A stretch of DNA of 64,000 nucleotides from Geosiphon pyriformis uo1 (taxonomy: Eukaryota > Fungi > Glomeromycota), in the NCBI GenBank assembly GCA_016748015.1, contig JAAOMT010000553.1, positions 1 through 64,000 on the forward strand, in the 5' to 3' direction. Every line of letters starts with the position of its first letter. Position 1 is the first letter of the stretch. This document shows, piece by piece, positions 1 through 64,000 of this stretch. Both the position numbers and the translations under genes were made by a program. Below the pieces are notes generated by a model, which worked only from the letters and a program-made list of their open reading frames with translations, did not search any database and was not told where the DNA came from.

Positions 1-839
1 CCTAATATTTTCGAAGAAAAGCTTACGGTGCCAATCAAGAAAATCCATGGGGTAAGCACGATGATGACAAAACTATAGGTCAGCCAGATTGGTGCCAGGC
101 GCTCGGATTCCTTAAATATGTGATGGATCTCAGGGAGCGGTCCATACTTAATCGGTGGTGGCAATGATGGTTTCTTTAGGACTTTTATGTGGGCCGTCCC
201 AATGGTATATTTTATTGGATGGTTGCTTGAAAAAGTCCCGATTATCAAATCTAGGGTGTAATCTGCGGAAGCCATTATAAGTTCCCTCGGTGCCGATTTC
301 ATGTCCTATTAATCGAAATTATTGGTGTTACTCATGATTGTGTCTAAACTCTACTTTAAGAAAGTTTTATTTACTAATTCTAGGCGAGCTTTGCCGTTGT
401 CTCGGACTTGCAGAATCAATACTGCTTGGGCATTGGTTTTTTCGTTGGTTAAAGTGAGGAAAGCTTGATGCGGTTGGTGAAAAACTTTTTCATTCTTCAA
501 GTCACGAATAGTTAAAATTATCTTTAAGTTATCATCTTCAACAAGTTGTAACGGGGATTCTAACGGAGCTGGATATTCTAAACTTCAATCGTATCGTAAA
601 CGGAGTTAATTTTATACTTTTTTATACAATTTACTTCGGAATACCAAAGTATACATGACTTGGAGCGGAATTCAGTACCTTTCTGATACTCTTCGAACTC
701 CGTCACTTCCCGTTACTGCCAGTTTAACATTTTTAATGGCATAGTGAATTTCTTCGGCTCTTGTTAAAAACACTGCCGAAAATATAATTGTGTATAATTG
801 CCATGATATTATTAAAGAAAAAAGAGAATAGTACTTCAT
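1..839 (-). CDS. SWP1: Oligosaccharyltransferase subunit Swp1/ribophorin II (spliced; 3' part runs off the window start)
   Basis: Manual minus-strand translation from ATG at 839: signal peptide MKYYSLFSLIISWQLYTIIFSAVFLTRA; exon ~578-375 ...FHQPHQAFLTL...; exon ~306-27 ...YGPLPEIHHIFKESERLAPIWLTYSFVIIVLTPWIFLIGT. PHQAFL and YGPLPEIHHIF are typical Swp1/RPN2 motifs. Confidence 0.88.
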
Positions 840-1040
840 TGAGGCCAAAAAGTAAAATTGGTGTTGAGCCTAACGAGGTTGAATAAATAAATAAATCAAT
901 GTTTGCCACGTCTCAAAAGGACTTTCCAATACGGATAGGATCGACGAAATTAGGCATCGCTAAAACAGGTTTTTTATGATAACCGTTAAAAAAAAGTTGA
1001 TGTCAAACCTTCGAACACTGTTTCTCGAGTCTAATCAAAA
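840..1040. promoter_or_regulatory. ~200-bp bidirectional promoter between SWP1 and YOS9 with a UPRE-like GCCACGTC (905-912)
   Basis: Divergent ATGs at 839 (-) and 1041 (+). Minus-strand GACGTGGC resembles the XBP1/ATF6 site TGACGTGG. Confidence 0.55.
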
Positions 1041-3061
1041 ATGCCGTGTTCAAAGTTTTCAAATAAGTTAATCTATTTTGTATTAGTAGTTTTTTCGTTG
1101 AATTTGATTCAGTCTATTAAGAAGCCATACGTAGGAGCCTTTTCAATTTCATGGGTTTTTGAAGACCTTCTAGCTCACCCACGTTACAAAGTACTAATCG
1201 GCTCACGCTTCGTCGCCGACAGTAGCTTAGACAGTTTCTTTCCCGAGCCACGTGTACCTGAAAAGGTCTGTATGAATTTTAACAAACTATTGGGTTTTTC
1301 CAGTTATCAAAACTCAATCACATTCTTTAAAGGAAACATCAAGTGTAGTTCCCAGCATTCCACATTATATAAAATCTGAAGAAAGGGAGATAGATATAAA
1401 TCCCAGCTATGTAGTTATGCGCACTTCTTCTGGGCAAAGATATTTGTGTCAAATACCACCAATAGCTAATAATCCATCAGCGGAAGAAAATAAACCCGAG
1501 ACAAAAAAGCCTGGAGACCTTGAAGTCTTAAAAAAAGGCTTAGAACTTTTAGAACCGATGAAAAAAGAAAATTGCATTTATTTCGTAAGAGGAATTTACT
1601 TTTTATGTTAATGACAAATTCTGCTGAATAGATAAAGAGAACGCATTGATTGGTGAAATTTTTTGCATTGCAATGAAATAAGCATCAGGGTTGGTGGACG
1701 TATGAATATTGTCATTTAAAGTGAGTGTCCGCCCTGATCATTCCTAAATAGAAAAACTTGAGAAATTCTAACGATTCTACAACCTTTAGACATATACGTC
1801 AATTTCATCAAATAATTGAAAAAGGGATCGTACCTGTGGAAGATCCTAATTCCCGTTCATATTACTTGGGAAAATATGATCCGAAACAAGCTTCATTGCC
1901 TCACTCTAATGCAGTTGGTAAAAAGGGAAAGAAACGTTCTCCACCTTTGAGCACGGACTTGCAAGCTGTTGATGAAAAAAAAATATTAGTGTTGCGCTGG
2001 AGTGATGGAACTAATTGTGACTTGACAGGAAAACCACGAAGAGTTGAGATTCAGGTGAATGATCAACTCTTTCAATTAGCGATTTATACTATAATAAATA
2101 TCATCCATTAATTATTGGCTTGATAATTTAGTTTCATTGTAATACTCAACCAAGGGATACTATAGCCTTGATCAAGGAGACCAACACCTGTCAGTATCTA
2201 GTGATGATTCATACGCCGCGGCTTTGCGCTGATCCGGCATTTCTCAGTAAAACTTCGGGAAAAGTTAATGATATAGAATGTAATCCAGTTGTTTCAGATG
2301 CCTTTTATGAGATAAAATTAGAAGAGAGTCAAAAGCGCTTAGAAAGTGGTGGGAATAATCCCCAGAAAACGGAAAATTTAAAGCCAGAGGCTGAGGAACA
2401 AGCAACTAGTTCTGATTCAAGTACTGGAGAAACTAAAGGAGATAAAAGTTCTGGGAGCTCTGATAATCAGGCGAAGGAAACTTCAGATTTGCCCAAGGAG
2501 GAAGGTTCATCCAAGGCAAAATCTCCTGTTAAAGTTGGAGACTTGACTGACGAGGATGTTACCTCTGCTGCCAAGAAAGTTCTGGATCGCTGGCGCGAAC
2601 AAATACGTGTTTTAGGAAATAAGGCGGGATTGCAACTCAAAGATATTGAAATTGAATTTGAAGACGATGATAAAGTTGCAGATGGAATCAAAAGAGGCAT
2701 GGGTAAATTCAAAAAAATCAAAGTCTTTTTCTATGATGAAAATGGGCAAGTTACACCAGTGAAAGACGCTGAAGAGCTCTTGCGGAAAATCCAAAAGTTA
2801 AGCAGTACTGATGCCAAAGGGGCGGAAGGAGAGCAAACACAGACAGGATCTGTTGGAACTGATTTTCAGACAATGTTGGAAAAACTAATTGTGGATGAAG
2901 CGGGCAAGATTGGCACGATAACCACTGTAAAGAGAAAAAAGGTCGAGTTCAAACCTTCCGATCAAGAACGACTTAGTAAAATGTACGAAACTGTTTATGA
3001 AAGGGATGAAAATGGGGAACAAACAGAAGACGAACAAGAAAATAGAAAAGCAAAATTGTGA
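1041..3061 (+). CDS. YOS9: ERAD lectin OS-9/Yos9 (MRH domain), multi-exon
   Basis: Signal peptide, then GQRYLCQIP, GWWTYEYCH (exon ~1688-1720), HIRQFH, WSDGTNCDLTGKPRRVEIQ, IKETNTCQYLVMIHTPRLC; acidic tail; GT-AG introns. Confidence 0.9.
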
Positions 3062-3422
3062 CACTGTTTATTGTAATTGAGTTATTTTTTTTTTCGGAAC
3101 ATTAATCACGGATTTTTGATGCTGCCTTTTCTTATGTTTGCCTTATTAGTTGTGGTCTTTAGCATTTATTTTAATAAATAATTTATATTGGTAAGTTCGC
3201 TTGCCCTGAGTCATGTAACACAAATTAGAGGCAATTTTTGAAATTCATGTGATCGTGCACAATTTTTTATTGATGGCTTTTAAAAAATCATAAATTTTTG
3301 GGTTTTGCAAAATTAGGAATAGAATATAACTATTGAGCACACTTCAATAAAAAAATACCCTGAAATATCGTATCATTACCCGCAAATCAGCCTGAGCAGC
3401 ATAATTCATCAAGTTCTTTGAC

Positions 3423-3789
3423 ATGCTTCGGGCAGTAGCTACTCTATATAGCAGTAAAAATATAGGGAGCCGCATTTTAAGCCCGCCTCTCCGAACTCAA
3501 GGATCACCTTTCAAACTGAACCTTCTCTTGGGGCCTATTTTCAACAGTTTTAATAGGTCTCCAGTTTCTTCAAACTTGTTGAACTCCTTCGACCAAGTCC
3601 AAACTCGCTCTGTTAGCTGGCACCCACCACGAAAGTTAAGGCGAAAAACTAAGGCATATCGTGCGTTCCTCAAGGTACGCCCGATAACATTCTCTTTAAC
3701 CAATTAATAACTATATAGCTGATCTTGATGTTTCACAATAGAAAAAATGGAAGAGATTAAAGAAGAACAAACATAGAGGAAGAACATAA
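3423..3789 (+). CDS. Small mitochondrially targeted basic protein, possibly divergent bL34m-like mitoribosomal protein (exons 3423-3674, 3742-3789)
   Basis: R/S/L-rich presequence almost free of acidic residues; spliced C-terminus SVSWHPPRKLRRKTKAYRAFLKKKWKRLKKNKHRGRT* loosely matches the L34 pattern (YQP..RKRKRKHGF.AR....LK.R..KGR). Confidence 0.5.
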
Positions 3790-4300
3790 TGATTTAATTA
3801 TTAAAAGTGAAATATAACTCGAGTCGCGATATAGTGATTTTATCTATTATGTTTGAAAGTTGGATTTCTTCAGACAACTTGCTGTAACAAAACCTGACAG
3901 TGAACATATGCTGTTTTTGTGACATCACTGTCAACAATACCTTTCGCTCTTATTACCCACGCGTTCGCTTTTTCGCGTTCACCGCTAGTCACGTTATCAA
4001 CGCTCCCTTTTCGTTTCTACTTTCATTGCCTCATTGAGGAATTTATAATTGGAATAAATGAATCCCCAAATTTTTATGTCTATTATTTAACGATTTAGTG
4101 TTTTATAGTATTATAATGTATAACAAAACCAGACAAACAATGCGGTGGCTTAGCGACGCGCTATACAACGAAAATTTTTCTAACCCCGACACGAAATTTG
4201 TTATTAAACAACACTCAAATTTATTCACGGATGATCAATTAAGGGATTTTTGGCTTTTTGGCTTTTTGATAAACACTCGATATCTACCTACTCTTTTATA

Positions 4301-6253
4301 ATGAGTGAAACAAACGTGAAGTGGATGCTAACCTGCCCTAATCCAAGCCCTCTTGCCTTTTTTCGATTTGCTTTTTCGATGCACCGGGCTCGGGCTTTTG
4401 ATACATATAACAAAGTCTTTGAATCGGCTTTGAAAGAATGTGAGGATAAAGATATGGTGGTTCAATAAAGACTTTTAAAAGTTCAAAAAAATTTTATTGT
4501 ATGTAATTGAATGTGTTTTTACTCTAGTGTTTAATATCAAAACATAAGGTAGTATTACTAAACTGTTCTTTCTGCTAAATAGCTTCAGAGTGAAACTGAT
4601 TGGGAAATATGGTTAATCGAAAGGAAGGCGGTATGTTCACCACATGCTTTTAACATATAACTTTGTGATTAATACTTATATTCATGTTCTATAGATTCAA
4701 GTAAAACGTTCAATTACAAAAACAAATATGGACAAAGTTAGTAATATTTTCGAAATTTAATTTTGATTTGAAGTCTCAAAGTTATGCTAAAGAAAATCTC
4801 TATTACAGGATACAGTTGAAATTACTACAAACAACGTTGATTGCAATGATGAATATAGTAGTGAACAGGACAACAAGAAAGGCCTTGATGAAAATTCTTT
4901 GATAGCTAATGAAATACTAGAATGGCTCGAATCAAATCAAGAAAAACTTGCTGAAGAAGAAAATTTTGAAGCGATGATGCCATTTAATGTGATCGAAAAA
5001 AAAGTTCAGAGGAACGTTAAACACTTCGTACTCTCAAGTCAGCTGGATATGTTTAAAAAACTTAGTGAGCTACGTTCAAAAATTCCATTAAAAGACAAGA
5101 TTTTAAATCCTGCTTATTATGGAATTATTGATTTGACCGGACAGTATATTGGGCTTAAAGCTGAATTTGCTGCTTGTGATTGGCAAGAACTTCGGGATAT
5201 ATTTGACGCTGTTGTTCGGTGGCAATCAATCCAAACACCTGCACATTTTGCCAATTATTTTGATCAACATTGCATATTGCCTCCCAAGTCCAAGGCAGAT
5301 TTAATTAAATTTCATACTACGGTTGAATTCCTGTAAGTATAGAGTTTTTTTTATTACAATCTATATATTTGATATGTTACTAATCTCTATTAATTTACCC
5401 TATATACACAGACGAACGAGCTATCCTATCAAAAACGATATGTCTGAAAATCATGCAATCCATGCACTGTACTATCCTTTAATCAATACAATTCTCAATG
5501 ATAGTGATGATGACGCATTGGTACTGGAATGGGTAAGTATAGGTGATTTTATATTTGAAAAACGGTTAATAATTTAAGAACTAAAATAATTTTTGCTTCA
5601 AAGGATGAAGCCGTTTCTTGTTCGGGTTCTGACGCTAAAAACAGTGACACAAGTCCTGAGAACAAAGCAAAAATTGGGCACAAGGTTGATTTCAAAATTA
5701 CCTTGGAAAACGCCAATTATGTATTGCAAATTGTGCATGGTGAGGTATCTGGTGGGATCAAGAATAAAAAGCCAGAAGCTTGTAAAAGTAAATAATGGCT
5801 TGACAAGCTGAAGCTTATGGTTATGTTACGAGATGAGTTAAACAAGCTCATCAAAACATATAGCAAGTTGGATGGTGCGGAGTTTTTAAATTTTGCTGTG
5901 TATGGAGTTCAGGTGATTGGTATGTATTTATGTTACATTGTTTATCTGAAAGTTAGCATGTTCATAAACTAATTTAATGTGATTTTTATTTAAGATTTCA
6001 ATTAAATGTCTATTCCATGATCTGGTGTGGTGGAGGCGTTTATCTTTTTGGATTAATTGATCAATGTTTTATACCACATCATCTGGAGACTTTTTATTCG
6101 CTAGAAGGAGTTTACACAGTTTTGAAAACATTAAAAATGAAAGTTGCAACTTCTAAAGAATTAATTGAAATTGAACAGAAACATGCGAGGAAAAGAAGAC
6201 GATCTGTACACGAACTCCAACAAAACAATGAAAATAAAAAGATAAAAAAATAA
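4301..6253 (+). pseudogene. Multi-exon gene with PD-(D/E)xK/REase-like C-terminal domain (Crinkler-type), disrupted by in-frame stops
   Basis: Exons join through GT-AG introns. C-terminal KVDFKITL...GEVSGG...DKLKLMVMLRDEL...YGVQVIG...LNVYSM. In-frame TAA at 4466-4468 (MVVQ*RLLKVQKNFI|gt) and 5793-5795 (ACKSK*WLDKL). Confidence 0.55.
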
Positions 6254-6299
6254 AAAACTAGTATTTTATTAATAGTTATAATTAAGAGCTATTTGATTC

Positions 6300-8220
6300 A
6301 TAATAAGTAAAAATATTTTGAAGTGTTAAATAGAAACAATAATGATTAAAATTTATAAGGTTGGATAATAGTTTTTTATTTGAAATAAAAATAAGCTTGA
6401 ATCAAGATGAGAATAGTTTTTAATTTTTTGATATTTTTATTTATTATATTATAATATTAATATTTAATTGATTAATTAATACTATTTATCATTATTGTTG
6501 CTTTTTTTATTTAAGTAATAATATTTTTATTTTAAAATTCAAGAATAATATTATTTAAATAAAAAATAGCAAAATTATATAATATATAATATATCAATTA
6601 AAGTATTAGCAAAAATAATATAATTAAAAAAAATTACTGAAATATTTAAGAAATAACAAAAATACTAAAAATACTAAAATACTAAAAATATTTTAATAAG
6701 TCCAAAAATAATTAAAAAATATTAATATTATATATTATTAAAAATAAATATACATAATAATAATAATAGAAAAAAAAAATATTAAAACAATTAATTAATT
6801 ACAAGACTTAAAACTTATTTTTATTTTAATGTTAAATTAATTATTTTAATAAAAATTTTTATTATTATTAACAAAAACTCATAAATTTAAAATATAATTA
6901 ATAAAAATTATTTAAAAACTGAATTTATTTTTAATATATCAAATACTTAAAACATAAATCAAATATTATTATTTTAAAACAATTGTTTTTAATTATAATT
7001 ATTAACAAAATATTAATTTTTATTTTTATTTTTTTATTTTATATATAATTGTTTTTTATTATTAAACTAATTTATTAAAAAAAATTAAAATTATAATATT
7101 AAAACTTTCTTAACAAAATACACAAAAAAAAACATAAAATTAAACTTATAAAAAGTTAGATGATTTATTAAAAGAATAAAAAACATCAAAATAAATCTGT
7201 TATAATATAATACAGATTCTTTGTTTTTTTAATTTTATGATCATAATTAAAGCAAAAAGTAAAAAATTTATATTTGATATTTTTTTTAAAATATCTAATA
7301 AAGTTTTAACCAAAAAAGTTTTTTTGATTGTAAAAGCAGTTAAGCAAAATATCCTAGAAGCTTTTTTCTTAAATAATAGTAATAAAAAACTATTATTAAT
7401 GACTATTAAAGCATTTTTTTTATTTGTTATTTAAATTTGAATTTAGTTTAGATTCAATAATTTAAGTTTGGTTTAAGTTCAAAATTTAACTAAAATTTCT
7501 GTTCAAATTTAGTTTAATTTAAATTCAAATAATATAATATATACAGTTTTTATTAATGTTTTATAAAAATTGCTTTAAATATTACAGTTTAATTGTGTAA
7601 TTATTTATAAGTATTTTAAAATTAGTGTTTATTAAATTTACAGATTTTATTATTAAATATAAAAATTACATAAATAATTTTACCAAATTTTAAAAAAGTA
7701 AATAATTTTAATAGTCTTTAATTTTTTTTAAAAAACTATTATTAATTGTAAAAAAATTAATATTAAGAACAAAAAACTTTTTAACAAAAATATTTATTTT
7801 GATTTTAAAAAAAAAACATTTAAATTAGTATTAATTAAAATTAATCTTATTTAAAAATTTAACAACTATTAAACAAGTTTTAATTTAAATATTTTTTAAT
7901 CAAGTATTTTTTGTTTATATTAAAACTTTTTGTTTTAATTGTATTTTTAATATTAATATTTTTTAGTTTGGTTTTTTTTTTTATTAATATTTTATAATTA
8001 AGACCCAAATGCCACTTAGCACAATACATTAAATTAAGTAATTTAAACTAGATACAAATCATGCATTTTTTATATGTAATCAGCCATTTAGGCTAATCAG
8101 AACAATACTATAAATTTATCTTAACAGAAACTATATAATTAGTACCAGAAAAAAAACTGCAGAATTTATAATAATTAAAACTAATGTTATGTGTTTCTAC
8201 AATCTTAAGCAACCCGACAA
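6300..8220. repeat. Extremely AT-rich decayed TE remnants, including a LINE-terminus-like segment (~7990-8130)
   Basis: Very low GC. ATATGTAATCAGCCATTTAGGCTAATCAG resembles 42480-42510 and the reverse complement of 27140-27170 at LINE ends. Confidence 0.45.
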
Positions 8221-8223
8221 CAC

Positions 8224-9171
8224 TATTACTGAAGGTTTTTGGTCTCTTTTCTTAAATGTTGTTAATGTCTGTTTGCTGTAAATTCACAACTAAAGAAAGT
8301 AGTTGGACCTCCAATAACTGAATTTATCTTCAAATTATCTCTTATAATTTGAATTGTTGGGTTTATAAGTGAAATAACCAATTTCATGCCAGTTGCTTTG
8401 TGTAGTTACGTTGTAGTAAATATCAACTCTTTTTCAGAAATTGCTCATCTGGAAGCTCATTAAAAATGTGTAGTTACTTTGCTATGAAAGTCAACGCTTC
8501 TACAGGAATCTTGTCTGTAGACTACCCTAATAATTATAATGAGAAAAAAAAATAAAATAAAAGAAATGTAAAAAAAATAGAATTGTATTAAGGGAAACGT
8601 TTTCTATTCAGGCCTGGAGTTACTAACAAATTACTGAAATTGGTAGCTAATCAGTTTCAAAATGTTAGTTGTGTTGAGAGAATTTCAAGTGTAATAATTT
8701 TAAAGGATTTGGTTTTTGAATATTTTAATTTTTATTTAAGATATGTTAAAGATGATTTGTTCTAATTAAGATATTTAAAATAAGATACTATGGTAAGATA
8801 CATTTTCTTGAAGAGAGAAGCTTTTCTTTTATACAACTTGTTATAGTACTAGTCTTTGAACTTGCACTTTTCTCTTTGCTTTAATTTCGGTGAACTAAAG
8901 ATACATTTCAGCAAACTACAAATTATTGATTATTTCGGCCAATTTTCATCAATTTCGGCGAATTTTGACTATATTAAATGGTTCAGGGTATTGTGTAATT
9001 TGATTATCTTAATTTCTATGATACAAATCGGATTATTAATTGAATGATGATATTTGATAATTTGGTTAAATAATAAGTAATAATTGAAATGATAATAATA
9101 TATGTTAATTAATAATAAGAATTATGAAGATAATTTCATGCTAATTAATAGCTAAAATTTTACTGGTAACA
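8224..9171 (-). mobile_element. Solo LTR, family A (homologous to 15115-16089)
   Basis: Reverse complement starts TGTTACCAGTAAAATTTTAGC and ends GAGACCAAAAACCTTCAGTAATA, colinear with the family A LTR. Confidence 0.85.
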
Positions 9172-9758
9172 GCATTAATTTTTTAATCAATTAGTAAATA
9201 ATAAACAAAACAAAAAAGAGAAAAGAAAATAAAAAAATAAGCCAAGACAAGAAAGAGTTAGTATTTTATCAATAGCTGTGATCAAAAGTTATTGGTCCAA
9301 TATAGTTAAGTATTAGCAACTATTAACATAAGTTGTTGATAGTGGAAAGATGGATTGTAATGTTTAATAAGTATTTTATTAATATTTGATGTTTTCACTT
9401 CAAGTTATAGAATACTATCATATAAAAGAATAGATAAGGAATAAAACTGGAGATTCTAAACTAAGAATTCTGTCTTTTTTGCTTCTACTGCCACTATTAT
9501 ATATACATAAATTTTGTTATATGAAATTCCTTGAATTCTTTAATTCTCTAACCAGAAATCTTGGAATTTCTGAAATTTTGTAATTTTTTAAGAAAAATCC
9601 TAAAATTCTGGAATCTTGTAATTCTTTATACTAGAATTTTGTAATTCTGAAATTCTGCAATTCTCTGAGAAAAATCTTGAAATTCCACTTTTATTACATT
9701 TTATTCTGATTGGCTAATTCGTATATTAATATATAATTCCTATATTCTATAAGTAACA
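9172..9758 (-). mobile_element. Partial LTR, family B
   Basis: Minus strand starts TGTTACTTATAGAA, then AGCCAATCAG, a GAATTCC-type array and TATATATA; homologous to 55076-55984. Confidence 0.8.
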
Positions 9759-9824
9759 CTGAATTCACTTATTTCTTTTGTTATAATCCCTAATTTTTCT
9801 CTTTTTCTTACTAATACTAATTGA

Positions 9825-10209
9825 TATTACAGATGATTATTTGGAGTGGTTGGAATAAATAACAAACTTGTAATTTGGTGCTAAATGGCTTAATAATGTT
9901 ATTTGAAAGTTTTGCATAATCTAAAGGTTTTGGTTAAGTTCTTTATATAATAAACAGAGATTCAATAATAATATCCTTTGGTAATGTTTCTAATTTTTTT
10001 TTTCCAACTCTCAAGTTGATATGCTTTAGTGTTTGTAGTCTTCTGGAAAGTTTTTTTGTTAATTTTTTTCTTAGTTTAATGGCCAGTTTTTTGGTAAACT
10101 ATCCTTAAATTCTGAATTGTCTATTCTTATTCTTGGGTTTTTTACCAGTTTTGTTGACATCAATTGCTCAGTGCTTAATCCTTTTAACCATTTATTAAAT
10201 TACAAACAA

Positions 10210-10245
<36 letters not shown>

Positions 10246-11686
10246 NNNNNNNNNNNNNNNNNNNNNNNNNNNNNNNNNNNNNNNNNNNNNNNNNNNNNNN
10301 NNNNNNNNNNNNNNNNNNNNNNNNNNNNNNNNNNNNNNNNNNNNNNNNNNNNNNNNNNNNNNNNNNNNNNNNNNNNNNNNNNNNNNNNNNNNNNNNNNNN
10401 NNNNNNNNNNNNNNNNNNNNNNNNNNNNNNNNNNNNNNNNNNNNNNNNNNNNNNNNNNNNNNNNNNNNNNNNNNNNNNNNNNNNNNNNNNNNNNNNNNNN
10501 NNNNNNNNNNNNNNNNNNNNNNNNNNNNNNNNNNNNNNNNNNNNNNNNNNNNNNNNNNNNNNNNNNNNNNNNNNNNNNNNNNNNNNNNNNNNNNNNNNNN
10601 NNNNNNNNNNNNNNNNNNNNNNNNNNNNNNNNNNNNNNNNNNNNNNNNNNNNNNNNNNNNNNNNNNNNNNNNNNNNNNNNNNNNNNNNNNNNNNNNNNNN
10701 NNNNNNNNNNNNNNNNNNNNNNNNNNNNNNNNNNNNNNNNNNNNNNNNNNNNNNNNNNNNNNNNNNNNNNNNNNNNNNNNNNNNNNNNNNNNNNNNNNNN
10801 NNNNNNNNNNNNNNNNNNNNNNNNNNNNNNNNNNNNNNNNNNNNNNNNNNNNNNNNNNNNNNNNNNNNNNNNNNNNNNNNNNNNNNNNNNNNNNNNNNNN
10901 NNNNNNNNNNNNNNNNNNNNNNNNNNNNNNNNNNNNNNNNNNNNNNNNNNNNNNNNNNNNNNNNNNNNNNNNNNNNNNNNNNNNNNNNNNNNNNNNNNNN
11001 NNNNNNNNNNNNNNNNNNNNNNNNNNNNNNNNNNNNNNNNNNNNNNNNNNNNNNNNNNNNNNNNNNNNNNNNNNNNNNNNNNNNNNNNNNNNNNNNNNNN
11101 NNNNNNNNNNNNNNNNNNNNNNNNNNNNNNNNNNNNNNNNNNNNNNNNNNNNNNNNNAAAAAAAAAAAAAAAATAAGCCAAGGCAAGAAAAAGTTAGTAT
11201 TCTATCAATAGTTATAATTAAAAGCTATTGGTCTAATATAGTTAAGTATTGGTAACTATTAACATGAATTGTTAATAGTAGAAAGATGAATTGTAATATT
11301 TAATAAGTATTTTATTATTATTTTATGTTTTCACTTTAAGTCATAGAATACTATTATATAAAAAGATAGAAGGGGAATTGAATTAGAGATTCTAAACTAA
11401 AAATTCTGTCTTTTCTGTTTCTAATGCTATCACTATATATACATAAATTTCGTTATATGAGATTTTTTAATTTTCTATTCAGAAATTCTGAAATTTTTGG
11501 AATCCTATAATTCCTTGAAAAGAATTTTGGAATTCTGGAATTCTGTGATTCCTTATATTAGAATCCTGTAATTTTGAAATCCTGCAATTTTTTTGAGAGG
11601 AATTCTGGAATTCCATCTTTACTATGTCTTATTCTGATTGGCTAATTTGTGTACTAATATATAATTCCTATATTTTATGAATAACA
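9825..11686 (-). mobile_element. Family B LTR spanning an assembly gap (N 10246-11158)
   Basis: Both termini are present (TATTACAG at 9825; ATAACA at 11686); both flanks are dUTPase fragments of an older Gypsy. Confidence 0.75.
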
Positions 11687-14600
11687 GTGTCTTTTTCTGA
11701 ATATTTAAGATCAAACTCTGCATCAGTATTATATGCATATTCTGACATGATACTTTTATTATTATTGCTAAACCATTTGAGTTTTTGCTTCTTTAAAAGA
11801 TTTGGAAGTGCTATATATTGTTCAAAATTTTTGTCAGAGTTTGAATTGTTGTTGTTACTGCCCATTTAGACAAAGTTAAAACCATTGTTGTTATTATTAT
11901 TAGAGTTTAAATTGTAATTGAATCTTAATTCCAATTTCACTGTATACTTGCTAATTGGTTTTTTTCTTCAGAAATTGAATAAATTATGCATAGTAGTAAA
12001 TTATAAATGAGATCACAATCATTACAGTATTTAAAGTCACTGGAAATTAAGCAATATTTATATAGCTTTGTATTTAGTTGTTTTAATTTTTGCTTTTGCT
12101 TTTTATAAGTCAGTGCTATGTATTGGTAGTTCTTATAAAATTGTTAATGAGTTATTTTTAATTTTCAGTATTTTATTGAGTGAAACATCTTCAGTTTTGA
12201 CACTTGTCATTCTTTAAATTTCATGTTTATTGTGTGAATAATTTTTTAATTATCTTAGTGCTCATTTTCAAACAGTATTAATCAGAGTCCCTTTTTATAT
12301 TTAATCATTAATTAAAATCATATATTAATACAATTTATTACATGTTTTTCTTGTCCAAAAATATTATTCCACATTCTTTTGTCAAAAAAAAATGGTTTTA
12401 CACACAAGACAAGACTTTTTGTCCTATTTTCTCTGTTATTTAGGTCATCCAAAGCATTCAAGAATGCATAGATAACAATAGTACTTGGTTGCCATTAATT
12501 ATTCTTTATCATTGCCACAACATGCACCTATTGTTGACAATTTTTTGCCACAATCAACACATATTAGCTTAAGTCAATGATAATTTATCTGTTTTTGGGG
12601 CATAATAGTGTACAGAATATAAGTAGATATAATAGCTTGGAGTTGTTGTTTTTTTTTGTTTTTTTCCAGATAAATATGGGTGGTAATATGTTGTGTTCTT
12701 TTTTGGTCTATGAAACTTAATAGGCTTTCCAAGTAGGTTTTTTTTGTTTTTTTTCTAACTTAATCAATAGTTGCTTTCTTAAAAAAGCTTTAATATGTTC
12801 ACAGATGGCAGGCACTCAAGTATACTGATTGTTAAATATTAACTGGAGCTTTTAAGTGTTTTAGTTAAGTATAATATTGGTTTTAAACAGCCAGTTATTA
12901 TTGATAAGAGTTTAGTATTGGGTGGCTTCTATTATTAATACTTTGATTGTTGTAATAATGTCATTAACTTCAAAAGAAAAGTTATTAATTTTATCTATTA
13001 GAGTTTTTGTTGTTTTATCAGCTGTAATTATTCTAATGCTAGCAGCTTAATTAACTCAATGACCTAATTAGTTCATGAGTTGTTATATAATAATGCTGTT
13101 TGTTGACTTATTATTAAAAATTAGCTTGATAAGTTGACTATCAACTTTAGTATTAGTATACATAACAGTGATTGAGCTAGTATTAAGAATGGCTCTATTA
13201 AACAGAAATGTTGATGTTAGTTCTTTGAATTCAAAAGGAAATAATGTGGCAAGTGATTTGTCTTTGATAATAGTTATTAGTAGGATGTTGTTAATGAGTA
13301 GTTGGTTTTGGTTGGTTTTTTGTTTGTTGAATTGGACATCTTTTGAGGTAATCAGGAGACTTAAATAGCTCTGTAAATTCGAATTTTGGGTGTACTCAGT
13401 TCTCAAATTCCTTGGACATAATTCTAATGTCTGTTGTAATAAACTGGAAATCAGCTAGTGCATAATCATTATTAATCTCCAATTTTATTGGATGTGCATA
13501 ATTTTTGGTCTTTGACTTTTAGATAATATTTGAGCTAAGTTGTATAGTAATACTGGAATTGGTAGAATTTGATAAACTATCTGTAGTTGATAGATATTTG
13601 GGGCTGGAGTTAGATAGAGTGGAGGTATGTATATTAATTGTTGTGTTATTTGGGTATAATGAGACTAAAATTGGTTCTGATTTGGGTTGTAGTTCAGAGT
13701 TTGAAACTGGCAATTGGAGTTTTAATATTGATTTTCCAATTGTTAGTTATTAAATTTAACATAACAATTAGCCCTTAGATGGCCTTGTTTATTACAATTA
13801 TAACAGCTATGTGTTTCTTGCTGCCATAATTGATTGTTTAATGATAATAAGAGATGTAACTAATTTTGGAATTAATTAAAATTTTTTAAATTGTCATAAC
13901 ATTGTAGAGATTGATAAATTGCTTGATTGTTAGCTAAGTATCTTTTTAATTTCTGGTTGATGAAATCACTAAATTGTTTCAACTTAGAGTTCAAGTCAGA
14001 TAATCTATTTATTACTAGATTAACAGTTTAAATATGGTTGGTTTTTAGCTTGGTTAATTTAAAATCTTAAATGTTCATAACTGTGTCTTAGAGTGTTTAT
14101 AGATATAATGAGCATATGCATTATAGAAAACTACTGCACAGACTGCAAATAAACTAATTCAAAATCTGTGGCACTATAAAATAATTTGTGTTGATTGTTT
14201 AAATTTAACACAAATTTCTATGAAAATATTTCAAGTAAGTAGTAACTGCTTTAGTGTTCTCTTGCTTGATAGTGGTGAAAACAGTTGTTAGATAATTAAT
14301 ACTATTATTGTTATTAAAATATCTCAAAAACTCAATTTTAAATATGTTAAAGATTTGGAGTTTTTAAATCAAGCTCTAATATTATGAGTTAGCAGTATTT
14401 TGTAAAAAGTATGGAATGGCTTATAGGGCTCTGGCATTGTTTCATCCATTGGCTGCAATGGCTTTTGTCATATTATTTAGTCATGTTTAAACATTGTTTT
14501 TTTCGCTGGTAAATTTCTCAAGTTTGGCAATTAGTATGTAGACTATTGGTATAAGTTGTTGTTATGGTTGTGATAAAAGTGATTATTAAAGTTGCAGAAA

Positions 14601-15055
14601 TATAGCAACTAGTACAACTGGTAGATTAATCATGATTACTAAGAGTATATTTTGAGAAATAATAAAAATGGAGTTTAGATTGTTTGGGTTTTTCTGAGTT
14701 GGAACAATCAGAGTTTATAATTTCAGATTATTTGGGATTGGGTTTTAATTATTCAATTTCTGATTGTTGTCTTTCTTTTTTTCTGAGTTGGTTCTTTCCC
14801 AAGGGTTAATAGCTCTAAAATTCAGTTGAGATAAGAATAATTGCAATTCTAATAGTATTGTTGGTCACAATTTAAATTCTTTAAAATAATCACTGTAAAT
14901 TTCTAATAATTTGGTTTTTTCTTATTTACTTTAAAACAATACTCTGGTTAGCAGTATTTTTGTGTTTAATGTAAATGTGACTGCTGATGTTATATTGATG
15001 GTACTTTCTAGCATATGATAGTATGATGGATTAATAAGTGAATCAATTTTTGGTT
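11687..15055 (-). mobile_element. Decayed Ty3/Gypsy internal region (gag, protease, Cys-rich module, dUTPase N-terminus)
   Basis: ORF 13083-13406 FPFEF...ITVMYTNTKVDSQLIKLIFNN (protease); ORF 11668-11865 KWFSNNNKSIMSEYAYNTDAEFDLKY (dUTPase motif 1); many stops. Confidence 0.8.
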
Positions 15056-16134
15056 TTTTTCATATGAGTTTTTACACAGTATATTTTAAATATTGCTAAT
15101 GAATTTTTTAATATTGTTACCAGTAGAATTTTAGCTATTAATTAGCATGAAATTATCTTTATAATTTCTATAATTAATTAGTATATTAATATCATTTCAA
15201 ATTATCATTTATTATTTAATCAATTATCACATATCACGATTCAATTAAAATAATCTAATTAGTATAACAGAAAGTAGGATGATCAAATTACACAATACCC
15301 TGAACTTTATAACATTCAAAAATTCCCCGAAATTTACAGAAATTCACCAAAATTATGAATAGTTCACCCAAATTAATCAATAGTTCAGCGAAATAACTTG
15401 TAGTTTATCAAAATGTATCTTTAGTTTGCCAAAATTTGAGCAAAGAGAAAAAGTGCAAGTTCATAGACTAGTACTACAACAAATTGTATAAAAGAAGAGC
15501 TTTTCTCTTCTGAAAAATGTATCTTACTTTAGATTTATTACTTAGAACCATTCCTACACACACAAAAAGAAATAAATATCAAATAATTTGAAAAACCAAA
15601 TTTTTTAATTATTGCACTTGGAAAATCCCCAAAACCCAACTAATGTTTTGAAATTGATTAGCTACCAATTTTGGTAAACTGTTAGTGACTCCAGGCCTGG
15701 ATAGAAAAACGTTTCCCTTGATAAAATCCTATTTCTTTTATATTTCTTTTATTTTTCTTTTTTTTTCTTATTATAATCATTAGGGTAGCCTACAGACGAG
15801 ATTCCTGTAGAAGAGTTGACTTTCACAGCAAAGTAACTACACATTTTTTAGTGAGCTTCCAGACGAGCAATTTCTGAGAAAGAGTTGACATTTACTACAA
15901 CATAACTACATAAAGTAACTGGCAAGGAATTGGCCATTCCACTTATAAGCCCAATAGTTCAAATTATAAGAGATAATTTGAAGATAAATTCAGTTATTGA
16001 AGGTTCAACTACTTTTAAAAAAAAATGTGAATTGCAACCAACAGACATTTACAACATTCAAGAAAAGAGACCAAAAACCTCCAGTAACATTTGGTGCTTT
16101 CCCACAGAAATAACACAGCAACAACAAATTCAAA

Positions 16135-18567
16135 GTGGCAACCACACCAGACACAGCAACTCTAGAGTATTGTCAGTCAATTTACACCCACTGCAAGCAA
16201 AGATTCAACATTCCAGACGGAATTGAAGTTGTCAAGAAATCAGTATACCAATACATTGAAAACTGCTTCAACAATTATCTTTTTGGAAACTACAATATTT
16301 CAGAAGTTAAAAGCAATCTCTACAATAATTTAGTGCACTATTCACAATTGGAAACAGAAGACCTGAACAGTGAAACACTTGCTACCTACTTTCAAGAACT
16401 TAATTTTAATATTATTAAGTATTGTGAAGAAAAATACCCAGTACAGTCTAAATACTCTTTTGATTTTGAATCAGAGACAGAAGCAAACAACAAAGGCAAA
16501 CAAAGATTGAAGCAATACTCAAGAACCATTTCAAACACTCCAACACTACAAAAGACAACTGCCAAACACTTGCAAACACCTGAACAAAGAACCAGTATTA
16601 AATTACCACTTTCTATTACACCATTTCCAATTTTACTTGTTCAACTACAAACACCAAGTTCACCACTTAACTATTTCTCTAGACCAGAAGATTTTCAGTC
16701 ACCTAGAAATCCTACTCAACAACAGGAATCAATATCAACAAGTGCCAATATCATTGATTACTTACAGGAAAACGAAAGTAATCACTCAGAAAGCTTGGAA
16801 AGTGAAAAAACTGAATCAGAACCAGAAGAAATTACAGAAAACAAAGAAAAAATGGCAGCTGCTTACATTGCAAAAATCCCAGAATTCATTGGTAAAAACA
16901 ATGATACCAGTCCTCAAGAATGGCTTGACAAAGTTCAAAAAGCAGGAGCTGCAAATGGTTGGATCGCAGCAAGAATGCTCAAAGCAATTCTCTACTTTCT
17001 CCAAGAAACAGCAGGAGAATAATTTGAAAACTTAGAAGAACTATTTGAAAACTGGCAAGCATTCAAAGATGCTTTTCTACAACAATTTACTGACAACAAT
17101 ATTTCTATTACTCTCAGAAACCACTTTTGCAATATCAAACAAGAAATATCTGAATCTGTTATGACTTATCTTGGAAGATTTAACAAACTTCTCAGATGAA
17201 TCCGACAATTGGAAACCAATAATTACTATTCTGATGCTTAAATTCTGGATCAGTTTATAGCAGGATTAAAAGACAAACTGATTAAGAAAGTCTGTCTACA
17301 TGCTCCAGCAGATTTAGCAACTGCTATTAGACATGCAAAAAGCTATGAAATGGCAATGGAAGAAGCAAATCACACCAAGCTTGTAAATCTTGTAATTGGA
17401 GAAACCAGCTTAGCAGCTAAAGAAAAGATAGACCAACTCACAAAGAAAGTTGAAAGCTATTTTACAAACCAACAACAACAGCAGTAACAACCACAAAGAT
17501 ATTAACCATCACAATGACACAACCAAAACAATTTTGGATCACCCTCCAACAACCAACCTCAAAATTGTCATTATTGTGGAATTTCAGAACACTGGAAACG
17601 AGATTGCAGAAAACTGCAAAGAGACCAACAAAACAGGAGTAATCAACATTACTCTTTACCACAACAATCCTATTACCAATCTTTACCACCAACCTATTAT
17701 TTACCAAGATCACAAAATCAAAACAGTTACTATTCACCAGCTCCACAACCAATGCAGCAACAATATCAGCAATCTTTACCAATTCAGCCATATCAGATAC
17801 CACCTACTCAACAATATCAAGTACCAGCAAAAAAATTGGTTCAACATAATCAATTCACACCCCAAAATCAATTGCAGAATAACCACAACAGAATCAATCC
17901 AAATAACCAGTTGGTTCCTCGAAATTTGGGTCAGCAAAGACTCAATCACTATCACACTCAACCCAGTTATCTTACAATACCAGAGAAATCGGATTTTCAA
18001 CAAACTGCACTTTCTGAAGATGAAGTTGCAGTGCCAAGATCAAACCCTTCCAACCACACCATTCCACCAGCTCAAATTGCCCAAAATGCTAATCTGTCAG
18101 ATATATTTCCATTTGAATTTGAAGCAAATGAATCACTATTTCTGCTTAGTAATACAGCAGTCAATGAACAGAAAGCAATTACTGTTATGTACACAAAAGC
18201 TACAGTAAAAGGAAAACCCATTCGCTTAATCTTAGATAGTAGATTAGCTGGAAGTATCATCACTTACCAGCTGATGCAACAACTCAAACGAAACATAGAC
18301 AGACCAGCTCAAACAGTTATTGTCACAGCTGATGGTATAAAAAAGACTCCAGTAGGAGAAATTGATGATTTCCTTTTTTCAATTGATGGAATCACCATTT
18401 CAGTTAAAGTTCTTGTTATGGATGCACCCCAATACCAAGCTCTAATCGGAAATAATTGGCTTCTCAAGGCCAATGCAAACCTGAACTGGGAAACTCAAAA
18501 ACTTAAAATCTCATACCAAGGACAATATACCATAGTACCTGCAACCTATAGTACCTTTAACAAATGA
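16135..18567 (+). pseudogene. Gag (capsid, CCHC knuckle) and aspartic protease of element A
   Basis: AKIPEFIG..PQEWLDKV capsid; CHYCGISEHWKRDC at ~17566-17607; Q/P-rich linker; LILDSRLAGSII (degenerate DSG) ...ALIGNNWL; several stops. Confidence 0.9.
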
Positions 18568-18609
18568 TCAGAAAAAGCTCCAGTATTTGAATTTGAAGAG
18601 AAGAAAGAA

Positions 18610-19400
18610 ATGCCACTTACTGAAACCTACATGACTCTTGGATCAACATCCAATTGGGCAGAAGAAACAGAACAAGAGATTTTTGAAGAATCAAGGGGAT
18701 GGAAGAAAGTTAGATATTCTACACCAGAACTATGGAAACAACCATCTTATATTCTACTCAAATGCAAAGATTGCAACAAAAAACTTTCATCAATGGGAGT
18801 ATGTATTTCTCCAAAAGAGAAATATGAAACTCATACCTGTTACTTTTGCAAAGCATGCCATAGAGAACGATTTGAATCTCCAAAAAGAAGTGGAAAATGG
18901 GACAACACACCTTGCCTTACATGTGGAGAAATGCTACCAGAAAAATGCAATTGGATTAATGTAGCAATGAGAGAAGGAGTATGTGATCAAACCTGTCAAT
19001 ATGCTTTATCAATTTCGGAAAAAGTCAGAAGAGAAACACCATTTGATACAACATACAACAGTGCTCTCAATAAACTTTACCACTACCCTCATGATGCTGA
19101 AATGATTTTTGACCTAGCAATGGCATTGATTAATGGAGCCACACAAGAAGATGTCTGCCAAATGAAAGAATCTGAATATATTGAGTATACCATGGAATTA
19201 GCTGGATTTGATTATGAAGATAAAGTAGAAACCTACCACCAAATTGCAAGCCACACATATTCGACCAAAGAAGCTCAAATTCAATGATTAGAGCAAATGA
19301 ACATTCAATTGTGTGAAGAATGTGTTATGCCTTGTGATGACCAATGGTGTTTAGAATGTTATGCTTTTAGCATTCCTCTGCCAGATGAGAATGATGAAAA
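18610..19400 (+). pseudogene. Cys-rich putative Zn-binding module between protease and dUTPase
   Basis: CKDC..CYFCKACH..CLTC..C..CDQTCQY..LCEECVMPCDDQWCLEC, in the same frame as PR and dUTPase. Confidence 0.7.
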
Positions 19401-19479
19401 TAAAATCGAATTTGGAGTATCTGAACTAGTAGAAGAACTACCAATCACTCCTATCTATCTTCTTGAAAAGCAACCACCT

Positions 19480-19915
19480 CTACAACTTAAATATTTTAAC
19501 AATCATGGCCAAGAAATCAGACCAAAAAAAGCACACGAAATTGATGCTGGATATGACCTAAGATATCCAGGAAAAGATACTTTGATTCTCTAACCAAAGT
19601 CTTTAACAAAAATCAATCTCAAAATTGTTCTTGAAATTCTACCAGGAGCAATGGTTCAAATTGCCTCCAGATCATTATTGGCAAGCAAAGGAATCAATAT
19701 TAGAGGAGGAGTTATAGATACAGGATACACTGGAGACATTACCATTATGTTACAGAATGAGACAGACAAACCATTCAAAATTGAACATGCTGAAAAAATT
19801 GCTCAAGCAATTTACTTACCCTTAATCAACATTTCGGGTTTACAATCAGTAAACAACAAAGAACAATTGGGAAAAAGTGAAAGAGGAACTCAAGATTTTG
19901 GTTCAACTGGACAAT
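19480..19915 (+). pseudogene. Trimeric dUTPase domain in pol
   Basis: All five motifs: AGYDL, SRS(L)L, GVIDTGYTG, KIAQA, RGTQDFGSTG; one TAA at 19591. Confidence 0.92.
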
Positions 19916-20399
19916 TTACAGTTCCAGTAAACATAGCTCTTAATACACAAAATGAATCTTACCAGATTTTTCAATTTTCTCAACCAATTACCATTTCACC
20001 TTTTGGAGAACATCACGAAATTTACACTTGCTCAAAACCCACTACTACCCAACAAATCTTTAAATCCAATGAACAAATTTGTTTGAAGCATGAAATATTA
20101 ATTCCAAATGTTTATATTCCCAAAGGAATGAAAAAATTTTGAGTTATATTCTACAACCCCAATAATTACCCTATTGTCTTATTAAACAAATTAGAAATTA
20201 GAATCATACACAGCAATATCTTTCAAGATGAAAACCCTCAAATTGTCTCTAATTTCATTGAAATTGTAAAGCATACTTTACTCCCAAATCCAAATATCAT
20301 TCCCAATACTGAAAACTACCACTTGTTGGAAGAAAAACTCTCTCAAATCAATATGGGTTCCTTATAACCTCAACAACAAAGACAATTGAAACAATTGAT

Positions 20400-21747
20400 A
20401 GCTGAATTTGCAGATATATTTGCAAAAAACAACAATAACTTGGGAAAAACAGACATTGTTTAACATCAGATCCATACAAGAGATGCTCTACCAAAACATC
20501 AACAAACTTATCAAGTGCCACCTGTCAGCCACCAATTTATCAGAGAAGAAGTCCAAAGAATGCTCAATAACGGATTGATTCAACCATCAAGAAGTTCTTG
20601 GGCCTCACCAGTAGTTTTAGTTAAAAAGAAAAACGGAAAAATCAGATTCTGTGTTGATTATAGACAACTAAATAATGTTACAATTGAAGATGCCTATCCT
20701 TTTTTAAGAATTGATGACATGCTAGATGCTCTAGGAAAAGCCAAGTTCTTTTCAACTTTAGACCTGGAAAGTAGATACTGGCAAGTCGAAATGGACCCAA
20801 AACAGCATTCACCACTCAAGGAGGAAACTATGAGTTTAATGTTATGCCTTTTAGACTCTGCAATACACCAACAACATTTCAGTGACTCATGAATGTTGTC
20901 TATGAAGGGCTCTTGTGACAATCAGTAGTTGTCTATCTTGATGATACTGATGTATACTCACCAAGCTTTGAAGCCCATCTCATTTACCTGTGAGAAGTTT
21001 TTCAATGATTACAGAAAGCAGGATTAAAGTTAAATATTGAGAAATGTCACTTTGGAAAAACAAGCTTGATCTTTTTTGGACACATAGTCAGTAAAGATGG
21101 AATCAAACCAAATCCAAGAACAATTAGTGCTGTCAAAAACTTTCAAACCTCCAGAAATACTACAGAACTAAGAGGATTTGTGAGATTAGTCTCTTACTAT
21201 CAAAAATTCATAAAAAGATTCTCAGAAATTGCCAAACCACTCAATTATCTTACCAACAAGAACGTACCATACAAATGGACTGAAAAACAACAAAAAGCTT
21301 TTGAAATTCTCAAAACAAAATTGACAACAGCCCCAGTTCTTGCTTACCTGGACTTCAACAAACGATTCCAATTAGCCACTGATGCTTCACACATAGTATT
21401 TGGTGCTATTTTATCACAATTAGATGAAAATGGCCAAGAACAAATTATTGCCTATGCCAGCAGAACACTCAAGCCAACAGAACTCAAATATGGCTCAACT
21501 GAATTAGAAGCTGTCACAGTTATTTGGGCTCTTAAACATTTTCAACAATATCTGAAGAATGGAAAAGAATTTAACATAATAATGGACAACATTGGTCTCA
21601 AATGGCTTAATAAAAAAAAAAACTGAACAAAGTGCTAAACAGTCTCAATGGAATAACTTCCTAGCAGACTACAGATATATTGTACACCACAAATCAAGAA
21701 AACTACATACCAATGTTGATAGCCTCTCAAGAATAAGACAAGATTAA
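20400..21747 (+). pseudogene. Reverse transcriptase and RNase H (Gypsy)
   Basis: WASPVVLVKKKNGKIRFCVDYRQLN, YLDD at ~20934, ATDAS, IAYASRTL, ELEA, NVDSLSR; frameshifts and stops. Confidence 0.95.
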
Positions 21748-21804
21748 TACCAACAACAATTCCACCACAACTTACCAACTTATCAACAAAATAGCCAAAC
21801 AAGA

Positions 21805-23190
21805 ATGGATCCCAGAAATTACAGCAATCTTAAAAATTATTTGGAAACTCTTATCATGCCAGAAAACTGGTTTCCAAGTGAAAAACACCACTTACAACAC
21901 CAATCAAAACAATATTTTATACACCAGAACAAAATCTATTATAAAAATCACAGAAAACCAAACCAACTACTCAGATTAGTACAAGAGAATAAAAAAGAAA
22001 CAATTTTATACAACATGCACACAAATCCGTCTTCAGCACACTTGAGAAAAAAGGGAACAATTCAAAGAACCCTTGAACATTATTTTTGGCCTCACATGCA
22101 AAAAGACATTTGACAATATGTAGAATCTTGTGATAGTTGTCAAAGAAGAGGAGGAACTCGCCCCACAGAACCTTTAAATCCAATCAAAGTTGGACAACCT
22201 TTTAACAGAGTTGGAATTGATTTAGTCAGACCATTACTTATCACAACCCAAGAAAATCATTATATTGCAGTTGCAGTGGATTATCTTACCAAATGGTCTG
22301 AAGCTAGAGCCATCCAAAGAGCAAATGCAAAATCAATAGCAAATTTTATCTATGAAGACATTATCTGTAGACATGGATGCCCAATTGAACTCTTATCTGA
22401 TCAAGGAACACATTTTGTGAACAACTTGATACAAAAAATTTGTGAACGGTTCAATGTCAAAAGACCTCTATCATCACTTTATTACCCTCAAACAAATGGA
22501 CTTGTAGAACGTTTTAATAGAACATTGTGTGAATCTCTAGCCAAAGTCTCAACAGACTTTGAGCAAGAATGGGATATCTTTATTCCATCAGTGTTACTAG
22601 CATACAGAACACTAAAACAAGATACTATAAAACACATACCATTTAATCTTACTTATGGAAGGACAACAACATTACCAATTAATTTTACAGTAGAAACATA
22701 CCCAGTGCAACCAATCAATGAAGAAAACTTTTAAGAGACATTCTAAAGAAGAGCCTACACTCTTCTTAGTACACTGAAAGGAAAAAGAAGAATAGCAGCA
22801 ACTCATATTAAACATTCCCAAGCTTAACAAAAAGAAAGACATAACAACAAATTACCATCTATTACCAACGAATTTAAAGTTGGAAATAAAGTTCTCTTAC
22901 ACAGAACTAAGGCTGAAAAACAATGGAGTGGGAAATTTGAAAACAAATGGGATGGACCATTTTATATTCACGAAATTCTAGGCAATGGATCATATAAGTT
23001 AAGACTTGATGACAAAATATTAGCAAAAGTTGCACATGGAGACAGATTGAAACACTATCATTCCAAAAACAATCCTGAACCATTAATTTCACAAATTGGT
23101 ACACATTCCTCTTTAATTAATCCTGAAGATATTCCTCGAAATTTAGAACCAATAATTATAATAAAACAACAACCAAACTTGAACACTTAA
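21805..23190 (+). pseudogene. Integrase (HHCC, DDE core, GPY/F) starting at its own ATG
   Basis: MDPRNY...H..H..CDSCQR; GIDLV; DYLTKW; SDQGTHF; PQTNGLVERFNRTL; WDGPF. Confidence 0.92.
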
Positions 23191-23332
23191 AATTTACAAT
23201 AATTCTCTAATAAAAACACAAAGACAAAAATAGTAAATAATTACAAAACACCCAAACCCAAAAACAAATAAAAACCCCATATCCAAAAATAATTTTCTTT
23301 ATTTTCTCTTTTCATAATTAGTCAATTTTATC

Positions 23333-23981
23333 ATGATTATTCCCCGAAATATTCAACAAATATCCCAAAAATTAATGTTAGCCTTGAAAACACTCCCTGA
23401 CTTATCTATAACGATTAATGGAAGTCAAATTAATTACATTTAGAAAAAAACCACAGCCCCAGTAGTAAATCATTTACAGAACTATCACCCCTATAGAAGA
23501 AAAACAAGAAGTCACTCTGAGAATAGATTACCAAGACTTTTGAAGCAAGCACTAAAAGAAAATCTTTTAATTGCCCCTATTGACATTCCACCAAATGCTA
23601 TAATGCAACAAAAACTTCTACTACTTCTCAATGAACAGAACAATAAACACACTCCTATCTATAAATACTTTCACATTGGAAAAACACTTTATGAACGAAA
23701 ACTGGAACTTGAAGCAACAAATCTCACTCCTGAAGCTATACAAAAACAAATCCACAATAAATTCAAAACAGCAGCTGGACCAACAAACACTCGCTACAAA
23801 CTTAGAACAGCTCTTAGACTCTATGACTTGTTTAATACTTGTGAAAATGTTCTACAAAATCCAATACTGCAACCAATGAAAGTCTAATATATTGGCAAAC
23901 TCACAGAACTGAAATTTCAACAATTTTCAGACCAGATTACTTCAATTATTTTAGATCACTATCTCAATATTACAGATAGTG
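23333..23981 (+). pseudogene. Accessory ORF3 (~215 aa, no signal peptide or TM segment) between integrase and 3' LTR
   Basis: One frame MIIPRNIQQISQKL...ITING...YKYFHIGKTL...RTALRLYDLF...KLTELKFQQF with two stops; homologues at 53369 (-) and 60222 (-). Confidence 0.75.
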
Positions 23982-24883
23982 NNNNNNNNNNNNNNNNNNN
24001 NTTTATTATTTAATCAATTACCACATATCACGATTCAATTAAAATAATCTAATTAGTATAACAGAAAGTAAGATGATCAAATTACACAATACTCTGAACT
24101 TTGTAACATTCAAAAATTCGCCGAAATTTACAGAAATTCGCCGAAATTATGAATAGTTCACCCAAATTAATCAATAGTTCAGCGAAATAACTTGTAGTTT
24201 ATCAAAATGTATCTTTAGTTTGCCAAAATTTGAGCAAAGAGAAAAAGTGCAAGTTCATAGACTAGTACTACAACAAATTGTATAAAAGAAGAGCTTTTCT
24301 CTTCTGAAAAATGTATCTTACTTTAGATTTATTACTTAGAACCATTCCTACACACACAAAAAGAAATAAATATCAAATAATTCGAAAAACCAAATTCTTT
24401 AATTATTGCACTTGGAAAATTCCCAAAACCCAACTAATGTTTTGAAATTGATTAGCTACTAATTTCGGTAAACTGTTAGTGACTCCAGGCCTGGATAGAA
24501 AAACGTTTCCCTTGATAAAATCCTATTTCTTTTACATTTCTTTTATTTTTTTTTTCTTTTCTTATTACAATTATTAGGGTAGCCTACAGATGAGATTTCT
24601 GTAGAAGAGTTGACTTTTACAGCAAAGTAACTACACATTTTTTAGTGAGCTTCCAAACGAGCAATTTCTGAGAAAGAGTTGATGTTTACTACAACATAAC
24701 TACATAAAGTAACTGGCAAGGAATTGGTCATTCCACTTATAAGCCCAACAATTCAAATTATAGGAGATAATTTGAAGATAAATTCAGTTATTGAAGGTTC
24801 AACTACTTCTAGAAAAAAACATGAATTGCAACCAACAGACATTTACAACATTCAAGAAAAGAGACCAAAAACCTCCGGTAACA

Positions 24884-27240
24884 ATATCAATAATATTTTG
24901 ATTAATAATAAAAAAACAGTTACTATTTTTATTAATCAGAGTGTTAAAACTGCCTCATTAATAATCAGTAATTTGTTAATTTCAATTGCTAAAAAAGGTG
25001 AATTGTGCAGGTACTTGGAAATTTTTTTGTCAATAAAAAGTTTTTTTAAGCTTAAGTTTATACTAATGTTAGGTTTTTTTCTAATATGGTGTTAAGAAAA
25101 GCAATTATAAATAAACAGTTTTTTTATTTGATATTGGCTGTCTTGTAGCCTATTGTTAATTATTAATTATAGTTTAGTTTTGTCTTATCAAGTATATATT
25201 ATAAATAAGATATAATAATTAGAAAAAGTTTTAAAACTAAGACTAGTTTGCCACAAAACTTTTTCAATAAAACTTTGCATCATCTATTTTTGTATAGTTT
25301 AAAGCCTTTTGAACAAATGCAATTTAAAAAAAAAATGGCATTATTGATTGCTTTTTTTAATATATTAAGCATTCTTGGATGTTTGTTTAAATATAAGCTT
25401 TTGGATTTACAAGTTCTAAAGTGATCTTCTTCAAATTCACTGCAGTTTCCTATCAAGTTGTATATTAGTCCAATAAATAATTTTTTGGTTAAAGTAGTAA
25501 AATTTTTTTGGACAATAATTTATTTTTGGTAAACAATTTGTCTTGTATATTTCATAATCTTAGTAAATTTCTAATATTAAACATTTTAGGAAAATTTCTG
25601 TATTATAGTTTTGCTTTTTTTTTGAAATAATTTGGAGTTGTATTTTGTAACAAACTTTTGAACAAAAAAGAAAATATGATGAACTGAAAAACTTTTTATT
25701 AGTAGAAAAAATTAGATTCTAAAGGTCTTGTGTTTTATTGATTTAAGTTAATATCTGAATTTTTGAATAATAAAAGTTCTTTAGTGGTTAATTCTACAAA
25801 AAATAATAAGTTATTTAGGTTAAATGTTTTGAAATCTAATGAATTCTCTAATATACAAAAGAGCTTGCTTAAAGTTTGGTCTAATTTTTTTAAGATTTAC
25901 ATAAATGGTTTTTTAAAATATACTGGTTCTATTAAAATTGCTAATGAAATGACTACTTACTTTTTAGTTATAAATACAAGCATTGATATTAAAATATATA
26001 GACTTTTATTCTCCACAATAACCAAATTACAGACTGTTATACTGTTTTTAAAATGTGTTTTATTTTTTTATGCTGTAGTTTTGTATTTAAATAGCCAATT
26101 TGCTATTGATACATGTGTTTTTAAAGTTTTGCTTATTGCACCATATTTTCGTAATTAGTGCTAAACAGAAAGAAGACATATTACCAATCTAATTAAAGAT
26201 AAAAACTTTTCTGTTAAATAAGTAAAAGTTAAAAGTTATTTAGATATTTTAAACAATATTAAAACTGATATAATGACAAGTAAGACTGTTTACTTTCTTT
26301 TTTTTTTGCCAACTGAGATTTGAAAACAGTTTATAATGGCTAAAGAAATAGCTATGTCTAACAATGCTTATTATTTTGTTTGTAATCTGTACAAATTTAT
26401 TTGTTGTGCTTAATGAAAAAATAATTCTAATTATAATGTAATTCCAAATAGGCTGATCAGAAAGATGAATTAATTGGTTATCATAAGAGTTTAACATCCT
26501 AATTTACACATATTTAATAAAAGCAGTACACAAATAAATATCAATAACAATTAGAAAAAGATTATATAATAAGATGTATCTTAATATATTGTGTTTATTG
26601 TATAATAAAGTAGAATTGTTTGATCATGTTTTTACTTATGTTAAGAATAATAATATTTAAGAGAAAATTTTAGAGAAAGCTTTTATAAAGTAGATGTTAT
26701 TAGTAAGTATTTACTGCCCATCTTTTTTTGTTGTCTTGCAAACACTTTTTTAGTGTTCTTTAAATATAAATCTATATATGATAATTTACAAAGAATTTGT
26801 GCTAAGAGATAAGACTATTATAGTTTTTAATGGAAAAGTAAAAGCTATTTCTATTTTTGTTAAGTATGTGAAATATTTGGTAAAATTACATCACACTAAA
26901 ATTTGGTTTATAAGATTTAAGCATAAGATAGACATAGAAAAAACTGAATTAATTAAAAATAGTAGTTTAGTTTTAGGTTTGTCTTGTTATATAGTGTTTA
27001 TGTTATCAGATAACATAATTCAATTGTTTGATATAATAAATTTTTTTGCAATTAGCTTTGGTAGATACAGACTTTGTTTTTTTTTTTGGTTTGAATAAAG
27101 ATACATATGTTAGTATAGATATTTATTATTATTTTTTTTAGTCTAAGTGGCTGATTACATATAATAAAAGTATAAACTGTATTTAGTTTAAGCCATTAGT
27201 TTGGTTTTATACACTAAATAGCAGTTAGACTTCACTCATT
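24884..27240 (+). mobile_element. Decayed non-LTR (LINE) retrotransposon with RNase H; its upstream part is 15060-15114
   Basis: Removing element A restores TQYILNIANEFFNI|NNILINNKKTV (post-DD RT region). ORF 25763-26158 is an eroded RNase H (YxDG..STxAELQ..LDSQ). Confidence 0.75.
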
Positions 27241-27655
27241 AAAATATTAATAAAAAAAAATTAAGTTTTATTATTATTATAATTTATATTATTAAAAAAA
27301 TTAAAATAAATAAATAAATATTATAATAATAAATTTTTTTTTAAGAGTTTCTGCTTTTTGTTAAGTAGTAATGTATTTTTATAATGTTTTTTTTAATGTT
27401 TACTATTTTTTTCTTTTTGGAAAATTTCATAATTAATTCTTTTTTTCTTAGATAAGCTTCAAGTAATTGAATATCATTTATTTTGAAAATATAAAATGTA
27501 TTTATTGTTATGTAGAGATGTTGCAGTATGCTCCATATACGTTTTTAAATAGTTACATTATTATATTATTATTTTTAAAATAATATTCAAAAAACTTTTA
27601 ACTTAATAAAAAAGTATGCATCAAAAGAACGCCTTGCAGATTTTAAAAAACTTGA

Positions 27656-27674
27656 CCAATGATATATCGCCACG
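27656..27674 (+). promoter_or_regulatory. Perfect ERSE-I consensus CCAAT-N9-CCACG
   Basis: CCAAT(27656-60) GATATATCG CCACG(27670-74), ~90 bp upstream of the TRAP-alpha ATG. Confidence 0.6.
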
Positions 27675-27762
27675 CCTTTCTTCAGATCTTTACACGCATT
27701 TTACATTTTATAAACAAATTTTTTGGTAACTTGCAACTTGACTTTCAACTATTGTTGAAAAG

Positions 27763-29215
27763 ATGGCAGGAATAATAAAAAATCCATTCGCGATAATACT
27801 CTTTGTTATATTTTTACTGGGACCTTTTATAGGTATTTTTTGAACTTTGATAACTTTAGTTTAGTTTTAATTGGGTTCTGAATAGATATTGGAAAACCCG
27901 AAGTTCACATTTAAACACTTCTATACTTTTCAAGCCTCTATTTATTTTTGACTTTTGAAAAACAATGAATCGAATCATATCCAATAATTCATTAAAAAAA
28001 ATCATTTTTCATTCAAATCCAATGACACATAAAATTCCCAGCTTTCGCTGCCAATAAAGATGAGGATGTGATATTAACTCCATTAGATGAGGTGGAATTA
28101 CACGGTGAACTAGTAGAAAACCCATTCAATCGTACGTATAACCATTATATTTTATTTTCGTGCGTACAATTGATTTTAATTTAATTTAATTTAATTAATG
28201 ATGTTGCGTGCTCACTTTCAAACGCGTTTTTCCTGATTCTTGCAAATCGTTACTAAATAGTGGTAACGAATGGACAAAAAACAAAAGTGCTTGTCACCTT
28301 CAATAACAAGGGCCATAAAAATTACACGGTCAGAATCATTTCAGGCGCTTTGGTGAATTCAGATAACTCCAGCGATATTATTCGATCAGTAAGCTATCTT
28401 ATTTCTGATTTTCATGGTATTTTTCGATGTCATAAAATTCTCTTCTCAATCCGCTTGCATGACACTAGTTGCCATCTGTATCATACGATCACACCGTTCC
28501 ATCGATGGATCACGCGGATTTGTACTACAGTTTCCACTCCGAGTTCAGACCCCAAGATTTGGATTTGATAATTTCGGTTGCCTACGCCGATGAGGTACGA
28601 TTTTTTTACGTATAGAAATGCCGCGTAATCTTAAAATTTCAAAATATAAGCTTATGAAAAAATCTCTTGCCCAGGAAAATAACCGCTATAAAGGAGTCGC
28701 ATTTAATTCTACCGTCCGCATTGTTGAGCCTGAGCAATCCCTCTTTGATTTGCAATTGTTAGTAATATTTAATATTCATTTTTATTGAGAACACTCTAAT
28801 TTGATTTCTCTTCGCATCTGTAAAATTCTTGGACTAAAATGACGCTTAACAATCATTATCTTTCCATGTCATCATCTTTTTTTACCTAGACTCTTCTTAT
28901 ATTTTCTCCTGGCCTGTATCCTTGGTGGCGTAGGCTTTGTTATTTATCAAGCTTTCATGGGTGGTGCCAAGGCAAGGCGATATCAAAAGGTATAGTACCA
29001 AATAGCAATGTAATATTTCATAAAACCAATCCACCTTGTATAAACTGTAAAATTTTCCCCAGGCTCGAGCCCAGAAAGTAGCCGATAAACAAGCGGCCGC
29101 TGCAGCAATCGAACTGACTCAATACGACGAGAAATGGATTCCGGAAAACCATCTGAAACCTCAGCCCCAACGTAGCATGTCTCGGAGTAAAAAGAAGGAC
29201 GAAAAGGGAGAATAG
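27763..29215 (+). CDS. SSR1: Translocon-associated protein alpha (TRAP-alpha/SSR1, Irc22-like), 7 exons
   Basis: Spliced: signal peptide; ENPFNLVTNGQ; YSFHSEFRPQDL; AFNSTVRIVEPEQSLFDLQLLFLY; TM segment; C-terminal YDEKWIPENHL. Confidence 0.88.
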
Positions 29216-29768
29216 AGAGTTTGGTACTATTCGCAACCAGAAATTTCCAATTAAGAGATCTGTTCACCATACATCCTCACATTGTATTTACTAAATTTGT
29301 GATACTTTTTGGATGAATAAGATCACTTCATTGTTGAGATACTTGCCATCTTTGGAGCGTTCAATTAGAAATAACTTCTAAAACAAAATCTTAATCTCTT
29401 TACAAACCCATCACCCATTTAAATTTTATCATGTTTATGGTTTTATTACAAATTAAATAAAATTTTCCCTTGTATGAACTATTATTGTAAAGAAAATTCA
29501 CGAATCGTAATAGAGATGATGGCTCAACAACATCGGTTGATTTATCTAAAGCACAACTTCCATTATTAAGGATCTTAAAAATCCTTAGCTGGGACTAGTA
29601 AACAATAGTCATGAATTTCTCTCCTGAAATTGTCGTTAACGGGATAAAGCGATAAGCTAAGTCATGAAGATCTCAAAGAATCAATTTAGCAAAAGTTTCA
29701 AGATATCCGGATGAAATCAAGGAATAGATCACAAAAAATACTTGGCCCAAATCCATCGATCAGGGCTA

Positions 29769-32463
<2,695 letters not shown>

Positions 32464-33683
32464 GATTAATAAAATGTAGTCAAGTGGCTAGATTTTCAAA
32501 ACTAGAGATCTTAAATTATGGCACGATCATCTGCATCTAGAGAATTGGCTATTGCCATATTCGATCAAAGCTTAATATTAAATTTGCTTTCTTGAAAAAT
32601 GGCCCTCTTAACTGTGAGGCATGAGGACTCTTCTCTGTAGCGTTGTTCAAAACTACATGTGCTAAGGTTAGAAACCACTTTTCTCATCTTTCCAAAGGCT
32701 TTTTGCATCGACGAAAAAAGGTGATCAGTGATAATACTTTCGTAAGCTACTTTCGTAAGCTACTTTCACGCGTTTACTTGTACCTTACTGGATTTTCTCG
32801 TTTTATTTAGTTTAAAATACTCAAGATCATGACAAAGCGGAAAATCTGGATACCATTTTAAATAGCTTAATTTGCAACTTTCAATGGGTTAATGGGGTTC
32901 AATCGTTTATATCTGGAAGGATGGAATGATATTCTTTTCATGAATACACCCAAATATAAGGCTCGAGTTTCCTTTCTACTAGTAAACTTCTTGAAATCAC
33001 ATTTATTGTGATAAAAATAATGGTTTGGATTCAAATCGCGTTAACTTGCTCGCTTTTGACTACAATCTGACTATATTCCTTGCATGATGGGTCTAATTTT
33101 GGATAAAATCGGAAACTGGATTTATCATATCTGGTTTGTAGTTTGGAATTTCACGATCAAACTTTTATTTTTCGATTACTATAATTCTCAGAATCAAAGT
33201 TTTAGGGTTTTAGAGATTCTTTTCCTCTTCATTATATTATTATCAATTTGCTGAAAAATTTGACAGCGACTTGTCGAATTTAGCAATATGTCTTTACATT
33301 AATGCAAATATTATGGTTTGACCCTCATGAATTTCTTGAATGCAATTATGGAATCCAGATTGCTGTAAGATATTTATGCGCAATTCTAAAGCTTTAAACC
33401 AAAAAAATTGCTGGTAGGCTTTTTGAAATAATTTTTATTTTTAATTTGGTCGCGTGCTAAATAAATATTCGTCAATTTTATAAATTTGATATCTGTTTCA
33501 AAAAATTAATCTATCAGTATCGCAAAAAATAATCGGTATAATCACAATTTGAATTTTACAATATCAAAAAGTTATTATTGATCGTCAACTAGTGGCTTAG
33601 TGAAAATTTTGACGATATTGTCAAATAAATATCAATATTTGCTTCAGTTAGACAACTATGTCTTCTCTAACTAAAGATTTAAC

Positions 33684-36600
33684 ATGTCATCGTCGGTTGA
33701 TTCATCCTCGTAAGTGCTTTGTTGGCTTTGGAAGTAGCTACTCTTTCTATTTTTTACTTTCCTCACATTGGTAAAAACTATAGGCCTACTGTGATAAATA
33801 ACGAAATACTTGTCGAGGCTGTAATTGGTAAGGCTATGCGTGTTTTGTCATTTGACAAAGCTTAAAATATCTGTCCATAGCGCGTTTTTTACCAAGTTAC
33901 TTAACACTTTTTCTTTCATTATCTGAATTCTGAATAGAGACTTTATCAGACTTAAATCTTGGTGTTTCCGCGTCACAACAAATCACAGACAACAATGATT
34001 CTACACTTTTATTACCACAATTCAAGGATATCACGTCGTTTTTGGATGTGGTCACCCAGGGTACTTTTCGAAATATTTCTCGTGTAATTAAGGCGTTCTC
34101 TATGTTTTACATCATATGAAACAAAACTAGATCCAAATATCTGCCTTGTTTTTGTAAAAGTATAGAATTCCAAATTGGTCAGCTTGTTCATCTTGAATCA
34201 TTTGGTCTCTATGATGCCATGAGCTCGATTGAGGTGTGTAATTTTATAAAATGTTCCAGGTTCTCAAAATATACATTGTAAATTTAATTTATTCATTTTT
34301 TTTAAGATAATGGATCCGAAAATGGACAGTGGAATGATCCTAGATAGTGATCTTACAAAGGAACCTTTTGTTTTGAATACACGCTTGAACCCTAAACAAG
34401 TTCTTGGTATAATTGATCGATTATTTATATGCGAGGTAAATTTAGCTTAAAACCTCAATTGATCGTAATGAGAATTCTCTCGATTCATTTTTAGTTTTTC
34501 AATATAGATGACGTGGCATTCTGGACATTCCCTCTCTCAAACCCTTTTCACATGCATGTACTTACATCACATATTGGAACTAAAGGCAGATTTATTCTCT
34601 GATTCCCCTATTATTGGTGTTGATCATGATTCATCAGAGTTGCCAATCGAATTTGTTATTTTAGTCCTAAAATCTTATATTTTGGGTACTGCCAAGTGCA
34701 GTTATTTCGTATTGGAAGAAATGACGAAGGGAAACGTTTATGAGGTAACTGGATTATTGGAAACCTAATCAATTTTCCTATTCTGAATTTTCTCCAACTT
34801 TTCTCTATCATTCTTTTTCTCTACTCATCAAGGAAGAGGATTTTGCCACCAATAAATTTGGCTTAAACCTCCATGAAGATTATCCAGAGTCACATGTTGT
34901 TAATTTGCTTGATGACGCTATTGTATGGTTAGATAAAGTAGGTCGCACTTGGATATCTCAACATGGTAAGTCTTCATTTACTTATAAGTCTTGTTTATAT
35001 CATATAATAATTAATTAAGATTTTTAAATTTATTAGATTTCGAAAATTGCGATGCGCTCATTCAGGCACTTCAGTGTCGACTTCGATTGCGCAAGGTTTG
35101 TTTTGTGTATTAAAAGGTAGCAATCCTTTAGTGCTTAGATTTTTCCCATAAACATTATCAATTCTTTTATTAGTCTTTTCTCTTGGCTCTATTCCATCTA
35201 TCGCAGCCGAGATGCCAACATTATGCATCGGCTCAAAAAGAACTCATAACGACATTACAGATATTAACGGGGACGAAAAGTGAGCCCGGTATTAAGGATA
35301 CAATAAATCTTGGGCTTGAAGTTGAAGGAGGTAAATGAAATTAATTGAACCTTAATCTTTTATTTTATTTATACATTATAAAAATCTAACGATATATTTC
35401 ACCAGCCTTTGACCCTTTAATAAATCGGAAACTTGTTTCACAGACACCACCAAGGCCAATCCGTCTTTTATCAATGCAAGAGGTAAAGTTTGCTAGTTAG
35501 CAAGAACATCATTTCCAATATTTACTAATTGACAGAATTTTAAACAGAGTCTTGATCAAATGCTCAATCTCCTCCAAAACACTCACTCAATATGTGGCAT
35601 CATTGACTACAAATCAGTCGATATCTTAATAGTGAGTTTTCATTTTATAAAACGGACCTATCTCTTAAAAAGCTTGCTCACTAAATTCATTTTCAGAATT
35701 TTTTTTATTATCATGCTGCACGTCAACCCTCCCCGTGCGCATTCTCAAGATCACTATTGCAAGTAAGTTAAGAAGCTTGTATATCCCTTCACGTTTTAAA
35801 ACCAGAGGCTCAAGAAATTGACATATTTTTTCTTTCAGTCTACCTTTTGCACGGAAAACCGTATTTTGGGAAAATTTACTATATACCAAATCCTCAAAGA
35901 TTCTGTGACTGAACTTTCAAATCCGCCATACGTTTATTTTTCAACACGAACTGAAATTGAAAAGCCACAAAACGGTGCGGCAGTTGACGATAGGGCTCAA
36001 ATTTCCCGCCTTGTACACACATTCATGGAAAGTTCATCCAAGGTATGTGCCGTTTTTATCAAATCAAATTTTTTGAAATTGAATTGAAAAATCACATTAA
36101 CACATATTTAAGCCATTGACAGATTTTTATCGGATCCTTTGCCATAATCGATCCAGACAACGGCGAAACATGTGCAAAGTTTTGACGGACTGGGACCTTT
36201 TACAGGAAGAAGTAATATATTCGTTGCTTTCATATTTAGACATGTTTAGCTGATTGTGAAAATGAGCACATTTCAGTCTTGAGAATCAAATCCTCAAAGA
36301 TTATCAGAATGTAGATTGGTTTATTTGGCTCTTGCCGTAAGTAACCCCCAAGTCTGCCAAGCAGTTGACAAAAGACTTTTGAGGGGAGGGTAGGCCGAAA
36401 GAACGATATGATTTAAATGATCCTGCATATAGAGCCCTGATCATATTTCTGGGCTCTCCAACTTTGTCAAGTTGAGAAGTACACATTTTCACAATCAGAT
36501 GCAAAAATCAAATTTATAATGGTTACTGACAAATCATTATTCAGGCTGAACAAATTGATTCCGAATTACATCACCTGATTAAAGAAGAACCTATCATAAC

Positions 36601-37942
36601 TGAAGTAGGTTCCAGAATGCCTTAATAAATCGTTTCATATTTGGTTGTTAATATTTTGGAATTTTGCTAGGATGGGCCATCCCACTCTTATTATCTATCT
36701 TCATGGGTATATCATCGAAAATTAGTGCTATCACAGGAAATCTTATTTCTCGGTTTTGAATTGGGTTTGTATGGAAATCATGAATTCGTAATGATTTATT
36801 GGTAAGTTAACATTCAGCTGCATTAAACCAATCAAAAAAACCAAGTTTCAATTGACTATTTCTTTCGTACTAGGTATCTTGATTATTTGCTCGGAGTTCA
36901 TTTCCAACATCTTGAAAGGATGGCTTTACATATTAACTCCAAAACATCCTCAACAACTAAAGGTGATTTAAAACTTATTCAAAAGATTAAGTCATAAATT
37001 GTATTACTAAGGTTCAAATTTTTATAGAATTAAAGAAATCAAAGAAACAAAAAGCTTTGAGAGCTACCCCTCCATCAGCGCCTTCGGTTTCATTACTAAC
37101 AAGCAAAAAAATCATGATGACAGCACGACAGGAAATCTGTCGCGGAATATACAGGGTAACCTCATTTTGTCGGCTCATGTTTGTCTTGATTTTTGGCAAG
37201 AATCTAAAGTTAAGTCTCAAGTCATATTGGTGAGTAGACGATCACTGCTCTACAAAAAACTGGCCATATTTTGGTCCCACAACTTGAATACGATGACGAA
37301 AGTATTCGCTTTTGGCACCGATTCCTCATGTATCGAAATTTGGGCAGCCCGACCATGTTGACATTTAGTGAATTTAAAGAAAATACGAAATTCCAAAATT
37401 TGACGGTATGCTTCTTATTTAAATCATCAACATCACAAAAAAAATCTCTTTCAGTTATTCATTTTACTATTAAATATCAGGCAATCGATCTCTTGGCAGC
37501 ATCCAAGAAAAATTATGAATCTGCAAAATCAGCAATTGAAAATCTTTTAAAAATGAAGCTTATCGATTCCCGGATGGATTTGTGTGAATCTGAATTTCAA
37601 AATGTAAAGCAAAATTATGTTTTGATTTTAGAATTACCCAACGGAAAAATTGACTTTTTTCTCTTGCTAATTTAGGATTTGAAGGCCATGTTTCGCGTAT
37701 GCATCGCGAATATTGTAGGGGTGCAGAAAATGCTTGAAGATACAGAAATCCTGTTATTCAGTAAAGACGTTGCCATAAAAATGAAAGACAAGCAAAAGAA
37801 ACGGCCCAAATATCAGCCTAAACCAGAATCATCATCCCCTCCAAAAAATGAAAATTCGACACCAGAACATACGAGAAATAAAAATGTGAACTTTAATTTT
37901 AGATATCATCCTTGGTACCCAGTAATAATATTGCAGAGTTGA
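33684..37942 (+). CDS. MAK10: NatC auxiliary subunit Mak10/NAA35, many exons
   Basis: LYDAMSSIE|IMDPKMDSGM, MTWHSGHSLSQTLFTCMYLH, GNVYE|EEDF, LCHNRSRQRR, LGFELGLY, IRFWHRF, terminal HPWYPVI. Confidence 0.92.
36250..36498 (+). ncRNA. Structured intronic RNA in MAK10 intron 36212-36544 enclosing a candidate poison exon (36277-36336)
   Basis: 15-bp perfect, ~27-bp total stem 36250-36276/36472-36498 plus internal hairpins; cryptic AG at 36275-76 and GTAAGT at 36337. Confidence 0.55.
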
Positions 37943-38207
37943 TTAAATTTGTATTTATCAAACTTAGATTTCAATTTTTGACGAGAACACAACATTAAAG
38001 GCTGTAACTTTCCAGCTCATTAGATTAATTATGTCACCTTTGATATACAAGAGTAATATAATTAAATAAATGCTGACAATTTATATTAGCTAAACTTGAA
38101 ACTTCTGGAAAAGGCAACTTCAAAATTCAATTTTCTGAATCATCTTCAAAAGGTCAAAATTTCGATCTAAATCATGAAATAATTTTTGTTTCAAAGCAAG
38201 CAACACT

Positions 38208-41200
38208 ATGGGTAGACGGAATCGTGCTGCCCAGCTTCCTATCAACCTTCCGCAGCTTCAAAACCTCATAAAACGTGACCCACCATCTTACAAAGAAGAC
38301 TTTGCCCAACAGTATCGACACTTTGAGTCTCAGTTGGCCATATTCAAGTTAAACCCCAATGAGGAAGCCGAGGATTTTGGGAACTTGGTCACTTTTATTT
38401 CCCAGGTACATATCGACATTCTACTTGAGGTGACATGATTTACCCATAATGAATATCGAAAACAACTGACCCAACCGAGAAGATAGGGAGGTCTTTGAGC
38501 AAAGGCGATAAGCTCTTATTGCTTCAGACAGTTGTATTTTTAACTGAGGACTTAAAAGGAAAACGACCTTGAAATTAAGAACAATGGGGTTTCCTTCGAA
38601 ATTGGCCTACTATTCATTTTATTAACATATCGTGTCATCCATCGGAAAAGGTTTCCCAATGTTATCCGCAAGAAACCGGCGCGTTTCCGCAAATAATTAT
38701 CGATCTTCTCTTGGAAAACTATCAGATTATTCATCCTGACTTAAGAAAAACTCTAGTGCAAGCCCTTATTCTCTTGCGCAATAAAGATATTGTGCCTAGT
38801 TCAAGGTCAGTCCAAAGACTACAGCAGGATTTAACTTTTTTAAATTTACTTATTAATCATTAATATTTCGTTCTAGTTTACTCTCTCTGTTTTTCATTCT
38901 TTTTCGAGCACGGGACAAACAACTACGAGATTCATTATACACCTATATCATCAATGACATAAAGATTGCCAATGCAAAGCATAAAAACAACAAATTAAAC
39001 AAGACATTGCAAAGTTATATGTATACTGTGCTGCAATCTACCACGAGTATTCAGAGTGATAGAAATTATAATGACAATATTAGCATTATATCCAATCAGA
39101 AATCGACTGGAATGAGTGAAGATACTATAGTTGCCAAAAAAAGTTTGGATGTTTGTATTGAATTGTACAGGAAGGGTGTTTGGTGAGGCATAAAACGTCA
39201 ATCGGCGAAAGGTTAAAAATTATATGCTTCTGCAACTTTCCACTGCCAAAAGTCATTGACGTATTGAGATCCAATTACAGGAACGATGCAAAAACAGTCA
39301 ATGTAATAGCTGAAGGTTGTTTTCATATTACAACGAAAATCAAGGTAGCAGCCATTCAGTTTTTCTTGGATACAAATCGTGATTCCGATGACAACAGTAG
39401 TGACAGTGATGAGGTGAGTGGTACCTATTTAATTGGAACAAATGCTTTGGCTTCTTAAATACTTAGAACAATTCAATAATTTAATACCTTTTTGAACCAT
39501 ATTATTTTGGAAGGGAGAAGTTCCCGACATAAAACGGTTGCAACACATCAATTCAATTAATAAAAAGAAGAAGTCCAAAACGAGGAAAATGGTAAAGGCA
39601 TTGGCATTAGTGAAAAAGAAGGCAAAGCAAAAACATAAAGCTGAGAGTTTCAACTTCTCGGCACTTCATCTGTTGAATGATCCCCAGGGTGTGTATGAAG
39701 GCATTCAAGTATTTCTTTCAAAGTATATAGCTGATAAAATTTTTTTTATATCATTATGGTAGGATTCGCAGAAAAGCTCTTCTCATCTTTACAAAAGTCT
39801 TCCAATAACGATCGCTTCGAAGTCAAATTAATGACCATGAATCTCATCTCACGAATTATTGGTGTCCACAAACTTACTTTGCTCAACTTCTATTCTTATC
39901 TAATGAGATATCTGCAACCTCATCAACGTGAAGTGACTATGATACTTGTGATAGTTGCACAGGCTAGCCATGAATTGATTCCACCCGACACATTAGAACC
40001 AGTGGTCAAAGCAATAGCCAATAATTTCGTATCTGATCATTGTGCTGGAGAAGTCATGGCGGCTGGGTAAGTTTTCAACGTATTTTCAATGTTAAGATCA
40101 TTTCTAATTAAAGTCATCCCCTTTATGCGTTATAACTCTCATATGCCTTAATTGTTTATAATTGGTTGAATGATGAATTGGATCTAAGATCACATTATTT
40201 CCATAACTATCTTTCTTTTTCACAGATTAAATGCAATTCGAGAAATATGTCATCGGCAGCCACTTGCTCTCGACATAGCTTTGCTTCAAGATTTGACGGA
40301 ATATAAATCTGACAAGGATAAAAGTATAATGATAGCTGCAAGATCGTTAATTGGATTGTATCGGGAGATCAATCCGGAGATGTTACAACGAAAAGATCGC
40401 GTAAGTTTTGATAATACATTACATAAAAGCCAATCATTATTGGGTGCCTTTTGTAAAATATGTCTATCTCTTACCATTTATCTTTTGCTTTTAATCACTA
40501 TAGGGAAAAGCGATAAGTATGAACATCAAAAAATTCAAACCATTACAATACGGTGAAGTGCGTGCTACAGATCATGTCGACGGCATTGAACTTTTAGAAG
40601 ACTTTAGAGAAAAACAAGAGAAAACGGGTGTTCTGGAAAATGGTTAGCAACTACTTTTAAAAATATTGATATCTTCAAGCCAAGCTCATGAACTTCTCTT
40701 TGTTATTTGAAGAGTGGGCGGAATGGGAAATTGCTTCAGAGTCTTCATCTGATGGTGAATGGATTGATGTATCCTCAGAAGATGAAAAAGATATTATAAT
40801 CTGTGATAGTAGTGGTGAAGATGAAGCGGTCAACAATAGGGATTTTCCAAATGTGGTACCGCATAAGGAAGATGCCGATCTGGAAAAAATAGATCTTAAT
40901 GATATCGAAGGGATAGTGAAGTCTTTACATCAAAAAAAGGAAGAAGAGCCCAAAACATCAACATTGGATATGCAAAGGGTGAAATATGAAAGAAATTCAT
41001 TTTTTAAACCAACATTGCTTTTTCATTATCTAATCATATATCAACAATCAGCTGCTCACACCCGCCGATTTCGTCAAAATAGAACAACTGAAATTAGAGC
41101 GCAATGCTCAAAAACTCGTAGGTAAACGTAAACGGGATGCTTGGTATGTAGGGCTGTTTGATTCTTTAGCTTGAATAAAAATCTATATTCCCCTCAAAGT

Positions 41201-41636
41201 AATACACTTCACGGAATTATGTTTTATCCTTGTAGTCTACCCGAGCAAAAGGATTTATCTGAGATCATCGATGCCAATCAAATTACAGGTCAGCGTAAAA
41301 AAGCAAAGCAGGACTATGAAGAACGCTTAGAGTCTATAAAAGCAGGTCGCGAGGGTCGTGAAAAGTACGGCTCATTCAAAACCAAAAAGCAAGAAGGTGC
41401 AAGCGCCACCAACAGGGAGACAGCTAGAAAAAAACCATTTATGATGGTTGTACATAAGAAAAATTTTCTATGCAAGAAAAAGCCGAGTTTAAGAGAAAAA
41501 CAGGTGCGTTGTTTTATGGTTCTTTACATTTTGTAAGGATCAGGCGAATGTTTTTAAATAATCCTCTTTTTTCTTCCAACCTTAATAGATGCAGTTAACA
41601 AACCGTCGGGGCAAGCAAAAATCACGCCGCAAATAA
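38208..41636 (+). CDS. SDA1: 60S ribosome biogenesis factor Sda1, multi-exon
   Basis: [95 protein letters not shown]. Confidence 0.95.
38460..38600 (+). ncRNA. Candidate structured intronic RNA (snoRNA-like) in SDA1 intron 1
   Basis: 245-nt intron with stems ACAACTG/CAGTTGT, GTCT/AGAC, AGCAA/TTGCT and AAGGAAA/TTTCCTT. Confidence 0.4.
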
Positions 41637-42399
41637 ATTCTCAATGGTTAAACCTATTAGTTATAACTTATGTTTGTGCGATAATGGCAAAAAAAAAGCA
41701 AGAGATTTGGATCAATCGCAAGTAGTCTAAGAGTATACTAAAGGGTTAACTTTGAATAAAAGAATTCAAGTGTTTTGATAACGTAAATAGACAATATGTG
41801 GATCTCTGATCTTTCGATAAGAGATGTCCGGTTATCCAATAATATCCAGTTCATTAATTGTGAGCAAAAATAATAAAGTTTAAAACATTAATCATAAAAA
41901 ATGCAAAGAAAAATTTCAATTATTTTGTTACAATTGGTCAAAAATATTAAATAATATTATAATTAAATACTTTTTTTGATTCTTAAACCATCAAAAAGCC
42001 TAAGAAAAATATTTTCTTTTACCCAATGCATTTTACAAATTATATTTTTTTAATTTTTTGTTTAAAAACTGACAGCAATAATCCAAAAAAAAGTAAAAGC
42101 TTATTCTAATGTAAAAAAAAGATATTATTGTACATAAACTTAAAAAATTCAACAAAAATGTCAAAAATTTTAGTGTTAATGGTTTTTTTCTGGAAAATTT
42201 GTTGTAAAAAAATAAACTTAATGTTATAAACTATAAAATAATATTTGTAATATTATTAAAAACACCAAAATTAAGAAATAATAATAAAATTAAATTTTGG
42301 TAAAAAAATATTAATATAAAACTTTATTAATTTTAAAATTATAGTAGTTATTAAAAAGTTTTGTGCTTTAAATATTAATTTTTTTTTATATTTATTTTA

Positions 42400-45300
42400 T
42401 GAATGTAATCTAATCATTATCTAAAACACTATAATTAAATAAGATTCTAAATTAAACATAACTCATGTTTTTTTTTTATATAATTGATCATTTAGACTAA
42501 TCAAGACAACACTATACATTTACACTACTAACAACTATAAACTATTAAAAAAACCAAATAATATTAAAAATAAAGCATGTTTTAGACCAAAACCAATATA
42601 AAATCTAACTTTAAACCAAATTTACAGACTATAGCCAAAAGCCATATCAATAACAGACCAGAAACCTAAGAAATTTCTAAGTTATCTACCAAAATTAGAT
42701 TCAGTTTCTTATAATAGATTTGTAGCTTAGTATTAAATAGTTATATATCAGATTGGTAATTTTTAGCAAAATTACACACAAAATTAATTATTTTCTGAAT
42801 TGTATTTAATTATAACTTAATTACTAATATAGCTTTTAACAACTAATTTATAAGAACAAAGCTTTTGGCCAATATTATATATAATTTATCATATAATTTA
42901 ACTTTAATAAGACATTTGGTCATTATAAAAGTATTAGCAAGAATCCCTAATAATTTAATCCAATTAGAAATAATACTTGAAATAATTTTTTTCTTTATAT
43001 TAAGATTTAATATATACAAAAATATATAATTAAAATCTTTCAATAAGTCACAATAAATACAATTCATATTTAAATATTCTGAATTATATAATTTTTTTTT
43101 ACAACAACTAGTAAATAGTAATACAAAATTTTTATAAAATAAGACTACAATACAGTAAATAATATACTAGTAAAATTAAATTACATGTAATTATCAAAAT
43201 ACTAAACATCAAAAGTTTTATGTATATTAAACTTGTTATATAACATTCTGTTTAATACATAATTAATGTACTTGGTTTTCTAATTTACATTGTTACTAAA
43301 AGATTTTTACACTTTTTAATGCAAAAATTACAACACATACAACAGAAATTAACATTAAAACCATGCAAAAAAAACCTATATTATCATATTTAATCAACAA
43401 AATCAGCCAGCAATCTGAAAATAAATGATCAGCAATTAGTCTAATTACAACAAAAAAATATAACACAATCCAATAGTTTAACTAAGTTGAATACAAAAAA
43501 ATCTTGACAAACCAAGAAACACCAATGGAAATAAATAATTAATACATGTAATCTGATAACAACAGGCTTTGTTATACTCCAAAATTTTTATATATCCTTA
43601 TTAAAACAATCCAACATTCCAGATCTGCAATTAATAATTAAAAATAATTACCAAGAAATATAATTAATTAATCTACTTCTAATTATGTTGATTATAATCA
43701 CAATTGGTATTATTAATTTACAATCAATGTTCTAAATCCAGCCATCTAAAATCTGATCATCTAAATTACTAGTTCTTGGATAAATAACAGGCTGAGTAAG
43801 CTTATTATAAATTGATTAATTTAATGTATATAAATAATTGATGTATTTTAAATAGTCTTAATATAATATGTAGATCTGATGTAATTTAACTATATATACA
43901 GTCTCTTTGTTAGCTTAGGAAAGTATCAATTTAATACTGAGCCAACTTTTTGCTATAGTTTTATAGTAAGCAGTTAGTCTTTTTTTCTATTTCTTACTCT
44001 TTTTTTCCCTCTTTTTATGCTCTAAATACTTATTATCACAATCTCAAGTATGCCTTCTCATATTTTTTATCACCATTTGGAATCACTTTGTTCCTAATTT
44101 TTTATCTACTTGTTATCACCATTTTAAGTTGTTTTATTACTTTTGATCTTTCAAAATCATGTGTTATCACCATTTTACATTAAGTCTTGTTTTACTAAAC
44201 AAGTTGTTAAATATAAAAATAAGTAATAAAATATAATGTTGTTAGAGAATAGTCTCAACAATAAAAAGTTTAATTAAAATCTATTTTAGTTATGTTTTAC
44301 TTTCATAAATCTTTTTATAATTCCTATAACTTCACTTTTAAAGCTGGACATTTAAACATCACACCCTTTCAATAACTAATTGAAAGAATTCTGGTTATGT
44401 ATTTATTAGAGTAGTTGGTTTTATTTCTGTTGTTGATTGTGCTTTTGATACATATAAAAAAATATGACTTCTCTTTCTCTTTTAAAATACTTAAGACTGG
44501 TTTTTATCCAAAAACAAATAATAATGACAATACTTTTTTTTGCTTTTAATAATTTTATCATGTACTCTTTTTTGCTTTTCCACTTACTAAAATAGTCTAT
44601 ACACCCATAATATGCTATAATTAATAGCATAATCATGGTAATGTATATTATCAGTTGAGCTAAGAAATGTTTCCAAATATTGACAAAAACCACTGGTAAC
44701 AACATATATAACAAATTCAAACAGATTTTTAACAAAACAATAAGCATTCCCAAAAACCAGCCTATTTTCAATACACAAAAATTTGCAATCTATATTTAAG
44801 AACAAAACAAAAAAATTAGCTTTTTTATTGCTTATATTTTTTAAATAACTCTTAACTTTCTTTTACATTATTAACAAATTTTTTAATGTAATAATATTAT
44901 AGATATATTTTTATTTGATTTAGCATTTATTTTAGAAATTAAGACTAACACAATTTGTAATCAATCTGCATATGTTTAAAAATATTTAATTATCTGTAAA
45001 CAAAATAATTAAGCTAAAAACTGAAACATACTCAAAAGCAAGAATTATAACCTGTAATTTAGTTAAAGTTAAAAACAGCAAATCTGAAATTTTAATACCA
45101 ATATCCAAATTAATTTCAGAAAAATATACAGCAATGCTATTATAAACTTTTACAGATTTAAGATACTTGACTAAATTATCAATATACATACTCATTTGAC
45201 TTAATTCAATACTTAATAAACAGTTTTTAACAAATTCAAAATTATAAAAAACTGTTATTAAATAAGACTAAATGGCCAAAATACATTTATTAATTAGACT

Positions 45301-46638
45301 ACTATTCATAATAAACTTGACCAAAAACCTAAATTAAGCTGAAACTAAATCCTTAGAATTGAGTTTTTTTCAACTATAAAATGTGTTCCAAATTATACAC
45401 CTATTACAGCAATTTAAAAGCTAGTTAATAAACAAAATTTCAAGTTTTTTTAATAATATAATTACACTTGTATAAACTTTTAGACTTAGTATATTAACAA
45501 TAAAAACACTATTTACAAATCTGAACATATTAAACAGTTTACTCCTCAAAAACAATTTGCACAATAACAGCATATTTATAACACTAGCCAAAAAATTGTT
45601 CATAAAATTAATCTGCAATCTAATCAGAAATTAAAAAAAATATTGGGACATTCAATTAACTGTTTGTAAATTTATTGTTTTATATAAAAAAATTACTCAG
45701 AATGCTCTTGGCATTAACAAAATTAATAAAACCAACAACTAAATTTTTGGACTATATCTGTTCAAATAACTTTAAATTATACAAAGTTGAATGTAAAATA
45801 GTCTTAGTAAGAAAATTTTTTGACAAATTAATCTTTAACATAAGTTTTTTTCTCAACAATCTATCTTATTTATTATACACACTTTTAAAAATATAATTGA
45901 ACTGTGTTCTATAACTAATAATGAGTTGTAATACAGCAGAAACTAAATACAAAAATTGTTTTTTTGAAATGACTTTCTTCAAGACTATATTTAAAAAGAA
46001 CTTGACATTAAAATAAGCTTTGGCCAAACTTAGTTTAAATAAACTGTTAATTAACAAAAAGATATTTAAGTGTCAATAAGATTCTTTTTTTTTAGCCACC
46101 AAAATTTTTGAACTATTAATGTATAATAAAAGCTTTTCTACTCTTTGGTTAATAAAAATAACAACTGTTTTGTTAATATTGATTAAAATATTATTAATAA
46201 AAAAAACTTACTTGTAATATCCAAAATATATTAAGTTGCTGTTATGTTGTTTTTAACCCAAATAATATTATCTACAAAGATGTTTGCAATAAAGAAAGAA
46301 GTTTTGTTATCTTTAAAGTCAATTTTGCCAGATTTTGTAAAAAATCTAGAGTTTATCTTGTAATTATACAAATGTTTATGTTTCTTAACTTTATAAAGCA
46401 AAAAATCATAAAAAATTCTTTAAAGTAAAAGTAAAAAATTTTTTTCTTAGTCCAGTTTATTATAAACAATATATTTATTTAAAAGCTCAAAATTTATTAT
46501 AATTTAATTAATTCTTCTATTGTAAATATTCTTGAAAAATTTGATAAAATATTTACATATTTTAATCTTGATAAGACTATTATACAGTTATTACTATATT
46601 ACCAAATTATAAGTTTTGTGTATATTTTGCAAAACCAA
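42400..46638 (-). mobile_element. Decayed LINE fragments with RNase H
   Basis: ORF 44986-45195 is an eroded RNase H homologous to 25763-26158; terminus near 42420-42520 resembles the other LINE ends. Confidence 0.7.
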
Positions 46639-49600
46639 TATTACTCATAGAAAATAGAAGTATTATTATAATTAGAAGAATAGCCAATCAAAAATAGGCG
46701 TAATAACAGAAAAATTCTGGAATTTTTTATAAAAAATTGCAGGATTCCAGAATTCTAGGATTTCTTTAAAAAAATCGCAGAATTTCAGAAATCTTGTATA
46801 ATACCAACTATGTATATATAGCAGTAGTATTGGAAGCAAGAAAAATAATTCAGGCAAATTCAGAATTCAGAATTTGGTTTAGTTCTAGTTTAGCATGCTC
46901 TTTTTTGTCTATTAAATAACTTTTACTTCACAGATAGTTAATATTTACTAAAGTAAATTCATCCACAAAATATCAAATAAAGCATATTTGTTATTACCTA
47001 ATCTATATTGCCATTATTTGTTTAAGAATCTAATCATTCTTTTATTTATCAACATTTCATGTTAATAACATCTAATACTTAACTATACTAAAACAATAGC
47101 TCTTAATCACAGCTATTGATAAGATACTAATTTCTTATTTTTTTCTTATTTTCTTTTATTTTCTTTTATTTTTCTTTTATTTTTCTTTTGTTGTGTTGAT
47201 TTATTAATAAATTAAAGAATTAAGTACTGAGTAATTATTGTCAAAAATATTCTGATAAAAGACCCAGAAATAAGAGTATAGAATTTATAAATTAACGAAT
47301 AGCTTACCAGAAGAACACAACTGCCAGAATAAACCAGCCACCATGCTAAAAAAAAAATTTAACAGAATAACTATTCCAAAAGACTATTGAAACAATCATT
47401 GAATCTTTGTTCATTATACAAAAAACTTAACCAAAATCTTCAGATATTACCAATATATACTAATATTAATTAGCTATTAAGCACCAAGTTATGAATTTGT
47501 TATTTGTATCAACATCCAAATAATTACCTGTAACATTTGGTGCTCTCTGTAAAATATAATCTAACAGAAAACCAGCACCAACAGCAATTATCTAGAACAG
47601 TGACAGAATCAGAAAAAACAGAAACAAACCACTTGAGATTTACAAAAACTTTATTTTAATACTATCAATCTCACCTAAGATTAACAAGTAATTATTGGCC
47701 AGCAGAATTGATTTTCAATTTCTAAAAAATTAAATCTCACATAGAAAACCAAAGAAATCTGAAAGCAGTATTTACCAATTTTTATAATAAATTACTTTAG
47801 AGCACTACATTTCCACAAAATTATTTGTTTGTACTAATAATTACAGAAATCAACAAAGAAATTAAAAAACACACCAAACAGAAATTTCTTATTATCTTTG
47901 CAAACAACAACAAAAGAAAATTACAAACACCAGCAGAAACACTAAGAAACATACAACTATTTACTTAAAAAAAACCAAGAATAGTTTTACCTATTCACTT
48001 ATCATATTACCACATGTCTGGAAGTACTATTAATATACTATTAGGAGGTGTATTATCATTAACAAAAACTTTATTAGCAAAAATAATGTTCCAAAGCCAA
48101 CAAAAAAAAGCTAATTTATTGGGAACTTATGGCAATTACTTTGAAAGATTCAAATCATGATTACCAATGCCATCAAAATTTTAATTATCACTATCTTAAC
48201 CTAATTTTAGAGCTACCAATTTGTGAGAAATAACTGATTCAAAAAAAAAGAAAGATGAAGATCAAAAATTTAATTACCAAAACCCAATTTCAGAAAACCT
48301 GGAAATACAAACTCTGATTGTTCCAACTCAGCAAAATCAAAACAATTCAAACTTTACTCTGATTGTTCTAACTCAGCAAAATCAAAACAATTCAAACTTT
48401 ACTCTAATTGTTCCTCAAAACTTACCTCTAGTAATTGTGATCAATTTACCACTAGTTGTACCAATCATAAAACCACAACAACAGTTACAACTATCATTCT
48501 AACAATAACAACTTCAATAACAACAATATTAATAACAACAACCACAACCATTATCTGTACCAATGGCCTATGTACCAATTGTAAAACTTGAAAAATTTAT
48601 TGGCAAAAAGAACAATACACAAGTTTGGCTCAATAATATGAAAAAAGCCATCACAGTCAATAGATAGAACAATACCAGAACATTATAGGCAATCTTATAC
48701 TTTTTTCAAGATACTGCCAACTCATGATATTAAAGCTTAATTCAAAAACCCCAAGACTTCAATGTGTTTAAACTAGAATTTTTAAGATATTTTAATAACA
48801 ATAATAGCATCAATTGCCTAGCAAATACTTTTACAATTATTAAACAAGGAAATATTAAAGCAGTTACTACTTATTTGGGATGTTTTCACCAAAATTTGTA
48901 ACAAATACAAGTCATTGATGTGAATTACTTTATGGTGCCACAAATTTTGAATCAATTTATTCATGGTTTGCACAATAGTCTTTTATAATATGTATGTCTA
49001 ATCCATTCACAAACACTTCAAGACACAGTCACATACACCTGAAATTTTGAATCAGCCGAGCTAAAAGCTAATTATGCTTAAGCCATTAATCTAATAATAA
49101 ATGGATCATTTGACTTGGACTCCAAGTTGAAACAATTTAGTAACTCTATTAATCAAAAATAAAAAGAATACTTAGTTAACAATTAAGTAATTTATTAATC
49201 TTTACAATATTGCAATAATCTAAGAAACCCAAATTGTTTTTAAAATTAATCACATTTATTATTGTTAACAAATCAATAGTAGTAACAAGAAACACATATT
49301 TGCTACTATTGTAGTAAACAAAAACATTTACAAATTAAATGCCACATCTGGTTAAATAAACAATAATCAGAAAATCAATATTGAAATATCCAATTACTAA
49401 TTTCAAATACTAAATTATCAATTAAGTTCAAGATCATATCAATTTTATTATGTTCCAATAATACAACAAGCAATATATTTACCACCAATTTATTAGCTTT
49501 TAGCATTAATAATATATCAACCACAGCCACAGGTTATCTATTAATCTCAACTATTTTAAACACCACTACAAAATTCAGCTCAAATAATACCCAGAAACCA

Positions 49601-51902
49601 AAAACTAAGAATTACTTATACTTAACAAAACTAAAGATCAGCAATAGTTATGCATCAACAGATCTCTAGTTCATTAAGTCAACCATTAGGATCATGCCAA
49701 TGGAGTTTGAAAACTGGATACAATCAAAACCCAAATTTCCAGAACTATTTAAGTCTTTTGGTTATCTCAGAAAATGTTCAATTTAACAAACAGAAGTTCA
49801 ATTAAACCCAACTACTCACTAACAATATTCTATTAACTATCATCAACAAAATAAATCACTTATCACCATCTTTTCTTTTGAACTTGAAGAACCAGTTAAA
49901 ATGCCTTTATTTAATTGAGCTGTCTTTGAAGCAAAACCAATTACTATAATGTACACTAACACAAAAGTTGATGGCCATCCTATCAAGCTAATTTTTGATA
50001 ATAAATCAGCAGACAGCATCATTACATGACAACTTATAGACCAATTAGGTCATCAAGTTGATCACATTATTAACATTAAAATTATTATAGCAGATTAAAC
50101 AACAAAAACTCTAATTGGTGAAATCAATAACTTTCTATTCAAAGTTAATGATATTGTCATGCCAATTAAAGTCCTTGTCATGGAAGTTACATAATACTAA
50201 GCACTAGTTGGTAATGACTAATTGTTCAAAACCAGTGCTATGCTCAACTAAATTACTCAAGAGCTACAGCTTAATCAAAACAGATAACACACATAAGTAT
50301 CAGCTATGTGTAGTTATTTCAAACCACAAACTACTTAACCACAACCACTAATAGAATTAGAAAAAAAAAAAGACAAACCTATTTGAGAAGTCTACCAAGT
50401 TTTGTGGGCTAAAAAAGATTACAACATACTACTGCTAATCCTATTGTGGAATAACAAAGAAAAAGGAAGAGAAGAAGACAAACCACAAGCCACCATTAAT
50501 ACCAGCAAAACTGCCAACAGTTGGCACATACTGTACTCTGGAGACATAAAAAAAGAACTATCCTACATTTTCTCAAGTGTATTGATTACAAGAAAAAGCT
50601 TTTATCCATAAAAGCTTGAATTGCATCAGAAAAAAACTACTGAATATGTACTTATTATTACTGCAAACCATATTACCAAAAATGTTTTGGTTATTCAAAA
50701 TAACAAGGAAAGTGGGACAATAAACCATGTCTTACTTGTGAAAAGATGCTACTTAACAAAAAAATGTGAAATAATATTCTTGGTCAAGAAAAAATATACA
50801 ATACATTGTGTCAATACACAATCCTTATTAGTAATTAGATAAGTTGAGAAATGTCTTTTAATACTGCATAGAACTAAGTACTATTATGTTTAAATGGTTA
50901 TTCCTATGACAAAAACAAAATTTGGTGAATGACCAGTGCCAAAATTGAAGACATATTGTCCAGTAAAATATTAGTAATCAAAAACAACCCACCAGAACTG
51001 GTCAAAACCGTTTTTATTTCCAACCCAAACACATTTTTTGATATCTTAAGCAATCCAAAACAATTCCACAAACATTATTAAAACTTAACACTCATTAGAA
51101 AAAAACAAGAGCAGTATTTAGAATAGCTAAATACAAGACTCTGTAAATACTGTTTAATTCCTAGTAACTTCAAATATTGTGATGATTGTGATCTTATCTA
51201 CAATCTACTATTATGCATAATTTATTTAATCTCCAAAGAAGAAAAACCAATCAACAAATACATAGTAGAATTAGAATTAAAGTTCAATTCCAACTCAGAT
51301 TTTGATAATAACAGCAACAACAGTTCTAACTTTATTCACTATGGCAATAACAATGATGATTCAAACTCTAATTATAACTCTAAACAATATATTATGCTCT
51401 TAGATCTGTTGATAAAGCAGAAACTAGTAATAATAAGGAAAGTATTATGTCAGAATACACACATAATACTGATGCAGAGTTTAATCTTAAATATTCAGAA
51501 AAATGGCTATTAAATTAGAACCACATTCACACACCAGCATTGATTTAAAAATAGCATTGGAAATTCTGATAACAACAATGGTTTAGTTAGCATTTAGATT
51601 TAGTTTAGCAAAAAAAAAATTAATATCAGAGGAAAAATAATTAATACAGAATATATAAAAAATATCATTACAATACTACAAAATGATTCAGAAAAACCAT
51701 ATATAATTGAACTAAATAAAAAAATAACACAAACAATATTCCTATCTCTGGTGAAAATAGCTTAATTAGTACCAGTAAGAACAAGAAAAAAATTAAGAAT
51801 TATAGCCAAAAGGAAAAATAGATTTGAATTCATAGGTAAAATAGATATACCAGTTAATATAATAGAGGAAAAAATCATTAATAAGAAAAAAATTATCTCC
51901 AC
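46639..51902 (+). mobile_element. Decayed Gypsy (family B): 5' LTR 46639-47535, PBS, gag, protease, Cys-rich module, dUTPase; interrupted at 51902
   Basis: TATTACTCATAG...TACCTGTAACA then TTTGGTGCTCTCTG; protease remnant ~49930-50300; GKWDNKPCLTC at ~50710; dUTPase remnant ~51450-51840. Confidence 0.85.
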
Positions 51903-54900
51903 TATTACAAGTGATTATTTGGGATCTTAAATCAAATAACAAACCCATAACTTGGTGCTTAATTGATAATATAGTGATGTTAGTATCTAAAAGTTTTGAT
52001 TATCTAAAGGTTTTGGTTAAGTCCTTTGTATAATAGACAGAGATTCAGTTGTGATTGTTTAGTAGCTTCCTAGAATCACAATTCCATCCAATTTTTTTCT
52101 CAGCTTGGTGGCTGGTTTTATTTTGACAGTTGTGCCTTTCTGGTAAGCTATCCATTAATATAGATATAATGTTACCCTTATTTCTGGATCTTTTACCAGG
52201 CTATTCATGATGTCAATAACTCAGTGCTCAATTTTTAATCAATTAGTAACAACAAGAAATAACAAATAAAATAAAAAAAATATAAAAAAATAAGCCAAGA
52301 CAATAAATATTAGTATCTTATTAATAGTTATAATCAAGAGTTATTGTTTCAGAGTGGTTAAGTATCATTTACTATCAACATAAAGTATTAATAGTGAAGA
52401 ATAGATTGAGATAATGAATAATTATTTATTAATATTTGTGAATAGAAAAGTATCTTAGATCAAATCTAAAACTAAGAAGTCTTGGTATTGATTCTGTTTT
52501 TTTCTACTTCTAATATTACTGTTATATATATATAATCAAGATTTCTCAATTTTTCAATTTTTCACACCAGGAATTCTGGAATTTTTGGAATCCTGTAATT
52601 TCTTTAAAAAGAATTCTGAAATCCTGCAATTCTTCTAAAGAGAATTCTGGAATTCTTATTTACTATGTCTATTTCTGATTGGCTAATTTTATATATTAAT
52701 ATACTTCCTATATTTTATGAGTAACATTATTCCCTTCTTTTAATATTGAGTTTTATTGAGATCTCCTAATTTTAACTCTCTATCTTTGAGTATTTCCTAA
52801 ACTTTTTTTTCAATAATTACTTGAGTTATCTTGCTATGTAATTTTTCAAATTGAGCATTGGTTATTTTTTTTATTTGGTTAATGGTAATAATGTTCATTG
52901 CTGAATTGAGTAAGATTTCTGGTTGGTCTTGAAATTCGATTTGTAATTAATAGATGGCTCATGCTTGTATGGTTAGATTGTTTTTTCTCACAAATTGCTC
53001 AAGTTGTTGTAATATCTCTGGATTGAATAATTGTTTTGTCTTATCCATATATAAGTTCTGAATATTCAGGTGTTGTTCCAAGTGGAAATAACAAAAGTTT
53101 CTTGGAAATTGTTGTGTCCACCAATTTTATGTTTCTATTGTCAATTCTTAATATTGAGTGACTTTTGGTTGTGCTTCTATTATCAATTTCATCTTTGTGA
53201 TTATTTTGTCAATAGTGTTTTCTGTTTTTTTCTATACTTTATTTTGTGGTCTCTTTCTGGTGTTTTTGTATTTAATGGTTTGTTAATTGATTGTAATTTC
53301 CATCTCTTGTTGTTGAATCAGTTGAAAGAATTGTTGTGCTAGTGAGAATATGTTGTTGGTAATTTCCATTTTTCTGATGTTTTTCATCACGTTTACTATG
53401 TCTTTATATTCTTTTATTTGCTCAATTTGACATGTTGGTGTCAATAATAATGATTGGTTTTAGATCTTATAAGATCTCATCTGGTTGAACTAGTATTTTC
53501 TGTACTTCTAATTGTGGAATATTACTGATAGATGATGATACTATATGGTGATATGGTTTCAGTTGATTATCATGTGCTGTTTTGGCTAAGCTTTTGTTGT
53601 TTTATCTTAATTTATAAGCTCTATTTTCAAGAATTTCTTCTATGTGAAATGATCTGTCCTATTTAGAGTCAAATTTTTTACTCCATTGTTTTTTCACTTT
53701 GGTATAATATAAAAGTACTTTGTTTCCAATCCTAAATTTAACTGGTTTATCTAGTAGTTGGTTATTGTGTCTTTTTTTTTTGTTTTTCTTGTGACTTTTG
53801 GATGTTATTAGGTGTTCTTTGTCATTTGTTTTCTAGAGTTTCCATCAAGTTATATGTTCTTCTTAGCAATATTTCTTGAAAATTGTCTTCAGTTATTAGT
53901 TCTATTGGATATGTATTAACTTTTATCTTAATTGGTAATGTTGCCATTTTACCATATATTAATTCAAATAATGTTGTCTGTGTGGTGTCTTGTTTTATTG
54001 TCCAATAAGCAAATAATACTAATGGTATAAACAAATCTCATTCATTTTGGTTTTCTTGGCTGATTTTGGCAATTGCTTCACACAATATTCTGTTAAACCT
54101 TTTAACTAACCTATTTGTTTACAAATGATATGATAATAATAATAGTCTTTTGATTCCAAATTTTTGACTTAATTCTGCTAGTGTTCTGTTTACAAAGTGA
54201 GTTCCTTGATCTAATAGTAGTTTTTTTGGACATTTGTATTGACAAATCAAATCTTGATGAACAAATTTGGCAATGAATTTTGCATCTGCTCTTTGAATGG
54301 CTTTTGCTTCTGACTATTTAGTAAGATAATTCATGGCTATTGCTATGTATTTGTTGTTTCTGCTGGTTATGATTAATGGTCTGATTAAGTCAATTCCAAT
54401 TCAATCAAATGGTTGTCTCATTTTAATTGGTTTTAATGGTTCACTGAGTCTTATTCCTTCTTTTCTCTGACAAGCATCATAATTTTGAACATATTAAATG
54501 ATATCTGAATATATTAATGGCCAATAGTATCTTTTTCTGGTTCTTTCCATGATTGCTTCTTTGTAAAAATGTCCTGCTGTTAGATCAAAGTGCATGTTAA
54601 ATAGTATTGTTTTTTTTTCTGATTCCATGATTACTCTGATTGGTTGATCTGAATTTTTTCTGTTTTTCCGATAAAGTATATTTTGATGAATGATAAAATA
54701 TTTTGATTGTTGTTTTATGTTGTTTTGCTCCTTTTAAGATAATTTTTCTTTGAACTGTTGGGTATTTATATAATGCTAAAGTTGTTGGTATTTTTGTGTA
54801 TTCATTTTTTGTTATATTTTTGTGTTGTAATATTCTAATTTTGTTATATTTTTGGGTTGAAATGTTCAGATTTGTTTTATTTGTGACAAATTATTGGCAT

Positions 54901-55075
54901 TTTTGTTTTTTTTTCTCTTTTTATAGTGTATCATAAAAGTGTATAGTAACAGTGCAATTTTTCATCTTGTATGTTAATCGTCTCTAAATTTTTGTTTCTA
55001 GATTAAAGTCAATCTTTTGTGATTGGTGTGTACTTCAAATTTCTAGCTTAAGTATTTCTTTTCATTTCATGACAG

Positions 55076-58047
55076 TATTACTCATAGAATATAAAAATTA
55101 AATATTAGTACATAAATTAGCCAATCAGAATAAATATAATAAAAGTAGAATTTCAGGATTCCTCTTAGAAGAATTGCAAAATTCCAGAAATTTCAGGATT
55201 CTCATATGAAGAATTGCAGAATTTCAGAATTTTAGAATTTTTCTCAAAAGAATTGCAAGATTCCAGAAATTTTAGGATTTCTGGCTAGAGAATTGAAGAA
55301 TTCAAGGAATCTCATACAATAAAATTTATGTATATATACCAGTAGTATCAGAAGCTAAAAAATTAGTCAAATAGACTTCCAGAGTAAAAAAGACTGAGAG
55401 TTAATAGAACTCTTAGAGTCAATTAGACTTGAAGGTCATAATTATTAAATACTCTTTCTTTAAAAGATAAAATACTATAACTTAAAGTAAAATCACTCTT
55501 ATATAATGAAATTATTTATTATCCTCAAATCCATATTATTATTTACTACTTAACCTGTTGGCACAATAGCTCTTAATCATAGCTATTGACAAAACACTTA
55601 TTTCTTATTTTATTTTTTATTTTTTTATTTTATTTTATTTTCTTTTGTTATTCATTAAATTGATTAAAAAGATTAAAGCACTGAGTTATTGACATCAAGA
55701 ATTGTCTAGTAAAAGACTCTTGCAAGTGGGTAGAATACATAAAAAAATTATGGATTACTTACCAGAGGAGTACTGGCCATCAAGCTGAAAAAAGAAATTG
55801 ACAGAATTGCGATTTTAGAAAGCTAAGGATAAACAACTATTGAATCTCTGTCTATTATACAAAGAACCCAACCAAAACCTTCAGATAACAATACTTTCAA
55901 AAATCAATATTATCATTATATTAATTAAGCACCAAGTTATAGATTTGTTATTTGCTTTGAGACCCCAAAAAATTACCTATAATATTTGGTGCTCTCTATG
56001 AGGTATAATCCAACAGAGAACCAGCACCAGCAACAATCATGCAAGAAAGTGGCAGACCAAGAAAAAACAAAAAAAAATCACTTAGGATTTACAAAATTTT
56101 TATTTTACTATTATCTTTGAAAAACTCATTAAATTAAAACTCTGATCATTTAAAACCCAAACATTTGAAAATTACCATTAATAAATTTGTTAAAACTCAT
56201 TAAATTAAAACTCTGATTATTCAAAACCTGATCATTAAACCATGAACATTCGAAACTTACCTTTGATAAATTCATTAAAAACTTATTAAATTAAAACTCT
56301 AATTATTCAAGACCCAATCATTAAAACCCCGAACATTCGAAACTTATCTTTAATAAACTTATTAAAAACTCATTAAAACTTTAACTATTCAAGATCTGAT
56401 TGTTCAAAAACCCAAACATTTGAAACCCAATAATTCTAACTCTGTTATTACATAAAAAAACTTACTGTCAATAAAACTTATTAAACCTCTAACAATTCAA
56501 ACTCTGGGAATTATTCAAAAACCCAAACATTTAAAGTCCAATAAATTTCAAACACCAGTATCATACAAAGAAACTTACTTCCAATAGCCCAATAAAATCT
56601 AATTTTTACAGTACCAATAAATCAGCAAAACTCACCTGATGGTCCTAAGTCAAAATATTGGGATGTAGTTACAATTTACTTCCATGTGTCATATATTCGA
56701 AGAAAAGCCAATCAGCAAGAACAAATGGAAATCAGAATTGGAACTTAATTCCGATTCAAATTCTGTCAATGATGACAATAATTTAAACTCTGCTAATGAC
56801 AACAATAATTTAAACTCTACCAACAACAAATTCAAACTTTGCTTCAAACACCAAACAATATATCACACTTTTAGATCTTACAATAGAGCAGGAATTAACT
56901 CAATTCAGTAATAATAATGAGGGCATTATGTGTAAACATACACATAATACAAATGCAAAATTTGAAATTGATATTTTGGACAGACCATTATAGTTAAAAA
57001 AACCCCAGTCATGTATAAAATTAAAAAAAAAAATAGCAATAGAAATTACAGCAACAACATTAATACAAAAAAAAGATTTAGAAAATTTTACAGAAGCTCA
57101 ATATTAAAGAAGAGAATAATATTACTCATAGAATATAAGAATTAAATATTAGTACATAAATTAGCCAATCAGAATAAATGTAGTAAAAATGGAATTTCAG
57201 AATTCCTCTCAGAAGAATTGCAGAATTCCAGGAATTTCAGGATTCTTGTATGAGGAATTACAGGATTTCAGAATTCCAGAATTCCTCTCAAAGAAATTGC
57301 AGAATTCCAGGAATTTCAGAATTCCTGGTTAGAAAATTGAGAAATTCAAGAAATCTTATACAATAAAATTTATGTATATATAGCAGTAGTATCAGAAGCT
57401 AGAAAATTAGTCAAGTAGACTCCCAGAGTGAAAAAAACTGAGAGTTAGTAGTATTCTTAGAGTCAATTAGACTTGAAGATTATAATTATTAAATACCCTT
57501 CCTTCAAAAAATAGAATATTATAACTTAAAGTGAAATTACTCCCATATAATGAAATTATCCATTATCCTCAAATCTATGCTATTATCCACTACTTAACCT
57601 ATTGGCACAATAGCTTTTGATCATAGCTATTGACAGGACACTTATTTTTTATTTTATTTTTTATTTTTTTATTTTCTTTTATTTTCTTTATTTTTTTTTA
57701 TTTTTTTTTGTTATTTACTAAATTAATTAAAAGGATTAAAGTGCTGAGTTATTGATGTTAAAGATTGCCTGGTAAAAGATCCCTACAAGTGAGTAGAGCA
57801 TGTAAAAGAATTACAGATTACTTACCAGAAGAGTACTGGCCATCAAGCTAAAGAAAGAAATTGACAGAATTGCGATTCTGGAAAGCTATAGATAAACAAC
57901 TATTGAATCTCTATCCATTATACAAAAAACTCAACCAAAATCTTCAAATAACAATACCTTTAGAAACCAACATTATTATTATATCAATTAAACATTAATT
58001 TATGAGTTTGTTATTTGCTTTAAGACCCCAAAAAATTACCTGTAACA
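55076..58047 (+). mobile_element. Non-autonomous internally deleted LTR element (LTRs 55076-55984, 57120-58047), TSD ACAG/ATAG
   Basis: Two colinear LTRs; PBS TGGTGCTCTCTATGAGG; PPT before 57120; removing it restores host GACAG|TCCAATATATTGCTAAG, matching the paralogue at ~61891. Confidence 0.9.
56120..56560 (+). repeat. Degenerate ~70-86-bp tandem repeats inside the non-autonomous element
   Basis: AAAACTCATTAAATTAAAACTCTGAT...AACATTCGAAACTTACC recurs 4-5 times. Confidence 0.75.
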
Positions 58048-58804
58048 ATAGTCCAATATATTGCTAAGTGTTCTAGTGCTGGTATTCCATAGTTTTTTTC
58101 AGCTAGTATTAAGCTTCAACTGACATATACTACTGGATGTTCTCTTCTATTTGGTTTTTTTTGTGATAGTATGACTCCCAATGCTTGACCTAATACATTA
58201 GTGATAATAATGAATAGTTTGCTATAATTTGAATAGATCAGTATTAAAGCCTAAATGAGCTTTTTTCTCAGTATGTCAAAAGCTTTTTGTTGTGTTTTAG
58301 TCTATTTATATTTAACATTCTTGGTTTGTAAATAATACAGTGATTAAGCCAGTTTGGAAAAGTTTTTGATAAAATGACAATAGTACTCTGCAAATCTCAA
58401 GAATGCTTATAGCTCAGTCAAGTTAGTAAGTACTAGAAAAGACTTTATTACTTCAATTTTATTTGGATCTGTTTTAATGCCCTCTTTGCTTATGACATGT
58501 CTTAAAAACTTGAGTTCTGTTTTGTCAAAGAAACACTTGGTTGCATTTAGTTTCAATCCTGCTCTTTTCAGTCTTTCGAACACTTGCTAGAAATAATGAA
58601 AATAATCATCAAATGTTTTTGAAAACACATTGGTGTTATCTAAATACATGACTACTGATTTCCATAATAGTCTGGTATAAACAATTTCCATTAGTTGTTG
58701 AAATATAACTGGTGTGTTGGTTAAGCCAAATGGTATTACTTCAAATTCAAAATTTCTTTCTCTTGTGGTAAATGCCATCTTATTTTTATCTTCTGGATTC
58801 ATGG

Positions 58805-61800
58805 TATTACAGATAATTATTTGGAGTCTCAAAGCAAATAACAAATCCATAACTTGGTGCTTAATTGATATAATGATGTTGGTTTCTAAAGGTTAACTGT
58901 ATCTCAAAGTTTTAATTAAGTTCTTTGTATAATAGACAGAGATTCCAATGCAATTTTTTTTAAATGGTGTTTTCAGTATTAACCTGTGGGTTAAGTAGTT
59001 GTTGTCCATTGCTTCCCGGAATTACAATTCTATTAATTCTTTTTTTGGCATGGTGGCTGGCAATTTCCTAGTAAGCTATCCTCAAATTTGAATGTCTATC
59101 CTTATTCTTGGGTTTTTTACTAGTGCTATATCCTAATGTTAATAACTCAGCACTTTAATTCTTTAATCAATTAGTACACAACAAGAAAAAAAAATAAAAA
59201 AAAATAAAAAAATAAGCCAAGACAATAAATGTTAATATTCTATTAATAGTCATAATCAAGAACTATTGTTCTAGTGTAATTAAGTATCAATTATTATCAA
59301 CATAAAGTGTTAATAATGAAAAGTAGATTTGAAATATTGAATAATTATTTATTAATATTTGTAATATATAAGGTTGCTAGGATCAAATTTAAATTGAGAA
59401 GTTTGTTTTTTCTCTTTCTAATGCTATTGTTATATATACCTAATTTATGTTCTATGAGATCACTTACATTTTTGAGCAATGTACTATGATTTCTTGAGCA
59501 ATATGCTCACATGCTAACTACTACTCTTTTATTGGTCTACTATTTTTCTATATCTGTTTTCTTTATAAATAACATTATTTTCTCCTTTTAATATTAAGCT
59601 CTATCAAAATTCTTATTTTGAATTATGTCAAATACTTTTTTTTCAAGTAGCATCTATTCCACCCTACTCTTTATTTCTTCAATTTGTGAGTTGTTCATTC
59701 TTCTCCATTGGTTGATAGTTATTGTTTCTATATTAGAGTATAACAATATTTCTGGGTAGTTTTGAAATATAGTGTGTAGTTAATAAATAGTCTTAATATA
59801 TAGTGTTAAGTTTGTTTTTTTTTCAATAATGTTTTTAATATTCTGGATTATCTCTTGATTAAAAATTCTCTTGAATTTGTCAAGATATAACTTCTGAATA
59901 TCTACTTTTTGTCTCAATTGATAGTAACAATATGGTATTAGAAGTTGGTCTATTTATTGGTTCTAATTTTTTTTGTCAGTTTTTCTGTTGAAACAATAAT
60001 AGTTATCTTTCCAAAAGTGTTCTTTACTTTCTCTACTATTTTATTTGACCAGTTTATTGATTGTTTTTATGCTCACTGGTATGATGTACTTTTTCCTTTT
60101 TGTTTGGTGTTTTGATAACAGATTGTTTGGTTGTTAATGATAATTTTTATGTTTACTTGCTGTTAATTTAAAGCCTGAAACAATTATTGAGCTAAAATGT
60201 AAATATGGTCTGGTATTTCCATTTTTCTTTGTTGTTTTTGTCGTGTATACCATGTCTTTATATACTCTTTTAGTTGTTTAATTTGACGTGTTTGGTTCAA
60301 TAACTATGATTGGTTCTAGATCTCGTAGAATTTTATCTGGTTGAACTAGTATTCTCTGTGCTTTCAGTTGTGGAATATTACTGGTAGATGCTGATACTAT
60401 GTTTTGGTAAAGTTTCAGTTGATCTCCATGTACTGCTTTGGTTAAAATTTTGTTGTTCAACTTTAATTTATAAGCTTTATTTCCTAGAATTTTTTCTATG
60501 TAAAATGGTCCATCCCATTTAGAGTCAAATTTTCCACTCCATTGTTTTTCCACTTTGGTATAATGTAAAAGTATTTTGTCTTCAATCCTAAATTCAACTG
60601 GTTTATCTGGTAATTGGTTATTGTGTCTTTTTTTTGTTTTTCTTGTGACTTTTGGATATTATTAGCTGCTTTTCGCCATTTGTTTTCTAGTGTTTTCATT
60701 AAGTCATATGTTCTTCTCAATAATGTTTTTTGAAAATTTTCTTCTGTTATTGGTTCTGTTGGATATGTTTTGACTTCTATCTCAACTGATAATATTGCTG
60801 TTCTATCATATACTAATTTAAATGGTGTTGCTTGTGTAGTGTCTTGCTTTATTGTCTGGTAAGCAAATAATACTGATAATATAAACAAATTCCATTTATC
60901 CTGGTTTTCTTGGCTGATTTTGGCAATTGCTTTACACAATGTTCTGTTAAATCTTTTAACTAATTCATTTGTTTGTAAATGATATGATGATGATAATGAT
61001 CTTTTTATCCCAAATTTTTGACTTAATTCTGTCAATGTTCTATTTACAAAGTGAGTTCCTTGATCTGATAATAATTCTTTTAGACATTTGTGCTAACAGA
61101 TCAAATCTTAATAAATGAATTCAGCAACAAATTCTGCATCTGCTCTTTGAATGACTTTTGCTTTTGGCTATTTTGTGAGATAGTCTATGGCTATTACAAT
61201 ATATCTGTTGTCTCTGCTGGTTATTGTTAATAGTCTGATTAAGTTAATTTCAATGTAATCAAATGGTTGTCTCACTTTGATTGGTCTTAATGGTTCACTG
61301 GGTCTTGTTCCTCTTTTTCTTTGACAAACATCACAATTTTGAACATATTGGATAATATCTGGATATATTAATGGCCAATAGTATCTTTTTCTGATTTTTT
61401 CTATAGTTGCTTCTTTGTGAAAATGTCCTGCTGTTGAATCTGAGTGCATATTGAATAATATTGTCTCTTTTTCTGGTTTTGTAATTACTTTGATTGGTTA
61501 ATCTGAATTTTTTTTGTTTTTTCAGTAAAGTATATTTTGATGATTGATAAAATATTTTGATTGTTGTTTTATATTGTTTTGTTCCTTTTGAGATAATTTA
61601 TCCTTAAACAATTGTGTATTTATGTAATGTTGGAGTTGGTATTTTTGTATATTCATCTTTTGTTGTATTTTTGGGGTGAAATTTTTTTTAGATTTGTCTC
61701 ATTTGTGACAAGCTGTTGGCATTTTTTTTTTCTTTTCCTTTTTGTAATGTATTGTATAATTAAATGATAAAAATTTTATTTTCCATCTGGCATAGTGATT

Positions 61801-64000
61801 GTCTCCAAATTTTTGTTTCTGAATTGAAATTAATCTTTTATGATCAGTATACACATCAAACTTTTGACTCAAGTATTTTTTCCATTTTATGACAGCCCAA
61901 TAGATAGCTAAGTGTTCTAGCATTGGAGTTCCATAGTTTTTTTCAACTGGACTTAAGTTTCTGCTGGTATAAGCTATTGGGTGTTCTTGTTCATTTGGTT
62001 TTTTCTGAGATAGTACTACTCCTAATGCTTAACCAAATGCATTTGTTGTGATTATGAATGACTTGCTATAATCTGAATAGATCAGTACTGGAGCTTGAAT
62101 AAGCTTTCTTCTTAATATATCAAGCTTCTTGTTAAGTTTTTGTCTATTTATATCTGGTGTTCTTTGTTTGGAGCTGGTATAATAGCTGAGCCAGTTTAGA
62201 AAAATCTTTGATAAAACAGCAGTAATAATCTGTAAATCCTAAGAATGCTTGTAGTTCTGTCAAGTTGGTGGGTACTAGAAAGTTCTTAACTATCTCAATT
62301 TTGTCTGGATCTATTTTGATTCCATTTTTGCTTACAACATGTCCCAAAAACTTGAGTTCAGTTTTTCTAAAGAAACACTTGGTTGTATTTAATTTTAATT
62401 TAGCTCTTCTTAGTTTTTCAAATACTTGTTGAAAATAGTGTAAATGATCATCAAATGTTTTAGAGAACATGTTAGTGTTGTCCAAATATACGACTACTGA
62501 TTTTTATAGTAGTTTAGTATAGACAATTTTTATAAGCCATTGAAATATGGCCAGAGTATTTATCAAGCCAAATGGCATAACTTCAAATTCAAAATTTTCT
62601 TCTCAAATTGTAAAAGCCATTTTTTCTTTGTTTTCTGGGTTCATGACTACTTGTCAGTAACCACTGTCTAAGTCTAAAGTTAAAAACCATTTTTTTCCTC
62701 CAAAAACATTGAACAGCTCTTGGATCTTTGATGTTAGATAGCTATCTCTTTTGGTTACTCTATTTAGTTTTTGGTAATCCACACAAAAGTGGATTTTTCC
62801 ATTTTTCTTACGAATTAGTACTACTGGTGATGACTATAGACTCATTAATGACTGAATTAGTCCATTGTCAAACATCTGATTGATTTTTTGATGAATGATC
62901 TTATGGCTGGCTGATGGTACTCTGTATACTCTTTGTTTAATTGGCATTATATCTCCAGTTTTAATTTAATGTTAAATAAAGTCAGTTCTGCCAAATTTGT
63001 TCTTGCTGGCAAAGATGTTATTGAAATTGTTGAGCAATATTTTCAGCTGCATATGTTGCAGTAGGTCTAGATTTCCCAAGTTTATTTGTTCCAATTGTTC
63101 TGGTTGAAACAAATAACATTCTTCTTGTCTGTATATTGTTTGAGATGTAATGTTGACATATCTACACAGTTGTGGAAAGTCTGGAATGGAGTTTGGTAAT
63201 TGTTCTTTAATTTCAATGATTAAATATTTAATAGTGGTTTTTTTTGGTATCTTGATGGTATTTTTTGTGTTGTTGTAAATAGAAATTTTGATGTAACTGT
63301 GGTTTTTGGCTGGTATGTGTAGATTGACTAATCCAATTTCTCCTGATTCACAAAGTGTTGCTTCTGTCTCAAAAATCTGTACTTGATCTTTTATTTTTTT
63401 CTCTATAACTAACATGTACTGGTCATATAGTAGAATGAAAATTAATTGACAAGTGGAGATAATTTTTTCCTTGTCAGCAATTTCTTTTTTTGCCATATTA
63501 ACTGGTACATCTATTCTACCTATTGATCTGAATTCCTATATCTCTCTAGCTGTAATCCCTAATTTTTTACTGTTTTCTACTGATACTAATTGAGCTATTT
63601 TAACCAGAGGCAAGAATATTGCCTATGTTATCTTTTCATTTGGCTCTATAATATAGGCCTTTTTTGAATCATTTTGTAGCATAGCAATGATATTTCTTAC
63701 ATATTCCATGTCAATTATTCTTCTTTTAATATTGATCCCTTTTTTTACTAAACTACTCCTGGATGCTAACTGAACTATTGTCATTGCTAGAATTTCTATG
63801 GCTACTTTCAGATCAATGCATGTACATAAATGTGGTTCTAATTTGATGGCATTTTTTCCTGAATATCTCAAATTAAACTCTGTATTAGTATTATGTACAC
63901 ATTCTGGCATAATACTTTCATTATTATCACTAAACCATTTCAATTCCTACTTTTTGATGAGATTAGGGAGTACAATGTATTGTTCAGAGTTTGAATTGGA
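58805..64000 (-). mobile_element. Nested Gypsy (minus): 3' LTR 58805-59574, PPT, ORF3, IN, RH, RT, dUTPase-like, dUTPase; continues beyond the window
   Basis: ORFs 60278-61449 (integrase, WDGPF), 61699-62485 (RH/RT), 62972-63496 (IKISIYNNT..IKIPK), 63623-63943 (dUTPase LASRSSL...EPNEKI). Confidence 0.9.

What the first reader, a model, noticed from the sequence alone, without database searches (positions are those of the whole stretch)
15115..24883. Gypsy lineage with a retrovirus-like, three-cistron, accessory-rich genome
Seen: LTR-PBS-gag-PR-Cys module-dUTPase-dUTPase-like-RT-RH-stop / ATG-IN-stop / ATG-ORF3-LTR, with 4-bp TSD. The parts recur in divergent copies with different LTR families (11687-15055, 46639-51902, 51903-58804, 58805-64000). 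Known: standard Metaviridae encode IN within pol and carry no such accessories; dUTPase occurs sporadically in retroviruses and a few fungal Gypsy elements. Inference: a distinct, possibly undescribed clade.
Basis: partly seen in the sequence, partly recalled or inferred. Interest (0 to 1): 0.85.

Follow-up and report, generated by a model that had tools for sequence, protein, structure and literature searches.

The report
Fungal retrotransposon with stand-alone integrase gene
This decayed fungal jumping gene belongs to a widespread Ty3/Gypsy lineage whose integrase is a separate gene behind a real stop codon, likely made by ribosomes restarting after that stop, followed by a third, non-envelope gene with no known fold match; this branch also carries a dUTPase and a cysteine-rich module.

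Summary
Observation largely confirmed. 15115-24883 is a decayed Ty3/Gypsy element (LTRs 96% identical, 4-bp TSD) of a Glomeromycotina fungus; 86 of 88 Gag-Pol hits are named Geosiphon pyriformis. Layout: gag-PR-Cys module-dUTPase-RT-RH-stop / ATG-IN-stop / ATG-ORF3. The split is real: no variant was listed at the stop or the ATG among sister copies, and 0 of 51 metagenomic relatives fuse RH to IN. ORF3 is a lineage-wide, soluble, mostly helical protein with no fold match; it is not Env, so 'retrovirus-like' overstates it. The Cys module and dUTPase are branch traits (44 of 88 hits hold PR-Cys-dUTPase in order; an unbroken relative is 45% identical) and are absent from 80 wider relatives. The second 'dUTPase-like' domain is unproven. 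IN is most likely made by termination-reinitiation (inferred). New here: 25 of 80 relatives, but not this element, carry a covarying ~40-nt RNA just before the IN start, paired with a Cys/His tail on Pol. Others carry NUDIX or nucleotide-kinase domains. Six paper searches found no description of the lineage; Repbase and GyDB could not be checked. This scan found the split integrase before, in this genome and two others.

The parts
15111..15114 (.). left target-site duplication ATAT
   Evidence: sequence
15115..16089 (+). 5' LTR, 975 bp, TGTTAC...GTAACA
16092..16109 (+). PBS-like TGG motif two bases after the LTR; primer tRNA not identified; 3' limit approximate
   Evidence: no tRNA gene in the window
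16114..16851 (+). N-terminal extension of Gag, no informative Pfam match; present in 67 of 88 relatives; start codon not seen in this copy
16852..17499 (+). Gag capsid (Retrotrans_gag E 9e-12, Ty3_capsid E 3e-6)
17563..17613 (+). nucleocapsid CCHC zinc knuckle, followed by a Q/P/Y-rich linker
18196..18459 (+). aspartic protease; motif reads DSR here, DSG in intact relative P0044
18751..19383 (+). Cys-rich module, about 210 aa, 13 conserved Cys; predicted zinc-binding; no family match
19474..19914 (+). dUTPase (PF00692 E 5e-22); the five trimeric-dUTPase motifs are recognisable by eye (motif definitions recalled); one internal stop
19915..20346 (+). conserved ~140-aa domain after the dUTPase; degenerate-dUTPase identity unproven
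20347..21260 (+). reverse transcriptase (YLDD near 20934), frameshifted near 20810
21261..21747 (+). RNase H ending at TAA 21745-21747; the extra A at 21612 is absent from the 3 contigs that cover it
21748..21804 (+). 57-nt C/A-rich spacer, no ATG, no predicted structure
21805..23190 (+). stand-alone integrase gene (N-terminal extension, H2C2, DDE core, GPF motif/SH3, no chromodomain hit); 4 internal stops
23191..23332 (+). 142-nt spacer without ATG
23333..23981 (+). ORF3, soluble and mostly helical, ~235 aa in intact sisters, whose last codons match the first bases of the LTR; 2 internal stops; runs into the N gap
23982..24001 (.). 20-N assembly gap hiding the ORF3 end, the PPT and the start of the 3' LTR
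24002..24883 (+). visible part of the 3' LTR
24884..24887 (.). right target-site duplication ATAT
11671..14531 (-). divergent copy: gag, PR, Cys module, dUTPase start
48578..51843 (+). divergent copy: gag, PR, Cys module, dUTPase
52767..58766 (-). divergent copy B: RT-RH (broken by a nested insertion near 55076-58045), TGA, 60-nt spacer, ATG-IN, ORF3
59654..63946 (-). divergent copy A: dUTPase, post-dUTPase domain, RT-RH, TAA, 31-nt spacer, ATG-IN, ORF3

Best explanation
This is a decayed copy of a high-copy Ty3/Gypsy LTR retrotransposon, likely from Geosiphon pyriformis or a close relative, whose Gag-protease-Cys module-dUTPase-RT-RNase H reading frame ends at a real stop, whose integrase is a separate gene likely translated by ribosomes restarting after that stop, and whose third gene encodes a non-envelope protein predicted to be soluble and helical. 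SHOWN: the anatomy; the stop and start are lineage traits, not decay; ORF3 is inherited with the lineage; the Cys module and dUTPase are traits of this branch. [quoted passage not shown]
For: Stop and start are real. Among 927 contig pieces of run X1 laid on 21600-21830, 22 positions vary at 8% or more, none in the TAA or the ATG. Two divergent window copies stop at the homologous place (TAA, TGA) with 31- and 60-nt spacers. 99 of 120 listed IN homologues begin within 6 residues of the same Met and none has more than 25 extra N-terminal residues. 0 of 51 metagenome loci with RH upstream fuse RH and IN in frame. Fits reinitiation: 8 of the 47 junctions with a located ATG overlap stop and start (-1 to -20). 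24 of 30 spacers up to 210 nt have no ATG (13 ATGs seen, 41.7 expected, 0 of 1000 shuffles as low); purine at -3 in 63 of 71 and G at +4 in 62 of 71 IN starts. RT and IN identities correlate across 35 elements (Spearman 0.54, 0 of 999 permutations), so they travel together. ORF3: 25 of 43 loci with room have a downstream ORF, 20 of the 25 cluster with this ORF3, profile match probability 94.9, model pLDDT 83, no TM segment in 32. Accessories: 44 of 88 hits hold PR, Cys module and dUTPase in order, and unbroken P0044 is 45% identical over 1060 columns; 13 Cys are conserved. CpG o/e is 0.15 in the element against 0.93 in gene-rich flanks.
Against: Nothing here measures RNA or translation. Seven spacers are 286-1600 nt with 4-34 ATGs each, which simple scanning after termination does not explain. 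ATG-free spacers and a strong start context fit a subgenomic RNA equally well. 25 of 80 relatives have a structured RNA just before the IN AUG, which may point to internal initiation; this element lacks it. In this copy the spacer is in frame and stop-free, so readthrough is formally possible here. Run X1 may be the sample the window was assembled from, and only pieces at least 80% alike were laid. The protein search excluded proteins over 805 aa, and the 80 loci are the best of 533 ranked by IN similarity. The role proposed for ORF3 rests only on a weak DUF1016_N lead (3 of 32 members, best E 0.056; Atlas rank 19, score 0.85).
Confidence: 0.5

Rival explanations
1. Same element and same split, but IN (and ORF3) are made from subgenomic RNAs, by an internal promoter or by splicing, as for env of errantiviruses or pol of foamy viruses (recalled).
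For: Long spacers full of ATGs in 7 relatives. ORF3 would otherwise need a second restart. Rotifer ORF3s are described as typically expressed from spliced messages (PMC5408684, passage). An AG lies 10 bases before the IN ATG in this copy.
Against: No consistent branch-point and acceptor pattern before the IN ATG across 66 sequences; the apparent CAG peak is part of the RNA motif. Eight overlapping stop-start junctions are the usual sign of coupled translation.
Confidence: 0.28
2. IN is made by cap-independent internal initiation. The ~40-nt structured RNA is the entry or control site in one branch, possibly bound by the Cys/His tail of Pol, and the C/A-rich spacer serves as an unstructured entry site in this branch.
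For: The motif lies 4-33 nt before the IN ATG in all 21 pattern matches with a located ATG; 96% of cells pair and 7 of 13 pairs change on both sides. With at least 600 nt upstream, 19 of 20 loci with the motif have the Cys/His domain and 0 of 34 without the motif have it.
Against: The motif is absent from this element and from 55 of 80 relatives. It could equally be a reinitiation, packaging or cleavage signal. The co-occurrence is largely one branch of the IN tree, so it is not independent evidence. The structure was derived from these same sequences.
Confidence: 0.14
3. The stop after RNase H is read through at low rate, giving an ordinary Pol-IN fusion.
For: In this copy the 57-nt spacer is in frame and stop-free. 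Five relatives have a single in-frame TGA between PR and RT, four with CTA after it, so the lineage may use readthrough elsewhere.
Against: 32 of 43 listed junctions put IN in another frame. Window copy A is out of frame and copy B has stops in its spacer. The IN Met is conserved across homologues about 45% identical.
Confidence: 0.05
4. The split and ORF3 are artefacts of decay: a CAA-to-TAA change in a dead copy and a chance ORF.
For: This copy has 18 other internal stops and 2 frameshifts.
Against: as above.
Confidence: 0.02

Closest known systems
Ty3/Gypsy LTR retrotransposons (Metaviridae), e.g. yeast Ty3 (ICTV profile PMC7879559, whole text read)
   Same: LTRs, PBS-like site, Ty3-type capsid, CCHC knuckle, order PR-RT-RH-IN. 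Ty3 is the best solved match for the IN profile (E 5.9e-49, against 4e-32 for foamy virus) and for the RT-RH of close relative L003 (E 5.8e-47, against 8.7e-20 for the best retrovirus).
   Different: ICTV places IN inside pol and names env as the third gene. Here IN is its own gene and the third gene is not Env.
dUTPase-bearing Gypsy elements: Postia PosPlaTy3-5, Phanerochaete and Tuber elements (PMC2864245, passages); bdelloid Juno/Vesta/TelKA (PMC5408684, passages); planarian Burro (PMC6431247, passages)
   Same: dUTPase between PR and RT; rotifer families also carry a non-Env ORF3, and Juno has an extra zinc knuckle after the dUTPase.
   Different: The passages seen mention no separate IN gene. 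Rotifer ORF3s are Env, GDSL esterase, DEDDy nuclease or TM proteins, unlike this ORF3. The 13-Cys module before the dUTPase has no family match.
Ginger1 DNA transposons (PMC2836005, passages)
   Same: A stand-alone Gypsy-type integrase with an N-terminal extension before H2C2 (YPYY-like by eye), a GPY/F motif, TGTNR termini and a 4-bp TSD.
   Different: Ginger1 has terminal inverted repeats, no gag-pol, and C-terminal OTU or Ulp1 domains. Here IN sits behind RT-RH in 51 of 80 loci (the others show no RH upstream, many being short contigs), and the window element has LTRs. Kinship was not tested by tree.
Termination-reinitiation systems: LINE-1 ORF2, SART1, fungal victoriviruses, caliciviruses (recalled, no call)
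   Same: A second gene starts at or shortly after the stop of a long first gene.
   Different: Unrelated elements; none makes an integrase this way. The analogy is for mechanism only.

Membership tests
Metaviridae (Ty3/Gypsy) | internal region flanked by two LTRs | tested here: met
   96.4% identical over 882 bases; start of the 3' LTR hidden by an N gap
Metaviridae (Ty3/Gypsy) | PBS after the 5' LTR | tested here: inconclusive
   TGG motif at 16092; no tRNA set to match it
Metaviridae (Ty3/Gypsy) | PPT before the 3' LTR | not testable with these tools
   falls in the N gap 23982-24001
Metaviridae (Ty3/Gypsy) | gag with capsid and nucleocapsid domains | tested here: met
   PF03732, PF19259, PF00098
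Metaviridae (Ty3/Gypsy) | PR, RT, RH, IN in Gypsy order with Ty3-type sequences | tested here: met
Metaviridae (Ty3/Gypsy), canonical layout | integrase encoded within pol | tested here: not met
   filed as a variant of the Ty3/Gypsy kind, not a canonical member
Metaviridae (Ty3/Gypsy) | RT tree placement among named clades | not testable with these tools
   no named reference set available; the trees have no outgroup
env-bearing elements (Errantivirus, Retroviridae) | third gene is an envelope protein with transmembrane and surface domains | tested here: not met
   0 of 32 ORF3s reach a 19-residue hydropathy of 1.6; 140-240 aa, mostly helical model
Chromoviruses | chromodomain at the IN C-terminus | tested here: not met
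   Pfam on IN gives H2C2, rve, SH3 only; no chromodomain family in the precomputed domains of 120 homologues
Ginger1 | terminal inverted repeats and no RT | tested here: not met
   direct LTRs and RT-RH present
Ginger1 | YPYY, H2C2, DDE and GPY/F motifs in a stand-alone integrase | tested here: inconclusive
   H2C2, DDE and GPF seen; YPYY judged by eye only
Ginger1 | CCGG/CCGT target duplication | tested here: inconclusive
   one site, ATAT, in a region with strong CpG loss
trimeric dUTPase (first domain) | PF00692 above the curated cut-off | tested here: met
   78 bits against cut-off 22; enzyme activity untested
trimeric dUTPase fold (second domain) | detectable homology to dUTPase | tested here: inconclusive
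   hhalign probability 0.6; 1 of 6 pairwise tests significant; not folded
DUF1016_N-like domain (ORF3) | PF17761 match | tested here: inconclusive
   3 of 32 members, best E 0.056; Atlas score 0.85

The most novel reading that the evidence does not exclude
An undescribed, Glomeromycotina-wide clade of LTR retroelements runs its integrase as an independently regulated gene. One branch controls it with a new ~40-nt RNA element read by a zinc domain on Pol, ORF3 is a new-fold adaptor that brings free integrase into particles, and branches repeatedly capture nucleotide-pool enzymes (dUTPase, NUDIX, nucleotide kinases). The clade is a living intermediate between Gypsy retrotransposons and Ginger1 DNA transposons.
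Probability: 0.2. Interest if true: 0.88.

Novelty: new variant of a known kind. Interest (0 to 1): 0.64.

Why it matters
In the standard account, LTR retroelements package integrase by making it part of Pol. A large, apparently successful lineage that breaks this rule needs another way to translate and package integrase, and intact members exist to test it. A ready-made stand-alone Gypsy integrase gene with TGTNR ends makes the open question of how Ginger1 DNA transposons relate to Gypsy (PMC2836005) testable with a tree. It also explains why many arbuscular-mycorrhizal gene models are lone 'DDE integrases' and 'hypothetical proteins', and gives a structure to part of the LTR expansion reported for G. 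pyriformis (41.2% of the genome, PMC11952901, passage). The copy itself is dead, and dUTPase capture alone is not new.

Tried and rejected
No whole genome is held, so no genome-wide copy survey or consensus was possible; natural intact relatives were used instead. Viral-contig scans: nothing for the single IN and only distant, partial integrase matches for the profile (32 loci, 22-43% identity); not used. No RNA holder was listed; runs X2 and X3 gave 4 and 0 laid pieces. ORF3 fold searches found no match: Foldseek PDB 0 at E 0.001 or better, VIA wide best Z 5.2, viral 0. Sequence search of PDB, Pfam and PHROGs gave nothing convincing. The first ORF3 model (pLDDT 49) was not searched. The HMMER search of 1.84 billion representatives with the narrow ORF3 profile gave only 36 hits. 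The Atlas gave no hit over 0.77 for the Cys module. Rfam: 0 matches in 15000-25000 and in 8 loci. The RNA model found nothing at this element's IN start; its best window hit was 15.6 bits elsewhere. A splice-acceptor reading of the CAG before IN was dropped once the CAG proved to be part of the RNA motif. The Pol-tail Cys/His domain of relatives is not detectably related to this Cys module (hhalign probability 1.3). Four 'fused' flags were out-of-frame overlaps, corrected. L073 and L077 (broken pol) were dropped from the spacer test. The IN tree is the quick version; the careful search did not finish. The alignment was uninformative and unused. Paper searches aimed at a prior description: searches listed only general or unrelated papers; searches returned 0; one search returned 5, none on this lineage by title or abstract start; one search listed general Metaviridae papers. 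The G. pyriformis genome paper is not held. Passages of PMC3248453, PMC12440569, PMC6839031, PMC9453076 and bioRxiv 10.64898/2026.05.21.726589 showed no separate-IN LTR lineage. No supplements were opened; those of PMC2836005, PMC2864245 and PMC11952901 may hold related fungal elements.

Full report
What is there. The region is one LTR retrotransposon. The 5' LTR spans 15115-16089; the 3' LTR is visible from 24002 to 24883 and differs at 32 of 882 positions, 31 of them transitions; ends are TGTTAC...GTAACA, the flanks are ATAT on both sides, and a TGG PBS-like motif starts at 16092. One frame from 16114 to 20808 holds Gag capsid, a CCHC knuckle, protease, dUTPase and the first half of RT, with 12 internal stops. 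After frameshifts near 20810 and at 21612, RNase H ends at TAA 21745-21747. Integrase runs from ATG 21805 to 23190 and ORF3 from ATG 23333 into a 20-N gap at 23982-24001 that hides its end, the PPT and about 93 bases of LTR. Intact sister ORF3s end in residues that the first LTR bases encode, so ORF3 ends inside the LTR. The copy is dead.

Host and copy number. No genome is held. 86 of 88 hits to the PR-to-RT region and all 120 listed hits (of 207) to ORF3 are named Geosiphon pyriformis, so the host is likely that fungus or a close relative. 25,025 contig pieces of run X1 lay on 3,081 bases of the element, a very large family. Neighbouring GC-richer DNA has ordinary eukaryotic genes (SDA1, NAA35, PRKCSH-like) with CpG o/e 0.93, against 0.15 in the element. 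The 31 LTR transitions are not confined to one dinucleotide context, so I infer methylation-linked decay rather than classical RIP, without a direct test.

Is the RH/IN split real? Yes. Among 927 X1 pieces on 21600-21830, 22 positions vary at 8% or more, none in the stop or the ATG, and the extra A at 21612 is missing from all 3 contigs that cover it; X1 may be the source sample. Two divergent window copies stop at the same place, with TAA and TGA and spacers of 31 and 60 nt. Of 120 listed IN homologues (of 1,170; lengths limited to 253-805 aa), 118 start with Met, 99 within 6 residues of this Met, and none has more than 25 extra N-terminal residues. The decisive test used DNA: of the best 80 of 533 metagenome loci, 51 have RNase H upstream and 0 of 51 fuse it in frame to IN. 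In 47 the ATG was located: 8 overlap the stop (-1 to -20) and the rest have spacers of 24-1600 nt in all three frames. Named members of these IN clusters come from Rhizophagus irregularis and Entrophospora; most loci have no host. RT and IN identities correlate over 35 elements. In an unrooted quick IN tree the three window INs group with L003 (support 100) among the other split-IN elements; with no outgroup, monophyly is untested.

ORF3. 25 of 43 loci with at least 600 nt downstream have an ORF of 100 aa or more right after IN; 20 of the 25 link to this ORF3 by BLASTP clustering, and a profile of 21 of them matches the Geosiphon profile with probability 94.9, E 4.4e-8. None of 32 members has a transmembrane segment. 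The model is confident (pLDDT 83) and mostly helical but matches nothing in three structure searches, which does not prove a new fold. The only lead is weak DUF1016_N similarity. ORF3 is a lineage-wide accessory and not Env.

Cys module and dUTPase. Of 88 hits, 80 match the Cys region, 51 the dUTPase, 47 hold PR, Cys and dUTPase together and 44 in that order; the unnamed protein P0044 is an unbroken 1,064-aa ORF 45% identical with the same order. Thirteen cysteines are conserved; no family or Atlas match exists. Both modules recur in divergent window copies but in none of the 80 wider loci, whose PR-RT linkers are 23-276 aa in the 23 measurable cases against 582 in P0044. They are traits of one branch. 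The domain after the dUTPase is conserved, but its dUTPase ancestry is unproven. Other branches carry other nucleotide-pool enzymes: NUDIX between PR and RT (L074), a NUDIX-deoxynucleoside kinase gene between RH and IN (L078), and a weak thymidylate-kinase-like Pol tail (L060, below the Pfam cut-off).

How IN is likely made. This spacer is 57 nt, C/A-rich, ATG-free and unstructured; 24 of 30 short spacers lack ATG (13 seen, 41.7 expected), and IN starts have a purine at -3 in 63 of 71 and G at +4 in 62 of 71. With the 8 overlapping junctions, this favours termination-reinitiation (0.5). Seven long spacers with many ATGs argue for a subgenomic RNA in at least some branches (0.28). A further clue came from the relatives: 25 of 80 carry a ~40-nt motif just before the IN ATG that fits a three-way junction with 96% of cells paired and two-sided changes in 7 of 13 pairs; RNAalifold recovers two of the three helices; Rfam has no match. 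Among 54 loci with at least 600 nt upstream, 19 of 20 with the motif have a Cys/His domain upstream of IN (a C-terminal tail on Pol where RH is visible) and 0 of 34 without it do, though most belong to one branch. This element has neither. Internal initiation gets 0.14 and readthrough 0.05. None of this was measured on RNA.

Comparison with what is known. RT-RH and IN are Ty3/Gypsy-type. The ICTV profile puts IN inside pol and names env as the third gene (PMC7879559, whole text), so this is a variant. dUTPase between PR and RT is known in Postia, rotifer and planarian elements, and non-Env ORF3s in rotifers (passages). Ginger1 transposases are stand-alone Gypsy-type integrases with TGTNR ends and 4-bp TSDs (PMC2836005, passages); the likeness is a lead, untested by tree. 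Searches found no description of a separate-IN LTR lineage, but the library lacks most subscription papers and Repbase, so absence from print is not shown. Earlier notes of this scan report the split IN in this genome and two others; I had reached it independently.

Verdict. The three-gene plan is a property of a broad lineage; the dUTPase and Cys module mark this branch; 'retrovirus-like' should be dropped. New variant of a known kind, interest 0.64.

Noticed in passing
L043:4456-4505 and 24 other loci (L010, L019 weak and not counted, L020, L024, L026-L028, L032, L034, L039, L041, L042, L044, L046, L047, L052, L058, L061, L064, L066, L068, L070, L073, L074, L080): Covarying ~40-nt three-way-junction-like RNA just before the integrase ATG, found nowhere else in the 80 loci, no Rfam match; absent from the window element.
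   Followed up: partly
L010:899-5719, L027:301-5166, L043:2-4441, L070:275-5824 and others: Acidic, Cys/His-rich C-terminal tail of 220-400 aa on Pol after RNase H; co-occurs with the RNA motif in 19 of 20 loci and in 0 of 34 without it.
   Followed up: partly
L011:2500, L012:2884, L023:5334, L065:3292, L078:5470: Single in-frame TGA between protease and RT, followed by CTA in four of five; suggests programmed readthrough after PR in a sub-lineage.
   Followed up: partly
L074:2-2443, L078:6939-8252, L060:2300-3013: Nucleotide-pool enzymes in relatives: NUDIX between PR and RT; a NUDIX plus deoxynucleoside-kinase gene between RH and IN; a weak thymidylate-kinase-like Pol tail.
   Followed up: partly
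L001, L004-L006, L009, L013, L014, L016, L017, L075, spacer before IN: A second spacer type with repeated ACGGA/GGAC words and a TTTTGATT-TAAC ending, seen by eye.
   Followed up: no
L017:6546-6941, L026:1524-1886: A different third gene, ending in a helix-turn-helix-like pattern by eye, clustering apart from the main ORF3 family.
   Followed up: no
L014, L026, L062, L064, L080: gag appears downstream of IN in the same orientation, suggesting circularly assembled or tandem elements.
   Followed up: no
window 8296-8871 (-): Inverted copy of this element's LTR (72-91% in pieces), possibly a solo LTR.
   Followed up: no
window 51903-64000: Nested stack: copy B is interrupted in RT near 58805 by copy A's LTR and in RNase H by an insertion at about 55076-58045 with its own ~2-kb-spaced repeats and a dUTPase remnant at 56892-57068.
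   Followed up: partly
window 10075-11255: Open frames of 325-378 codons in all six frames in very AT-rich DNA; probably a simple repeat.
   Followed up: no
window 1752-2108, 30870-31256, 37238-37672, 38857-41533: Host gene pieces: PRKCSH-like, a weak DEAD-box match, NAA35 and SDA1.
   Followed up: no

Follow-up and report, generated by a model that had tools for sequence, protein, structure and literature searches.

Three stretches of the Geosiphon pyriformis DNA analysed here (the window, meaning the whole stretch of 64,000 nucleotides) are decayed copies of one ORF3 family in Ty3/Gypsy elements. ORF3 is the non-Env third gene, coding for an unnamed protein family, of a three-gene Gypsy lineage of early-diverging fungi, and it is almost certainly a real gene under selection. 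New here are two features of these elements: the integrase is a separate ORF in all four elements examined, and ORF3 together with the U3 part of the LTR has moved as one cassette between elements B and C.

Three copies of ORF3 and their family

A preliminary description of this DNA had reported three homologous ORFs. Their ATGs (23333 on the plus strand, 53369 and 60222 on the minus strand) and quoted N-termini were as claimed, and the Y[FY][HQ][IL] motif and the C-terminal motif were found in all three. The copies are as follows.

23333..23981, plus strand: ORF3 copy A (subfamily A-I); 216 codons visible, 2 stops, 3' end lost in an assembly gap
52740..53369, minus strand: ORF3 copy B (family B); 209 codons and a stop, with 7 or more stops inside the frame, which closes at the PPT
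59588..60222, minus strand: ORF3 copy C (divergent B-type lineage); stops and a frameshift

All three ORFs are broken: two stops interrupt the 216 codons of copy A and seven the 201 codons of copy B, and in copy C stops are accompanied by a change of frame near 59960-59983. Both stops of copy A are private decay, since at each of them about nine tenths of the run X1 contig depth carries another letter. Copies B and C terminate at the PPT, as previously noted. The size of about 215 aa given for copy A was wrong: its frame enters an N gap (23982-24001), and its relatives have 235-239 aa.

The homology of the three copies stood at the level of profiles and failed pairwise, where A and B had no similarity (BLASTP E 0.38; no match by tblastn); copy C was at most 43% identical to any protein compared. 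The A-family and B-family profiles aligned over 187 columns with 23% identity (probability 86, E 5e-6). Their score was 43.6, whereas the highest of 40 column shuffles was 21.4 and the reversed comparison gave 13.0. The family-B profile recovered copy A within the window (E 5e-5), and a third Geosiphon family (P0250, P0279) was reached from both the A and the B side.

Searches returned mostly hypothetical proteins of G. pyriformis, which are gene predictions. They made up all 120 listed of the 207 protein clusters matched by copy A, all 96 clusters matched by copy B and 101 of the 103 matches of a mixed profile. Among the 120 listed family-A proteins, 63 had full-length sizes (235/221 or 239/225 aa, reflecting two start codons), and 62 of these 63 ended in an acidic tail. 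A phmmer search against 1.84 billion representatives gave 32 matches; for the seven whose origin was looked up, five came from Geosiphon, one from ENA and one from JGI. Two pairs of intact metagenome homologues of 230-234 aa (P0246/P0278 and P0247/P0251) shared 28-30% identity with family A and 37% with one another. The frame is kept across families that are 23-37% identical. In a tree of 19 proteins, long branches led to six groups, namely A-I, A-II, B, D and two from metagenomes; the joins between these branches are possibly false, and the branching order was not used.

No relatives of ORF3 were found in the viral contigs searched (where an integrase query was run as well), in phage records, or in 34 bacterial genomes, the last in a search without a positive control. 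PHROGs returned unnamed families only, the best (phrog_23683, E 4e-4) for 8 of 27 members, all of family A. The top ESM Atlas match, a Mucoromycota hypothetical with 98 members (0.93), may be the ORF3 family's own cluster. A metagenome scan with two short patterns yielded 2 loci from 485 candidates, and the host range is thus under-sampled.

Selection on ORF3

Over 153 codons of ORF3, B and C differed with a dN/dS of 0.29 and a pN/pS of 0.50 (bootstrap 0.38-0.65), compared with dN/dS values of 0.94 and 1.81 for their C-terminal DNA in two shifted frames. Purifying selection, the check that had been named beforehand, was therefore found. At the whole-gene level there was no sign of positive selection, dN/dS being well below 1. 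Identity between B and C by codon position was 0.59/0.78/0.48. For A against L001 (the metagenome contig of P0247) pN/pS was 0.75 (0.63-0.90), a value near saturation.

An independent contig (run X2, same sample) had 28 differences, and the 24 listed fell 5, 1 and 18 on codon positions 1, 2 and 3, a third-position excess of 18 in 24 (p 4e-5). The 22 ORF3 differences among the rows listed for run X1 split 9, 1 and 12. The chance of an open frame of 200 codons at this base composition is about 1e-7.

Element architecture and the separate integrase ORF

Copy A lies in a whole Ty3/Gypsy insertion, whose parts are given below together with the 3' LTRs of the other two elements.

15115..16089, plus strand: 5' LTR of element A, TGTTAC...GTAACA, preceded by the target-site duplication ATAT
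First 20 bases of the 5' LTR of element A, plus strand: last five codons and stop of family-A ORF3
16090..16105, plus strand: PBS-like stretch (TGG...) directly after the 5' LTR of A
16114..21747, plus strand: ORF1 of A, decayed; gag, zinc knuckle, protease, Cys-rich stretch, dUTPase, RT and RNase H, stop at 21745-21747
21805..23190, plus strand: ORF2 of A, integrase, decayed; own ATG, H2C2 finger, rve core, SH3-like tail
24002..24883, plus strand: visible 3' LTR of A, 96.4% identical to the 5' LTR, followed by ATAT
51903..52726, minus strand: 3' LTR of B; in its U3, short repeats of the GAATTC type precede the TATA box
58805..59574, minus strand: 3' LTR of C; U3 not alignable to that of B, remainder 84% identical

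The Pfam order in A was zinc knuckle, protease, dUTPase, RT, RNase H, integrase finger, core and SH3-like tail, and no chromodomain was matched on the integrase tail. The order PR-RT-RNase H-integrase, the TG...CA LTRs, the target-site duplication, the PBS-like TGG and the PPT identify the elements as Ty3/Gypsy; the PPT was seen in B, C and L001 and that of A falls in the assembly gap. The LTR pair of A is 96.4% identical over 882 bases, and 31 of its 32 differences (15208-16089 versus 24002-24883) are transitions. According to the available part of PMC6431247, fungi and rotifers are known to have elements in which a dUTPase is placed between protease and RT.

The order in L001 is RT-RNase H, stop, integrase, a 316-base spacer, intact ORF3, PPT and LTR, with an integrase core 69% identical to that of A. 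ORF3 lies between pol and the 3' LTR in all four elements read at the DNA level. In the same four elements RNase H closes in a stop and the integrase opens at its own Met, at these junctions:

21745-21807 of the window: RNase H stop and integrase Met of A
near 55000: the same junction of B
near 61790: the same junction of C, in another frame
772-801 of L001: the same junction of L001

From these stops and starts we derive the three-gene layout. The usual Ty3/Gypsy arrangement, with integrase inside the Pol polyprotein, was found in none of A, B, C and L001. The stop of A at 21745-21747 had no variant at 10% or more of depth, and among 1,077 run X1 contigs none of 25 variant rows touched it. 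Integrase is therefore separate from Gag-Pol as judged by ORF layout, which leaves room for read-through of the stop. The available portions of PMC5911963 and PMC4427930 contain no case of a separate integrase ORF. Titles and the opening lines of abstracts gave no account of this ORF3 family, nor of a Gypsy element whose integrase stands alone; supplements or repeat libraries may annotate such elements.

Several other features of the window were recorded. In A, some 250 open codons without a Met (16114-16870) run from the PBS into the gag frame before the first ATG, which may reflect a lost start, a start other than ATG or a spliced leader. The Cys-rich stretch between protease and dUTPase (18568-19284, several CxxC) had no Pfam match and has relatives at 12217-12594 and 50569-50988. 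Between RNase H and integrase, B contains a small plus-strand element (55076-58045) whose two LTR-like repeats are 84.9% identical and whose 1.1 kb interior holds tandem repeats, and C is inserted in B at 58805. Two partial gag-protease elements at 12200-15060 (minus) and 47968-51855 (plus) are 68% alike and have no ORF3 in the parts present. A solo family-A LTR at 8226-9178 (minus) is about 80% identical to the LTRs of element A. Intron-bearing host genes lie at 2132-3061, 29769-31259 and 37238-41536; the translation of that at 29769-31259 (minus) resembles a DEAD-box helicase with a C-terminal zinc knuckle.

Features and predicted structure of the ORF3 protein

The preliminary description had proposed a soluble, mostly helical, non-Env accessory gene. 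This agrees with the lack of a hydrophobic segment, with a helical model at pLDDT 81 and with the purifying selection. The highest 19-residue Kyte-Doolittle mean was 0.27-1.29 in the seven members tested, all of which accordingly lack a TM helix; by hydropathy none of the seven has the signal peptide and transmembrane anchor expected of an Env. No Env family appeared among the Pfam matches of 27 members. The pI was 8.7-9.6 in six of the seven, the exception being P0247 (pI 6.6, not basic).

AlphaFold2 with 27 diverse sequences gave a model with pLDDT 81 and pTM 0.65. An earlier model from a shallow family-A alignment reached pLDDT 49, and fold searches with it were set aside. The model consists of a helix (11-24) and a hairpin (29-42), then a loose linker, followed by helices at 60-72, 88-96, 105-122, 129-144, 149-163, 167-171, 180-185 and 188-224. 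Residues ~85-205 of P0246 form a predicted helical core, in which a G-x-T-N turn leads into a basic helix. A P0246 homodimer prediction that left the alignment unused scored 0.01 and spoke neither for nor against a dimer.

Conserved columns, taken as those common to five or more of the six families or basic in every one, numbered 35; Y107, Y109, G113, G145, T147, N148, R158 and F163 stood out. Outside the PPT-coded tail none of these columns is D, E, H or C, and no Cys is conserved across the six families. Invariant catalytic residues as in a GDSL esterase (S/G/N/H) or a DEDDy exonuclease (D/E) were not found. This pattern fits a binding protein rather than an enzyme or an Env. No acidic activation region was noticed apart from the PPT-coded tail. 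We rejected the acidic C-terminal motif of family A as a protein signature, as it equals the PPT plus the LTR-start sequence: L-P-V-E-F-stop, encoded in the ORF3 frame at the start of the 5' LTR, is also how the family-A C-terminus reads. Since the tail is composed of PPT and LTR start, family-A ORF3 ends inside U3; those of B and C stop at the PPT.

From the ORF3 motif we had suspected, ahead of testing, a DUF1016_N/ParB-type helix-turn-helix. DUF1016_N was the one Pfam family encountered repeatedly in family A, as the best row for 4 of 10 proteins. These rows had E 0.03-0.12 and 13-15 bits, all four proteins belonged to subfamily A-II, and the best value (15) lies below the curated cut-off of 32.8 bits for PF17761. 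In the wider Pfam run DUF1016_N appeared for 2 of 27 members. A structure search of 48,161 chains gave a best Z of 4.2 with no fold match standing out. DNA-binding domains of Spo0J/ParB/KorB occupied ranks 3, 26 and 30 of the top 30 rows:

1vz0: Z 4.0, rmsd 5.3, 93 aligned
6s6h: Z 3.4, rmsd 2.9, 59 aligned
1r71: Z 3.3, rmsd 5.6, 95 aligned

At Z 3.3-4.0 the ParB-family domains tie with unrelated helical proteins, in the range of common helical arrangements. Foldseek gave no match in PDB or BFVD at E 0.001 or better. An absent fold match shows neither a new fold nor an excluded family, and the N-terminal part was barely tested. A PDB sequence search with the family profile had a best E of 0.036 (importin-5, haemagglutinin helices), which we took as chance.

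Profiles of ParB and DUF1016_N match each other (probability 50, E 1.6e-4), and one six-sequence ORF3 profile was collinear with DUF1016_N over 76 columns (E 0.047). Against 70 DUF1016_N sequences the ORF3 profiles reached probabilities of 0.5-1.1 (E 0.047-0.12), and against 26 ParB sequences 0.3-0.6; E was 0.047-0.2 over both sets. The 27-sequence profile scored 16.1 against DUF1016_N, where 30 block shuffles reached 17.8, and 14.1 against ParB, where 25 shuffles reached 16.1; the shallow ORF3 alignments limit the power of these comparisons. DUF3102 was present at one locus in the 34 bacterial genomes, too few for a profile. The N-terminal domain of YhcG is described as helical and unassigned in the available text of PMC1189080.

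The predicted ORF3 protein resembles DUF1016_N (PF17761, the YhcG N-terminal domain) and the ParB/Spo0J/KorB helix-turn-helix in its helical domain, where a turn and a basic helix come after a Y-[FW]-x-I-G helix, and in alignments that are collinear but weak. It differs in having no nuclease or ParB N-terminal domain, in its extra N-terminal helix-hairpin and long C-terminal helix, and in scores at the level of shuffles. The link to a ParB/DUF1016-type helix-turn-helix is a weak hint, below significance, and we regard it as doubtful.

Exchange of ORF3 and U3 between elements B and C

Elements B and C form a mosaic when compared over the following regions.

B 51903-55075 versus C 58805-61895, minus strand: mosaic regions, from sequence comparison

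Their integrases are 84.2% identical with transversions at 2.2% of sites. After its first 15 codons, ORF3 falls to 64.3% identity with 17.8% transversions, and dS is 1.44 in ORF3 against 0.29 in integrase. As proteins the two ORF3s are 43% identical and adjoin integrases that are 84% identical at the DNA level. Upstream of the TATA box the similarity of the two U3 regions is at the level of chance, 23 of 200 shuffles reaching the observed score; the LTRs are 84.0% identical in the part that begins with the TATA box. Because ORF3 and U3 both diverge while integrase and the rest of the LTR remain at 84%, we conclude that ORF3 and U3 were exchanged as one block, a conclusion drawn from the single pair B and C.

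The exchange suggests a protein tied to its promoter and fits less well a dedicated partner of integrase. In reverse transcription, one crossover combined with intermolecular first strand transfer yields such an ORF3-U3 block, an established retroviral mechanism. The cassette therefore does not require that ORF3 recognise U3, since ordinary reverse transcription can produce the block. Each U3 examined carries its own short repeats, which in AT-rich U3 may be chance.

Candidate signals for expression of ORF3

One candidate signal precedes ORF3.

23293-23321, plus strand: pyrimidine tract and AG ahead of ORF3, in family A only; either a splice acceptor or a promoter element rich in pyrimidines

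An env-type acceptor had been suggested at this place. The tract and AG are present in A and absent from B, C and L001: the spacers before ORF3 in B and C are 55-60 bases long and purine-rich, and L001 has a pyrimidine-rich stretch up to the ATG without an AG. Within the 7.9 kb internal region of A the tract is the only YAG with at least 80% pyrimidines in the preceding 25 nt, and this uniqueness suggests more than chance. Judged from these signals, splicing may hold for family A, and an internal promoter or ribosomal re-initiation may serve all families.

Two further observations concern these sequences. One run X1 DNA contig is without most of the integrase-ORF3 spacer (23191-23324), the acceptor-like tract included. 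A second pyrimidine tract with YAG lies inside the family-A LTR, at 15783 and at the matching place of the 3' LTR.

Possible functions of ORF3

The reading that we favour, as possible though short of probable, is that ORF3 is a DNA-binding regulator of the element's own LTR. ORF3 would be made from its own subgenomic message, spliced in family A or started at an internal promoter, and the soluble protein would be located in the nucleus. There its helical core would bind DNA in the U3 of its own LTR, the target being family-specific short repeats upstream of the TATA box. Binding would switch on or protect transcription of the element, as Tas does for the foamy virus LTR. The preliminary description had not chosen between transactivator, targeting factor and anti-silencing factor; the evidence leans weakly towards a DNA-binding regulator and weakly away from an integrase partner, and it proves neither. 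A fuller version describes an Env-less lineage resembling complex retroviruses, with a Gag-Pol lacking integrase, an integrase and ORF3 each separately started, and with ORF3 as a sequence-specific LTR transactivator built on a bacterial ParB/DUF1016-type helix-turn-helix and exchanged with its U3; as a whole we consider it unlikely.

ORF3 might instead bind RNA or serve as an accessory of the particle, aiding the packaging or import of the separate integrase or of the element RNA. An integrase outside the Gag-Pol frame in all four elements needs another way into the particle, and ORF3 is basic. For both queries, the ESM Atlas lists the filamentous-virus coat family PF01785 (0.91-0.92), but with 138-150 shared features, fewer than the 170 typical of true members, recognition is below the mark of the tool. 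Nor does the divergence of the ORF3s of B and C beside their similar integrases point to close co-evolution of the two proteins, and we hold this role to be rather unlikely.

Unlikely, too, in our view is an anti-silencing role, in which ORF3 would attach to a host protein or to small RNA duplexes and thereby weaken RNAi or cytosine methylation of the element. Decay almost only by transitions, as in the LTR differences of A, is what heavy methylation-linked deamination would give, and the commonest singleton replacements are E>K, P>L, L>F and T>I. ORF3 is exchanged as a module and diverges fast, in a genome of which LTR elements make up 41.2% according to the available part of PMC11952901. On the other hand, we found nothing among known suppressors that resembles ORF3, its dN/dS lies well under 1, and the copies are evidently still mutated.

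We think it quite improbable that ORF3 is an integration-targeting factor that replaces the missing chromodomain and tethers integrase to chromatin. The integrase tail of A has no chromodomain match, B and C are nested in other elements and the core of ORF3 possibly binds DNA; but ORF3 was exchanged against a nearly constant integrase, and nesting is common in repeat-rich genomes. It is highly improbable that the frame has no function and merely arose through repeat amplification or through constraint on PPT and LTR. In favour of this, all three window copies are broken, PPT and LTR start explain the acidic tail (and that part only), and the Geosiphon proteins are gene predictions; but the frame is kept across divergent families, and the dN/dS of 0.29 with neutral shifted frames, the third-position excess and the small open-frame chance refute this account unless a larger DNA set differs.

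Relation to known elements and implications

Extra ORFs that are conserved and lie between pol and the 3' LTR have been described as a class, most of them of unknown function (Vicient and Casacuberta 2020, PMC7264820). Geosiphon ORF3 resembles their sense type, aORF-3S, in position, orientation, presence in most family copies, conservation and unknown function, and it has the conserved presence and purifying selection that define such ORFs. The sense ORFs reviewed there are Env-like with transmembrane segments and come from plants and insects, whereas ORF3 codes for a soluble protein in a fungus and comes after a stand-alone integrase ORF; its family-A version extends over PPT and LTR. The nuclear or regulatory candidates, Grande gene23 and Boty, are antisense (PMC7264820).

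The ORF3s of bdelloid rotifers, as presented in the available part of Rodriguez et al. 2017 (PMC5408684), are likewise third ORFs of ~200-230 aa in dUTPase-bearing Gypsy-like elements and undergo modular exchange. They encode GDSL esterases, DEDDy exonucleases, coiled coils or transmembrane proteins, whereas Geosiphon ORF3 has no catalytic residues, TM segment or Pfam match. Our working analogy is Tas/Bel1 of foamy viruses, an accessory gene near the 3' LTR, coding for a protein that both binds the LTR promoter and activates it (PMC4929722, PMC8670036 and PMC13220597, in their available portions). Foamy viruses differ in being enveloped vertebrate retroviruses with a proven internal promoter; the likeness of ORF3 to Tas concerns its putative working, not a demonstrated homology.

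The additional ORFs of LTR retrotransposons are acknowledged as an unsolved question (PMC7264820). With many intact versions, six divergent families and a confident model, the ORF3 family offers a clean test case, and the natural ORF3-U3 exchange predicts specificity for cognate over non-cognate U3. The separate integrase ORF raises the question of how integrase is made and packaged outside Pol. The element class that carries ORF3 covers ~41% of the G. pyriformis genome, by the available text of PMC11952901, and hundreds of ORF3 copies stand in the records as hypothetical genes of the host, so that gene counts are inflated.
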